37,372 bases of DNA from Candidatus Delongbacteria bacterium (lineage in GTDB: Bacteria > CAIWAD01 > BS150m-G50). The DNA is taken from positions 1 to 37,372 of the forward strand of contig JADHUQ010000003.1 in NCBI GenBank assembly GCA_016784425.1, read 5' to 3'. The notes beneath the pieces are model-generated. The model saw only the letters and a list, made by a program, of their open reading frames with translations. It was not told the origin of the DNA and searched no databases. Shown here piece after piece: positions 1 through 37,372 of the stretch. Both the position numbers and the translations under genes were made by a program. How positions within the stretch are numbered: position 1 is the stretch's first letter; every line of letters starts with the position of its first letter.

Positions 1-961
1 GAAAGGTAGTGGGATGCGGGAATATTCGGCCATACCAGTGAAGTGACTGCAGGTCCAGCAAACCGATACCCAGGGTTCGTTCAGCGGGACCAGGATTCTG
101 CTTTAGAAAAGATTCCAGCCAGTAAAGACCCCAGCGCAGCTGCAGGTGATGAAAACAGTTCAGTTCCCATCCGAGATGTACCTCCTGCGACATATCAGCC
201 TGCTCTTCATCGGTGACATTGCGAAAATCGAGCGCCATCCGCATCCGATAAAAGCCTGGAAAGGGTAGCTTCCATTGATATTGCACCCCGGCGTTGAGAC
301 TGTTGTCGGCCAGTCGGTCACCCTGTAGACGGATTTCGCTGGCCCCCCCCGGCAGGTCAACAGCGGTTAATCCAACCTGCATTCTCCAGGCAGGACGGAG
401 AATTATTCCATAGATCAGACCGGTATCCCGCTCACCACTTTCAGGATTCCAGATAATCGGCAGCGAAACACCGAGGGTGACCTTGTCATCCATACGGTAG
501 GCAGCAGCCAGATAACTGACCGTCTCCTGCGAGCCGAGGTCGCTGTTCCAGGGATCGTCACCTCCGTTAACGGTTCGACCGATGAGTTGCTCAGCAGGTA
601 TCAGGGTCAAGGCTAATCGCTTGAAACGCAGATGTAACGAGGAGATGTAAAGTGACCAGGGAAAAGCCCGGCGCCAGCTGTCTCTGGAGTCACTGCTGTT
701 TTCAAGCTTCACCAGCAGCGGTACCGGATTGAGCATCAGGGTGAAAGCGGGCGCATGTGAACCACTGGTAGGATAACCGGCGGCGGGATTGTAACAGGCT
801 GCAGCAACCCAGTCACTGCCCGCGGCGAAACAGCCCCCCATACCCATAACTCTGGCACTGTGGCTGCTGACCAGCGTATACTGGTCGGCCCCGGTCGCAA
901 CCATGGTCACAGCCAGTAGAAAACCGGCGACCAGACTGCCATAGGAATCAGATAAGCGCAT
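1..961 (-). CDS. PorV/PorQ- or FadL-like outer-membrane beta-barrel protein, 3' end outside window
   Basis: Absent from the ORF track because it has no stop in the window. Hand translation from ATG 961 is open to the edge: MRLSDSYGSLVAGFLLAVTMVATGA (signal-like), then SARVMGMGGCFAAGSDWVAAACYNPAAG (ARxxGMGG...YNPA plug motif of PorV/FadL barrels), later EVHLGWE...LQLRWG. Overlaps the lnt end by 14 nt. Confidence 0.7.
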   Translation of the reverse strand, partial: MRLSDSYGSLVAGFLLAVTMVATGADQYTLVSSHSARVMGMGGCFAAGSDWVAAACYNPAAGYPTSGSHAPAFTLMLNPVPLLVKLENSSDSRDSWRRAFPWSLYISSLHLRFKRLALTLIPAEQLIGRTVNGGDDPWNSDLGSQETVSYLAAAYRMDDKVTLGVSLPIIWNPESGERDTGLIYGIILRPAWRMQVGLTAVDLPGGASEIRLQGDRLADNSLNAGVQYQWKLPFPGFYRMRMALDFRNVTDEEQADMSQEVHLGWELNCFHHLQLRWGLYWLESFLKQNPGPAERTLGIGLLDLQSLHWYGRIFPHPTTF

Positions 962-2453
962 TCTTCTTCTTTTTGCTGACTTTACTGCGCCACGAGACGG
1001 AACCGTAGAACATCAACAGGTATAAGGCGACACAGAGCAATGTCAACCGCATCAGCGGCCGCCCCCAGGATAGGTAGATCGACTCCCCACCCAGGAGGGG
1101 GACATTACAAATCAGAATATCCTGTTGTTCCACCGGCAGTATGGCGATGGTGTTGCCCCACCCGTCCAGCACCGCGGAGATTCCGTTGTTGGCGGCACGT
1201 ACCAGCGGTCTGCCGGTCTCAATAGCCCGAATCTGGCTCTGGGCGAAATGCTGGGCGGGTTCCAGGGTGTTGCGGTACCAGCCATCGTTGGTGATATTGA
1301 TCAACAGGTTGGCACCCAACCTGACCCTCTCATTAAAAAGCTGCTGGAATATGCTCTCAAAACAGATAGTGGGCGCGACTGCCAAAGTACTGTCCATCAG
1401 CTGGAGAACAGGTTCCCGGCAACCGGGGGCGAATTCCGCCTGTCCCAGATTGATCGATCCCAGCGAGGGCAGCCAGCGCTGAAAAGGAAACCGTTCGCCG
1501 AATGGCACCAGCTGTACTTTGTCATAACGGAGACTATGCGTGGTGGCATCAAAAAAGAAAACACTGTTGAAAATCTGCTTCTGTTCTTTGAGAAACTGAG
1601 ACGCGAGGGCACCGATGGCAATCGTAACCTGGTTCTCGGAAGCGGCCTGTCGCAATGCCAGCCGCCAGCGAGCACTGCGGTTGAGATAAAGCGGCGCTGC
1701 GGTTTCCGGGAATACTATCAGCTCTGCACCCCGCATCTGTGCCTGGTCAAAAAGTGCCATATTCAATGCCATCACGCTGTCGCAGGGGGCGCTCCATTTG
1801 ACATGCGGATCGAGATTGGGTTGGATGACGGCTACCAGTAGTGAATCTCCGGTTGGGTACAACACCTGTTCGTTCAGCTTTTCTCCCATAAAGGGCAACA
1901 GTAACAGGACCAATCCGGTAGCGATCGCCAGAAGACGCCACTTGTTGCGGCGAATAGCCATATAGATGAGAAAATTCATTGCCCCGACCCAGATGGTAGC
2001 GCCGAAGACACCGACCGTGGCAAAAATACCGGGCGTGGGGAAGGACAACTGGGTTACACCCAGCGCTACCCAGGGGAAACCGAGATCCCAGAAAGAGGTG
2101 ATATACTCAACCAAGGCCAGCATCAGGGGGATCTGCAGAAAGGCGGGACGCCCGACATGGCTGTACTGATAAGCTACGCTTTGAAAGATGAGTCCCCACC
2201 AGATGGAGAGATAGACAATGGCCAAAAGAGCTGTGGCAGTGGCTGCCCACAGCGAGAGGGCGCTGTTGGCAGCTATCCAGTGAAGTGTAAAGCCGTGGTA
2301 AACCAGACCACTTACAAATCCATATATGAATTTGCGTTTCCCCTGCTCTATCGCTACAAACCAGGGGATAAACATCACCCAGGCCAGCACAAAGAGGGGA
2401 AGCGGGGGAAAGGAGAGCGCACCCAACAGACCGCTGAAAACCATGCTGATCAT
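948..2453 (-). CDS. lnt: Apolipoprotein N-acyltransferase
   Basis: Multi-TM N-terminus, GFPW motif, QPN, nitrilase-fold triad motifs FPETA / YDKVQLVPFGE / ICFES, plus TNDGWY and RAANNGIS. Confidence 0.95.
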   Translation of the reverse strand: MISMVFSGLLGALSFPPLPLFVLAWVMFIPWFVAIEQGKRKFIYGFVSGLVYHGFTLHWIAANSALSLWAATATALLAIVYLSIWWGLIFQSVAYQYSHVGRPAFLQIPLMLALVEYITSFWDLGFPWVALGVTQLSFPTPGIFATVGVFGATIWVGAMNFLIYMAIRRNKWRLLAIATGLVLLLLPFMGEKLNEQVLYPTGDSLLVAVIQPNLDPHVKWSAPCDSVMALNMALFDQAQMRGAELIVFPETAAPLYLNRSARWRLALRQAASENQVTIAIGALASQFLKEQKQIFNSVFFFDATTHSLRYDKVQLVPFGERFPFQRWLPSLGSINLGQAEFAPGCREPVLQLMDSTLAVAPTICFESIFQQLFNERVRLGANLLINITNDGWYRNTLEPAQHFAQSQIRAIETGRPLVRAANNGISAVLDGWGNTIAILPVEQQDILICNVPLLGGESIYLSWGRPLMRLTLLCVALYLLMFYGSVSWRSKVSKKKKNALI

Positions 2454-2857
2454 AACTGTTCGTCCAAATATTCCTGCAGAATCAAGGCTGCAGCGTAACC
2501 ATCAACAATTCCTTTGTCCTTACGCACGTTGCGACCATGCAGGTGAAGCAGTTCGCGGGCGCGTACTGATGAAAAATCTTCACTCACCCGATGAATCGGC
2601 AACCCCCATTCCGACATCAGGGCGATGAACTGCTCGATCTCCGGAACCAGCGTTCCAGGGGTACCGTTGCCCCGCATGGGGATGCCGATAATGATCGTCC
2701 CGATCTCATACTCCCGGCAGAGATCCTGGATGGAACTCAGCAACATCGAAATATCCCGTACCGCAATTGTCGTCAGGGGACGGGAAATCAGGCCGGTGGG
2801 ATCGGAAACCGCCACCCCGGTGCGGGCGCGTCCGTAGTCAATTGCCAGAAAGCGCAT
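2450..2857 (-). CDS. ruvX: YqgF/RuvX RNase H-like nuclease (pre-16S rRNA maturation)
   Basis: LAIDYGRARTGVAVSD, IGIP, SEDFSS, VDGYAAALILQEYL. Start trimmed to MRFLAID (ATG 2857). 4-nt overlap with lnt. Confidence 0.92.
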   Translation of the reverse strand: MRFLAIDYGRARTGVAVSDPTGLISRPLTTIAVRDISMLLSSIQDLCREYEIGTIIIGIPMRGNGTPGTLVPEIEQFIALMSEWGLPIHRVSEDFSSVRARELLHLHGRNVRKDKGIVDGYAAALILQEYLDEQL

Positions 2858-3056
2858 GCAAGAAGATAAGCGCTGTGCTGATTTTGTAAAGGAGAAGTGA
2901 TGAAAGTGGTCAGCAGCCAACTTCAAACAGGTTGAGAGTCAGCGGGACAGAGGACCGACCGGCCCGGCTGTGGGGAAACCGGTGGTCAGGAGAAGTCGCG
3001 TTTACAACCGTTTTCAGGTTTTCAAAGAATGGACAGCGGGGTTTGAGCGGAAGGTG

Positions 3057-3560
3057 CTAGAAATCGAGGGAACGGATCATCTTCAGGAACTGTTCCCGCC
3101 AGAGAGTCGTATCTGGACCGTTCAGGGGATGCTCCAGCCGGAAAGCGAAGAAACGCTCCTGACGTTCGAGAACTGCAACGCAGAGCTCATGCCTGATACC
3201 CTCCACCTGGAACTGCATAACCCGTAACGGCAGGGTGCCAACTGTTGTTGCCAGTATGCTGTCCAGCACATCCTCACTCTCTACCTGTGGGGGGAAAGCG
3301 AGCTGTTGCTCGAAAAATTCTGTCAGATCCAACTGCTGGTTGTCGATACGGATTGCGAAATGAGCAGCAATCTTGGTGGCGTGCCCGGAAAAGATGATCG
3401 ATCCAAAACCGGTTTCATCCAGCAGTTCACGATAGTTCCAGGAAACAGGAAGTTGCAGGGTGAAATCATAGGTGTCATTGTGATACACACGGGGGTTCTC
3501 TCCACCACCGCAGGAGGTAAGAAGAATCAGCAGGCCGAAAAAGCAGAGTGTGCGTAGCAT
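3057..3560 (-). CDS. Lipoprotein, possibly PsbP/DcrB-like fold
   Basis: Short hydrophobic signal with lipobox LTSC. YHNDTYDFTLQLPVSW at the start and FLKMIRSLDF at the end resemble PsbP-like proteins. Confidence 0.65.
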   Translation of the reverse strand: MLRTLCFFGLLILLTSCGGGENPRVYHNDTYDFTLQLPVSWNYRELLDETGFGSIIFSGHATKIAAHFAIRIDNQQLDLTEFFEQQLAFPPQVESEDVLDSILATTVGTLPLRVMQFQVEGIRHELCVAVLERQERFFAFRLEHPLNGPDTTLWREQFLKMIRSLDF

Positions 3561-3636
3561 AAAAAAACAGGTCGGTGGTTAAAGATGACTTGAGGCAAAA
3601 CCGATAGGTAAATTGTCGGTCCATTACCTCCTGTCC

Positions 3637-3684
3637 GGGGAAACAGTTACTGCCGCTCAAGTGGTGCTGTTTCCCCCTTTTTTT
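3637..3684 (+). terminator. Intrinsic terminator-like hairpin, oriented opposite to the flanking genes
   Basis: GGGGAAACAG (3637-3646) / CTGTTTCCCC (3667-3676) with further G-U inner pairing, followed by C and T7 (3678-3684). Confidence 0.5.
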
Positions 3685-3790
3685 GTGATGTGGAAACAAA
3701 ATAACCAGTAATTCACGATCGGCTTGGCATTACCATTCAGCAAAAATGGAGTGCTGGAACTGACGAGTAATGGGAAATACTATGCGCCTG

Positions 3791-3820
3791 GCGGATGCCG
3801 GTCAGGTACCCGGCACCCGC
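3791..3820 (-). terminator. GC-rich stem-loop just after the beta-barrel gene stop (no U-tract)
   Basis: Minus strand GCGGGTGCCGG-N8-CCGGCATCCGC, an 11-bp stem starting 14 nt past the stop at 3835. Confidence 0.5.
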
Positions 3821-3834
3821 AGGGTAATATCTTG

Positions 3835-4554
3835 TTAGAAAGGGGTTGTAAAGAACTTGCGTATACCGATGTTGAAACAGACTGCGTGCATCATGGGGCC
3901 GTCACCGGTTTTAAGATTCTGGGAATTACGTGAATCGGGAATTTTTCCCAGATAAAGGTCACCGCGTGCATAGAAATCGAGCGTCGTACCGAGGTTGTAC
4001 ATCATCCCATAACCGAGATTGAATACAAACCCGGACTGCACTTTACGATAGTCTTCAATCCAATCATCCTCAACGTCGTACATGGAAACCCGGTAAGTAC
4101 CTGTTACCACACCGGCACCCAGGTCAACAAAGGAACTGAGTTGGCTGGTGGGATTAAATTCATAACGCATACCGACAGTGAAAGTATGAAAATTGAAACG
4201 CCTTTCGGTGCGATCAACCCTCTCTTTCAGCAGGAAATCAGAGACATAATAATTGAGTTCATCATCCAGATCAGATCCCTCGGTTACCGGTGCGACGAAG
4301 TACTGCAATTTCATGATCAGATCACGTCGACTAAAACGATGACCCAGAACCACATTGCCCATTCCGCCAGTGCCAAAGTCACCCTGAAGTTTGAAAACAT
4401 CGCGGTACAGGTTCACCTTGTTGGGTGAAGTGAAGGTTTCCTGATCCAACATATAGTGACCACCTACACCCAGTTCAAAATAGTCACGTGGAATACCAAA
4501 CGCTGTGGTTATAAAAGCCAGTGTAAAAACCAGTCCCAGCTTCAACTGCTTCAT
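3835..4554 (-). CDS. Small outer-membrane beta-barrel protein (OmpA-TM/OmpW-like)
   Basis: Sec signal ending TAFG, alternating aromatic/Gly strands (VGMRYEF, FVDLGAG, NLGYGMMY, NIGIRKFF), terminal Phe, strong SD AGGAGG. Confidence 0.8.
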   Translation of the reverse strand: MKQLKLGLVFTLAFITTAFGIPRDYFELGVGGHYMLDQETFTSPNKVNLYRDVFKLQGDFGTGGMGNVVLGHRFSRRDLIMKLQYFVAPVTEGSDLDDELNYYVSDFLLKERVDRTERRFNFHTFTVGMRYEFNPTSQLSSFVDLGAGVVTGTYRVSMYDVEDDWIEDYRKVQSGFVFNLGYGMMYNLGTTLDFYARGDLYLGKIPDSRNSQNLKTGDGPMMHAVCFNIGIRKFFTTPF

Positions 4555-4818
4555 TCATTCCTCCTGTTCGAGGTTGATGGATAATGTGTTTTTAGATAAT
4601 CCGGTTGTCTTGTTTTCATGTCCAGACCGGTGACAGCTATAGCCAGGGTGGTTTACCACACTCTGGGTCCGAAAGCTTCCTCAAATAATTCTTCCAATCA
4701 GAAACGGAACTATGATGATCGAGAAGTTTACATTTCGTAAAACGCAACCGCTGAACGGTTCCTTTTCTTTCCAGGAACTTAACAAAAAACTGATAAAAGT
4801 CTATCAAGTCCAGTGATT

Positions 4819-4835
4819 TGCAACATCCGCGCCAG
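4819..4835 (-). promoter_or_regulatory. Putative sigma54 (-24/-12) promoter for the beta-barrel gene
   Basis: Minus strand CTGGCGCG-GATG-TTGCA versus consensus YTGGCACG-N4-TTGCW: one mismatch, correct GG-N10-GC spacing, intergenic and correctly oriented. Predicted TSS ~4808. Confidence 0.65.
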
Positions 4836-4860
4836 TTTCTACTAAATATGATGGTAACCT

Positions 4861-7074
4861 TCAGACGACCGTTTCATCACGCCGCTCTACCCGGACAATG
4901 CCCTTAATCCCCTTCAAATGGCGGATGACACGCTCCAGGTGATCCCGATCATGCACCTCCAGCACAAATTTCCCGATCGCCAGATTGTCCTGTTTGCGCA
5001 TATTGAACTGCCGGATGTTGATCTCCATCCGCGCCAGCACATCGGAAAGGTCGTGCAACATGTTGCGTCGATCTTCACCGACGACGATAATCCGTGCCAG
5101 GAAATAATTGCTGTCTGCCACATCCCACATTACCTCGACCAGTTTGTCCGGATTGGCATGGGTCATCTGCTGGGCGTTGCGGCAATTGGAACGGTGAATT
5201 GTAATCCCCTTGCCGGTAGTAATAAAACCGTTGATCGCATCCCCAGGCAGCGGCTGACAACAGCGTGCAAAATTTACCATGATGTTGTGCAGCCCCTGCA
5301 CCCGGATTGCGGTTGATTTCTGTTTATCGGTCCGGCTCAGCCGCGAGCGCAACCGTCCCATTATAGTAGTGCTGCTTTCTGGTGTTTTCAGCAATCGCAG
5401 GAATTCACGAAGTTGCAGTTCTCCCCGCCCCAGGGCGGCATGGAGCAGATCGTCCTTATGAAAACCGGCCTGTTTGGCCAGGTCGTGCAGCTCAACCGGG
5501 TTCAAATGCAGTTTACGTCGAGTCAACTCGCGCTGTAACATCTCTCGCCCCAGTTCAACAGCCGACTGGTGATGCTCATCCTTGAACCAGCGACGCAGAC
5601 GGGAACGGGCACGGGAAGTATGAACGAATTTAAGCCAGTCAAGACTGGGCTGATGCGACTGGGAGGTGATGATCTCCACGGTCTGACCTGACTTCAGCTC
5701 CTTATCCAGCGCAATGATACGGCCGTCGGTCTTGGCGCCGATGCAATGCAGCCCGACCTCGGAGTGAATGCGAAAGGCAAAATCGACCGGTGTGGAACCG
5801 GCCGGTAGTTGAATCAGCTTCCCCCCGGGGGTGAAAACAAAAATATCATCGTGGAACAGATTACTCTTCAGGCTCTCCATGAAGCCGGCATCAGCCGGGG
5901 TAGCGTTCTGCTCCTCCAGCATCTCCTTGAACCAGCGGAAAAAACTGTCCAACTCTGAGTCGGGACTTCCCTCCTTGTAGTTCCAGTGGGCAGCGATGCC
6001 ATGCTCCGCCACCCGGTCCATCTCCTGGGTGCGGATCTGCACTTCGAAGAGGTGACCACCCGGTGCTACCGCCTTGGTGTGTAGCGACTGGTAGTTGTTT
6101 GATTTCGGTGTGGCGATATAATCGAAGAACTGGTCAGGAACAGGTGTGTAGATTGCGTGAATGGTCCCGAGCACATAGTAACACTCGTCATTATTCTCCA
6201 CAATAATCCGGATGGCGAAGAGGTCGTAGATTTCGTCAAACTGCTTTTGTTGTTTCCACATCTTATTGTGGATAGAGTAGAAGTGCTTGGCGCGCCCCTT
6301 GATACGGGCAGCGACACCATCCATCTCCAGTTTACTTTTGATCGGTTCGATGATCTCCTGAATCACCGATTCCCTCTCTTCGTGACTCAGATCAACCTGT
6401 TGTTCGACCGCGGCATACTCCTGGGGCTGCAGGACCTGGAAACAGAGATCCTCCAGTTCTCGCTTGATGCGGGCCATACCAAAACGATGTGCAAGCGGCG
6501 CATAAACCTCTAGTGTCTCCTCGGCAATGCGCTGCTGTTTCCCCTGTGGGATATAAGAGATGGTCCGCATGTTGTGCAGGCGATCTACGAACTTGATGAA
6601 AATCACCCGCAGATCGGAGGACATGGAGAGCAGCATTTTGCGGAAGTTAAGCGCTTGCTCGTTCTCAGTGCTGGTGAACTTGAGATCACTGATCTTGGTT
6701 ACCCCATCCACCAGTGCAGCGATCTCAGGACCAAACTCCCGCTCTACCTTGCTGATGGAGATGTCGGGATTATCCTCTACGACATCATGCAGCAGACCGG
6801 CGACCAGCGTATTCTGATCCATGCGCATCTGCGCCAGTATCAGGGCAACCTGCAGGGGATGCATTAGGTAGGGTTCCCCGGAACGACGAAATTGACCGAG
6901 GTGAGCGCGATAGGCGAAAACGAAACCGCGCCAGATCAGTTCCTCATCTACCTGTTCGCATTGTTCCAGGAGTGTATCACAGATTTGCTGGAGCAGCTGG
7001 AGCATGGTGTCGCGATGCTCGTCGTCACCGATATCATTCTGGAAGAGTTCCTGCGTCAGACTGCACAGTGGCAT
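4861..7074 (-). CDS. rel: Bifunctional (p)ppGpp synthetase/hydrolase (long RSH, Rel/SpoT)
   Basis: RRSGEPY, intact HD motif LLHDVVED, DRLHNMRT, YQSLHT, EVQIRT, TGS domain (TPVDFAFRIHSEVG), CC motif, C-terminal ACT domain. Confidence 0.96.
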   Translation of the reverse strand: MPLCSLTQELFQNDIGDDEHRDTMLQLLQQICDTLLEQCEQVDEELIWRGFVFAYRAHLGQFRRSGEPYLMHPLQVALILAQMRMDQNTLVAGLLHDVVEDNPDISISKVEREFGPEIAALVDGVTKISDLKFTSTENEQALNFRKMLLSMSSDLRVIFIKFVDRLHNMRTISYIPQGKQQRIAEETLEVYAPLAHRFGMARIKRELEDLCFQVLQPQEYAAVEQQVDLSHEERESVIQEIIEPIKSKLEMDGVAARIKGRAKHFYSIHNKMWKQQKQFDEIYDLFAIRIIVENNDECYYVLGTIHAIYTPVPDQFFDYIATPKSNNYQSLHTKAVAPGGHLFEVQIRTQEMDRVAEHGIAAHWNYKEGSPDSELDSFFRWFKEMLEEQNATPADAGFMESLKSNLFHDDIFVFTPGGKLIQLPAGSTPVDFAFRIHSEVGLHCIGAKTDGRIIALDKELKSGQTVEIITSQSHQPSLDWLKFVHTSRARSRLRRWFKDEHHQSAVELGREMLQRELTRRKLHLNPVELHDLAKQAGFHKDDLLHAALGRGELQLREFLRLLKTPESSTTIMGRLRSRLSRTDKQKSTAIRVQGLHNIMVNFARCCQPLPGDAINGFITTGKGITIHRSNCRNAQQMTHANPDKLVEVMWDVADSNYFLARIIVVGEDRRNMLHDLSDVLARMEINIRQFNMRKQDNLAIGKFVLEVHDRDHLERVIRHLKGIKGIVRVERRDETVV

Positions 7075-7082
7075 GATATGTC

Positions 7083-8486
7083 CTAGAAACCGATCTCCTC
7101 AGCAGCTCGCTCCTGACCGGGTGCCGGTGGAGGTGCATTATCCTCAGCGATGAATTCCTCGAAACGCTGAATATGTTTGTGGAAGGTAAGCTTAACCGGG
7201 CCGATCGGACCGGTGCGGTTCTTGCCGACATCGATGAGTGCCTGATTCTCCAAAGACTTACCGGAATCGTCAGTTTTGCGATAGACCTCGTCGCGATGGA
7301 CAAACATGACGATGTCGGCGTCCTGCTCGATAGCGCCGGAATCACGCAGATCTGACAGTATCGGCCGTTTAGACTCTTTGCGACGCTCGCTCTCGCGGGA
7401 AAGCTGGGAAAGAGCGACCACTGGAATTTCAAAATCCTTAGCCATCGCTTTCAGGGCACGGGTTGCGGCAGCCACCCGTAGCGCCTGATTATCAGCGTCA
7501 GGCAGATGCATCAACTGCAGGTAATCGATAAACAGCATATCGACCTTGTCACCAGTCATCGACAACCGCTGCAATTTTGCCCGCAGGTCGGTCAGGGATA
7601 CTTTACTGGTGTCGTCGATAAAAACCTGGTAGGAGGCCAGATTGGCTGCGGCCCGCGCCAGTTTGCGGGTCTGGGTATCACGCAGGATAGAACCACTCTT
7701 GAGGGGGGTGAGGGAAACGCCTGATTCGATCATGATCAGACGCATACCCAGTTCCTTCCAGGTCATTTCGAGGGAGATGAAGGCGATCTTGTAATTGTGG
7801 GCAGCCGCATTACGGGCTAAATTGAGGGCAAATGCGGTTTTGCCCATACCGGGCCGCCCGGCCAGCACCACCAGGCTGCCGGGACTGAATCCTCCCAGCA
7901 TCCGATCAAGGTCAGGAAAACCGGTGGTGATCCCCTGCAGACCGCCCCCCTTCTGCTGGATCGACTCGATCTCCTTCATAACATCTTTCATCCCCTCGGC
8001 TGTGGGAATAAAATCTCTCTGCAACGATTGGCCGGTGGAGAGCCGGTAAAGCTGGTCCTCAACATCCCGCAGCAGCTCATCAAAGACTGCCGCCGGGGAG
8101 TTGCCTTCACGCTGCAACCGGTTCCCGATCCGGATCAACTCCCGCAACAGGGCATGCTGGTGGACTATTTCAAGGTGGTACTGGACATTAGCGGTGGAGG
8201 TGGTTACAGCCAGACAATCGGAGAGATAGCTGCCGCCGCCGGCTTGCTCCAGGCTCTCCATCTTCTCCAGTTCTGCGTGGAGCGTCACAATGTCGATGGG
8301 GCGGCCCTCCTCAAAGAGCCGCTGCATCGCTTTGAACATGACTTTATGTTCCAACTGGTAGAAATGCTCAGCCTGCAGATTTTCCAGCACCAGTGCGCAG
8401 GCATCCTGATCTATCAGCATACTGCCGATTACCTGTTGTTCCGCCTCATTGGAATGGGGCGGTTGCAGCCGGTCGGTGTCACTCAT
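7083..8486 (-). CDS. dnaB: Replicative DNA helicase
   Basis: PPHSNEAEQQVIG, Walker A GRPGMGKT, IDYLQLM, LSQLSR, DLRDSGAIEQDAD, KNRTGP. No intein. Confidence 0.97.
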   Translation of the reverse strand: MSDTDRLQPPHSNEAEQQVIGSMLIDQDACALVLENLQAEHFYQLEHKVMFKAMQRLFEEGRPIDIVTLHAELEKMESLEQAGGGSYLSDCLAVTTSTANVQYHLEIVHQHALLRELIRIGNRLQREGNSPAAVFDELLRDVEDQLYRLSTGQSLQRDFIPTAEGMKDVMKEIESIQQKGGGLQGITTGFPDLDRMLGGFSPGSLVVLAGRPGMGKTAFALNLARNAAAHNYKIAFISLEMTWKELGMRLIMIESGVSLTPLKSGSILRDTQTRKLARAAANLASYQVFIDDTSKVSLTDLRAKLQRLSMTGDKVDMLFIDYLQLMHLPDADNQALRVAAATRALKAMAKDFEIPVVALSQLSRESERRKESKRPILSDLRDSGAIEQDADIVMFVHRDEVYRKTDDSGKSLENQALIDVGKNRTGPIGPVKLTFHKHIQRFEEFIAEDNAPPPAPGQERAAEEIGF

Positions 8487-9216
8487 CTATATTTTCTCCC
8501 CGGTAGATGGCGCGAACACGTTTCATATCTTCCCAGGCCGGTTTTTTCCAGTGCGGATTACGCAGCAGCGCTGCAGGGTGATAAGTAACCATCAGCGGTA
8601 TGCCATGATAGTCGTGCAACTGTTCCCGCATCTGTCCCAGTGAATGCGTCCCCTTGAGCAATGTGTTACCGGCGATACGGCCCAACGCCAGGATGAGGGT
8701 CGGCCGGATAATCTCAAGTTGTTGTATGAGAAAGGGCTCACATTGCTCTACTTCCTGGCTGTTGGGATCGCGGTTCAGGGGGGGGCGGCATTTCAGAACA
8801 TTGGCAATATAGACCTCTTCGCGGACCAGACCGATGGCAGCCAGTATCTTGGTCAGCAACTGCCCCGCCCTGCCGACAAAGGGGACACCCTGTGCATCCT
8901 CGTCTGCTCCCGGCGCTTCACCAACCAGCACCAGACGGGCTGTAGCACTACCTGTCCCGAATACAACCTGCTGGCGTGTCGCCGCCAGAGGACATTTTTT
9001 ACAGACCAGCAGCGACTGTTCCAGACCGTACAGATCCTCAGCCGGCGTTTTGACACTAGCTGTCTCCGGTGCAGAGGTCTGTGCCATGCTTCCCTCGTTG
9101 AGATAAATGTGCTTACCGAACATAGACTGTTGACGCCAGAATTCACACACCTGTTCGCGATCCATGGGGTCACCGTTCCTTGGAAGAGTTTGCTCCCGGT
9201 GATACTCTACGGTCAA
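8479..9216 (-). CDS. udg: Uracil-DNA glycosylase family 4 (4Fe-4S)
   Basis: CKKCPL, GEAPGADED, KCRPPLNRDP, YHPAALLR. Start uncertain (9216, or the downstream MDREQ). Confidence 0.93.
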   Translation of the reverse strand: MTVEYHREQTLPRNGDPMDREQVCEFWRQQSMFGKHIYLNEGSMAQTSAPETASVKTPAEDLYGLEQSLLVCKKCPLAATRQQVVFGTGSATARLVLVGEAPGADEDAQGVPFVGRAGQLLTKILAAIGLVREEVYIANVLKCRPPLNRDPNSQEVEQCEPFLIQQLEIIRPTLILALGRIAGNTLLKGTHSLGQMREQLHDYHGIPLMVTYHPAALLRNPHWKKPAWEDMKRVRAIYRGENIDE

Positions 9217-10433
9217 TCTGTATTCTGGCTTGCAGCGAATCGTGCTTGCAGCATGCTGGCCAGTTTTTGGAGCAGCGACCAGGCTACCGCCTCTTTGTGA
9301 CCGGACAACTCTTCGCTGGTGCCATCCGGGGTCATCAGGTTCAATCTGATTTCATCCCCCTCCAAACCCTGGTCCGGATGGTTGAGACAGATAAGGTCGA
9401 GTTGCTTGCTCTCCATTTTCCGCCTGGCTTCACTTTCACCGTCATCTGTTTCCAGGGCAAAACCGATCAGCAACTGCTGCTGCTTCCTGGCACCCATCCG
9501 CGCCAGGATATCCGGTGCAGCCTCTAACTTGAGATCTGGAACACGCTCCCCCTTTTTCAGTTTGCTAGCACTATAGAGCGGCATCCAGTCGGTAACGGCT
9601 GCTGCAGCGATAAAAACATCACAGTTGTCAAATTCGCCACCCACAACCTGCTCCATCTCGCGGGCGGTGGTAACCTGCAGCAGACGGCAACCGATCGGTG
9701 GTGCCAGTTGGGTGGGGCCGCTGACGAGGGTGACCTCAGCTCCCAGTACTGCCGCAGCTTCTGCCAGGGCATATCCCAGGCGTCCTGAGGAGCGATTGGA
9801 AAGATAGCGTACCGGATCGAGTGGTTCTCGGGTGGGACCGGCGTTTATCAACAACCGTGAGCCTTTAAGTGACATTCCCGCTGACAGCAGCCAACCGGCA
9901 GCACGGGCGATTGCGACCGGCTCCGCCAGTTTGCCAGTGCCGGTATCGCCACAGGCCAGCGCACCGGAGACTGGATCCACCAGGTGGACACCCTGTGTGC
10001 GTAACAGTTCCAGGTTACGCTGCACGGCGGGATTGTGATACATGCGTGTATTCATGGCTGGAGCAAAAAGCTGGGGACAGTCACAGGCACAGATGGTGGT
10101 ACTCAAGAGGTCATCGCAGATGCCACCGGCGGCTTTACCGATGATATTTGCCGTGGCGGGTGCTACCAGCAGGAGGTCGGCCCAACGGGCAATCTCGATA
10201 TGATCGATCTCCCAGTGAGCAGGATCGCTGAAACTGTCAACCAGTGTAGGGAAACCGGTCAGACTGCTGAAGGTCAGAGGTGTGACAAAGCGGGTGGCGT
10301 TGCGTGTCATAATCACCCGCACCTGTGCTTCACCGCGTTGCAGGTGGCGTAACAGTTCAACCGCCCGGTAGGCGGCAATTCCACCGGTAACACCGAGGAT
10401 GAGCTTTTTATTTTTCAGCAGCTGCGTCGTCAT
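9213..10433 (-). CDS. coaBC: Phosphopantothenoylcysteine decarboxylase/ligase
   Basis: LGVTGGIAAYR, APATAN, PAMNTRM, LACGDTGTGKL, GPTREPLDPVRYLSNRSSG, GFALET. Start set at MTTQLL (10433). Confidence 0.96.
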   Translation of the reverse strand: MTTQLLKNKKLILGVTGGIAAYRAVELLRHLQRGEAQVRVIMTRNATRFVTPLTFSSLTGFPTLVDSFSDPAHWEIDHIEIARWADLLLVAPATANIIGKAAGGICDDLLSTTICACDCPQLFAPAMNTRMYHNPAVQRNLELLRTQGVHLVDPVSGALACGDTGTGKLAEPVAIARAAGWLLSAGMSLKGSRLLINAGPTREPLDPVRYLSNRSSGRLGYALAEAAAVLGAEVTLVSGPTQLAPPIGCRLLQVTTAREMEQVVGGEFDNCDVFIAAAAVTDWMPLYSASKLKKGERVPDLKLEAAPDILARMGARKQQQLLIGFALETDDGESEARRKMESKQLDLICLNHPDQGLEGDEIRLNLMTPDGTSEELSGHKEAVAWSLLQKLASMLQARFAASQNTD

Positions 10434-10731
10434 CCTTTTCCCCACCGGAGTCATCATTCAGATAGTGGTAGTTCAGTTTTTTGTCCAGCATCTCCTGGAT
10501 TGCTGTAGTGGTCGCTTTGGGAAACTTGGGTACGACAAACTCATTTTCCGGTTCCAAGATGTAATCGGGATCACCCATGGTGTCCAGGTACTCCTGACGG
10601 AGTTTCTCAATAGTGTCGTGCTGCAACTGGTTTATCTGACGAGCACGTTGAGCCATGATGAGGATAGCTTCGTAGATGTTCTTGGCTGTTCCATCAAAAT
10701 CTGAGGCTGTTGTTTTCTGGAAATTCGTCAC
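10408..10731 (-). CDS. rpoZ: RNA polymerase omega subunit
   Basis: NIYEAILIMAQRARQIN and KATTTAIQE; canonical position between gmk and coaBC. Confidence 0.85.
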   Translation of the reverse strand: MTNFQKTTASDFDGTAKNIYEAILIMAQRARQINQLQHDTIEKLRQEYLDTMGDPDYILEPENEFVVPKFPKATTTAIQEMLDKKLNYHYLNDDSGGEKDDDAAAEK

Positions 10732-10752
10732 TGGGTTTCCTTTCCTTTATTC

Positions 10753-11334
10753 TCAATTGTTGTTTTGCAGGATCCGGTCAATCAACTCTGATATGACCTG
10801 AATGGTCTCTTCGATCGGCCCGTCATTATCCACCCGATAATGAAACCGGGTAGCAAGTGTCAACTCGCTTTCCAGCCGGGACAACCTTAGTTCAATCTGC
10901 TCCGGCGTCTCGGATTTACGCCCTACCAGGCGGAGACGGTAAACCGCCGGATCGGTCACCTGGATGAAAATCAGATGCGGCTGCTCCAGCACTTGTTTCA
11001 GAGTCAGCGCTCCCTTGACATCCACATCGAAAACAGGATAGCGGCCTTTTTCCCAGATGCGGTCCACTTCGGCCCGGAGCGTTCCATAACGATGGTCGTG
11101 CACCGGTTCCCACTCCAGGAATTCTCCCCCCGCCAGACGCCGATCAAACTCCTCATTGGACAGGTAATAGTAATTACGGCCCTCCTGTTCCAGGTTTCGA
11201 GCCGGTCTGGTAGTACAGGAGATTGAGAATTCCAGATCGTCCCGTTGCCCCAATAAGCGTCTGATGATAGTGGTTTTGCCGGTACCACTGGGTGCTGCTA
11301 TTACAAAGGCATGCGGTAAACGCTTTTCCGACAA
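10753..11334 (-). CDS. gmk: Guanylate kinase
   Basis: APSGTGKTT, SISCTTRPAR, FLEW, YGT, DVDVKGA. Confidence 0.96.
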   Translation of the reverse strand: MSEKRLPHAFVIAAPSGTGKTTIIRRLLGQRDDLEFSISCTTRPARNLEQEGRNYYYLSNEEFDRRLAGGEFLEWEPVHDHRYGTLRAEVDRIWEKGRYPVFDVDVKGALTLKQVLEQPHLIFIQVTDPAVYRLRLVGRKSETPEQIELRLSRLESELTLATRFHYRVDNDGPIEETIQVISELIDRILQNNN

Positions 11335-11336
11335 CG

Positions 11337-12212
11337 CTACTCCAGATTCTGTACCTGCTCACGCAGGCATTCCAGTTCCTCTTTGATGCTGACCACCAGG
11401 TGTGAGATTTCAGCCGAAACGCTTTTGGAAGCGATGGTGTTTCCCTCGCGGTTCATCTCCTGCAGCAGGAAGTTGAGCTTCTTGCCGATCGGTTCCTGTT
11501 CCCGCAGTGTCCCCCTGAACAGCTTGATATGGCTGCGTAGACGAGTGATCTCCTCGTTGATGTCGAGTTTATCCGCCAGCATTGCGACCTCGAGATCAAG
11601 CCGTTCCGGCGTCATGTTCTGTCGCTCAGTCAATTTGGCAACGCGTTTCATGATTGTATCACGTACGGTGTCGCGGTTACGCCGGAAGGTAGTGTTGACC
11701 AATCCCAGCTGTTGTTCCATCGCCAGCAGGCGTTGACGGAAATCAACCAGCAATTCCCGCCCTTCGGCAGTGCGCATCTTCCGGAACTCCCGCAGGGCAT
11801 GTTGCAGTGCTGTCTGGGTCAGTGTCCACAGCTCCGGGTTCTCACGATTCTTGCGTGTTTCGCTGAGCAGGCTGCTGAAGGCGGGCAGATGGGAAAGACG
11901 CAGGTCGTTTTCCAGGCCATGACGTCGAGCCAGCTGGTCAGCCTCTTTGAGCAATCTCCCGATCATATCCGGCCGGAGGTTACCTAGACCCCCCTCCTCA
12001 ACTCGTGTCACCGCGATATAGAGATTCAGTTTACCCCGGGCGACCTGTGCCTTAACCAGATCACGCACCTCCTGCTGATAAAAATAGAGTTCTCGTGGCA
12101 GGTGAAGATTGAGATCGAGGAAACGGCTGTTGACGGCGGAAACCTCCGCGAACACCTCCCAGGTGGAACTGCTGCGGGAAGCGCGTCCAAATCCGGTCAT
12201 GCTTTTTACCAT
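11337..12212 (-). CDS. yicC: YicC/YloC family endoribonuclease
   Basis: SMTGFGR, VNSRFLD, DINEEITRLRSH, GKKLNFLLQEMNREGNTIASK, REQVQNLE. Confidence 0.95.
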   Translation of the reverse strand: MVKSMTGFGRASRSSSTWEVFAEVSAVNSRFLDLNLHLPRELYFYQQEVRDLVKAQVARGKLNLYIAVTRVEEGGLGNLRPDMIGRLLKEADQLARRHGLENDLRLSHLPAFSSLLSETRKNRENPELWTLTQTALQHALREFRKMRTAEGRELLVDFRQRLLAMEQQLGLVNTTFRRNRDTVRDTIMKRVAKLTERQNMTPERLDLEVAMLADKLDINEEITRLRSHIKLFRGTLREQEPIGKKLNFLLQEMNREGNTIASKSVSAEISHLVVSIKEELECLREQVQNLE

Positions 12213-12325
12213 ATCACCTCGTTAAGTCACAGTTGCAGGTGTGATGTTCTCTTTTCAGGGTATTACCATGATTATCCCGGAACAGTAACTCCGAGCCGCC
12301 TACATATCTGAAATTCAGAACCTAA

Positions 12326-12354
12326 ATTATACCTTTTCCTGTTGCGGATTTCAA
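12326..12354 (-). promoter_or_regulatory. sigma70-type promoter for the yicC-gmk-rpoZ-coaBC-udg-dnaB-rel operon
   Basis: Minus strand TTGAAA-17 nt-TATAAT, about 110 nt upstream of the yicC start. Confidence 0.75.
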
Positions 12355-12417
12355 CTGAAAAGGAGGGGATACTGTTTTAGCTGCCGGGACGGTTTGATTG
12401 GGAAAACCGACGGATCG

Positions 12418-12897
12418 CTAATCGGTGTCGGCTTCCTCATTGATTTCCGGTTGGATCCTGTTCACTTCGGCTTCGGTCAGCGGTAACCAGGTGATCGCCC
12501 CGGAGGGGCAGAACTTGACACACATGGGATCACCGTCGCAAAGATCGCACTTCACCGGGTAATCGGTAACCGGATCGAAATAGATATTCCCGAAAGGACA
12601 GGCGGCCACACAGAGATGACAACGAACACAGCGGAGATCGTGGTGCACCAGAGCACCGGTCTCCAGGTTCCACTGCAGTGCATTGGTGGGACAAATGGTG
12701 GCGCAGGCTGCCTCGTCACATTGCAGGCAGATAAGAGGCGTATTGATCAGTCGGGATTCATCCGCTTTGATGACCTTGATGTTGATGCGGGATTTTCCCG
12801 GTTGCCCCTGCAGACTGCTGTGGGTAAAGGCGCAGGCCAGTTCGCAGGACTTACAGGCGATACAGAGTTCCGGGCGGACATGAAATCGGTTTTCCAT
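12418..12897 (-). CDS. 4x[4Fe-4S] electron-transfer subunit (CooF/HydN/AOR small-subunit-like)
   Basis: Four Cys motifs: CIACKSCELAC, CLQC-x4-CATICP, CVRCHLCVAACPFG, KCDLC-x5-CVKFCP. TGATG coupling with the upstream gene. Confidence 0.88.
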   Translation of the reverse strand: MENRFHVRPELCIACKSCELACAFTHSSLQGQPGKSRINIKVIKADESRLINTPLICLQCDEAACATICPTNALQWNLETGALVHHDLRCVRCHLCVAACPFGNIYFDPVTDYPVKCDLCDGDPMCVKFCPSGAITWLPLTEAEVNRIQPEINEEADTD

Positions 12898-13673
12898 CAA
12901 ATCACCTCTTCCGATCTGTCAATGATCCTGTTGAACCTGTCGACGGTCTGTTTCTGCTTGCAGTCAGCGCACTGTTCCAGGTAGTCTTCCGGCAGCTGCT
13001 GCCGTTCGCTGAAGTACTGCTTCATCTCGGGTGTCAGCTTGAGGGAGCGCCCACATTCGCTGCAGGCGATCAGTTTGAACTCCTTATACCAGATCTTACG
13101 TTTTAATCCCCGCTCTTCGAACCTGATGTGACCGGTCGGGCAAACCTGGGCGCAGATAGTGCAACCGATACAACTGGCGGATGGTTCACTGAAAGGGGTA
13201 TCCACCTTTTTCAATCTGCCCCGTTCCACAGTGGCGATGGCGTTCATACCGAGCTCGCTGCAGACACGGGTACAGAGACCGCAGAGAATACAATCATCAC
13301 CTGCCGCATCCACTACGTAGCTGCTGGCCAGGATTCCATATTCAGACGCCAGATCCTGGATTACCCTGGAGTTGGGACTGGAAGCGAGCAGCAGATCGAG
13401 GATGGTGCAGCGGATCCGGGTAACTTCGCTGGAATGAGTCTGTACGATCAATCCCTCCTCTACCGGAAAGAGGCAGGAGGTGACATAATTCTTCCAGCCG
13501 TCCCAGCTCTGCCGGGTGATCTCCACTGTACAGAGACGACAGGCGCCAAAGGGCTCCACCGCTGCGTGATGACAGAGGGCGGGGATTTCGATATCCTGCC
13601 GGCGAATAGTCTCCAACAGCATTTCTCCCGCCGGTGCCTTTATCTGCTTTCCATTTATGGTCAATGTTACCAT
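12897..13673 (-). CDS. Short NuoG/HydA N-terminal-like Fe-S subunit without H-cluster or molybdopterin domain
   Basis: [2Fe-2S] ligands ALC...GACRLC...TSC; 2x[4Fe-4S] CILCGLCTRVC / CIGCTICAQVCP; C-terminal CSEC...CADC. Only 258 aa. Confidence 0.85.
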   Translation of the reverse strand: MVTLTINGKQIKAPAGEMLLETIRRQDIEIPALCHHAAVEPFGACRLCTVEITRQSWDGWKNYVTSCLFPVEEGLIVQTHSSEVTRIRCTILDLLLASSPNSRVIQDLASEYGILASSYVVDAAGDDCILCGLCTRVCSELGMNAIATVERGRLKKVDTPFSEPSASCIGCTICAQVCPTGHIRFEERGLKRKIWYKEFKLIACSECGRSLKLTPEMKQYFSERQQLPEDYLEQCADCKQKQTVDRFNRIIDRSEEVI

Positions 13674-13682
13674 GCAAGGCTC

Positions 13683-15536
13683 CTAGTGAACTTCTACAGC
13701 ATCAAAATTACACACCGCCATGCAGGCACCGCATTGTGTGCACTTGTCCTGATCGATGACATGCAATTTCTTCTTTTCCCCGGTGATGGCCACATCCGCG
13801 CAGGGCTTCACACAGGCTCCACACCCGGTACATTTTTCGTTGATCGTATAGATGATCAGATCCCGACAAACACCGGCCGGGCACCGTCTGTGCAGGATAT
13901 GCTCCAGGTACTCCTCCCTGAAGTACTTCAACGTTGAGAGCAACGGGTTGGGGCCGGATTGTCCGAGACCGCAGAGGGATCCGCGGACGATAACCTCCGA
14001 CAGCTGCTCCATCCTGTCGAGATCCTGCTCACTGCCCTGCCCCGCACAGACCTTCTGGACCAGGCCATGCAACTGGTAGAGCCCTTCACGACAGGGAACA
14101 CATTTGCCGCACGATTCCTTGACCAGAAACTCCAGGAAGTATCTGGCGACATCCACCATGCAGGTCAGGTCGTCCATGACTATCATACCACCGGAACCCA
14201 TCATGGAGCCGTTGGCGGTCAGGGTGTCAAAGTCAACCGGCAGGTCTAGCATTGAATCCGGCAGACAGCCACCTGAAGGTCCACCGGTCTGAACCGCCTT
14301 AAACGGCCGGTCGTCGATAATCCCGCCACCCACATCAAAGATAATCCGCCGCAGGGTGATCCCCATGGGGACTTCGATCAGGCCGGTGTTACGTACTTTG
14401 CCGACCAGTGAGAACACCTTGGTGCCGGCTGACTTGGGGGTGCCTATCTTGCAGTACCAGTTGGCTCCCTTATCAATTATGATCGGGACATTGGCATAGG
14501 TTTCGACATTGTTCAGTACGGTGGGTTGATCGTAGAGACCCTTCACAACTGAGCGGATGTATTTGGCGCGGGGTTCGCCCACTTCACCGGCGACAGATTT
14601 CATCAGGGCTGATGATTCCCCGCAGACAAAAGCACCAGCCCCACGGGCGATACGGATGTCAAAGGAGAATTCAGTGCCAAAGATGTTCTTCCCCAACAGA
14701 CCGATCTCGCGACAGTCTTCGATCGCTTTTTGAACATGTATAACAGCCAGCGGATATTCTTCGCGCACATAAATGTAGCCCTGGTTGGCACCGACCGCAT
14801 AGGCTGCGATGATCATACCCTCCAGCACTGCGTGAGGATCCCCTTCCATGATGCTGCGATCCATGAACGCGCCGGGGTCACCCTCGTCGCCATTGCAGAC
14901 GACATAGCGCATCTCGGACTCGACGTCGGCACAGGTCTGCCATTTGCGACCGGTTGAGAAACCGCCGCCGCCGCGACCACGCAGCCCCGAGCGTGAGATT
15001 TCGTCAATCACCTCCTGTGGTTGCATCCTGCGCAGAGCCTTGTCGAGTGCTGCATAACCGCCGTTGCCGATGTACTCCTTGATATCGTGTGGGGCAATCT
15101 TACCCAGATTCCGTAATACAATACGCTGCTGGTGCGTAAAAAAATCAACTTCCGGATAATGGGTTATTTTCTGTCCATCGACCGGGTTGGTGAAAAGCAA
15201 CCGCTCGATCACTACCCCCTTGCGGATAGTAGTATCGATGATGTCGGTTACCTGGCTGGTTTTGACCTTGGTATAGAAGATACCTTCCGGTTCAATAATC
15301 ACCAGAGGACCCTGCTCACAGAAACCGTGACACCCGGTAGACCGCACCGCTTCGAAGGAAAACCCGGTGATCCGCTTCTTCTTCATGACAATCCGGAATT
15401 CATCAACGATGGCCTGAGCACCGTTGGCAAGACAGCCGGTACCGCAGCAGATCAGTGCTTTCCTGGTGAACTGCTTGTCCCGGGTCAGGAAATCCCTTTG
15501 AACCTGCTTGAGTTGCCTGGAATTCTTAATACACAT
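13683..15536 (-). CDS. HydB/NuoF-like FMN/NADH subunit with electron-bifurcating (BfuB-type) architecture
   Basis: N-terminal thioredoxin-like 2Fe domain (CCGTGC...GCHGFC), SGLRGRGGGGF, NGDEGDPGAFMDR, GAGAFVCGE, GGPSGGC, SCGKCVPCREG, H-x5-CPAGVC, C-terminal 2x[4Fe-4S]. Confidence 0.92.
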   Translation of the reverse strand: MCIKNSRQLKQVQRDFLTRDKQFTRKALICCGTGCLANGAQAIVDEFRIVMKKKRITGFSFEAVRSTGCHGFCEQGPLVIIEPEGIFYTKVKTSQVTDIIDTTIRKGVVIERLLFTNPVDGQKITHYPEVDFFTHQQRIVLRNLGKIAPHDIKEYIGNGGYAALDKALRRMQPQEVIDEISRSGLRGRGGGGFSTGRKWQTCADVESEMRYVVCNGDEGDPGAFMDRSIMEGDPHAVLEGMIIAAYAVGANQGYIYVREEYPLAVIHVQKAIEDCREIGLLGKNIFGTEFSFDIRIARGAGAFVCGESSALMKSVAGEVGEPRAKYIRSVVKGLYDQPTVLNNVETYANVPIIIDKGANWYCKIGTPKSAGTKVFSLVGKVRNTGLIEVPMGITLRRIIFDVGGGIIDDRPFKAVQTGGPSGGCLPDSMLDLPVDFDTLTANGSMMGSGGMIVMDDLTCMVDVARYFLEFLVKESCGKCVPCREGLYQLHGLVQKVCAGQGSEQDLDRMEQLSEVIVRGSLCGLGQSGPNPLLSTLKYFREEYLEHILHRRCPAGVCRDLIIYTINEKCTGCGACVKPCADVAITGEKKKLHVIDQDKCTQCGACMAVCNFDAVEVH

Positions 15537-15537
15537 G

Positions 15538-15993
15538 CTACTTCCTCTTCAGCAGTTTCGCGGCCTTGTTGACGTTCAGAGAACCGTGGTACTTCTCATT
15601 GACGATCACCACCGGAGCCATCGCACAGGCGCCAACACAGGCAACCGCCTCAAGAGTATACTCACTGTCACTGGTAGTCTCCCCGGCTGAAATACCCAGT
15701 TTGTGCTCCAGTTGATCCTGGATCAACCTGGCGCCACGAATGTGGCAGGCGGTTCCCAGACAGACCTTCACGATATTTTTACCACGCGGTTTCAATGAGA
15801 AGGAGTTATAGAAGGTAGCTATGGATGCCACCTTGCTCAGCGGTACAGCGAGTGTCTCGGCGGTCAGGGTCAGAGCTTCCGGTGGAAGATAGTGGTACTC
15901 CTGCTGTATGTCCTGCAGTATCATGATGAGCGACTCCGAGCTTTGCCGGTGTCGGGCGATGATCTCGGGTAACCTGCTGAAGTCTTGACACAT
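15538..15993 (-). CDS. HydC/NuoE-like [2Fe-2S] subunit
   Basis: ILQDIQ..YHYLP, ATFYNSF, CLGTAC, CVGACAMAP. Confidence 0.92.
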   Translation of the reverse strand: MCQDFSRLPEIIARHRQSSESLIMILQDIQQEYHYLPPEALTLTAETLAVPLSKVASIATFYNSFSLKPRGKNIVKVCLGTACHIRGARLIQDQLEHKLGISAGETTSDSEYTLEAVACVGACAMAPVVIVNEKYHGSLNVNKAAKLLKRK

Positions 15994-16042
15994 AATCTTT
16001 CCTTATGCCTGCCGGGTGTCCCGGTCTGAATCAATACACTGG

Positions 16043-16594
16043 CTAAGCGTTAATCCCACTCTGTGAGATGGAGTTTTTACCGTGGCGAAAACAGGCGATA
16101 TTCAGCTCGATAAACTGCGGTTTGGCGGCAAAGCTCTGACGAATATGTTCTTCGACAGTCTCATCAGGAATGATCCCGGTGACAGCTTGAAATACACCCA
16201 GGATCACCATGTTGGCCGCCCGGGGATTGCCCAACTCCTGGGCAATGTCATTCGCCCTGATCTGGTACTGTATCAGATCATCCCGTTCACTGACGATGTC
16301 GATCAGGGAACTGTTGATAATCAGTTTGCCGCCGGTCTGCATCATCGGTGCAAATTTCTCCAGTGATGGCCGGTTCATGGCGATGACCACACTGGGTGTG
16401 GAAACGACCGGCGAGGCTACCGGTTCATCCGCCAGCACCACTGCGACATTGGCAGTCCCCCCCCGCATTTCAGGTCCGTAAGAGGGAAGCCAGCTGACAT
16501 ACAGGTTTCCCGCCATACCGGCATAAGCTATAATCTGTCCTGCCCGCAGGATGCCCTGTCCGCCAAAGCCGGCGAAGACTGACTGAATCAACAT
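16043..16594 (-). CDS. 2-oxoacid:ferredoxin oxidoreductase gamma subunit (VOR/KOR type)
   Basis: AGFGGQG, PSYGPEMRGGTA, ANMVILG. Confidence 0.93.
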   Translation of the reverse strand: MLIQSVFAGFGGQGILRAGQIIAYAGMAGNLYVSWLPSYGPEMRGGTANVAVVLADEPVASPVVSTPSVVIAMNRPSLEKFAPMMQTGGKLIINSSLIDIVSERDDLIQYQIRANDIAQELGNPRAANMVILGVFQAVTGIIPDETVEEHIRQSFAAKPQFIELNIACFRHGKNSISQSGINA

Positions 16595-16597
16595 CGG

Positions 16598-17341
16598 CTA
16601 AACCTCCTCCGGCGACTTCAGAATACCCAGCTTGTAGTGTTGCAGCGTATTGTCCCGAATATGCTCGAGAGACTGTTGTGGGGTCAACCCCCAGTTGGTC
16701 GGACAGGTTGAAAGAATCTCGACCAGCGAGAAACAACGGTTGTCTACCTGGTTCTGGAAAGCACGCCTGATCAGTTTTTTGGTCTGGATCTGGTGCAGCC
16801 CATCATGGACGGAACAACGTACGATGAAACCGGGGGTGGCCTGCGTAGCCAGTGCTTCCGATACGGCAACCGGGAAACCGGTCTGGCTGACATCGCGTCC
16901 GTCGGGTGAGGTGGTGGTGACCTGTTCCGGCAGGGTCGTTGGTGCCATCTGGCCACCAGTCATTCCATAAATACCGTTGTTTATAAAAATAACGGTTATC
17001 TTTTCGCCACGGTTGGCAGCATGAAATATCTCGTTGAAACCGATCGAGGCCAGATCGCCATCACCCTGGTAGGTATAGAGGATCAGATCGGGTCGGGCCC
17101 GTTTGGCTCCTGTTGCCAGGGCGGGTGCACGACCGTGTGGAGCTTCCATGAAATCGTTGTTGAGATAGTTGTAAATCAGCACGGCGCATCCCACCGGTGC
17201 GACACCGACAGTACGTTCCCTGATATTCAGTTCTTCAAGCACTTCCGCCACCATCCGGTGGACCACTCCATGGGTACAACCGGGACAATAGTGAGTCGGA
17301 ACATCCTTCATCGCCGTGGAGATCTTGAAAGCCAGCTCCAT
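16598..17341 (-). CDS. 2-oxoacid:ferredoxin oxidoreductase beta (TPP-binding) subunit
   Basis: HYCPGCTHG, PVGC, HGRA, TPP motif YQGDGD...INNGIYGMTGGQ, STCPTNWG. Start at MELAF after a GAGG SD (the ORF track extends to 17353). Confidence 0.93.
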   Translation of the reverse strand: MELAFKISTAMKDVPTHYCPGCTHGVVHRMVAEVLEELNIRERTVGVAPVGCAVLIYNYLNNDFMEAPHGRAPALATGAKRARPDLILYTYQGDGDLASIGFNEIFHAANRGEKITVIFINNGIYGMTGGQMAPTTLPEQVTTTSPDGRDVSQTGFPVAVSEALATQATPGFIVRCSVHDGLHQIQTKKLIRRAFQNQVDNRCFSLVEILSTCPTNWGLTPQQSLEHIRDNTLQHYKLGILKSPEEV

Positions 17342-17349
17342 GGGGGACC

Positions 17350-18402
17350 TCATTTGATAAGTTTCAACAACTGCTGCCTGATCTCGGCCGGGGTTGGAAC
17401 GATACCACCGGTGCGTCCGTAAAATTGCACCGCCCGTCGTCCTCTTACAGCCAGCCGGACATCTTCCACCATTTGCCCGGTGCTCATCTCGATTGCTATC
17501 ACTTTGCGTGCCCTGGCAGCAGCTTTGTAGATAGCAGAACTGGGGAAAGGAAAGAGGGTGATCGGTCTGACAATACCCACCCGGTGGCCTTCCTGGTTCA
17601 GTTCATCGATGGCAGTTTTACAGATACGGGCCATCATCCCATAGGAGACGACCAGGACATCCATCTTATCTGTGACGGCATATTCTTCAAAGCGGATTTC
17701 GTGCTGCTCCATCAACCGGTACTTGGCGAGCAGTTCCAGATTATTGTTTTCCAGCTGCTGCGGATCGAGAAAAAGCGATTTCACAATGGTGGGTGGGCGA
17801 TCTTTAGCGCCGGTGTTGGCGTAACTGCGATCGATACCTTCAGGCGTATTATACTCACGAAATTCTACCGGTTCCATCATCTGCCCTATCATTCCATCCC
17901 CGATAATCATCACCGGATTGCGATATTTATCAGCCAGATCGAAGGCATCCATTACCAGGTCGGCAGCTTCCTGTACACCGGCCGGGGCCAGTACCAGCAG
18001 ACGGAAATCTCCATGACCACCCGCCTTGGTCGCCATGAAATAATCTGACTGGGCTGGCAGGATGCCGCCCAGGCCCGGTCCCCCCCGCACAATGTTGATC
18101 AACACTGCAGGTAACTGGGAACCGGCGAGGTAGGAAATTGCCTCTGACATCAGTGCAACGCCGGGACTGGAGGAGGAGGTGAAAACCCGCTCACCCACCG
18201 CAGCGGCGCCGTAAACCATATTAACAGCACCCAATTCGCTCTCAGCCTGGACAAAATGGCCACCCACTTCCGGGAGTCTTCTCACCATATATTCTGCTAT
18301 TTCTGTTTGCGGGGTTATTGGATAAGCAAAATAATTACGACAATTTGCACGTATAGCAGCTTCTCCAAGTGCCTCATTTCCTTTCATCAGTACTTTTGTC
18401 AT
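17350..18402 (-). CDS. 2-oxoacid:ferredoxin oxidoreductase alpha subunit, VorB (2-ketoisovalerate)-like
   Basis: LMKGNEA, YPITPQTE, QAESE, TSSSSPG, RGGPGLG, EMSTGQM. Confidence 0.93.
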   Translation of the reverse strand: MTKVLMKGNEALGEAAIRANCRNYFAYPITPQTEIAEYMVRRLPEVGGHFVQAESELGAVNMVYGAAAVGERVFTSSSSPGVALMSEAISYLAGSQLPAVLINIVRGGPGLGGILPAQSDYFMATKAGGHGDFRLLVLAPAGVQEAADLVMDAFDLADKYRNPVMIIGDGMIGQMMEPVEFREYNTPEGIDRSYANTGAKDRPPTIVKSLFLDPQQLENNNLELLAKYRLMEQHEIRFEEYAVTDKMDVLVVSYGMMARICKTAIDELNQEGHRVGIVRPITLFPFPSSAIYKAAARARKVIAIEMSTGQMVEDVRLAVRGRRAVQFYGRTGGIVPTPAEIRQQLLKLIK

Positions 18403-18511
18403 ATTTTGTTCCTCAAAGGAGCTGTTGGCTTCCTGTCACCTGTATCAGAATAGGGAGCTGGCTCTTTCCAACCGGAAATCCTGTTTCCGGCGGGCAGCCG
18501 GGAAACTCGAA

Positions 18512-18745
18512 TCAGTAGTCGTAATAATGCACCATAACCCCGTTGAGCCCGATCTGAATCACCTGGTCCGGGCAGGTTACTGCACACAAACGGCAGCCGA
18601 TACACCGGGGTTGGTCTGCTACTTCAGCAAAGAAGTAACCCTTTTCATTTATGTTTTCAGAAATAGCGAGCACATGCTGGGGACAGGCGTAGATACAAAG
18701 CTCACAACCTTTGCATCGTTCCTGCCTGATCAGAACTCTGGGCAT
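18512..18745 (-). CDS. 2x[4Fe-4S] ferredoxin, delta subunit of the oxidoreductase
   Basis: CKGCELCIYACP, INEKGY, CIGCRLCAVTCPD. Confidence 0.92.
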   Translation of the reverse strand: MPRVLIRQERCKGCELCIYACPQHVLAISENINEKGYFFAEVADQPRCIGCRLCAVTCPDQVIQIGLNGVMVHYYDY

Positions 18746-18794
18746 AAGGACCTCTTCTTAAACAGAGCACCCTCCTGCAACCACAGGTGGGCAA

Positions 18795-19547
18795 TCAGAT
18801 CTGGATACGACCCCGCGCTTTACCATACTGTACATTTGGCTCCTGCCAGGGGGGACGCATAAGACGATGGATTTGCAGCAGTGGCACGTCGTAGTCGGTT
18901 GGGGAGATCTCGGCGGCAACCTGCCGCTCGACAGTCATAAATAGAAAGGGAAGTCCTGACTTTGCAGCCAGTTGACTGGTAATCTCGTACCCCCCGGCGA
19001 GCACTGAAGCATCGGTTTCATCCATCAGATGTGCGTTTGCCGCCAGGGCTGTTATCCTCATCCCGGCAGCCTGCTCGATTTCTTTCATAACGCGTGACGC
19101 ACCCTGCACTGTGCTGGTAAAGGGGCGGAGAACATTGAGAATAAAGATGAACTCCGTCTCCTCCGTATTGATGGCACCCTGCAGGGAACGTAATACACGT
19201 GCACCGACATCGTCACCCCCGACATCTACCACCACATGACGCTGGGGATCACTGAGATGACCGCGCACTTCCGGCAGGATAATCGGCAGTTCCGCAAAAA
19301 ACTGCTCACCACGGGGAACGACCACTTCCACGCCGGCCGCTTCCAGAAATTCGACAGCTTCCCGGGAGCGAAAATAGGGATTGACGATATCCAGATCAAT
19401 TATTGATTGGGATTCGTGGAACTGTTTGAGGTAAACAGCAAGATTAACAGCAACTTCGGTTTTACCACTGCCATAGGCGCCGGTGATAATCAGCGCTCGT
19501 CTGGATAGATTTTTGATGATCGCATCATCAGGCATGTAACGGTCCAT
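18795..19547 (-). CDS. Uncharacterised P-loop NTPase (MinD/SIMIBI-like), first gene of the oxidoreductase operon
   Basis: Walker A GAYGSGKT, DLDIVNPYFRSRE, DVGGD. Confidence 0.8.
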   Translation of the reverse strand: MDRYMPDDAIIKNLSRRALIITGAYGSGKTEVAVNLAVYLKQFHESQSIIDLDIVNPYFRSREAVEFLEAAGVEVVVPRGEQFFAELPIILPEVRGHLSDPQRHVVVDVGGDDVGARVLRSLQGAINTEETEFIFILNVLRPFTSTVQGASRVMKEIEQAAGMRITALAANAHLMDETDASVLAGGYEITSQLAAKSGLPFLFMTVERQVAAEISPTDYDVPLLQIHRLMRPPWQEPNVQYGKARGRIQI

Positions 19548-19580
19548 CTCTGTAATTGTGCGGCTTTGATTACTACTTTT

Positions 19581-19623
19581 AAGCTAAGATTCAGCGCAAG
19601 CTAAGATTCAGCGTAAGCTAAGA
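19581..19623. repeat. Tandem repeat, 17-bp unit AAGCTAAGATTCAGCGY x about 2.5
   Basis: Units at 19581-19597 and 19598-19614, partial unit at 19615-19623. Confidence 0.9.
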
Positions 19624-20015
19624 GCAGTGATGCTTATACTTGTGCATTACAACAGGTCAGTCATGATGTCTGCCGGTTCCAGGGTAATAACATCGAGGTC
19701 GACAGCCCGGATTACAATCAGCTCATGGAACACCTGCCAGCCGGGGTAAAGGATCATTTTAGTAAACTGACGCACCGGGCTAAGCTGGCGGATGCGTTGC
19801 TATTACTGATGTAACTGAGTAGTAAATGTAGATTTAAGGAGGAAATACTCCAAGGAAAAAGTACTTTCTCCCCCTGTCTCCCCCCCGCAAAGAGGGTTTT
19901 TCGACCAACGGTTTGTGGTTTACAGGAGCTGAAAGTTTCAACAGTCCGCATGGACAGCTGGGGAAGAGGAAGTAATACTCTTCACAACTCAACACTCTAC
20001 CGCTTTTACACCTGA

Positions 20016-20876
20016 CTAATCCTCAATGACCCGTCCGTATCTGACTGCCAGCCACTCACCTTCCCTGTTGGAAGCCGTTTCACGGAGTGGAAACCGGGCG
20101 GCGAGTTGCTGCAACTGGAGACGGTCTGAAACGAGGGGACCACTGATCAGAAGTTCTCCACCAGGTTCAGTCAACCGGACCAGTTCGCTGAAGAGCTGCT
20201 CGATCAGGGGGAACAGCATGTTTGACAATACCATCTGAAAACGATAGTGCTGTTCAAGCTGGCCTGGTTGAAGGAGCCGGAAAAAGGTTTCATGAGCAAC
20301 CTGGTTGAGGAGGGCGTTCTCGCGGGCGTTGTCGATGGCAACTTCGTCAATGTCAATACCGAGGGCAAAGGGAGCGCCCCGTTTGATAGCCGCCAGCGAA
20401 AGGATGCCACTCCCGCAACCGACATCAAGCACATTGAGTCCGGTCAGATCGGCGGTATCCAGCCAGGATAACAGCAGACGGGTGGTCGGATGGGTTCCGG
20501 TACCAAAAGCCATACGGGGATGGATCGTCAGCGGTGTCACACCCGGCTGTGGTTCCGGTTTATTCCAGGGGGGATGAACAATGAAATTGCCGACGCGGGT
20601 AGGTTGCCAGCTTTCCTGCCAGCTGGTGTTCCAGTTGACTTCCGGAAGTCCCTCCCTGTGCAGTGAATAGTCAGTCCTGGTATTGTTGAGTCTGTCATAT
20701 TCTGCGTTATAGTTTGTTAGTATCTTTTCGTAAAGACTGCATTCCATCTCTGATTTAAAATATACCTTAAGTCCTCCGATAGTTTCTTCGATTCCCGTTG
20801 CCCCGTTTTCGAAAGCGAGGTTGGCGATATTGTCACGGGTGTCCTCACCTGTTTCTATGCTGAGGCAGAAGTACAT
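20016..20876 (-). CDS. prmA: Ribosomal protein L11 methyltransferase
   Basis: NWNTSW, HPPW, MAFGTGTHPTT, LDVGCGSGILS, DIDEVA. Start set at MYFCL after a GGAG SD. Confidence 0.93.
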   Translation of the reverse strand: MYFCLSIETGEDTRDNIANLAFENGATGIEETIGGLKVYFKSEMECSLYEKILTNYNAEYDRLNNTRTDYSLHREGLPEVNWNTSWQESWQPTRVGNFIVHPPWNKPEPQPGVTPLTIHPRMAFGTGTHPTTRLLLSWLDTADLTGLNVLDVGCGSGILSLAAIKRGAPFALGIDIDEVAIDNARENALLNQVAHETFFRLLQPGQLEQHYRFQMVLSNMLFPLIEQLFSELVRLTEPGGELLISGPLVSDRLQLQQLAARFPLRETASNREGEWLAVRYGRVIED

Positions 20877-20968
20877 CGAGGCGACTCCGTTGAGAAACCC
20901 AGGTAGAATAGAGCATTCCGGGATGGCCAGGGGTGCAGTCATCGCCAAAGTCGCCTGCAGACAAGGGA

Positions 20969-23900
20969 TTACCGGCCAACAATGTTGGTGTTGACATTCA
21001 GACGCAGCTCCTGAAAACTGACTCTTCCGGATGGATCGCGGTTATCAAGACGCTGCCCGAACTCATACTGGATACCACCGGTAACATTGGGGGTGAAACT
21101 GTAGCGCGTTTCCAGTCTGACCGTCCAGTTTCGATTGAAATTCTCACTCGACCATTCATCCACGCCGTTGAAGGAGCTGCGGTTTGAAGTATTGGAGCGG
21201 GTGTAGGTCATCGTGAAATTGACATCATTGCGCAGTGAACCTGTTTTCATAAACCAGAGTTTGAATGGCAGTTTTGTCCCTCTACCGAGTCGGTAGGTGG
21301 TCGCGATGCTCAGATCTCTCGTATTGCTGTACTCGGCATCACGCATTTCACCAGGTTCTGAGATACCGAATGACATACGCTGATTGTAGGAGGCAGTTGT
21401 CGAGAAGCGACCGATCCAGGTGATGTTGAGTCCAACCAGGGGATTGAAGTTACGTTCGTATTCGAGTCGATTCAGACCAAGATAATCACCGAAGTCCCGG
21501 AAGGTTCTCCGGACCATGCCGGAGTAGTGATGCGACAGGTTGATCGACTGGCAGATATTCGAAACCCAGGGAAGGGATTCGAGATGGTTCCAGCGCAGTT
21601 GATAATCAGGGATTCTCACCAGTGGAATCTCATTATCAGTACCGACATTTTCTTTTAACAAATATAGCGGCAAACCGGTCCAGCTCTCCTGTCGGCTCTC
21701 GGTTTCTCCCCAACCACGCTGGATATCGATGTCGTATTGAAAATCGAGGTCGATATCACGAGTCACTTTCATCTGGGTGGTGACTCCGTAACCGCGGGTG
21801 ATGGAGGAGGTAGGATTAAAAATATACCCAGACTCAGAATTGAGCTGTTCTCTACCGGAGCCTGGATTTGATTCCAGTCCTAATTGATACGCCAGAGAAG
21901 CGTGTCGGCTGCCTGATCCGATCCCTTTGTCGTAGATGTCGTAACCGGGATCAGATTGGGTTCTGGTCAAGGTGGAGGTCAACCGGATATCCCCCAGTTT
22001 GCTGAGTACTGAATAGGTGCCCTGACGCGCGCTCCGGAAAGCACTGTCCAGTCGTTCACCCAGCGGGACCCCGGGTGTTTCAATCACCTCGGCCACAGAG
22101 GCTGAATCTGCTGCCTCCCCTTCACTACCCCTTGAACCACCACCCGCCTGGGAGCGCTCGTCCTGCGCCGGTGGCCGATTGTTGCGTCGGCTGCTGCCGG
22201 AACGGCCAGCTTTCGGCACCTGCAGCAACCAGGCGAAGATATCCTGTGGCTTCAGGGTACCATTGCCGGTAAGTGTGTTCTGGCTTCCCAGATCAACACC
22301 TTTTCGTGGATCGGCCAGGGTGCGATTCCAGGAATACTGCGTACTGTAATTGAAATCGGGGCGCAACCAGTTCAGGAACGAGGGTTGAAACTTCAGATTG
22401 GCGCTCTGCTGAATACTGCGGTCCTGAGCGAAGAGGTCGGTGGCTGCATCCTCATAGTGGTAGGTGGTGCTGTCCGTTGTATCGTACAGGTCACGCAGCC
22501 TGAAATAGAGATCGGACTGATAAGAACGATTGTAGGATAATGAGAATGACCGGAATGGTGACAGGGAATATTCAAAACGCCTGGACATGGTATAGGTGTG
22601 GTTTTCACTGGTGGTATTGTTGCGGTTATATCTCATATTCTCCGTCCAGGAGGTACTGGCACTGACACCTAGACGGGTCGGGAAATAACGGAAATTGATG
22701 TTCCGTAAACCACCCAGTAGCGGCATGCCCTCCGTCCAATTGAAAAGCGGCAACTCGTGCCTCCAGTTCGGTGAATTGCTGTAGGAGGTGCTGATCTGCT
22801 CACTGCGGGTGGTATCGGCGGCAATCTGATCGTTGCTGACATAGGTCTGTGAGACATCATATGATACAGACAGCTTATCGAGAGTATGGCTCAGCCAGGG
22901 ATTCTCCGATCCGGTCTTGCTGAAACTGATACTGCCATTGAGGGTGTGACGCCGATTGAGTATCTCTTCAGGTGGGTTATCCGGAACCAGCCGATCATCA
23001 CCGGGGAAGTACTTGGGGGAAGAAACCGATCTGTTACTGCTGAGGGACAGCGGGATGTTGGTACGCCAGGGTCGGGGCAGGAATTTATCAAGGTGGATCG
23101 TGCTGTTGGCCACCTCTGAGGTAGTGTTGTCGCCGGTTCCCATCCTCTGTTCGATAGTATGGAACTCAGAGTCCCGTTTTTCCAGCCGCCCGTAAAGGGT
23201 CATGAAATCGGATAGCCGCAGATTAACCGCCACCCGCTGGGCCTGTCCCACTTCCCGCTTTACATCGGATACCCGCAACTCATTGAAATAGACTGCTTCA
23301 CTGTTAGCCACAGCGTCATGGTTGGTTACACCGAGATAGAGAAAACTGACATCATTCAGTGATGGATTGCCCTTCACCAGCACATAACCGCCATCCGATA
23401 TCTGCTTCGGTTTTTCCGGATCCGGTTGATCCTTGGAGGAGCGACTGAACTCCTCCAGATCGGTAATCTCCTCGAAGATAATGTCCATGTTGTTCAGCTG
23501 CCAGCCGGCAGTCAGATAGCGGTGATATTCGTAGTAATCCTGTTCGGTGGATGCGAGCCGCAAACGGATCTCCAGGACGGAATCAGGGAAAACCTGCTCC
23601 CGTAATTCACTGCCCCCCCGGATAAACATTTTCAAACGGTTGTAATCGGTCAGCCGGACCCGATCATTGAGAATCTTGTAGATCCAGAAAGTGGAGTCGG
23701 CAGGCAGTTCATCCAATTGCATAACCAGTGACTGCTCCTTCTGGTAAGCACCGGTGATGGCGTCCCGGTGGCCCTGAACACCCGCTGGCGGCTCATAGTC
23801 GCTGTTTTCATGCGTATTGATGACAGCGACATTACCGTAGGCCAGGGTATCACCACTGGCTGTAACCGGGTAGATTTCACGCCATTCATTTCCGACCAGC

Positions 23901-26900
23901 ATAAAACTGGCCAGCTGCAGAGAGGTGGACTGATGGAATCCCTCAAACCAGATGCGAACCCCGCGAATGTTCTGAAACGTGGGATTGTTCCAGGCGATTT
24001 CGTACTCCTTCAACGGGATGCGATACAGGGTCCAGCCATAGGAATTCTGTGAGACCTGGTAACGTGACCAGGGGGAAGCGGGATCGGTGGAAAGGGTGTA
24101 GCTGTAATAGTTTTCGATTGTGTCCAGAACACCGTTGTTGTTACGATCTTCGGTGTCGGGCAGGTAGGTTGCAGCATCGGCACCGTTGTTCTCCAGCCCT
24201 TTGAACCACTGTCCGTTACTCTCATCGCGGTACTGCCAGTCATCACGCGACCACGGCTCCAACGCTTCCTTGCGGTTATTGCCATTGATGTCCCAGAAGT
24301 CATAAAAGGAACCAAACTCCGCCACCATGGCGGTTGAATCACCCGACCAATGGGCCATGGCGGCGGTACCGGGCCAGGGGGGATCCTCACCCGCGCGACC
24401 ATCGATACCGATATCCTCCCCCTCATCCAGCAGACCGTTGCCGACATTTACCAGCGCCGGCTCAATCCGATCCTCGGTATCCAGCTGGCCGTTGGGGATG
24501 ACATCCTCAGAGATCTCACCCAGCTCGATGTGGATCAGTCCACTGCGATCACCTGAAGATCGAACCATCAACTCAATATACTTGGTGTTGCTCTGGTCAG
24601 GATTTGCACCGCGGAAATCATGATAGAAACCGCCCCAGCTACCCCCTTCCGGGATTTCCTGTCCCTGCTCACCGGTTTCATAGAGGAGAGGATAAAAGTC
24701 CATCTGCAATATCTGCAGGTCATCGTTCTGCAGATTTCCGGAATCATACTCCTCCCAGATCTCCTGCTTGGGAACCCGTTGCCGGGGGCTGTAAGCGGTC
24801 GCAATCCCGCGATCTCCGGTCAGAGTGTGGGCGGGGCTGGAAGAGATGAACCAGGCGCCGGATCGCATACCGAGATCCTGTTCCCGCTTTATCGACTCGA
24901 AGTCGTCAAGATAGGCGACGCCGTTGTTGTCACCCGTTGCTGGATTGTTGAGGGGGTTGGGGTTGGGAATAACCCGGGCGATCTCCCCTTCAATACTGAT
25001 CTCAGATTCCTGCTCCGCCTCTACCAGCGGTATGGAATCGATCATCCGGGTGAGAAAGCGGGGATGAAACTCCAGTGCACCGTTGAGGTCCAGCACCAGG
25101 TTGCGCATCGGTTCGTTCCCGATTCTGACCTTGTCCTCCTGGATCTGCTGATTGAGATACAGGACAGTCGCCCCCAGGTAGGATGCCTCATCAAAGTTGT
25201 ACTGCCCGCGGACACCCATGATGGTCTTCTTTTCGATGGAGATCATTTCATGATTCTGGTAGGTGATCTCCAGGCTGGCGCCGGGATTATCAGCTTCACT
25301 GGTCAGGATGGTGACGATACCGGCCACGTAGTCGATCGTATAGTCTTTGTCCCGCTGCAGTTTCTGACCGTTGAGTTTAACCGTCTCAGATCCCTCGATA
25401 ACATTCCAGCCCAGGTCGTATACCTTACTCAGTGTCAGGACGCTGGTCTCCATGTAGAAACGCTGGCTCAGGCGCTGGAAGTCGTTGTGGGTGGTTGGGA
25501 TGTTGTAGATCGTCTCCAGCGTATCAGCCTCGTTAAAATTGGTCTGCAGAGTGCTGTCCGCCACGATGACATAGGCGTCCTGCTGGCCAAACGGTTCCAG
25601 TGAGGGAAAGGAGATTATCCCCGTGTTGGTATCAATCCAGCGAGAATCGATTTTGTTGTCCGGTGACTGCTGACCGGAGGTGTTTTCATTATCGAGATGC
25701 AGAATTTCGATATAGGGAACACCACCCTGGTGATCTGGATCGGAACTGCCGGTAGTGTATCTGCGAATGGCAAAATTCAGGTCGTCGATACTCTTGCCAG
25801 CGGTGGCCACCTGATACTTGTTACGCAGCATCAGATCCCAGTGAGGCGTGGCGGGATCCTGGTGTGAGTCGCGGAGAATATAGACTGCATTATCCCCGTA
25901 GAGAGCAGGTGAGGGGAATTCCACACCCAGTTTGTTCTTGAAGGAAACTGCCAGGATATCGTTGGGTCGGAGATAACTGTTGATGAGGATATACCCGAGA
26001 TCATCATTGCGCTGGTATTCGCTGTCACTCAGGCGGCGCATCGGCTGATTGGTATAGATCGGTGTGTCCTCACCCTCTTCATAGATATCCAGGTTCTCAT
26101 CACCGCTGGCTGAAGAGATGTACATTTCGACAAAGTCAACCCTACTGTTTGCATTCACCAGGTGTTCCCAGCGATCAGTGTAGACAGGATAGGCAATGCG
26201 ATAGGAATGGCTGAGAAAGAAGTAACGATCGGAGATGAACTGCGTGGGGAAAATCTGCGACTTCTGTTCCGATTGTCCACCGGTGAATGTCTGCGACTGG
26301 TTTTCTCCATGCTCGACACTCATGATGGCGGTCATATTGAGTGGACCGAATTGCATGACGGTTTTCAATCCGAACAGCCCGGAATTACGACCGGAGAAGG
26401 TGACAAAATCGGCACCCGGGAGTGAGAGGCTGACATTACCGGCGGAGATCGATTTGATAATCTCATCTTCGGTTCCGGTATAGGTCAAACGCAGTGAGTT
26501 TTGCCAATCGAAAGTATTATCGGTGTCCTGATCAATGTTGATATCAACTTTCTGGCCAATTTTCCCGACAATGGTGAACCGCTGCTGCATGTCCATATTG
26601 AAATTAGTGTTGTTCGCCTGGTTGGTATAGGAATCCTGTCGCTCCCGTTTTTCCTTACGAAAGCCACCGTTGATATTGATATTCCCGGTTGCATCCAGAC
26701 CGATGCGACCGTCCCCGAAAAACTTGCGGAAGGTCTTGTTACGGACTTTAAAGGGGATGTCGATCTTCAGGGCGCCACCGGCACGTTGCTGGACCTGGTT
26801 CTTGGTACGCAGCATCTCATGACGCAACTGCTGAACCGCATGATGCAGCAGCATCCGTTCATAGTAAGCTTCAGTAGTGAGAAAAATGACATACTGGAAG

Positions 26901-27220
26901 GTGCTGTCCTTATCGAGATACTCCAACCGGACCAGGGTATCACTCATGACAGTTCGAATAATCAACTGGACCGGCTCTGTAGCAGTCAGACGGGGTTGAA
27001 AACCGGCGCTTTGCCAGCTGGCAGCCAGAAAAGGGGTTTCCGCGGAGGGATAGGTAGCGTCATGGTAGATATATTCTTTTGCTTTAACTGCAAGACTCAG
27101 CGATGACAAAAACAGTCCCGGGAGCAGGAGAAGCCAGAGCAATAAAGGATGACGACGAAGGCACTTCCGGAAGTGTCGCCTGCAGACAGGTTCTGGTATT
27201 GGTAATTGTGTTGCTCGCAT
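20969..27220 (-). CDS. sprA: SprA/Sov-family large outer-membrane translocon (type IX secretion)
   Basis: About 2080 aa with signal peptide. NFNMDMQQ..IVGKIGQKV, LTYTGTEDEIIKSISAGNVSLSLP, LFGLKT, EGSETVKLNG, DYTIDY, YLDDFE, TEDRNNNG, YFNELR and a beta-strand-rich C-terminus are typical of SprA. Start uncertain (ORF track 27295 overlaps rnz). Confidence 0.88.
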   Translation of the reverse strand: MRATQLPIPEPVCRRHFRKCLRRHPLLLWLLLLPGLFLSSLSLAVKAKEYIYHDATYPSAETPFLAASWQSAGFQPRLTATEPVQLIIRTVMSDTLVRLEYLDKDSTFQYVIFLTTEAYYERMLLHHAVQQLRHEMLRTKNQVQQRAGGALKIDIPFKVRNKTFRKFFGDGRIGLDATGNININGGFRKEKRERQDSYTNQANNTNFNMDMQQRFTIVGKIGQKVDINIDQDTDNTFDWQNSLRLTYTGTEDEIIKSISAGNVSLSLPGADFVTFSGRNSGLFGLKTVMQFGPLNMTAIMSVEHGENQSQTFTGGQSEQKSQIFPTQFISDRYFFLSHSYRIAYPVYTDRWEHLVNANSRVDFVEMYISSASGDENLDIYEEGEDTPIYTNQPMRRLSDSEYQRNDDLGYILINSYLRPNDILAVSFKNKLGVEFPSPALYGDNAVYILRDSHQDPATPHWDLMLRNKYQVATAGKSIDDLNFAIRRYTTGSSDPDHQGGVPYIEILHLDNENTSGQQSPDNKIDSRWIDTNTGIISFPSLEPFGQQDAYVIVADSTLQTNFNEADTLETIYNIPTTHNDFQRLSQRFYMETSVLTLSKVYDLGWNVIEGSETVKLNGQKLQRDKDYTIDYVAGIVTILTSEADNPGASLEITYQNHEMISIEKKTIMGVRGQYNFDEASYLGATVLYLNQQIQEDKVRIGNEPMRNLVLDLNGALEFHPRFLTRMIDSIPLVEAEQESEISIEGEIARVIPNPNPLNNPATGDNNGVAYLDDFESIKREQDLGMRSGAWFISSSPAHTLTGDRGIATAYSPRQRVPKQEIWEEYDSGNLQNDDLQILQMDFYPLLYETGEQGQEIPEGGSWGGFYHDFRGANPDQSNTKYIELMVRSSGDRSGLIHIELGEISEDVIPNGQLDTEDRIEPALVNVGNGLLDEGEDIGIDGRAGEDPPWPGTAAMAHWSGDSTAMVAEFGSFYDFWDINGNNRKEALEPWSRDDWQYRDESNGQWFKGLENNGADAATYLPDTEDRNNNGVLDTIENYYSYTLSTDPASPWSRYQVSQNSYGWTLYRIPLKEYEIAWNNPTFQNIRGVRIWFEGFHQSTSLQLASFMLVGNEWREIYPVTASGDTLAYGNVAVINTHENSDYEPPAGVQGHRDAITGAYQKEQSLVMQLDELPADSTFWIYKILNDRVRLTDYNRLKMFIRGGSELREQVFPDSVLEIRLRLASTEQDYYEYHRYLTAGWQLNNMDIIFEEITDLEEFSRSSKDQPDPEKPKQISDGGYVLVKGNPSLNDVSFLYLGVTNHDAVANSEAVYFNELRVSDVKREVGQAQRVAVNLRLSDFMTLYGRLEKRDSEFHTIEQRMGTGDNTTSEVANSTIHLDKFLPRPWRTNIPLSLSSNRSVSSPKYFPGDDRLVPDNPPEEILNRRHTLNGSISFSKTGSENPWLSHTLDKLSVSYDVSQTYVSNDQIAADTTRSEQISTSYSNSPNWRHELPLFNWTEGMPLLGGLRNINFRYFPTRLGVSASTSWTENMRYNRNNTTSENHTYTMSRRFEYSLSPFRSFSLSYNRSYQSDLYFRLRDLYDTTDSTTYHYEDAATDLFAQDRSIQQSANLKFQPSFLNWLRPDFNYSTQYSWNRTLADPRKGVDLGSQNTLTGNGTLKPQDIFAWLLQVPKAGRSGSSRRNNRPPAQDERSQAGGGSRGSEGEAADSASVAEVIETPGVPLGERLDSAFRSARQGTYSVLSKLGDIRLTSTLTRTQSDPGYDIYDKGIGSGSRHASLAYQLGLESNPGSGREQLNSESGYIFNPTSSITRGYGVTTQMKVTRDIDLDFQYDIDIQRGWGETESRQESWTGLPLYLLKENVGTDNEIPLVRIPDYQLRWNHLESLPWVSNICQSINLSHHYSGMVRRTFRDFGDYLGLNRLEYERNFNPLVGLNITWIGRFSTTASYNQRMSFGISEPGEMRDAEYSNTRDLSIATTYRLGRGTKLPFKLWFMKTGSLRNDVNFTMTYTRSNTSNRSSFNGVDEWSSENFNRNWTVRLETRYSFTPNVTGGIQYEFGQRLDNRDPSGRVSFQELRLNVNTNIVGR

Positions 27221-27267
27221 ATGAACTAGAGCTGTGCAGCGGAAGTCGGCGATACCTGCTCTGGTAT

Positions 27268-28284
27268 TTATTGCTCCGGTTTCCTCATCGCACACATATC
27301 CTTCTCGTTCTTTCTGGATGGTCTGCTGCTGTTGCGGGCACGATAAATGATCTCCGGACGCCCGCTGGCAGGTATCACGACACGCATCAGGTCCGCGGCA
27401 AGAACTGCCCCGGGAAGTTCCTGTTCAAGCTGCTCCTGGATTACATTACCTCGATTCAGGTAACGGGAGCTGACATGTGTGAGTATCAGATCTCTTACGC
27501 CAGCCTCCCTGGCAACCTGAACGGCGTCACTCACAGTTGAGTGCTGGGTTCGACGGGCGTTCTTGCGGTCGTCATTGTCATATGTACTTTCATGGATCAG
27601 AATATCAGCCTTGCGGGCAAGATCGACTGAGGCTGTTGTGTAAGTTGAGTCGGTAATGTAGACGATTTTCCGACCTGGCAGTGGCGGCGTGACCAGATCA
27701 CCGCTGCTGATAATCCTGCCATCCTTAAGGGTGATATCCCTGCCCTCTTTCAGCAGACGACGCTCCGGTCCCTCCGGAATACCTAACTCGGCTGCCAGCG
27801 CTGCGTTGAGTCGCCCGGGACGCAATTTCTCGACCAGCGAATATGCCAGTGTGTAAATGCGGTGTCGCACCCGCACTGCCTCCAGCCAGTACTCCGTAGT
27901 TTCAAGAATTGTCTGCGGTTCTTTGCCAATCGTCAGTTCATGAATTTTCAGGGGGTAATTAAAATCGGTTTCAGATATCCGTTTCATGAAACGTACATAT
28001 TCGGCGATTCCGGGCGGACCAAAAATCTGAAGCGGTTCTTCCCGTTTGTTCAGTTGGAATGAGGTCAGCAAACCGATCAATCCGTAGAAGTGATCGCCGT
28101 GCAGGTGGGTGATGAGAATCTTCCTGATTCGTGACCGCTTCAAGGGACTGCGTATAATCTGATGTTGCGTCCCCTCACCGCAATCAAAGAGCAGGACTTC
28201 TCTCTCCCTCTTGCAGGCGAGGGCGGCCACGTTTCGCTCAAAAGTCGGGGTCGCCGAGCCGGTCCCCAGGAAGACTAATTCCAT
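27268..28284 (-). CDS. rnz: Ribonuclease Z
   Basis: FLGTGSATP, FDCGEGTQ, THLHGDH, exosite GIPEGP, HEST, HST, THVSSRY. Confidence 0.95.
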   Translation of the reverse strand: MELVFLGTGSATPTFERNVAALACKREREVLLFDCGEGTQHQIIRSPLKRSRIRKILITHLHGDHFYGLIGLLTSFQLNKREEPLQIFGPPGIAEYVRFMKRISETDFNYPLKIHELTIGKEPQTILETTEYWLEAVRVRHRIYTLAYSLVEKLRPGRLNAALAAELGIPEGPERRLLKEGRDITLKDGRIISSGDLVTPPLPGRKIVYITDSTYTTASVDLARKADILIHESTYDNDDRKNARRTQHSTVSDAVQVAREAGVRDLILTHVSSRYLNRGNVIQEQLEQELPGAVLAADLMRVVIPASGRPEIIYRARNSSRPSRKNEKDMCAMRKPEQ

Positions 28285-28750
28285 ATGGATAAGTTAAGTC
28301 CTTATAGTATTGCTACAGATGAATGACCGAAATCAGGAAGACATTCTATAGCAATAGTAGTTACCGCGGCTTATGACGTTTCCTAAAGGACATTCTTACA
28401 AGCTTACAAGCATCGGTAGAATAGTGATTTTTTAAGTAAATGAAAATGCGGGGTTATGCAAAAGAAATCGCCAGGTGAATTGATCCCGGCAGGGAGACAA
28501 GGCAGCAACCCAGTCTTTGACCGATGATGTTTCAGTCTCAAGATAGAGCTGCCTTCCAGGTGAACTTAATTACAGGAGAAACTCAAACCTCACTTATCTG
28601 CTCAAGTTTCCTACCTCTAAAAATGCGAACTTTGCCCCAGTTGTTATCGCAAAATCGTTGTGGAAGAGATGAGCCGGGGAGCCGTTACAGTAAAAGTAAT
28701 CTTGTCTTTCTGACAGTCCTGTAATGGTCTGCAACAGCTGTTCGGATTAC

Positions 28751-28785
28751 AAAAAAAAAGGCAAATGCGGGGAGCATTTGCCTTT
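28751..28785 (-). terminator. Rho-independent terminator
   Basis: Perfect stem AAAGGCAAATGC-TCCCC-GCATTTGCCTTT running into T9 on the minus strand (A9 at 28751-28759 on plus). Confidence 0.88.
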
Positions 28786-28843
28786 GGGAAGTGTACGAAA
28801 GACGATTCAACAATATTAGGGAGTGTAATATAGAAGCGTTCGC
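28751..28843 (-). ncRNA. Candidate sigma54-dependent small RNA, about 93 nt
   Basis: Lies between a consensus -24/-12 promoter and a strong terminator on the same strand. No ATG-started ORF inside. Two hairpins with C-rich loops. Confidence 0.68.
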
Positions 28844-28853
28844 TTATTAGCAA

Positions 28854-28870
28854 AGCAAACTGCGTGCCAA
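28854..28870 (-). promoter_or_regulatory. sigma54 (-24/-12) promoter
   Basis: Minus strand TTGGCACG-CAGT-TTGCT, an exact match to YTGGCACG-N4-TTGCW, with AT-rich upstream DNA. Confidence 0.85.
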
Positions 28871-29206
28871 AATATTACACAGCTTCTTACACTGTTTATT
28901 ATTGATTTACATACATTATCATACTGGGGCTGATTCGTTGTTTTGGTGATATAAACCACTGCTGCAAAGAGTTGTTGCTCTAATGTAAGAAATACAGTAC
29001 AATTCAGCCATTTATGGAACGATAATGGATCAAACAGGAGTTGTTAGTCTTAACCACAATAATGGTTTATATCAACCGTTCATCAAAAACCAGATAATCC
29101 TGTTCATTTTGACCGGAGCACGCAATTTCACCACCTCATGCTGAAGAAGAAATTCTTGTAGAAGTGTACAAAGAGGTATAACTTTGCTGGAAATGAGGAG
29201 GCAATT

Positions 29207-30673
29207 ATGCGTTTAGTCACGATCGCTGTTTTCCTGGGGTGCTCGCTGGTAACCGGTTGGGCACAGGGGAATTCTCCGGTAGAACCTGCGGCGGAGGGAT
29301 CTACACAACCCTTTCATCTGTCTGTTGGTGTCGGCGCTGTGACAATGGACGGAGAAACATATCAGCAGATATCGCTTCGCCCTGAGATTCCTCTGGGTAA
29401 GTTTGGAATCGGTCTTGATATCACCATTTTCTTTGATGCAGATGGTAATATACGCAGCAAGGATTGGGATGAGCCGGCTGATTTACTGGACAAGATCCGC
29501 TACCTGCGTTATGGCCACCCCGGGGAGCAACTCTATATCCGTGCCGGAGCCCTGGATAATGTTACCCTCGGCTACGGCATCCTGATGAAACACTATTCCA
29601 ACTCAATTGATTACCCTTCAGTCAGAAGACTGGGTGCAAATTTTCAGGTGCGGGGGGCCGGTTTTCAGCTGGAGGGTATGTTCAACGATTTTCGGGAATT
29701 GACTGAACCTGGTCTGCTCGGTGTCCGGATGAGTCGGCCGCTACTCTGGGGTTTCACCGCCGGTGCCTCTATTGTAGCTGACGGCAACCAGTACGCCAAT
29801 CTGGTAGACGAGGACAACGATGATGTGCCGGATGAGCTCGATCGTTTTCCTGGTGAAAATGACACGGAAGTATACAGCTGGCTGGCGGCACTGTACCAGA
29901 GCAATCAGCTTGCCTACGATGGTTTAAGGGGTCAATACCCCGAGTGGCCGGAAGATCCGACCACCGCCACACCCGACTATACACCGGGCAAAGATCCGGT
30001 TACCGCAGTCGCCTTCGATCTCGGCTATCCCCTGCTGGGTAATAAATTACTCCTCTATGCCCAGGGTGCGCACTTTGTGGCGCATGGTTTTGGCATTGCA
30101 GCCCCAGGTGTAGTTTTTCAACCGGTCAATTCCCTGAGTATGGGTGTTGAATACCGATCCTACACCGACGAGTTCATCCCTGAGTTTTTCGATAGAACTT
30201 ATGAGCTCAATCGTTATTCCGTGGTGGATGTTAATGGTCAGGCAGCACTCAGGTCACGCGAATCATATCTGTTGGCTAACGCAAAGGCAGCTCGAGGTGT
30301 TTACGCAAGTGTCAATTTCCAGCTGCTGAGTCTGGTGGATGGTACCCTGGCGTACACCAGCATGCATCCGGTGGCTGAAGGGGATCAGACCAATACAATA
30401 TACGGTTCGCTAGGGCTTAATATGGCGCGTGTCCCCAAACTGACGGAGCTTTCCGCCTATTATTATCAGGCAAACGTGAAGAAGTTGTTCATACTGGAGC
30501 CAAACGCGTTACCTATCTGGGGTTACAAGATCGGTTACGAGATAACCAGTGGTGTCAATCTGCTCCTGAACTACCGTTATACCTATCAGGATCTTGACGG
30601 TGACGGTATAATCAGCGGAACTGCTGAACAGGTAAAGACATTTTCCATCGAAACATATTTCACGGTGCGGTAG
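29207..30673 (+). CDS. Secreted, probably outer-membrane beta-barrel protein of unknown function with Ca-binding-like acidic motifs
   Basis: SD GAGGAGG, signal peptide ending GWA-Q, many amphipathic strands, DEDNDDVPDELDRFP (thrombospondin type-3-like), DLDGDG, ends IETYFTVR. Confidence 0.7.
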   Translation: MRLVTIAVFLGCSLVTGWAQGNSPVEPAAEGSTQPFHLSVGVGAVTMDGETYQQISLRPEIPLGKFGIGLDITIFFDADGNIRSKDWDEPADLLDKIRYLRYGHPGEQLYIRAGALDNVTLGYGILMKHYSNSIDYPSVRRLGANFQVRGAGFQLEGMFNDFRELTEPGLLGVRMSRPLLWGFTAGASIVADGNQYANLVDEDNDDVPDELDRFPGENDTEVYSWLAALYQSNQLAYDGLRGQYPEWPEDPTTATPDYTPGKDPVTAVAFDLGYPLLGNKLLLYAQGAHFVAHGFGIAAPGVVFQPVNSLSMGVEYRSYTDEFIPEFFDRTYELNRYSVVDVNGQAALRSRESYLLANAKAARGVYASVNFQLLSLVDGTLAYTSMHPVAEGDQTNTIYGSLGLNMARVPKLTELSAYYYQANVKKLFILEPNALPIWGYKIGYEITSGVNLLLNYRYTYQDLDGDGIISGTAEQVKTFSIETYFTVR

Positions 30674-30713
30674 CAGCTGGGATCCTGTGCAGTCTGGTCA
30701 GGCCAGTTTTCTC

Positions 30714-30742
30714 TTGTAAAAAACTGGGGAGCATGGTAGACT
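30714..30742 (+). promoter_or_regulatory. sigma70-type promoter for tRNA-Val
   Basis: TTGTAA-17 nt-TAGACT with extended -10 TG, 22 nt upstream of the tRNA. Confidence 0.6.
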
Positions 30743-30764
30743 GTTCCCCGTTCAAGTTTGGCCA

Positions 30765-30838
30765 GGGCGATTAGCTCAGTTGGTTAGAGCGCATGCCCCA
30801 CACGCATGAGGCCGCAGGTTCGAACCCCGCATCGCCCA
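30765..30838 (+). tRNA. tRNA-Val (anticodon CAC), CCA not encoded
   Basis: Acceptor GGGCGAT/ATCGCCC plus A73; D arm GCTC/GAGC; anticodon stem CATGC/GCATG with loop CC-CAC-AC; T arm GCAGG-TTCGAAC-CCCGC. Confidence 0.9.
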
Positions 30839-30866
30839 TTAATTTCCACAGTAAATTGAAACTGCT

Positions 30867-32903
30867 TTGCGTAAGAAGATTCCCTTCACAAACCTCCGTA
30901 AATCCCTGCGACAAACTGTCAACCTGCTGAAAACACAAGACCAGGCATTTGTGCTGGTTACGGCCGTGCTGATCGGGATCGCCGGTGGTTATGCGGCGGT
31001 GGGAATTCAATACGCTATCAAGGGTTTCCAACTGATCTTCTGGCAGCATGAATACTCGCTGGATTACATCCGACAGTTGCCCTGGTGGTGGAAAATAGCC
31101 GCGCCGGCGGTCGGTGGCCTGATTGTGGGGCTCATCATCCAGTTTGTGGCTAAGGAGGCCAAAGGGCATGGTGTTCCGGAAGTCATGGAAGCGATCCTCC
31201 TGCGCAATGGCCGCATCCGGCCCCGGGTAGTAATTGCCAAACTGTTCGGTTCTGCCATCTATATCGCCTCCGGTGGATCGGTGGGACGGGAGGGTCCGGT
31301 TATTCAGATCGGATCAGCTATCGGGTCGAGTGCCGGTCAGCTGCTCGGTGTCAACACTAACAGGATGAGGACCTTTGTCGCCTGTGGTGCAGCTGCAGGT
31401 ATCGCTGCCGCTTTCAACGCTCCGGTGGCCGGAGCGCTTTTTGCTATTGAAATTCTACTCGGCGACATCGCCGTACTCCAGTTCAGTCCCATTGTAGTTG
31501 CCTCTGTCTCGGCGACAGTTGTCTCCAGGCATTATCTGGGTGATTTTCCTGCCTTCTCTGTCCCCCACTATGAAATGATCAGCGCCTGGGAGTTACTGCT
31601 CTATCTGGGACTCGGTCTGCTCTGTGGCCTGGTAGCCTCCGGTTTTATCAAGGTGTTGTACGCCTCAGAAGACCTGTTCGATCGGTTCAAATATCCTGAT
31701 TCACTCAAAGGTACCATCGGCGGTCTCCTGATCGGCATCATCGGCGTTATGGCACCGGAGATTTTCGGTGTCGGATACGACAGTATCGATGCGGCGCTGC
31801 AGAGTAACATGATCTGGAAGCTGGCTTTTATACTTGTCCTGGTCAAGATACTTGCTACCTCAATCTCACTGGGTTCAGGGGGATCCGGTGGTATTTTTGC
31901 CCCATCCCTTTTTCTCGGTGCAGCCACCGGTGCCTTTTTCGGGGGGCTGGCACATCTTATCTTCCCGACGATCACCGCTAATCCGGGCGCTTACGCCCTG
32001 GTCGGTATGGGGGGAGTGGTTGCCGCCACCACTCACGGGCCAATTACTGCGATATTGATCATCTTTGAGATGACAAATGACTACAAGACAATCCTGCCCC
32101 TCATGTTGACCTGTATTGTTGCTACCATCATTGCACTGAGGATCAACAAGCATTCAATTTATACGCTGAAACTTTTCCGCCGGGGGATAGACCTGCAGAA
32201 AGGCCGGGAGGTAAATGTTCTCAAGTCTATCCGGGTAGAAGATGTCTATCACAAAAGTATAGAACGGATTGATGAAAGCGCTTCCTTCACAGAAGTTGTC
32301 AGCCGGCTTTACAGCAGCCAGCATTCCTGCCTCCATGTCCTGAACCAGGCGGGTGAGCTGACCGGTGTGATTTCCATGAATGAGATCCGCCAGACTCTGG
32401 CAGATTATAATGAACTCAAGAATCTGCTGATCGCCGCTGATATCAGCAATGATGTCCTCGTTTCAACCAGCCAGGAGGATACACTCGACGATGTGATGAA
32501 AGCTTTCGGCAGCTATCATCTGGATGAAATGCCGGTACTCGATGAAAATGGTGATATTCTCGGTACGGTCCAGAAAACCGATGTGATACAAACCTACAAT
32601 CGCCTGATTTCACTGAAGGACATCTCAAACGAGATCAGTTCCGGGATCAAGCATGCCCGCAAAAAAGAAGCGGTACATGTGGTCGATAACTATTTCGTAA
32701 AAGAGATTGAGGTGCCGGATTACTTCCTGGGTCGGCGCATCGGTGAGTTGGACATACGCAATGAATACAAGCTGGAAATCCTGTTGATTTTTCCAACCGT
32801 TGATACTTCTCAGGCAATCCAGCCAGATTTCAATTATATGTTTACCCCGGGGAACCACCTGCTGGTATTTGGTAACGAGAAGGACATCCTGAGGCTGGAA
32901 TAG
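30867..32903 (+). CDS. ClC-family chloride transporter with CBS pair and C-terminal RCK_C (TrkA-C) domain
   Basis: GHGVPE, GREGP, AAFNAP, FAIE, GGIFAP, SIYT, two CBS repeats, then GRRIGELDIRNEYKLEILLI...LLVFG. Start codon uncertain (TTG). Confidence 0.92.
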   Translation: MRKKIPFTNLRKSLRQTVNLLKTQDQAFVLVTAVLIGIAGGYAAVGIQYAIKGFQLIFWQHEYSLDYIRQLPWWWKIAAPAVGGLIVGLIIQFVAKEAKGHGVPEVMEAILLRNGRIRPRVVIAKLFGSAIYIASGGSVGREGPVIQIGSAIGSSAGQLLGVNTNRMRTFVACGAAAGIAAAFNAPVAGALFAIEILLGDIAVLQFSPIVVASVSATVVSRHYLGDFPAFSVPHYEMISAWELLLYLGLGLLCGLVASGFIKVLYASEDLFDRFKYPDSLKGTIGGLLIGIIGVMAPEIFGVGYDSIDAALQSNMIWKLAFILVLVKILATSISLGSGGSGGIFAPSLFLGAATGAFFGGLAHLIFPTITANPGAYALVGMGGVVAATTHGPITAILIIFEMTNDYKTILPLMLTCIVATIIALRINKHSIYTLKLFRRGIDLQKGREVNVLKSIRVEDVYHKSIERIDESASFTEVVSRLYSSQHSCLHVLNQAGELTGVISMNEIRQTLADYNELKNLLIAADISNDVLVSTSQEDTLDDVMKAFGSYHLDEMPVLDENGDILGTVQKTDVIQTYNRLISLKDISNEISSGIKHARKKEAVHVVDNYFVKEIEVPDYFLGRRIGELDIRNEYKLEILLIFPTVDTSQAIQPDFNYMFTPGNHLLVFGNEKDILRLE

Positions 32904-33084
32904 GCACATCCGCGACAATGTTTGCGACACCGATGATCACATACCATTGATACCAGACTCCACTCACCCTCAAAACCGCACACCAAGTCCATACAGTACA
33001 CACCTCTGCACACTGAACTGCATCACACAGCTTCGGCAGTCATGGTGAATCTGAGTCGGTTCCGGTCAGGGTTGGGAGGAGAAA

Positions 33085-33561
33085 CTAGGTTTGCGCCAAC
33101 AGCAGTACTACCGCCTGGGCGGCGATCCCTTCACCGCGACCGGTGAAACCAAGCTGTTCGGAAGTTGTCGCCTTCAGGGAGACATTCTCCAGAGGTGTAT
33201 CGAGGAGAGGGGCGATCTGTTCCCGCATGGCGGGCAGGAAGGGAGCAACCCGCGGTTGCTGTAAAACCAGGGTGGCATCCAGATTACCCAGGCGATAACC
33301 CCGTTCCTGGATCAGTTGGAAGACCTGTTTCAGCAGTTCGCGACTGTCGCAACCTGAGTAGCGGGGATCGTCATCAGGAAAGTGCTGACCGATATCGCCC
33401 AACGCCAGCGCCCCCAGCAGTGCATCACAGATGGCGTGCAGCAGGACATCGGCATCGCTGTGCCCGGCCAGACCCAGTTCGTAAGGAATTTGTACCCCGC
33501 CCAGGATCAGAGGACGATCCGGCACCAGCCGGTGTACATCAAAACCGCAACCAATCCGCAC
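33085..33561 (-). CDS. ispF: 2-C-methyl-D-erythritol 2,4-cyclodiphosphate synthase
   Basis: [40 protein letters not shown]. Confidence 0.97.
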
Positions 33562-34279
33562 AGTGCTGCTCCTTTACCAGATATTCGGCATATTCCAGAT
33601 CTGCCGGTGTGGTTATCTTCAGGGCGGGGCCGTCATCCTCCAGCCAGACCAGGTTGACCCCCGGTAAGCGTTCTACCAGTGAAGCGTCGTCGGTACCGAG
33701 GAACCGGTCCCGCTCCGCAAGGGTGTAGGCTTTTTTCAACAGGGCTGCCTGAAACAGTTGTGGGGTATGGACGGCTACCAGAAGGGAGCGGTCGAGTGTG
33801 GCGATAACGGTTCCCTTCTCCACCCTTTTCACAGTATCGGTAATCCGCTTTCCCGGCAGGGCACCATCAGCGGTGACCGCCAGCTCCAGCAGCTGCCTGA
33901 TAACCGAGGGCCCCACCAGAGGTCGTACACCATCGTGTACCGCCACGTGGTGATCATCCGGGACCAGTTTAAGCGCATGGCGGATGGAGTGCTGCCGTTC
34001 GGCACCACCGGCAACAGGAGTGACCTGCTCCGTAAGATCATGCTCCCCGAGTAAACTTTGAACCTTCTGGCGATCAGCAGGGGGATAGGTCAACAGGACC
34101 CGGACACAACCGGCCTGGAGCAGAGCGTCAAGACCATAAAGCAGCAACGGGTATCCGTTCAGCAACTGCCACTGTTTACGCTCACCAGCATCATTACCAA
34201 AACGACTGCCCTGCCCCGCCGCGGTCAGAATCCCGGTACAGGGACTTACGATAGGATGACTGGGTAAACTTGCTGTCAT
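33539..34279 (-). CDS. ispD: 2-C-methyl-D-erythritol 4-phosphate cytidylyltransferase
   Basis: [50 protein letters not shown]. Start trimmed to MTAS. Confidence 0.95.
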
Positions 34280-34381
34280 TTTGCTCGCGTTGGGTCGTAC
34301 TGCAACACCATCATGTAAAGAGTGAGCCAATCATTGTTCGTTGGCGGTGCGCCAGCAGCTCAGGGACACAGACCTCTGTGA

Positions 34382-35410
34382 TCAGAGAATCATCATCGCG
34401 TCGCCGTAACTGAAGAACCGGTAATGCTCCCGCTTGGCTTTGCGATAGGCTTTCATGATCAAATCCCTGTCATAAAAGGCGGAAACCAGCATCAACAGCG
34501 TAGAACCGGGCAGATGGAAATTTGTGATCAGACCATCCACTACCTTAAACTTGTAGGGGGGATAGATGAACTTGTCGGTCCAACCCTCTGTCGCCTTGAT
34601 CCGCCCTGAGAAGGTGGCCACGGTTTCCAGCGTCCGGGTGACAGTAGTACCGACCGCTATAATCCGTTTGCCCTCGGCAATCGTCCGGTTGATAGTATCC
34701 GCGGCCTGTTGCGGAACCTGGTAATACTCGGAGTCCATACGATGACGGCTGAGATCCTCCACCGTGACCGGGCGAAAAGTGCCAAGGCCAACGTGCAGCG
34801 TCAGAAAGGCGGATTTCACCCCTTTCTTCTCGAGCTTGTTCATCAAGCGGTTGGTGAAATGGAGACCGGCGGTAGGTGCGGCTACGGCGCCGACCTTGTC
34901 GGCGAAGATAGTCTGGTAGTATTTTTTATCGTCGTTGTCCGGTTCCCGTTTGATATATGGCGGTAGTGGAGTCTTACCGTATTTCTCGATCACCTTGTAG
35001 AGATCACCATCGTAATTGAAACGGACTACCCTGCCACCCGAAGTAGTATTATCGATAATCTCACAGTGGATTCCCCCCTCAATGGTAATCGTGTTACCCA
35101 TCCGCACTTTGCGGGCCGGTTTAACCATGATTTCCCAGAGGTTGTTGTTCAGCTCCCGCAACAGGAAGACCTCGATCTCCGCGTCGGTTTTGTCCTTGTG
35201 GCCACGCAGACGCGCCGGAAAGACCCGGGTATCATTGAACACCAGGCAATCACCAGGTTCCAGCAGTTGGTCCAGCTCCCGGAAAATCAATTCGTGTGTC
35301 GAGTGGGTTGCGCGATCAAGCACCATCAAACGGGCTTTATCCCGCTCTTTTAAAGGTGTTTGAGCAATCAGTTTTTCCGAAATCGGGTACTTGAAGTCGG
35401 ATAACCTCAT
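34382..35410 (-). CDS. queA: SAM:tRNA ribosyltransferase-isomerase
   Basis: LIAQTP, FNDTRVFPARL, PLPPYI, AAPTAGLHFT, LHVGLGTF, TNFHLP, FSYGDAM. Start at MRLSDF after a GAGG SD. Confidence 0.97.
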   Translation of the reverse strand: MRLSDFKYPISEKLIAQTPLKERDKARLMVLDRATHSTHELIFRELDQLLEPGDCLVFNDTRVFPARLRGHKDKTDAEIEVFLLRELNNNLWEIMVKPARKVRMGNTITIEGGIHCEIIDNTTSGGRVVRFNYDGDLYKVIEKYGKTPLPPYIKREPDNDDKKYYQTIFADKVGAVAAPTAGLHFTNRLMNKLEKKGVKSAFLTLHVGLGTFRPVTVEDLSRHRMDSEYYQVPQQAADTINRTIAEGKRIIAVGTTVTRTLETVATFSGRIKATEGWTDKFIYPPYKFKVVDGLITNFHLPGSTLLMLVSAFYDRDLIMKAYRKAKREHYRFFSYGDAMMIL

Positions 35411-35450
35411 ATTGATCCTCGCTATTGGTTCCGCCGTTGTCATCGGCGGA

Positions 35451-36491
35451 TTATTCTTTATTACTTGTGAACAGATCTCTGTTTCCTGAGTTGTCGGTCT
35501 GCCGTTCAACACCCAGATGTTGCCAGGCCAAAGGGGTAACCACCCGCCCCCGCAGGGTTCTCTCCAGAAAACCCTCTTTAATCAGAAACGGCTCATAAAC
35601 CTCTTCGATAGTACCGGCTTCTTCACCGACAGCTACCGACAGGGTATTCAATCCCACCGGGCCACCCCGGTACTTGTGGATGATAGTATGCAGAATTTTC
35701 TGGTCCATTGGATCCAGGCCACGCGCGTCGATATCGAGACGGTCCAGAGCGTGCCGCGCCAGGGCTGCCGTAACCCGACCATCCCCTTCCACCTCGGCGA
35801 AATCCCTTACTCGCCGCAACAGTCGATTGGCGACGCGGGGTGTGCCACGGGAACGCATTCCGATTTCGTGAGCGCCGTCCCGCTCCAGCTCCACCTCCAG
35901 CAACCGGGCGGAACGGTGCAGAATCTCAAGTATCTCCTCCTGGTTGTAATACTCCAGATGCGAAACGATACCGAAACGGTCACGCAAAGGGGAGGTCAAC
36001 AGACCGGCGCGGGTGGTGGCCCCAATCAGGGTGAAGCGTGGTAGATCCAGCCTCACACTACGGGCGGAAGCGCCACTGTCCAGCATAATGTCCAGCCGGT
36101 AGTCCTCCATCGCCGGGTAAAGATACTCCTCAACCACATGGTTCAACCGGTGTATTTCATCAATGAAGAGGATATCCCCCTCCTGCAGGTTGGTCAACAG
36201 CCCCGCCAGGTCAGCTGGCTTATCCAGCACCGGGCCGGAAGTTACCGTAATCTGGGCCTGCATGCTGCCTGCAATGATGTGTGCCAGAGTGGTCTTGCCG
36301 AGACCGGGAGGACCATAAAAAAGACAGTGATCCAGTGCCTCCTGACGACCAGCGGCAGCACTGATGAAAACCCTGAGGTTGTCTTTGATCCGCTGTTGCC
36401 CGACAAACTCGTTGAAATCAGTCGGGCGCAACCGGTTTTCGAGTTGATCCTCAGGTGTGTATTTGCCGGTAATGGTTCGTTCCAGATTCAT
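35451..36491 (-). CDS. ruvB: Holliday junction branch migration ATPase
   Basis: [37 protein letters not shown]. Confidence 0.97.
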
Positions 36492-37072
36492 TTCCTACCA
36501 TGATGTTGCAAGACGCTGCGCAAAACATCCTCCACCGACAGCTCCGGATTTTCGTGCAACTGTCGATGAACCTGCGGTTCCACCCGGGCGCGGTTGAATC
36601 CCAGCGCTTCAAGTGCTTCCAGGATCGCAGCAAGATTTGAGTCATCCTGCTCTTTACCGTCACTGAGTTCAACCTGTTGCAGTTTCTTACCCAGCTCCAG
36701 CAGCAACCGTTTGGCGGTCATTTTGCCGACACCGGGTACCGCCGTGAAGCTGGCTTCGTCACCGAGGTGTACTGCCCGCAGCAGTTCCGCGCTGCTCATC
36801 GTCGAAAGCACCGCCAATGCAACCTTGGGGCCGATCCCGGAGATGGCGATAATCTGCAGAAACAGGTCCCGCTCGTCCGTAGCGGCAAAACCAAAGAGCT
36901 GTGTCTGTTCCTGTACAGTGTGCTGATGAATGTAGACCTGCGCTTCGCAGTCCCGGGGCAAAGTCACCGCTGTACGTAACGAACAACGCACCCGATAGCC
37001 AATACCCTGATTTTCCACTACCAGGGTAGTGTTACGATTAACGGTGATCTGACCTTTGATATAATCGAACAT
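36488..37072 (-). CDS. ruvA: Holliday junction binding protein
   Basis: MFDYIKG, GIGY, LFGF, two HhH motifs ([19 protein letters not shown]), ALEALGF. Confidence 0.95.
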
Positions 37073-37075
37073 CAA

Positions 37076-37372
37076 CTATCCTGAACGGTTGGCTGTTGTA
37101 AACTGCGGTTGCTGGGAATGAGTGATCGCCACCCCCAGTGCATCGGAAGCATCCAACGGTGTCGGTGGTTCCGACAGACCGAGGAGTTTTTGAACCATGA
37201 ACTGCACCTGTTGTTTGACGGCAGCACCGTTGCCTGTTACAGCCTTTTTGACTTCCCGTGGCGTGTATTCTGCCACCTTGATATTACGGTCGAGGATCGC
37301 TACGATTGCGGCGGCCCGGGCATGTCCCAGACGCAGAGCGGAAGTGGAGTTACGACTGACAAAGATATTCTC
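37076..37372 (-). CDS. ruvC: Crossover junction endodeoxyribonuclease, 5' end outside window
   Basis: EYTPREVKKAVTGNGAAVKQQV, DASDALGVAITH. The frame stays open to the edge (ENIFVSRNSTSALRLGHARAA). Confidence 0.95.
   Translation of the reverse strand, partial: ENIFVSRNSTSALRLGHARAAAIVAILDRNIKVAEYTPREVKKAVTGNGAAVKQQVQFMVQKLLGLSEPPTPLDASDALGVAITHSQQPQFTTANRSG

Follow-up and report, generated by a model that had tools for sequence, protein, structure and literature searches.

A nine-gene locus in a Candidatus Delongbacteria bacterium that may encode a Bfu-type electron-bifurcating 2-oxoacid oxidoreductase

Bfu-type (HydABC-like) cores need a third redox partner, and in the window (the whole stretch of DNA analysed here, 37,372 nucleotides from a Candidatus Delongbacteria bacterium) such a core lies directly behind the genes of a four-subunit VorB-type 2-oxoacid:ferredoxin oxidoreductase (OFOR). 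This raises the question of whether the OFOR itself is the third-substrate module. The initial annotation had described nine closely spaced genes on one strand at 12418-19547 that encode no H-cluster, NiFe, pterin or second flavin domain. ORF and family analysis recovered all nine, tightly packed on the minus strand, and family and domain searches detected none of these four features in the nine proteins. The view that the block was odd in having no catalytic third-substrate subunit proved overstated, since the available text of Schut et al. 2022 (PMC9304861) had already proposed an oxoacid oxidoreductase as a third module of Bfu enzymes, under the name Por-Bfu.

Gene content and cofactor sites

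The features of the locus are as follows, in the order of the genes.

18795..19547, minus strand: NTPase-like protein, MinD/ParA/CbiA-like P-loop, 250 aa; first gene of the block, weak ParA/Mrp matches
18512..18745, minus strand: OFOR delta, 77 aa, two [4Fe-4S] motifs (translation, 8 Cys)
17350..18402, minus strand: OFOR alpha, VorB subfamily, 350 aa (POR_N and PFOR_II)
16598..17353, minus strand: OFOR beta, 251 aa, TPP site and one [4Fe-4S] (TPP_enzyme_C)
16043..16594, minus strand: OFOR gamma, 183 aa (Pfam POR, 140 bits)
15994..16042, minus strand: gamma-BfuC spacer, 49 nt; AAGGAAAG precedes the BfuC ATG
15538..15993, minus strand: BfuC, HydC/NuoE-like, 151 aa, one [2Fe-2S] (2Fe-2S_thioredx, 165 bits)
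13683..15536, minus strand: BfuB, HydB/NuoF-like, 617 aa (N-terminal 2Fe-2S, Complex1_51K, SLBB, NADH_4Fe-4S, two C-terminal Fer4)
12897..13673, minus strand: short BfuA, 258 aa (Fer2_4, [2Fe-2S], and two [4Fe-4S])
12418..12900, minus strand: polyferredoxin, WorS/AorA/HycB-like, 160 aa (Fer4 families; 16 Cys in four [4Fe-4S] motifs)

The alpha subunit scored 523 bits against the NCBIfam VorB model NF005507 (cut-off 399), and among solved structures it lies nearest to the KOR/OGOR-type alphas of 1yd7, 8ys5 and 6n2n. Among 17 orthologues, the GDGD...NN motif and C23, C26, C56 and C217 of beta, all 8 Cys of delta and all 16 Cys of the polyferredoxin are invariant. An overlapping 68-aa ORF (18399-18605) was rejected as the delta gene, having zero Cys. 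The NTPase gave only weak family matches confined to the Walker A region (ParA, 19 bits; MrpORP, 21.5 bits), a PDB profile search returned only N-termini of MinD, FleN and Mrp (E>=0.0015), and its atlas neighbours are CbiA/ParA-like clusters, while its Walker A GSGK(T/S)E and DVGGD motifs do not vary across 17 orthologues. The 19 full class A loci described below and locus L001 all carry the gene; as to its role, our guess is an assembly or maturation factor.

In BfuB, the domains place a [2Fe-2S] cluster at the N terminus, followed by an FMN/NAD site, a [4Fe-4S] cluster and two C-terminal [4Fe-4S] clusters. The motifs GAFMDR, GGPSGGC, TCMV and H-x5-CPAGVC, listed in the initial annotation, are all there, and the motif Cys/His residues are kept in 75-77 of 77 aligned BfuB relatives. 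Among solved chains, 9mqx_B (WorB) ranks first at 755 bits, with B subunits of bifurcating hydrogenases next. The alignment of BfuA to WorA (9mqx_A; E 2.7e-48, residues 3-248 on 6-243 of 247) runs from end to end. BfuA also carries a Zn-finger-like CxxC...CxxC motif, and its C-terminal tail is 21 residues long. Such a tail was found in all 16 polyferredoxin-linked BfuAs and in none of the six class B BfuAs, whose loci lack a polyferredoxin gene. The polyferredoxin in turn is closest to the solved chains 8c0z_C (AorA, E 1.2e-30) and 9mqx_E (WorS, E 1.1e-26), and within NCBIfam it best matches the N-terminal part of PadI (97 bits). No fusion of the polyferredoxin to beta or to BfuA was seen among the 120 listed longer relatives of beta or the 6 of the polyferredoxin.

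Conservation and spacing of the block

Of at least 598 BfuB relatives, we surveyed the 80 best for the VOR-Bfu synteny. The identical nine genes in identical order were found at 19 loci, and partial blocks at 8 more, 7 of which break off where a contig ends or at an N gap. With this recurrence, the nine-gene arrangement is far beyond chance. The carriers belong to six named phyla (Zixibacteria, Calditrichota, Ignavibacteriota, Acidobacteriota, Myxococcota and Planctomycetota), and two genomes of the same genus hold the block at the same place; its flanks vary between phyla and contain no other redox catalyst. In the one other partial locus (L015), the order delta-alpha-beta-gamma-BfuCBA stands with neither NTPase nor polyferredoxin nearby, though DNA is present on both sides, which means that the putative wire is not always encoded within the block.

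Within the locus, most junctions are tight: alpha and beta overlap by 4 nt, beta and gamma are 3 nt apart, BfuC and BfuB 1 nt, BfuB and BfuA 9 nt, and BfuA and the polyferredoxin overlap by 4 nt; the gaps between NTPase and delta and between delta and alpha are 49 nt and 109 nt. The gamma-BfuC gap has the length and coordinates given in the initial annotation. A consensus scan found no promoter- or terminator-like site in it, with whole-region site counts at shuffle level, and none of the runs found spans it. Elsewhere, 13 of 24 related loci have a gamma-BfuC overlap of 1-8 nt (start codons picked heuristically), which argues for a single transcript. Against one unit, the spacers within the genus itself are 49, 89 and 348 nt and leave room for an internal promoter.

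Relationship to known enzymes

Por-Bfu is a predicted, uncharacterised Type 2 Bfu enzyme, proposed on the basis of co-expression in Dehalococcoides (Schut et al. 2022, PMC9304861, as far as its text was available), and the published descriptions accessible to us give it seven subunits and place it in Chloroflexi and syntrophic Proteobacteria. A literature text search on such enzymes returned only that paper and PMC12318220, and no biochemical or structural data on any Por-Bfu or Vor-Bfu. The present locus shares with Por-Bfu an OFOR directly upstream of BfuC-BfuB-short BfuA as the proposed third-substrate module, and a BfuA limited to a [2Fe-2S] cluster, two [4Fe-4S] clusters and the Zn-finger motif. 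However, its OFOR is of the VorB type and ordered delta-alpha-beta-gamma, whereas in the 13 Por-Bfu-type loci collected here the oxidoreductase genes are of the PorA/PorB type, ordered gamma-alpha-beta and 23-30% identical to this OFOR, and the 237-aa BfuA has no tail. The WorS-like polyferredoxin, the BfuA tail and the NTPase gene also set this locus apart, and passages of the 2025 paper (PMC12318220) state that Por-Bfu has neither a WorS homologue nor the BfuA C-terminal helix. In the BfuB phylogeny, which the initial annotation had suggested as a check against Bfu classes, the locus falls into a separate clade (SH-aLRT 97) holding none of the 13. Judged from sequence, this locus is a variant distinct from published Por-Bfu, and some of the 12 'Por' sequences in PMC9304861 may be of its type.

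The closest solved counterpart of the Bfu part is WorABCSL, the bifurcating tungsten aldehyde oxidoreductase of Acetomicrobium mobile (PDB 9MQX), whose chains B, A and E are the best or second-best solved relatives of BfuB, BfuA and the polyferredoxin. The Zn-finger and C-terminal tail of BfuA are shared as well; in WorABCSL, the tail docks and recruits WorS (available sections of PMC12318220). Unlike in WorABCSL, a gene for WorL (AOR) was found neither in the block nor in the genomes of its own genus, and the OFOR stands in its place. The C terminus of the polyferredoxin differs among orthologues and is often missing, so the resemblance does not imply a nanowire like that of WorS.

PadEFGHI (phenylglyoxylate:NAD+ oxidoreductase; NCBIfam NF0457xx) resembles the locus as an OFOR delivering electrons to NAD. 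Phenylglyoxylate dehydrogenase is NADH-dependent, an OFOR coupled to NAD reduction through a module that is not known to be BfuBC. The NCBIfam model of PadI, the beta subunit, starts with the polyferredoxin-like domain matched above and so offers a precedent for bridging an OFOR and NAD reduction with a domain of this kind; in PadEFGHI it is fused to beta, unlike here, and the alpha, beta and gamma of this locus score far below the Pad cut-offs. Stand-alone VorB-type OFORs of the NF005507 subfamily agree with the locus in all four subunits and in their order. In the sister family, the stand-alone alpha is 48-51% identical to that of the locus (546 bits on NF005507), no gene for an NTPase, a Bfu subunit or a polyferredoxin adjoins the set L094, and no BfuB-like match lay within 30 kb or on the same contig in 8 of 8 genomes with a VorB-type alpha.

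The third redox partner and the proposed electron path

The initial annotation had offered two options, an OFOR that acts as the third-substrate module and a Bfu part that docks a partner encoded elsewhere. Comparison favors the former; physical coupling and bifurcation are putative. At this block, the OFOR is the sole catalyst. That the Bfu-polyferredoxin part instead serves a distant AOR/WorL, formate dehydrogenase or hydrogenase, with the OFOR a mere neighbor, seems to us very improbable. Its likeness to WorABC-WorS and an [FeFe] hydrogenase gene on another contig of the genome (C111) speak for such a partner, but that hydrogenase has a NuoF-like neighbor of its own, a Molybdopterin search gave a single weak match (28 bits), and a search for AFOR_C found nothing in the MAG itself, which is 67% complete, or in either of the two same-genus genomes (97% and 94% complete); of five other block-carrying genomes, four gave no match and the fifth a single weak one (64.6 bits). 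Moreover, in the 12 WorS-AOR loci and the FeFe hydrogenase, CODH and XDH-like loci scanned, the polyferredoxin always adjoins the catalytic gene.

Two enzymes in one operon, a ferredoxin-reducing OFOR and a free-standing BfuABC-polyferredoxin working on soluble pools, would be coupled metabolically through ferredoxin, part of whose electrons could pass to NAD+. This is unlikely in our judgment, though it draws on the two-cluster delta that the OFOR retains, as the stand-alone L094 does, and with which it could reduce free ferredoxin, and on the long own-genus spacers and L015. It leaves the Bfu core without a third redox partner, for which only the OFOR is at hand in or near the block; it also sits poorly with the gamma/BfuC overlaps and with the polyferredoxin and BfuA tail, which form the attachment apparatus of the catalytic module in WorABCSL (PMC12318220, accessible text). 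A decidedly less probable reading is a non-bifurcating NAD+-dependent 2-oxoacid dehydrogenase with BfuBC merely as its NADH module, as in phenylglyoxylate:NAD+ oxidoreductase. The PadI match fits it, and so does the potential of oxoacid oxidation, about -500 mV (Table 1 of PMC9304861), low enough to reduce NAD+ directly, and NAD+ and ferredoxin without bifurcation, which makes the benefit of bifurcating arguable. However, the nearest solved relatives of BfuB are all bifurcating enzymes, and its N-terminal [2Fe-2S], two C-terminal [4Fe-4S] domains and conserved Cys/His set are, in the available text of the same paper, absent from non-bifurcating homologues.

We therefore regard it as probable that the OFOR and Bfu parts form one complex coupling 2-oxoacid oxidation to simultaneous reduction of NAD+ and ferredoxin, the nine genes being its putative operon. 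In this proposed complex, the OFOR (alpha, beta, gamma and delta) would decarboxylate a branched-chain or other 2-oxoacid on TPP, and electrons would leave the beta [4Fe-4S] and travel by way of the two delta clusters to the four clusters of the polyferredoxin, the proposed wire between OFOR and BfuA, held by the BfuA Zn-finger and tail as WorA holds WorS. From there, the electrons would run over the [4Fe-4S] and [2Fe-2S] clusters of BfuA into the BfuBC core, to be delivered at once to NAD+ at the FMN site and to ferredoxin at the C-terminal clusters of BfuB. By analogy with WorABCSL, the overall reaction would be 2 oxoacid + 2 CoA + NAD+ + 2 Fdox -> 2 acyl-CoA + 2 CO2 + NADH + 2 Fdred, and it may also run in reverse.

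Gene content and cofactor ligands of the block

The nine closely spaced, same-strand genes of the initial annotation stand as written. Pfam and NCBIfam identification gave nine ORFs on the minus strand at 12418-19547, separated by short spacers or 4-nt overlaps, which encode a P-loop NTPase, a 2-oxoacid:ferredoxin oxidoreductase (OFOR), an NADH/ferredoxin module of the HydABC-type bifurcating family (Bfu) and a polyferredoxin.

First transcribed, minus strand: P-loop protein, 250 aa, with weak similarity to ParA/Mrp
18512-18745, minus strand: OFOR delta, 77 aa, a two-cluster ferredoxin (2x[4Fe-4S])
Minus strand: OFOR alpha, POR_N domain, NCBIfam VorB subfamily (523 bits against a cut-off of 399)
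Minus strand: OFOR beta, TPP domain and site plus four Cys
Minus strand: OFOR gamma, POR domain
Minus strand: BfuC (HydC-like), one thioredoxin-like [2Fe-2S] (PF01257, 165 bits), stop codon 1 nt ahead of BfuB
Minus strand: BfuB (HydB-like), 617 aa, with N-terminal [2Fe-2S], FMN/NAD domain, SLBB, NuoF-type [4Fe-4S] and two C-terminal [4Fe-4S]
Minus strand: BfuA, 258 aa, [2Fe-2S] and two [4Fe-4S]
Minus strand: polyferredoxin, 160 aa, sixteen Cys in four cluster motifs, gene overlapping the BfuA stop codon

A 68-aa ORF overlapping delta is Cys-free and was discarded as spurious. The window has every hallmark of a four-subunit OFOR, namely POR_N in alpha, the TPP site and four Cys in beta, POR in gamma and 2x[4Fe-4S] in delta. 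Alpha scores only 114 bits on the PorA_Arch model, against 523 bits on VorB; the closest solved alphas are of the KOR/OGOR type, and 2-oxoisovalerate as a possible substrate derives from the NCBIfam and JGI family labels.

BfuB combines the FMN/NAD domain and [4Fe-4S] cluster with the N-terminal [2Fe-2S] and the two C-terminal [4Fe-4S] clusters that characterize the bifurcating Bfu family. The window retains every ligand Cys/His of this protein, and 68-77 of 77 relatives share them; the motifs that the initial annotation had listed were all recovered, with their Cys/His kept in 75-77 of the 77. BfuC carries a single [2Fe-2S], and its gene adjoins that of BfuB. BfuA is short and carries a single [2Fe-2S] and two [4Fe-4S]; A3 and A5 are missing, as in Type 2 Bfu enzymes, in which extra subunits feed BfuA. 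The invariant Cys of the protein are C34/45/48/67, C128/131/134/138 and C168/171/174/178, and it has no further cluster motif. With 16 invariant Cys, the polyferredoxin resembles the WorS/AorA/HycB type (about 150-190 aa, four [4Fe-4S]), and we infer that it pairs a catalytic subunit with the electron-output module. The Pfam/NCBIfam search also agreed with the earlier statement that no H-cluster, NiFe, pterin or second flavin domain occurs in the nine proteins.

Related loci and the origin of the module

With each species represented by one genome, a scan yielded at least 598 BfuB relatives, and the best 80 were examined, which biases the sample toward the window's own kind. Loci were sorted by tblastn with the nine window proteins, a check for N-runs and Pfam scans of the neighbors. 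The conserved synteny on which the initial annotation had made its reading depend was borne out among these best 80 of at least 598, as the nine-gene order recurs in 19 complete loci (class A), accompanied by 8 partial ones. By record title, class A derives from Zixibacteria, Calditrichota, Ignavibacteriota, Acidobacteriota (Thermoanaerobaculia), Myxococcota and Planctomycetota. Among the partial loci, L001 ends inside BfuA, L052 ends in alpha, L003 lies behind an N gap, and L004, L014, L025 and L048 are broken off by contig ends; true gene absence upstream of gamma in L003 was rejected, the gap being an assembly N-run. A Planctomycetota locus (L015:4782-11318) has VorB-type delta-alpha-beta-gamma-BfuCBA with a tailed BfuA, and there the upstream NTPase gene and the downstream polyferredoxin gene are both truly absent. 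In Thermoanaerobaculia and Myxococcota, a rubrerythrin gene lies directly 3' of the polyferredoxin gene (L021:11129-11641, L024:11241-11753, L042:11339-11842, L048:3764-4276). In L024 and L021, what looked like BfuA-polyferredoxin and BfuB-BfuA fusions proved to be artifacts, long out-of-frame ORFs in G+C-rich DNA.

Thirteen further loci (class B; Smithella, Syntrophus, Desulfo- lineages and others) show gamma-alpha-beta followed by BfuCBA. Their OFOR is of the PorA/PorB type (500 and 421 bits) and 23-30% identical to the window's, BfuA has 237 aa, and polyferredoxin and NTPase genes are absent. In class C (12 loci), a WorS-like polyferredoxin and an AOR of roughly 600 aa adjoin BfuCBA, the AOR being Pfam confirmed in 5 of the 12 and assigned by gene size and order in the others. 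The remaining loci join Bfu to [FeFe] hydrogenase, CODH, an XDH-like molybdoenzyme or Hdr/FlpD-like proteins, or carry fused BfuA-AOR, BfuA-GltD or BfuA-Fdh; several were left unassigned. Throughout the loci surveyed, the polyferredoxin gene always adjoins a catalytic gene.

Several of these arrangements deserve separate mention. In Anaerovorax odorimutans and a Firmicutes MAG (L043:1913-10549 and L059:1778-10549), the polyferredoxin gene is followed by those of a xanthine-dehydrogenase-like molybdoenzyme (905 aa) and a GltD/Hdr-CCG-like protein (763-773 aa), and then by BfuCBA; the main text of PMC9304861 does not name such an XDH-like partner. At L045:9869-11854, BfuA and an aldehyde:ferredoxin oxidoreductase C-domain share one polypeptide of 661 aa, and the same fusion at L047:7533-11333 lies in a 1266-aa frame that may merge BfuB too. 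Two loci without OFOR (L017:3430-9748 and L022:9848-13732) have a BfuB of roughly 800 aa and a BfuA of roughly 1300 aa with FlpD and Pyr_redox_2.

The BfuB tree (77 sequences, quick maximum likelihood, LG+G4, SH-aLRT only, midpoint root, three rows below 80% coverage dropped) places the window in a 27-row clade with a support of 97. This clade consists of the window, 20 of 21 class A rows, 4 partial class A rows, L017 and L022; none of the 13 class B rows falls in it, and the class A row L039 lies outside, at an unresolved fork. The deeper branching is weakly supported, so that independent recruitment of an OFOR is suggested, not proven. Since the block is patchy within its phylum and its nearest relatives (about 70% for BfuB) occur in other phyla, transfer as a cassette is suggested as well.

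The BfuA tail and the candidate electron wire

The best PDB matches of BfuB are B subunits of bifurcating enzymes, the foremost being WorB (755 bits) of the bifurcating tungsten aldehyde oxidoreductase WorABCSL. Along its whole length, BfuA aligns with WorA (9mqx_A, 247 aa; E 2.7e-48), and the best solved relatives of the polyferredoxin are AorA (8c0z_C, E 1.2e-30) and WorS (9mqx_E, E 1.1e-26). According to the accessible text of the 2025 cryo-EM study of WorABCSL (PDB 9MQX; PMC12318220), a C-terminal Zn finger plus helix of WorA recruits the 4x[4Fe-4S] subunit WorS. By aligning 22 BfuAs, we found that a tail of 15-25 residues after the second CxxC is present in 16 of 16 proteins encoded close to a polyferredoxin gene (8 of class A, counting the window, 5 Wor, 1 FeFe, 1 XDH-like and 1 CODH) and missing in 6 of 6 class B proteins. 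This co-occurrence follows the published WorA/WorS logic. The window protein and its orthologues from Acidobacteriota, Myxococcota and Planctomycetota retain the four Zn-finger Cys (window BfuA residues 204-237); three Zixibacteria/Ignavibacteria orthologues have them replaced and still keep the tail.

Complex prediction for alpha, beta and delta with the polyferredoxin as partner gave a median score of 0.37, against 0.00 and 0.00 with swapped partners and 0.38 with swapped alpha, scores that speak neither for nor against binding. Fusion of the polyferredoxin with other block proteins was not seen among its 6 longer relatives (Fer4-type domains only, one with Pyr_redox_2), and beta was not fused to polyferredoxin or Bfu among the 120 longer relatives listed, which are beta-gamma or alpha-beta fusions.

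Based on the accessible text of PMC9304861, in which Schut et al. 2022 defined the Bfu family, an uncharacterized Por-Bfu comprises seven subunits, BfuABC and four POR subunits of the PorABCD type, and was suggested to link pyruvate/acetyl-CoA with both NAD(H) and ferredoxin. Class B fits this enzyme. The initial annotation had offered, as the first of two options, the OFOR itself as the third-substrate module; this was reasonable and the finding is real, yet its outline rediscovers the hypothesis already published there. The differences lie in the OFOR, VorB-type in the window and not PorABCD-type (23-30% identity between the types), and in the WorS-like polyferredoxin gene and BfuA tail, both absent from Por-Bfu as described in the accessible text of PMC12318220 (no WorS homologue; BfuA with the Zn finger but without the C-terminal helix). 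The published view that a WorS homologue is missing from oxoacid-linked Bfu enzymes is contradicted, at least for this variant. No other literature on Por-Bfu or on Bfu with 2-oxoacids was found beyond these two papers, and the accessible text of the Melioribacter and Caldithrix genome papers does not mention the nine-gene cluster. What is new here is the VorB-type OFOR, the WorS-like wire, the BfuA tail, the dedicated NTPase and the wide phyletic spread.

One complex or separate enzymes

Our favored interpretation is that the OFOR, polyferredoxin and Bfu of the block probably form one complex that splits electrons to NAD+ and ferredoxin. Electrons would pass from TPP to the beta cluster, onward via delta, across the four polyferredoxin clusters and along the BfuA clusters, and then enter the BfuBC core, to be split there between NAD+ and ferredoxin. 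The sequences establish the genes, cofactor ligands, synteny and homology, and from these we infer assembly, electron path, bifurcation, substrate, direction and the part played by the NTPase.

That the operon merely houses separate enzymes is unlikely, although of the alternatives we give it the most weight. A VorB-type alpha (48-51% identity) occurs in 8 of 9 sister-family genomes, never near BfuB, and the one such locus inspected is a bare delta-alpha-beta-gamma set; the gamma-BfuC spacer measures 49, 89 and 348 nt in the window's own genus. By heuristic start picks, 13 of 24 class A loci have a gamma-BfuC overlap of 1-8 nt, and in 7 more the two genes lie at most 30 nt apart. Pairwise distances among each of the eight other block proteins correlate with the BfuB distances (r 0.64-0.87, a level reached in 0 of 2000 permutations), which is weak evidence of unity because shared species history would yield the same result. 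Three sequencing runs of one study are labeled metatranscriptomic but flagged as probably DNA; in the two compared with the operon, pieces of 151-483 nt at 99-100% identity are scattered across it, with one of them spanning the junction of BfuC and BfuB (15163-15645) and two crossing the spacer between NTPase and delta (18731-18891 and 18657-18824). The gamma-BfuC spacer is uncovered among the pieces listed from these probable DNA runs, which have 4 further pieces. Consensus scanning for promoters and terminators gave counts at shuffle level and nothing in the 49-nt gamma-BfuC spacer, and there is no Rfam match in 11800-20300. In the interval from the polyferredoxin stop codon to yicC, the minus strand has a promoter-like site at 12326-12354 (11/12 consensus matches), consistent with an operon that ends at 12418. 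Just 5' of the NTPase start lies a 17-nt direct repeat (about 2.5 copies, minus strand 19575-19625), unconserved in two same-genus genomes; a 2108-aa ORF with an SprA_N (type IX secretion/gliding) domain occupies the minus strand at 20969-27295, upstream of prmA.

A non-bifurcating, NAD-linked OFOR is still less probable; the window's BfuB has the extra clusters, and in the accessible text of PMC9304861 non-bifurcating homologues are without them. Least probable is a Bfu partner encoded elsewhere, the other option of the initial annotation. No AFOR_C gene was found in the MAG (1.94 Mb, 67% complete, in a phylum with 12 species genomes) or in two genomes of the same genus, which are 97% and 94% complete. 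Of 5 other class A genomes, 4 likewise gave none and the remaining one a single weak match. Both same-genus genomes hold the whole block between prmA and yicC. Flanks of class A loci vary by phylum (rubrerythrin, an anti-sigma partner-switching set and methyltransferases among them) and contain no conserved redox catalyst other than the block's own. The sole [FeFe] hydrogenase gene found in the genome (G000:C111:36784-39625) has its own NuoF-like neighbor, a short gene (419-aa frame) that matches BfuB residues 166-544 only and so seems to be without the extra cluster domains of bifurcating BfuB.

Returning to the single bifurcating complex, a fuller reading, which we hold tentatively, is that such a "Vor-Bfu" may form a separate class that arose independently of Por-Bfu, with a VorB-type OFOR plugged into a Wor-Bfu-like core via a WorS-type wire, and that it may have spread through at least seven phyla as a nine-gene cassette with its own putative MinD/ParA-like assembly ATPase. 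From amino-acid-derived oxoacids, fermenters would thereby obtain NADH and reduced ferredoxin at a constant ratio of 1:2; operating in reverse, the enzyme would make oxoacids from acyl-CoA and draw half the electrons from NADH.

In anaerobic fermentation, reduced ferredoxin comes mainly from oxoacid oxidoreductases. Should a bifurcating NADH/ferredoxin core be hard-wired to some of these enzymes, the redox bookkeeping of peptide fermenters would change, in groups among which are Zixibacteria, Ignavibacteria, Calditrichota and Thermoanaerobaculia. For expression and cryo-EM, the block is a compact target of eight subunits. It is also a second natural test case for the "plug and wire" principle of WorABCSL, one in which a TPP enzyme would take the place of the tungsten enzyme on the same BfuA tail and polyferredoxin.

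What the first reader, a model, noticed from the sequence alone, without database searches (positions are those of the whole stretch)
28751..28870. Self-contained sigma54-driven small RNA with three anti-Shine-Dalgarno-like motifs
Seen: in the 920-bp rnz/OMP intergenic gap, a perfect sigma54 promoter (TTGGCACGCAGTTTGCT) points at a perfect intrinsic terminator. This defines a ~93-nt transcript: GCGAACGCUUCUAUAUUACACUCCCUAAUAUUGUUGAAUCGUCUUUCGUACACUUCCCAAAGGCAAAUGCUCCCCGCAUUUGCCUUUUUUUUU. It repeats UACACU(U)CCC twice: once centred on the loop of hairpin AUAUUA-CACUCCC-UAAUAU (28813-28831) and once in the linker (28786-28795). The terminator loop is UCCCC. Known: exposed UCCC/CUCC motifs are seeds of base-pairing sRNAs such as staphylococcal RsaE and rhizobial AbcR/NfeR1, and sigma54 drives sRNAs such as Qrr and GlmY. 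Inference: an unannotated trans-acting regulatory sRNA; I do not recognise it as a named family.
Basis: partly seen in the sequence, partly recalled or inferred. Interest (0 to 1): 0.85.

Follow-up and report, generated by a model that had tools for sequence, protein, structure and literature searches.

The report
Sigma-54-driven small RNA gene candidate
Between two genes of an uncultured marine bacterium lies a short non-coding RNA gene with its own sigma-54 promoter, enhancer sites and terminator, kept almost unchanged in a related species; it is a credible new example of a known kind of regulator, but its expression and its targets remain untested.

Summary
On the minus strand, TGGCACgcagtTTGC (28869-28855) lies about 12 nt before a 93-nt unit (28843-28751). 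That unit ends in a 12-bp hairpin plus U9.

The unit matches no Rfam family. The genome has rpoN and 11 strong activator genes.

A congeneric species, G002, keeps the RNA at about 95% identity, including 53 invariant bases in a row. The flanking genes are only 68-70% identical in DNA. G002 also keeps the promoter hexamers and two upstream TGGTTTATAT sites at -108 and -227. Those sites occur nowhere else in either genome.

A third congener, G001, lacks the whole module. It also lacks one orphan NtrC-type response regulator that the other two genomes share.

The loop CACUCCC and the linker ACACUUCCC are predicted to be fully unpaired. Hfq was not found in any of the 12 genomes of the phylum.

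No RNA data cover the unit, and target prediction gave only one weak lead.

Verdict: a real, new sRNA gene of a known kind, most like the LuxO/Qrr circuit in control and like sX13 in its C-rich loops. The scan has noted the same kind, though not this sequence, in other phyla.

The parts
29063..29077 (+). Distal enhancer-like site TGGTTTATATCAACC (part of the palindrome GGTTGATATAAACC), centred about -227 from the predicted start
   Evidence: The motif is found in G000 only at this locus. G002 has the equivalent site at about -226.
28944..28958 (-). Proximal enhancer-like site TGGTTTATATCACCA, centred about -108
   Evidence: G002 has GTGGTTTATATGACCAC at -108. The 12-mer is absent from G001.
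28855..28870 (-). Sigma-54 promoter tTGGCAC-gcagt-TTGC (-24 GG and -12 GC)
   Evidence: G002 has TGGCAC-attct-TTGCA at the same distance (13 nt) from the conserved block.
28751..28843 (-). Predicted 93-nt sRNA. The start (about 28843, give or take 2) is inferred from the promoter geometry, and the end is the last U of the terminator tail
   Evidence: Identity to G002 is about 95%, with 53 invariant columns in a row.
28795..28843 (-). Stem-loop 1 (RNA 1-49). Its apical hairpin AUAUUA/UAAUAU displays CACUCCC (28825-28819)
   Evidence: Loop bases have unpaired probability 1.00. No covariation is available because the stem is identical in the two sequences.
28786..28794 (-). Single-stranded linker ACACUUCCC (RNA 50-58), the second copy of UACACU-Y-CC
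   Evidence: unpaired probability 0.98-1.00. G002 has ACACUUUCC.
28751..28785 (-). Intrinsic terminator: 12-bp stem, loop UCCCC (28773-28769) and U9 tail
   Evidence: In G002 the stem is kept (one A-U becomes G-U), the loop is AACCCC and the tail is U7.
28457..28470 (-). CGATTTCTTTTGCA, conserved upstream of rnz in all three congeners. It is probably part of rnz's own promoter region and not part of the sRNA
   Evidence: It is also present in G001, which lacks the sRNA.
27268..28284 (-). rnz (RNase Z), the downstream neighbour, 467 nt beyond the terminator
29207..30673 (+).

Best explanation
This is an independent gene for a ~93-nt regulatory RNA.

Proposed mechanism:
1. Sigma-54 RNA polymerase binds TGGCAC-N5-TTGC and waits in a closed complex.
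2. An NtrC-family activator bound to the two TGGTTTATAT(C/G)A sites at about -108 and -227 opens the complex when its receiver domain is phosphorylated. The best candidate is the orphan REC-AAA+-HTH response regulator at G000:C62:639-2009.
3. Transcription starts near 28843 and stops at the hairpin plus U9 at 28751.
4. The RNA folds into a long 5' stem-loop that exposes CACUCCC, a single-stranded ACACUUCCC linker, and the terminator.
5. It then acts in trans, without Hfq. The exposed UACACU-Y-CC elements pair with G-rich, Shine-Dalgarno-like mRNA sites (GGRAGUGUA) and most likely block translation initiation.

What is shown: the sequence anatomy, the conservation pattern, the presence of rpoN and activators, the exclusivity of the upstream sites, and the co-occurrence with one activator gene.

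What is inferred: the transcription itself, the start site, which activator acts, trans action, and the targets.

The confidence of 0.6 is for the whole chain. My separate estimates are about 0.8 that this is a genuine sigma-54-dependent sRNA gene, about 0.55 that it acts by base pairing, and about 0.45 that the C62 regulator is its activator.
For: Promoter and terminator:
- Both are exact.
- TGGCAC-N5-TTGC is used in this lineage. G000 has 22 sites. G001 has 23 sites against 1 for the reversed control pattern.
- rpoN scores 197 bits. PF00158 gave 13 matches, 11 of them at E <= 2e-53.

Homologue in G002:
- blastn gives 95% identity over query positions 56-148 only, that is from the predicted start to the U-tract.
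- There are 53 invariant columns in a row.
- For comparison, rnz is 70.2% and the secreted-protein gene 68.2% identical in DNA. The proteins are 71% and 62% identical.
- The G002 promoter keeps both hexamers and the 13-nt distance to the conserved block, although its spacer and flanks differ.

Upstream sites:
- TGGTTTATAT[CG]A occurs twice in G000, twice in G002 and not at all in G001.
- All four copies lie at about -108 and about -227 from the two sRNA genes.

G001 (97% complete):
- The same two flanking genes are 225 bp apart, with no module between them.
- A covariance-model search finds no copy elsewhere in it.

Candidate activator:
- Of the 11 G000 activators, 9 have reciprocal best hits in both congeners and 1 in neither.
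- Exactly 1 has a reciprocal best hit in G002 (73% identity) but none in G001.
- The synteny MFS-RsgA-activator-HDOD holds in G000 and G002.
- G001 has MFS-RsgA-100 nt-HDOD with no activator.
- The DNA-binding helix region of the two activators is nearly identical.

RNA properties:
- The seed elements are predicted unpaired at 0.98-1.00.
- Hfq (PF17209) was found in 0 of 12 genomes of the phylum.

Precedents for C-rich loops that act without Hfq: sX13 (abstract read) and 6C (title and start of abstract).

One target lead: a ~192-aa lipoprotein gene has GGGAGUG, the exact complement of the loop, at its ribosome-binding site in both sRNA-bearing genomes. The G001 orthologue has GGAAGGAAA instead.
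Against: - No expression evidence. None of the 14 listed runs is on record as RNA. The one run labelled metatranscriptomic (which the tool flags as probably DNA) has no contig over 28751-28845.
- Only two sequences of the family exist, so no base pair shows covariation (0 of 24 pairs). The structure rests on energy alone.
- Two of the three C-rich motifs change in G002.
- Target prediction failed its main test. Five sites at ribosome-binding positions were picked from the top 25 hits of the loop seed in the genome-wide scan. Three were compared with G002 orthologues (PspC, AddA-like, subtilase), and the UGUA extension was conserved in 0 of 3. The LRR protein has no clear orthologue. The FtsX gene was not tested.
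- The lipoprotein lead was found post hoc (1 of 2 testable G002 sites). Its G000 duplex is only 8 bp and was not among the top 25 hits of the scan.
- The activator assignment rests on three genomes. G000 is only 67% complete, and three further G002 activators (L114, L122, L125) also lack a G001 orthologue.
- The family is narrow: 2 of 12 genomes of the phylum. There were no true hits in the metagenome scan (4 loci, all chance). In the genome-collection scan 1 of 3 loci was real, and it is G002's own contig.
Confidence: 0.6

Rival explanations
1. The RNA is real, but it works by binding or titrating a protein (an RNA-binding regulator, an RNase or the ribosome) through the repeated UACACU elements. 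It does not work by pairing with mRNAs.
For: The conservation is unusually uniform for a base-pairing sRNA: 53 invariant bases in a row, covering stems, loops and the inter-hairpin segment. The element that stays constant in both repeats is UACACU, not the C-run. No target passed the conservation test among the three top hits tested.
Against: No candidate protein partner is known. The motifs are not GGA-type CsrA sites. Exposed C-rich loops have experimental precedent as pairing seeds (sX13 abstract). One ribosome-binding site co-varies with the presence of the sRNA.
Confidence: 0.15
2. It is a cis-acting leader or attenuator. The sigma-54 promoter really serves rnz (or the 467-nt region before it), and the terminator is a regulated stop.
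For: It has the same orientation as rnz and lies next to rnz in both genomes that have it.
Against: The terminator is strong (12 bp plus U9) and no alternative anti-terminator fold was seen among the suboptimal structures. The 467 nt (G000) or about 270 nt (G002) between terminator and rnz are poorly conserved and differ in length. The motif CGATTTCTTTTGCA upstream of rnz is conserved in all three congeners, including G001, where rnz exists without the module.
Confidence: 0.07
3. It is not a functional gene: a chance or relic promoter-terminator pair, or a recently transferred DNA segment whose similarity reflects recent transfer and not selection.
For: Only two genomes carry it. It is missing from a congener. 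There are no expression data.
Against: A recent transfer would have kept the spacers as well. Instead, only the RNA, the two promoter hexamers and the two upstream sites are conserved within an otherwise diverged gap. The positions -108 and -227 are kept to within 1-2 bp. A match to the promoter consensus is expected 0.06 times in the window.
Confidence: 0.05
4. It encodes a small protein.
For: Open frames overlap it (69 aa from TTG at 28853; 42 aa from TTG at 28813).
Against: Neither frame has a Shine-Dalgarno sequence. Both read through the terminator into sequence that is not conserved in G002. The conserved block ends at the U-tract.
Confidence: 0.03

Closest known systems
LuxO / Qrr sRNAs of Vibrio
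   Same: An NtrC-type response regulator (REC-AAA+-HTH) activates sigma-54 promoters of short, terminator-ended, trans-acting sRNAs with a very highly conserved core. The regulator's output is essentially the sRNA gene(s). Sources: abstract of 10.1101/2021.07.01.450815 (seen) and passages of PMC4211561.
   Different: There is no sequence or Rfam similarity. The activator scores 360 bits against the LuxO equivalog cut-off of 800. The sRNA gene is not beside the activator gene. From recall, Qrr sRNAs need Hfq, and Hfq was not found in this phylum. There is one copy, not siblings. No pairing with the activator mRNA was found.
GlrR / GlmY (and GlmZ) of Enterobacteriaceae
   Same: A sigma-54 promoter with upstream activator sites drives an sRNA gene, under a response regulator with a very small regulon. 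Only the reference title on sigma-54/sigma-70 control of GlmY was seen. The rest is recalled.
   Different: From recall, GlmY acts by protein mimicry and titration, not through C-rich seeds. There is no Rfam match. The activator scores 308 bits against the GlrR cut-off of 763.
sX13 of Xanthomonas
   Same: C-rich motifs exposed in hairpin loops, targets with G-rich motifs at ribosome-binding sites, and activity without Hfq (abstract).
   Different: sX13 has three stable stems with three C-rich apical loops (4C motifs). Here there is one loop, one linker and a terminator loop, and the motif is UACACUCCC. The sX13 abstract mentions no sigma-54 control. There is no sequence relation.
RsaE/RoxS, 6C and the rhizobial anti-SD sRNAs (NfeR1/ar14, CcsR)
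   Same: UCCC or C-rich unpaired motifs serve as seeds. For 6C, action is independent of chaperones (title and abstract start). An Rsa conserved motif is reported in PMC2790875 (listing only).
   Different: None of these Rfam families matches, even at E <= 10. From recall, those RNAs are not sigma-54 dependent.
Other sigma-54-dependent sRNAs: NrsZ (Pseudomonas), the Campylobacter CJnc230/FlmE study (RpoN-dependent flagellar tier), Pxr (Myxococcus)
   Same: NrsZ is induced by NtrB/C (abstract start). That the FlmE and Pxr promoters are sigma-54 type is recalled; the abstract starts seen do not state it.
   Different: The sequences are unrelated. Those RNAs belong to regulons that also hold protein genes. 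Here the activator sites occur only at the sRNA.

Membership tests
Any curated RNA family (Rfam 15, including Qrr, GlmY/GlmZ, RsaE, AbcR, NfeR1/ar14, CcsR) | A covariance-model match at or near the family's gathering score | tested here: not met
   cmscan of 28200-29300 at E <= 10 gave 2 hits. Both are eukaryotic snoRNA models (E 1.6 and 2.5) and neither lies on the transcript. The whole window at gathering score gave only a tRNA.
Sigma-54-dependent transcription unit | -24 GG / -12 GC promoter (TGGCAC-N5-TTGC) at the correct spacing | tested here: met
   It is conserved in G002.
Sigma-54-dependent transcription unit | rpoN and enhancer-binding proteins are encoded in the genome | tested here: met
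   Sigma54_DBD scores 197 bits. There are 11 strong PF00158 genes.
Sigma-54-dependent transcription unit | Upstream activator sites about 80-250 bp from the promoter | tested here: inconclusive
   Two conserved palindrome-like sites lie at -108 and -227 and are exclusive to the locus. Their binding by an activator is not shown.
Sigma-54-dependent transcription unit | Transcription abolished without rpoN or the activator | not testable with these tools
   The organism is uncultured and no RNA run is available.
Trans-acting base-pairing sRNA | A discrete short transcript with its own promoter and an intrinsic terminator, and no ORF | tested here: inconclusive
   The DNA signals and the conservation boundaries fit. 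The transcript itself has not been observed.
Trans-acting base-pairing sRNA | A conserved, accessible seed | tested here: met
   CACUCCC is invariant and unpaired. The linker motif is partly conserved.
Trans-acting base-pairing sRNA | Targets with conserved complementarity | tested here: inconclusive
   0 of 3 top predictions are conserved. One post hoc lipoprotein lead co-varies with the presence of the sRNA.
Hfq-dependent sRNA | An Hfq gene is present in the organism | tested here: not met
   PF17209 was found in 0 of 12 genomes of the phylum. 11 of the 12 are at least 90% complete, and G000 itself is 67%.
LuxO-Qrr circuit | The activator is a LuxO orthologue and the sRNA matches the Qrr model | tested here: not met
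   The LuxO equivalog scores 360 bits against a cut-off of 800. There is no Qrr hit.

The most novel reading that the evidence does not exclude
This is a self-contained two-part switch. An orphan NtrC-type response regulator has a single-gene regulon, namely this one sRNA, because its binding motif occurs only there in two genomes. The activator and the sRNA are gained or lost together. The circuit works like LuxO-Qrr or GlrR-GlmY, but it arose independently, in a barely sampled marine phylum without Hfq. It converts one phosphorylation signal into post-transcriptional control of envelope or secreted proteins, with a lipoprotein as the first candidate.
Probability: 0.35. Interest if true: 0.6.

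Novelty: new member of a known kind. Interest (0 to 1): 0.5.

Why it matters
Sigma-54-driven sRNAs are known from a handful of Proteobacteria, Campylobacterota and Myxococcota.

This candidate would extend the design (response regulator, then sigma-54 promoter, then a single sRNA) to an uncultured marine lineage. Its phylum has only 12 species representatives and no detectable Hfq.

The case is also unusually clean. The putative activator sites occur only at the sRNA gene. One activator gene shares the sRNA's presence/absence pattern. So a two-plasmid reporter test in E. coli could establish the circuit without culturing the organism.

Earlier notes of this scan describe sigma-54 sRNAs with C-rich loops in Planctomycetota, Steroidobacteraceae and Syntrophales (unchecked). 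Together with those, this finding hints that the combination is a recurrent, convergent solution.

On its own it adds a member, not a principle.

Tried and rejected
1. RNA evidence. No RNA holder is listed among the 14 runs. Of the four runs laid, the one labelled metatranscriptomic (flagged 'probably DNA') has only a 259-nt contig at 28444-28702 and nothing on the sRNA. This says nothing about expression.

2. More homologues.
- blastn over 61 genomes found only G002 as a true match. The same held over the 12 genomes of the phylum.
- The covariance model R1 over the 12 genomes found only G000 and G002. A G008 hit at E = 0.096 is a terminator-like hairpin at a gene start.
- The metagenome scan with a 19-mer gave 4 loci, all chance.
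- The genome-collection scan with a two-seed pattern gave 3 loci. Two are chance and one is G002's own contig.

3. Functional analogues in G001. None of its 23 strict sigma-54 sites is followed by a similar RNA.

4. The divergent secreted-protein gene as a target. There is a 9+5-bp match at -47 in G000 (-15.6 kcal/mol, about z = -2.7 against the genome-wide windows). No counterpart exists in G002, so this is not supported.

5. rnz leader as a target. Nothing stands out.

6. Genome-wide duplex scan.
- The ribosome-binding-site hits were PspC, an AddA-like helicase, an LRR protein, a subtilase and FtsX.
- Conservation in G002 was 0 of 3 tested. The LRR protein has no clear orthologue. FtsX was not tested.
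- One top intergenic hit is a tRNA promoter.

7. Qrr-like feedback on the activator mRNA. Energies are at background level.

8. GGGAGTGTA sites in G002. There are 24 against 3 for the reversed control, but 24 is about what uniform base frequencies predict (my arithmetic). Three lie at starts, and none is orthologous to the G000 hits apart from the lipoprotein lead. The linker complement AAGTGTACG has 5 sites against 9 for the control.

9. Small-ORF reading. Rejected.

10. The 259-nt region as a structured RNA. z = +1.3 and 0.0 on the two strands, with no Rfam hit.

11. Supplements of papers were not consulted.

Full report
**1. Observation**

- On the minus strand the sequence reads tTGGCACgcagtTTGCt (28870-28854). 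Thirteen bases further on, a block begins that runs to an intrinsic terminator.
- The terminator is a 12-bp stem AAAGGCAAAUGC/GCAUUUGCCUUU with loop UCCCC and a U9 tail ending at 28751.
- With the usual geometry (start about 12 nt after the -12 GC), the RNA starts at about 28843 and is 93 nt long.
- The promoter pattern TGGCAC-N5-TTGC occurs once in the window, against 0.06 expected. Six of 100 shuffles had at least one match.
- The gap spans 28285-29206 (922 bp).
- The downstream gene is RNase Z (TIGR02651, 333 bits against a cut-off of 293).
- The divergent 488-aa protein has a signal peptide and a strand-like C-terminal pattern. It has no Pfam family, and its Atlas neighbours are only hypothetical proteins. 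'OMP' is therefore plausible but unproven.

**2. Is the machinery there?**

- The assembly is a 1.94-Mb, 67%-complete MAG.
- It encodes rpoN and 13 PF00158 matches, 11 of them strong.
- It holds 22 TGGCAC-N5-TTGC sites. My hand estimate from base composition is about 4.
- In the 97%-complete congener G001 the tool's own control is clearer: 23 sites against 1 for the reversed pattern.

**3. Conservation**

- Among 61 relatives, and among all 12 species representatives of the phylum, only one other genome (G002, same genus) has the sequence.
- The blastn match covers query positions 56-148 only. That is from the predicted start to the U-tract, at 95% identity.
- In the alignment, 53 consecutive columns are invariant.
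- The differences are two bases at +1/+2, two in the linker (CUUCCCA becomes CUUUCCG), the terminator loop (UCCCC becomes AACCCC), and the tail length.
- The neighbouring genes are far less alike. rnz is 70.2% and the secreted-protein gene 68.2% identical in DNA. Their proteins are 71% and 62% identical.
- Within the otherwise diverged gap, the conserved islands are as follows:
  - the RNA;
  - TGGCAC and TTGC, with a different spacer but the same 13-nt distance to the block;
  - two upstream sites;
  - a short AT-rich stretch.
- This island pattern argues for selection on a transcript and its control sites. It argues against recent transfer of the whole segment.
- G001 has the same two flanking genes only 225 bp apart. 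It has no promoter, no sites and no RNA there, and no copy elsewhere.

**4. Control region**

- The 12-mer TGGTTTATAT[CG]A occurs twice in G000, twice in G002 and not at all in G001. All four copies lie upstream of the sRNA genes.
- The sites are centred at -108/-227 in G000 and -108/-226 in G002. The positions are my arithmetic from the coordinates.
- These distances are typical for activators of sigma-54 promoters (established knowledge).
- The putative activator would therefore have this RNA gene as its only detectable target in two genomes.

**5. Candidate activator**

- I extracted all strong activator genes of the three congeners (11, 13 and 17) and compared them.
- Of the 11 in G000, nine have reciprocal best hits in both congeners. 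One has a hit in neither.
- Exactly one (C62:639-2009, minus strand) has a reciprocal best hit in G002 (73% identity) and none in G001 (best 43%, not reciprocal).
- It is a REC-AAA+-HTH_8 response regulator with no adjacent kinase. It sits in the conserved order MFS-RsgA-activator-HDOD.
- In G001, RsgA and the HDOD gene (67% identical to G002's) are separated by 100 nt with no activator.
- The C-terminal HTH region is almost identical in the two orthologues.
- The protein is below every NCBIfam equivalog cut-off. The best is AtoC at 429 bits against 714. LuxO scores 360 against 800, and GlrR 308 against 763.
- This is co-occurrence in three genomes, so it is only a lead. Three G002-only activators (L114, L122, L125) cannot be excluded, because G000 is incomplete.

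**6. The RNA**

- The 95-nt stretch 28845-28751 folds at -22.6 kcal/mol (z = -5.3; 0 of 200 shuffles reach it). For G002 the values are -20.2 and z = -3.5.
- The ensemble gives a long 5' stem-loop (RNA 1-49) whose apex is AUAUUA-CACUCCC-UAAUAU. This is followed by a single-stranded ACACUUCCC and then the terminator.
- Loop, linker and terminator loop are unpaired with probability 0.98-1.00.
- With two near-identical sequences, no pair shows covariation (0 of 24).
- The element repeated and kept in both species is UACACU followed by pyrimidines and CC.
- Hfq was found in 0 of 12 genomes of the phylum.

**7. Targets**

- A duplex scan of the whole assembly with the loop and linker seeds put several ribosome-binding sites of the type GGGGAGUGUA among the top hits. 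These were PspC, an AddA-like helicase-nuclease, an LRR/PKD surface protein, a subtilase and an FtsX permease.
- In the three genes with clear G002 orthologues, the extension beyond the Shine-Dalgarno core is not conserved (0 of 3).
- The neighbouring secreted-protein leader has a 9+5-bp match in G000 only.
- Pairing with the activator mRNA is at background level.
- Starting instead from G002, 3 of its 24 GGGAGTGTA sites lie at starts. Two of those genes have G000 orthologues.
[quoted passage not shown] The orthologue in G001, which lacks the sRNA, has GGAAGGAAA instead.
- This lead is post hoc and the G000 duplex is only 8 bp, so it should be treated as a lead and not as evidence for the mechanism.

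**8. Comparison and novelty**

- No Rfam family matches, even at E <= 10.
- In control logic the nearest system is LuxO-Qrr: a response regulator plus sigma-54 drives short sRNAs with an invariant core (abstract seen; passages). GlrR-GlmY is the next nearest (mostly recalled).
- In effector design the nearest is sX13: C-rich loops, G-rich ribosome-binding-site targets, and Hfq dispensable (abstract). RsaE/RoxS and 6C are also close (listing).
- Every membership test by sequence failed, so this is a new family of a known kind.
- This scan has already noted the same kind in other phyla (unchecked notes). It has not noted this sequence.
- I found no paper on this RNA. A sequence as such cannot be searched for in that library.

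**9. Verdict**

- That this is a genuine sigma-54-dependent sRNA gene: about 0.8.
- That it acts by base pairing through the exposed UACACU-Y-CC elements: about 0.55.
- That the C62 regulator is its activator: about 0.45.
- Interest is moderate. It is a clean, testable circuit in an unexplored lineage, but not a new principle.

Noticed in passing
window 28444-28702: The only contig that run X10 places convincingly on the 3.4-kb stretch covers exactly this 259-nt intergenic piece, at depth 35.7 and 100% identity. Its only other piece is a 40-nt match with 4 mismatches. X10 is labelled metatranscriptomic, but the tool flags it as probably DNA. The piece is not repeated in the genome, not structured (z = +1.3 and 0.0), not in Rfam and largely absent from G002. 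A sigma-70-like promoter on the plus strand at 28395-28422 could start it. It remains unexplained.
   Followed up: partly
window 28302-28359: A repeat of about 55 nt just upstream of rnz recurs at 88-100% identity on contigs C118, C4, C116, C119 and C111 of the same genome. It also appears in several metagenome contigs with different flanks. It may be a small dispersed repeat.
   Followed up: partly
window 28752-29019 (run X6): A low-depth contig (about 2x) of an estuary metagenome appears to match from the end of the U-tract (28752) up to 29019, with unlike sequence on both sides (loose ends in table 7 and depth bins). It may be a third copy of the sRNA module in another context. Its letters were not available.
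   Followed up: no
G000 contigs C49 (minus, 16129), C57 (minus, 14195), C86 (plus, 5099), C27 (minus, 25667): These are other sigma-54-like promoters followed within 120-200 nt by terminator-like hairpins. They could be further sRNA or leader candidates.
   Followed up: no
G000:C41 about 24100 (L162): A run of 12 G directly precedes the start codon of a 398-aa secreted BNR-like protein. Its G002 orthologue has GGGAGUGUA at the same place. The G-run could be a phase-variable or sRNA-targeted site.
   Followed up: partly
L088 (genome collection): G002's contig is titled 'uncultured Bacteroidia bacterium' in its public record. The tool's taxonomy, however, puts the genus in a phylum with only 12 species representatives. 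The genes seen here also use strong GGAGG-type Shine-Dalgarno sites, so the record's label looks loose.
   Followed up: no
window 20969-27295 (minus strand): A 2108-aa open reading frame lies directly downstream of rnz and overlaps its end. It was not examined.
   Followed up: no
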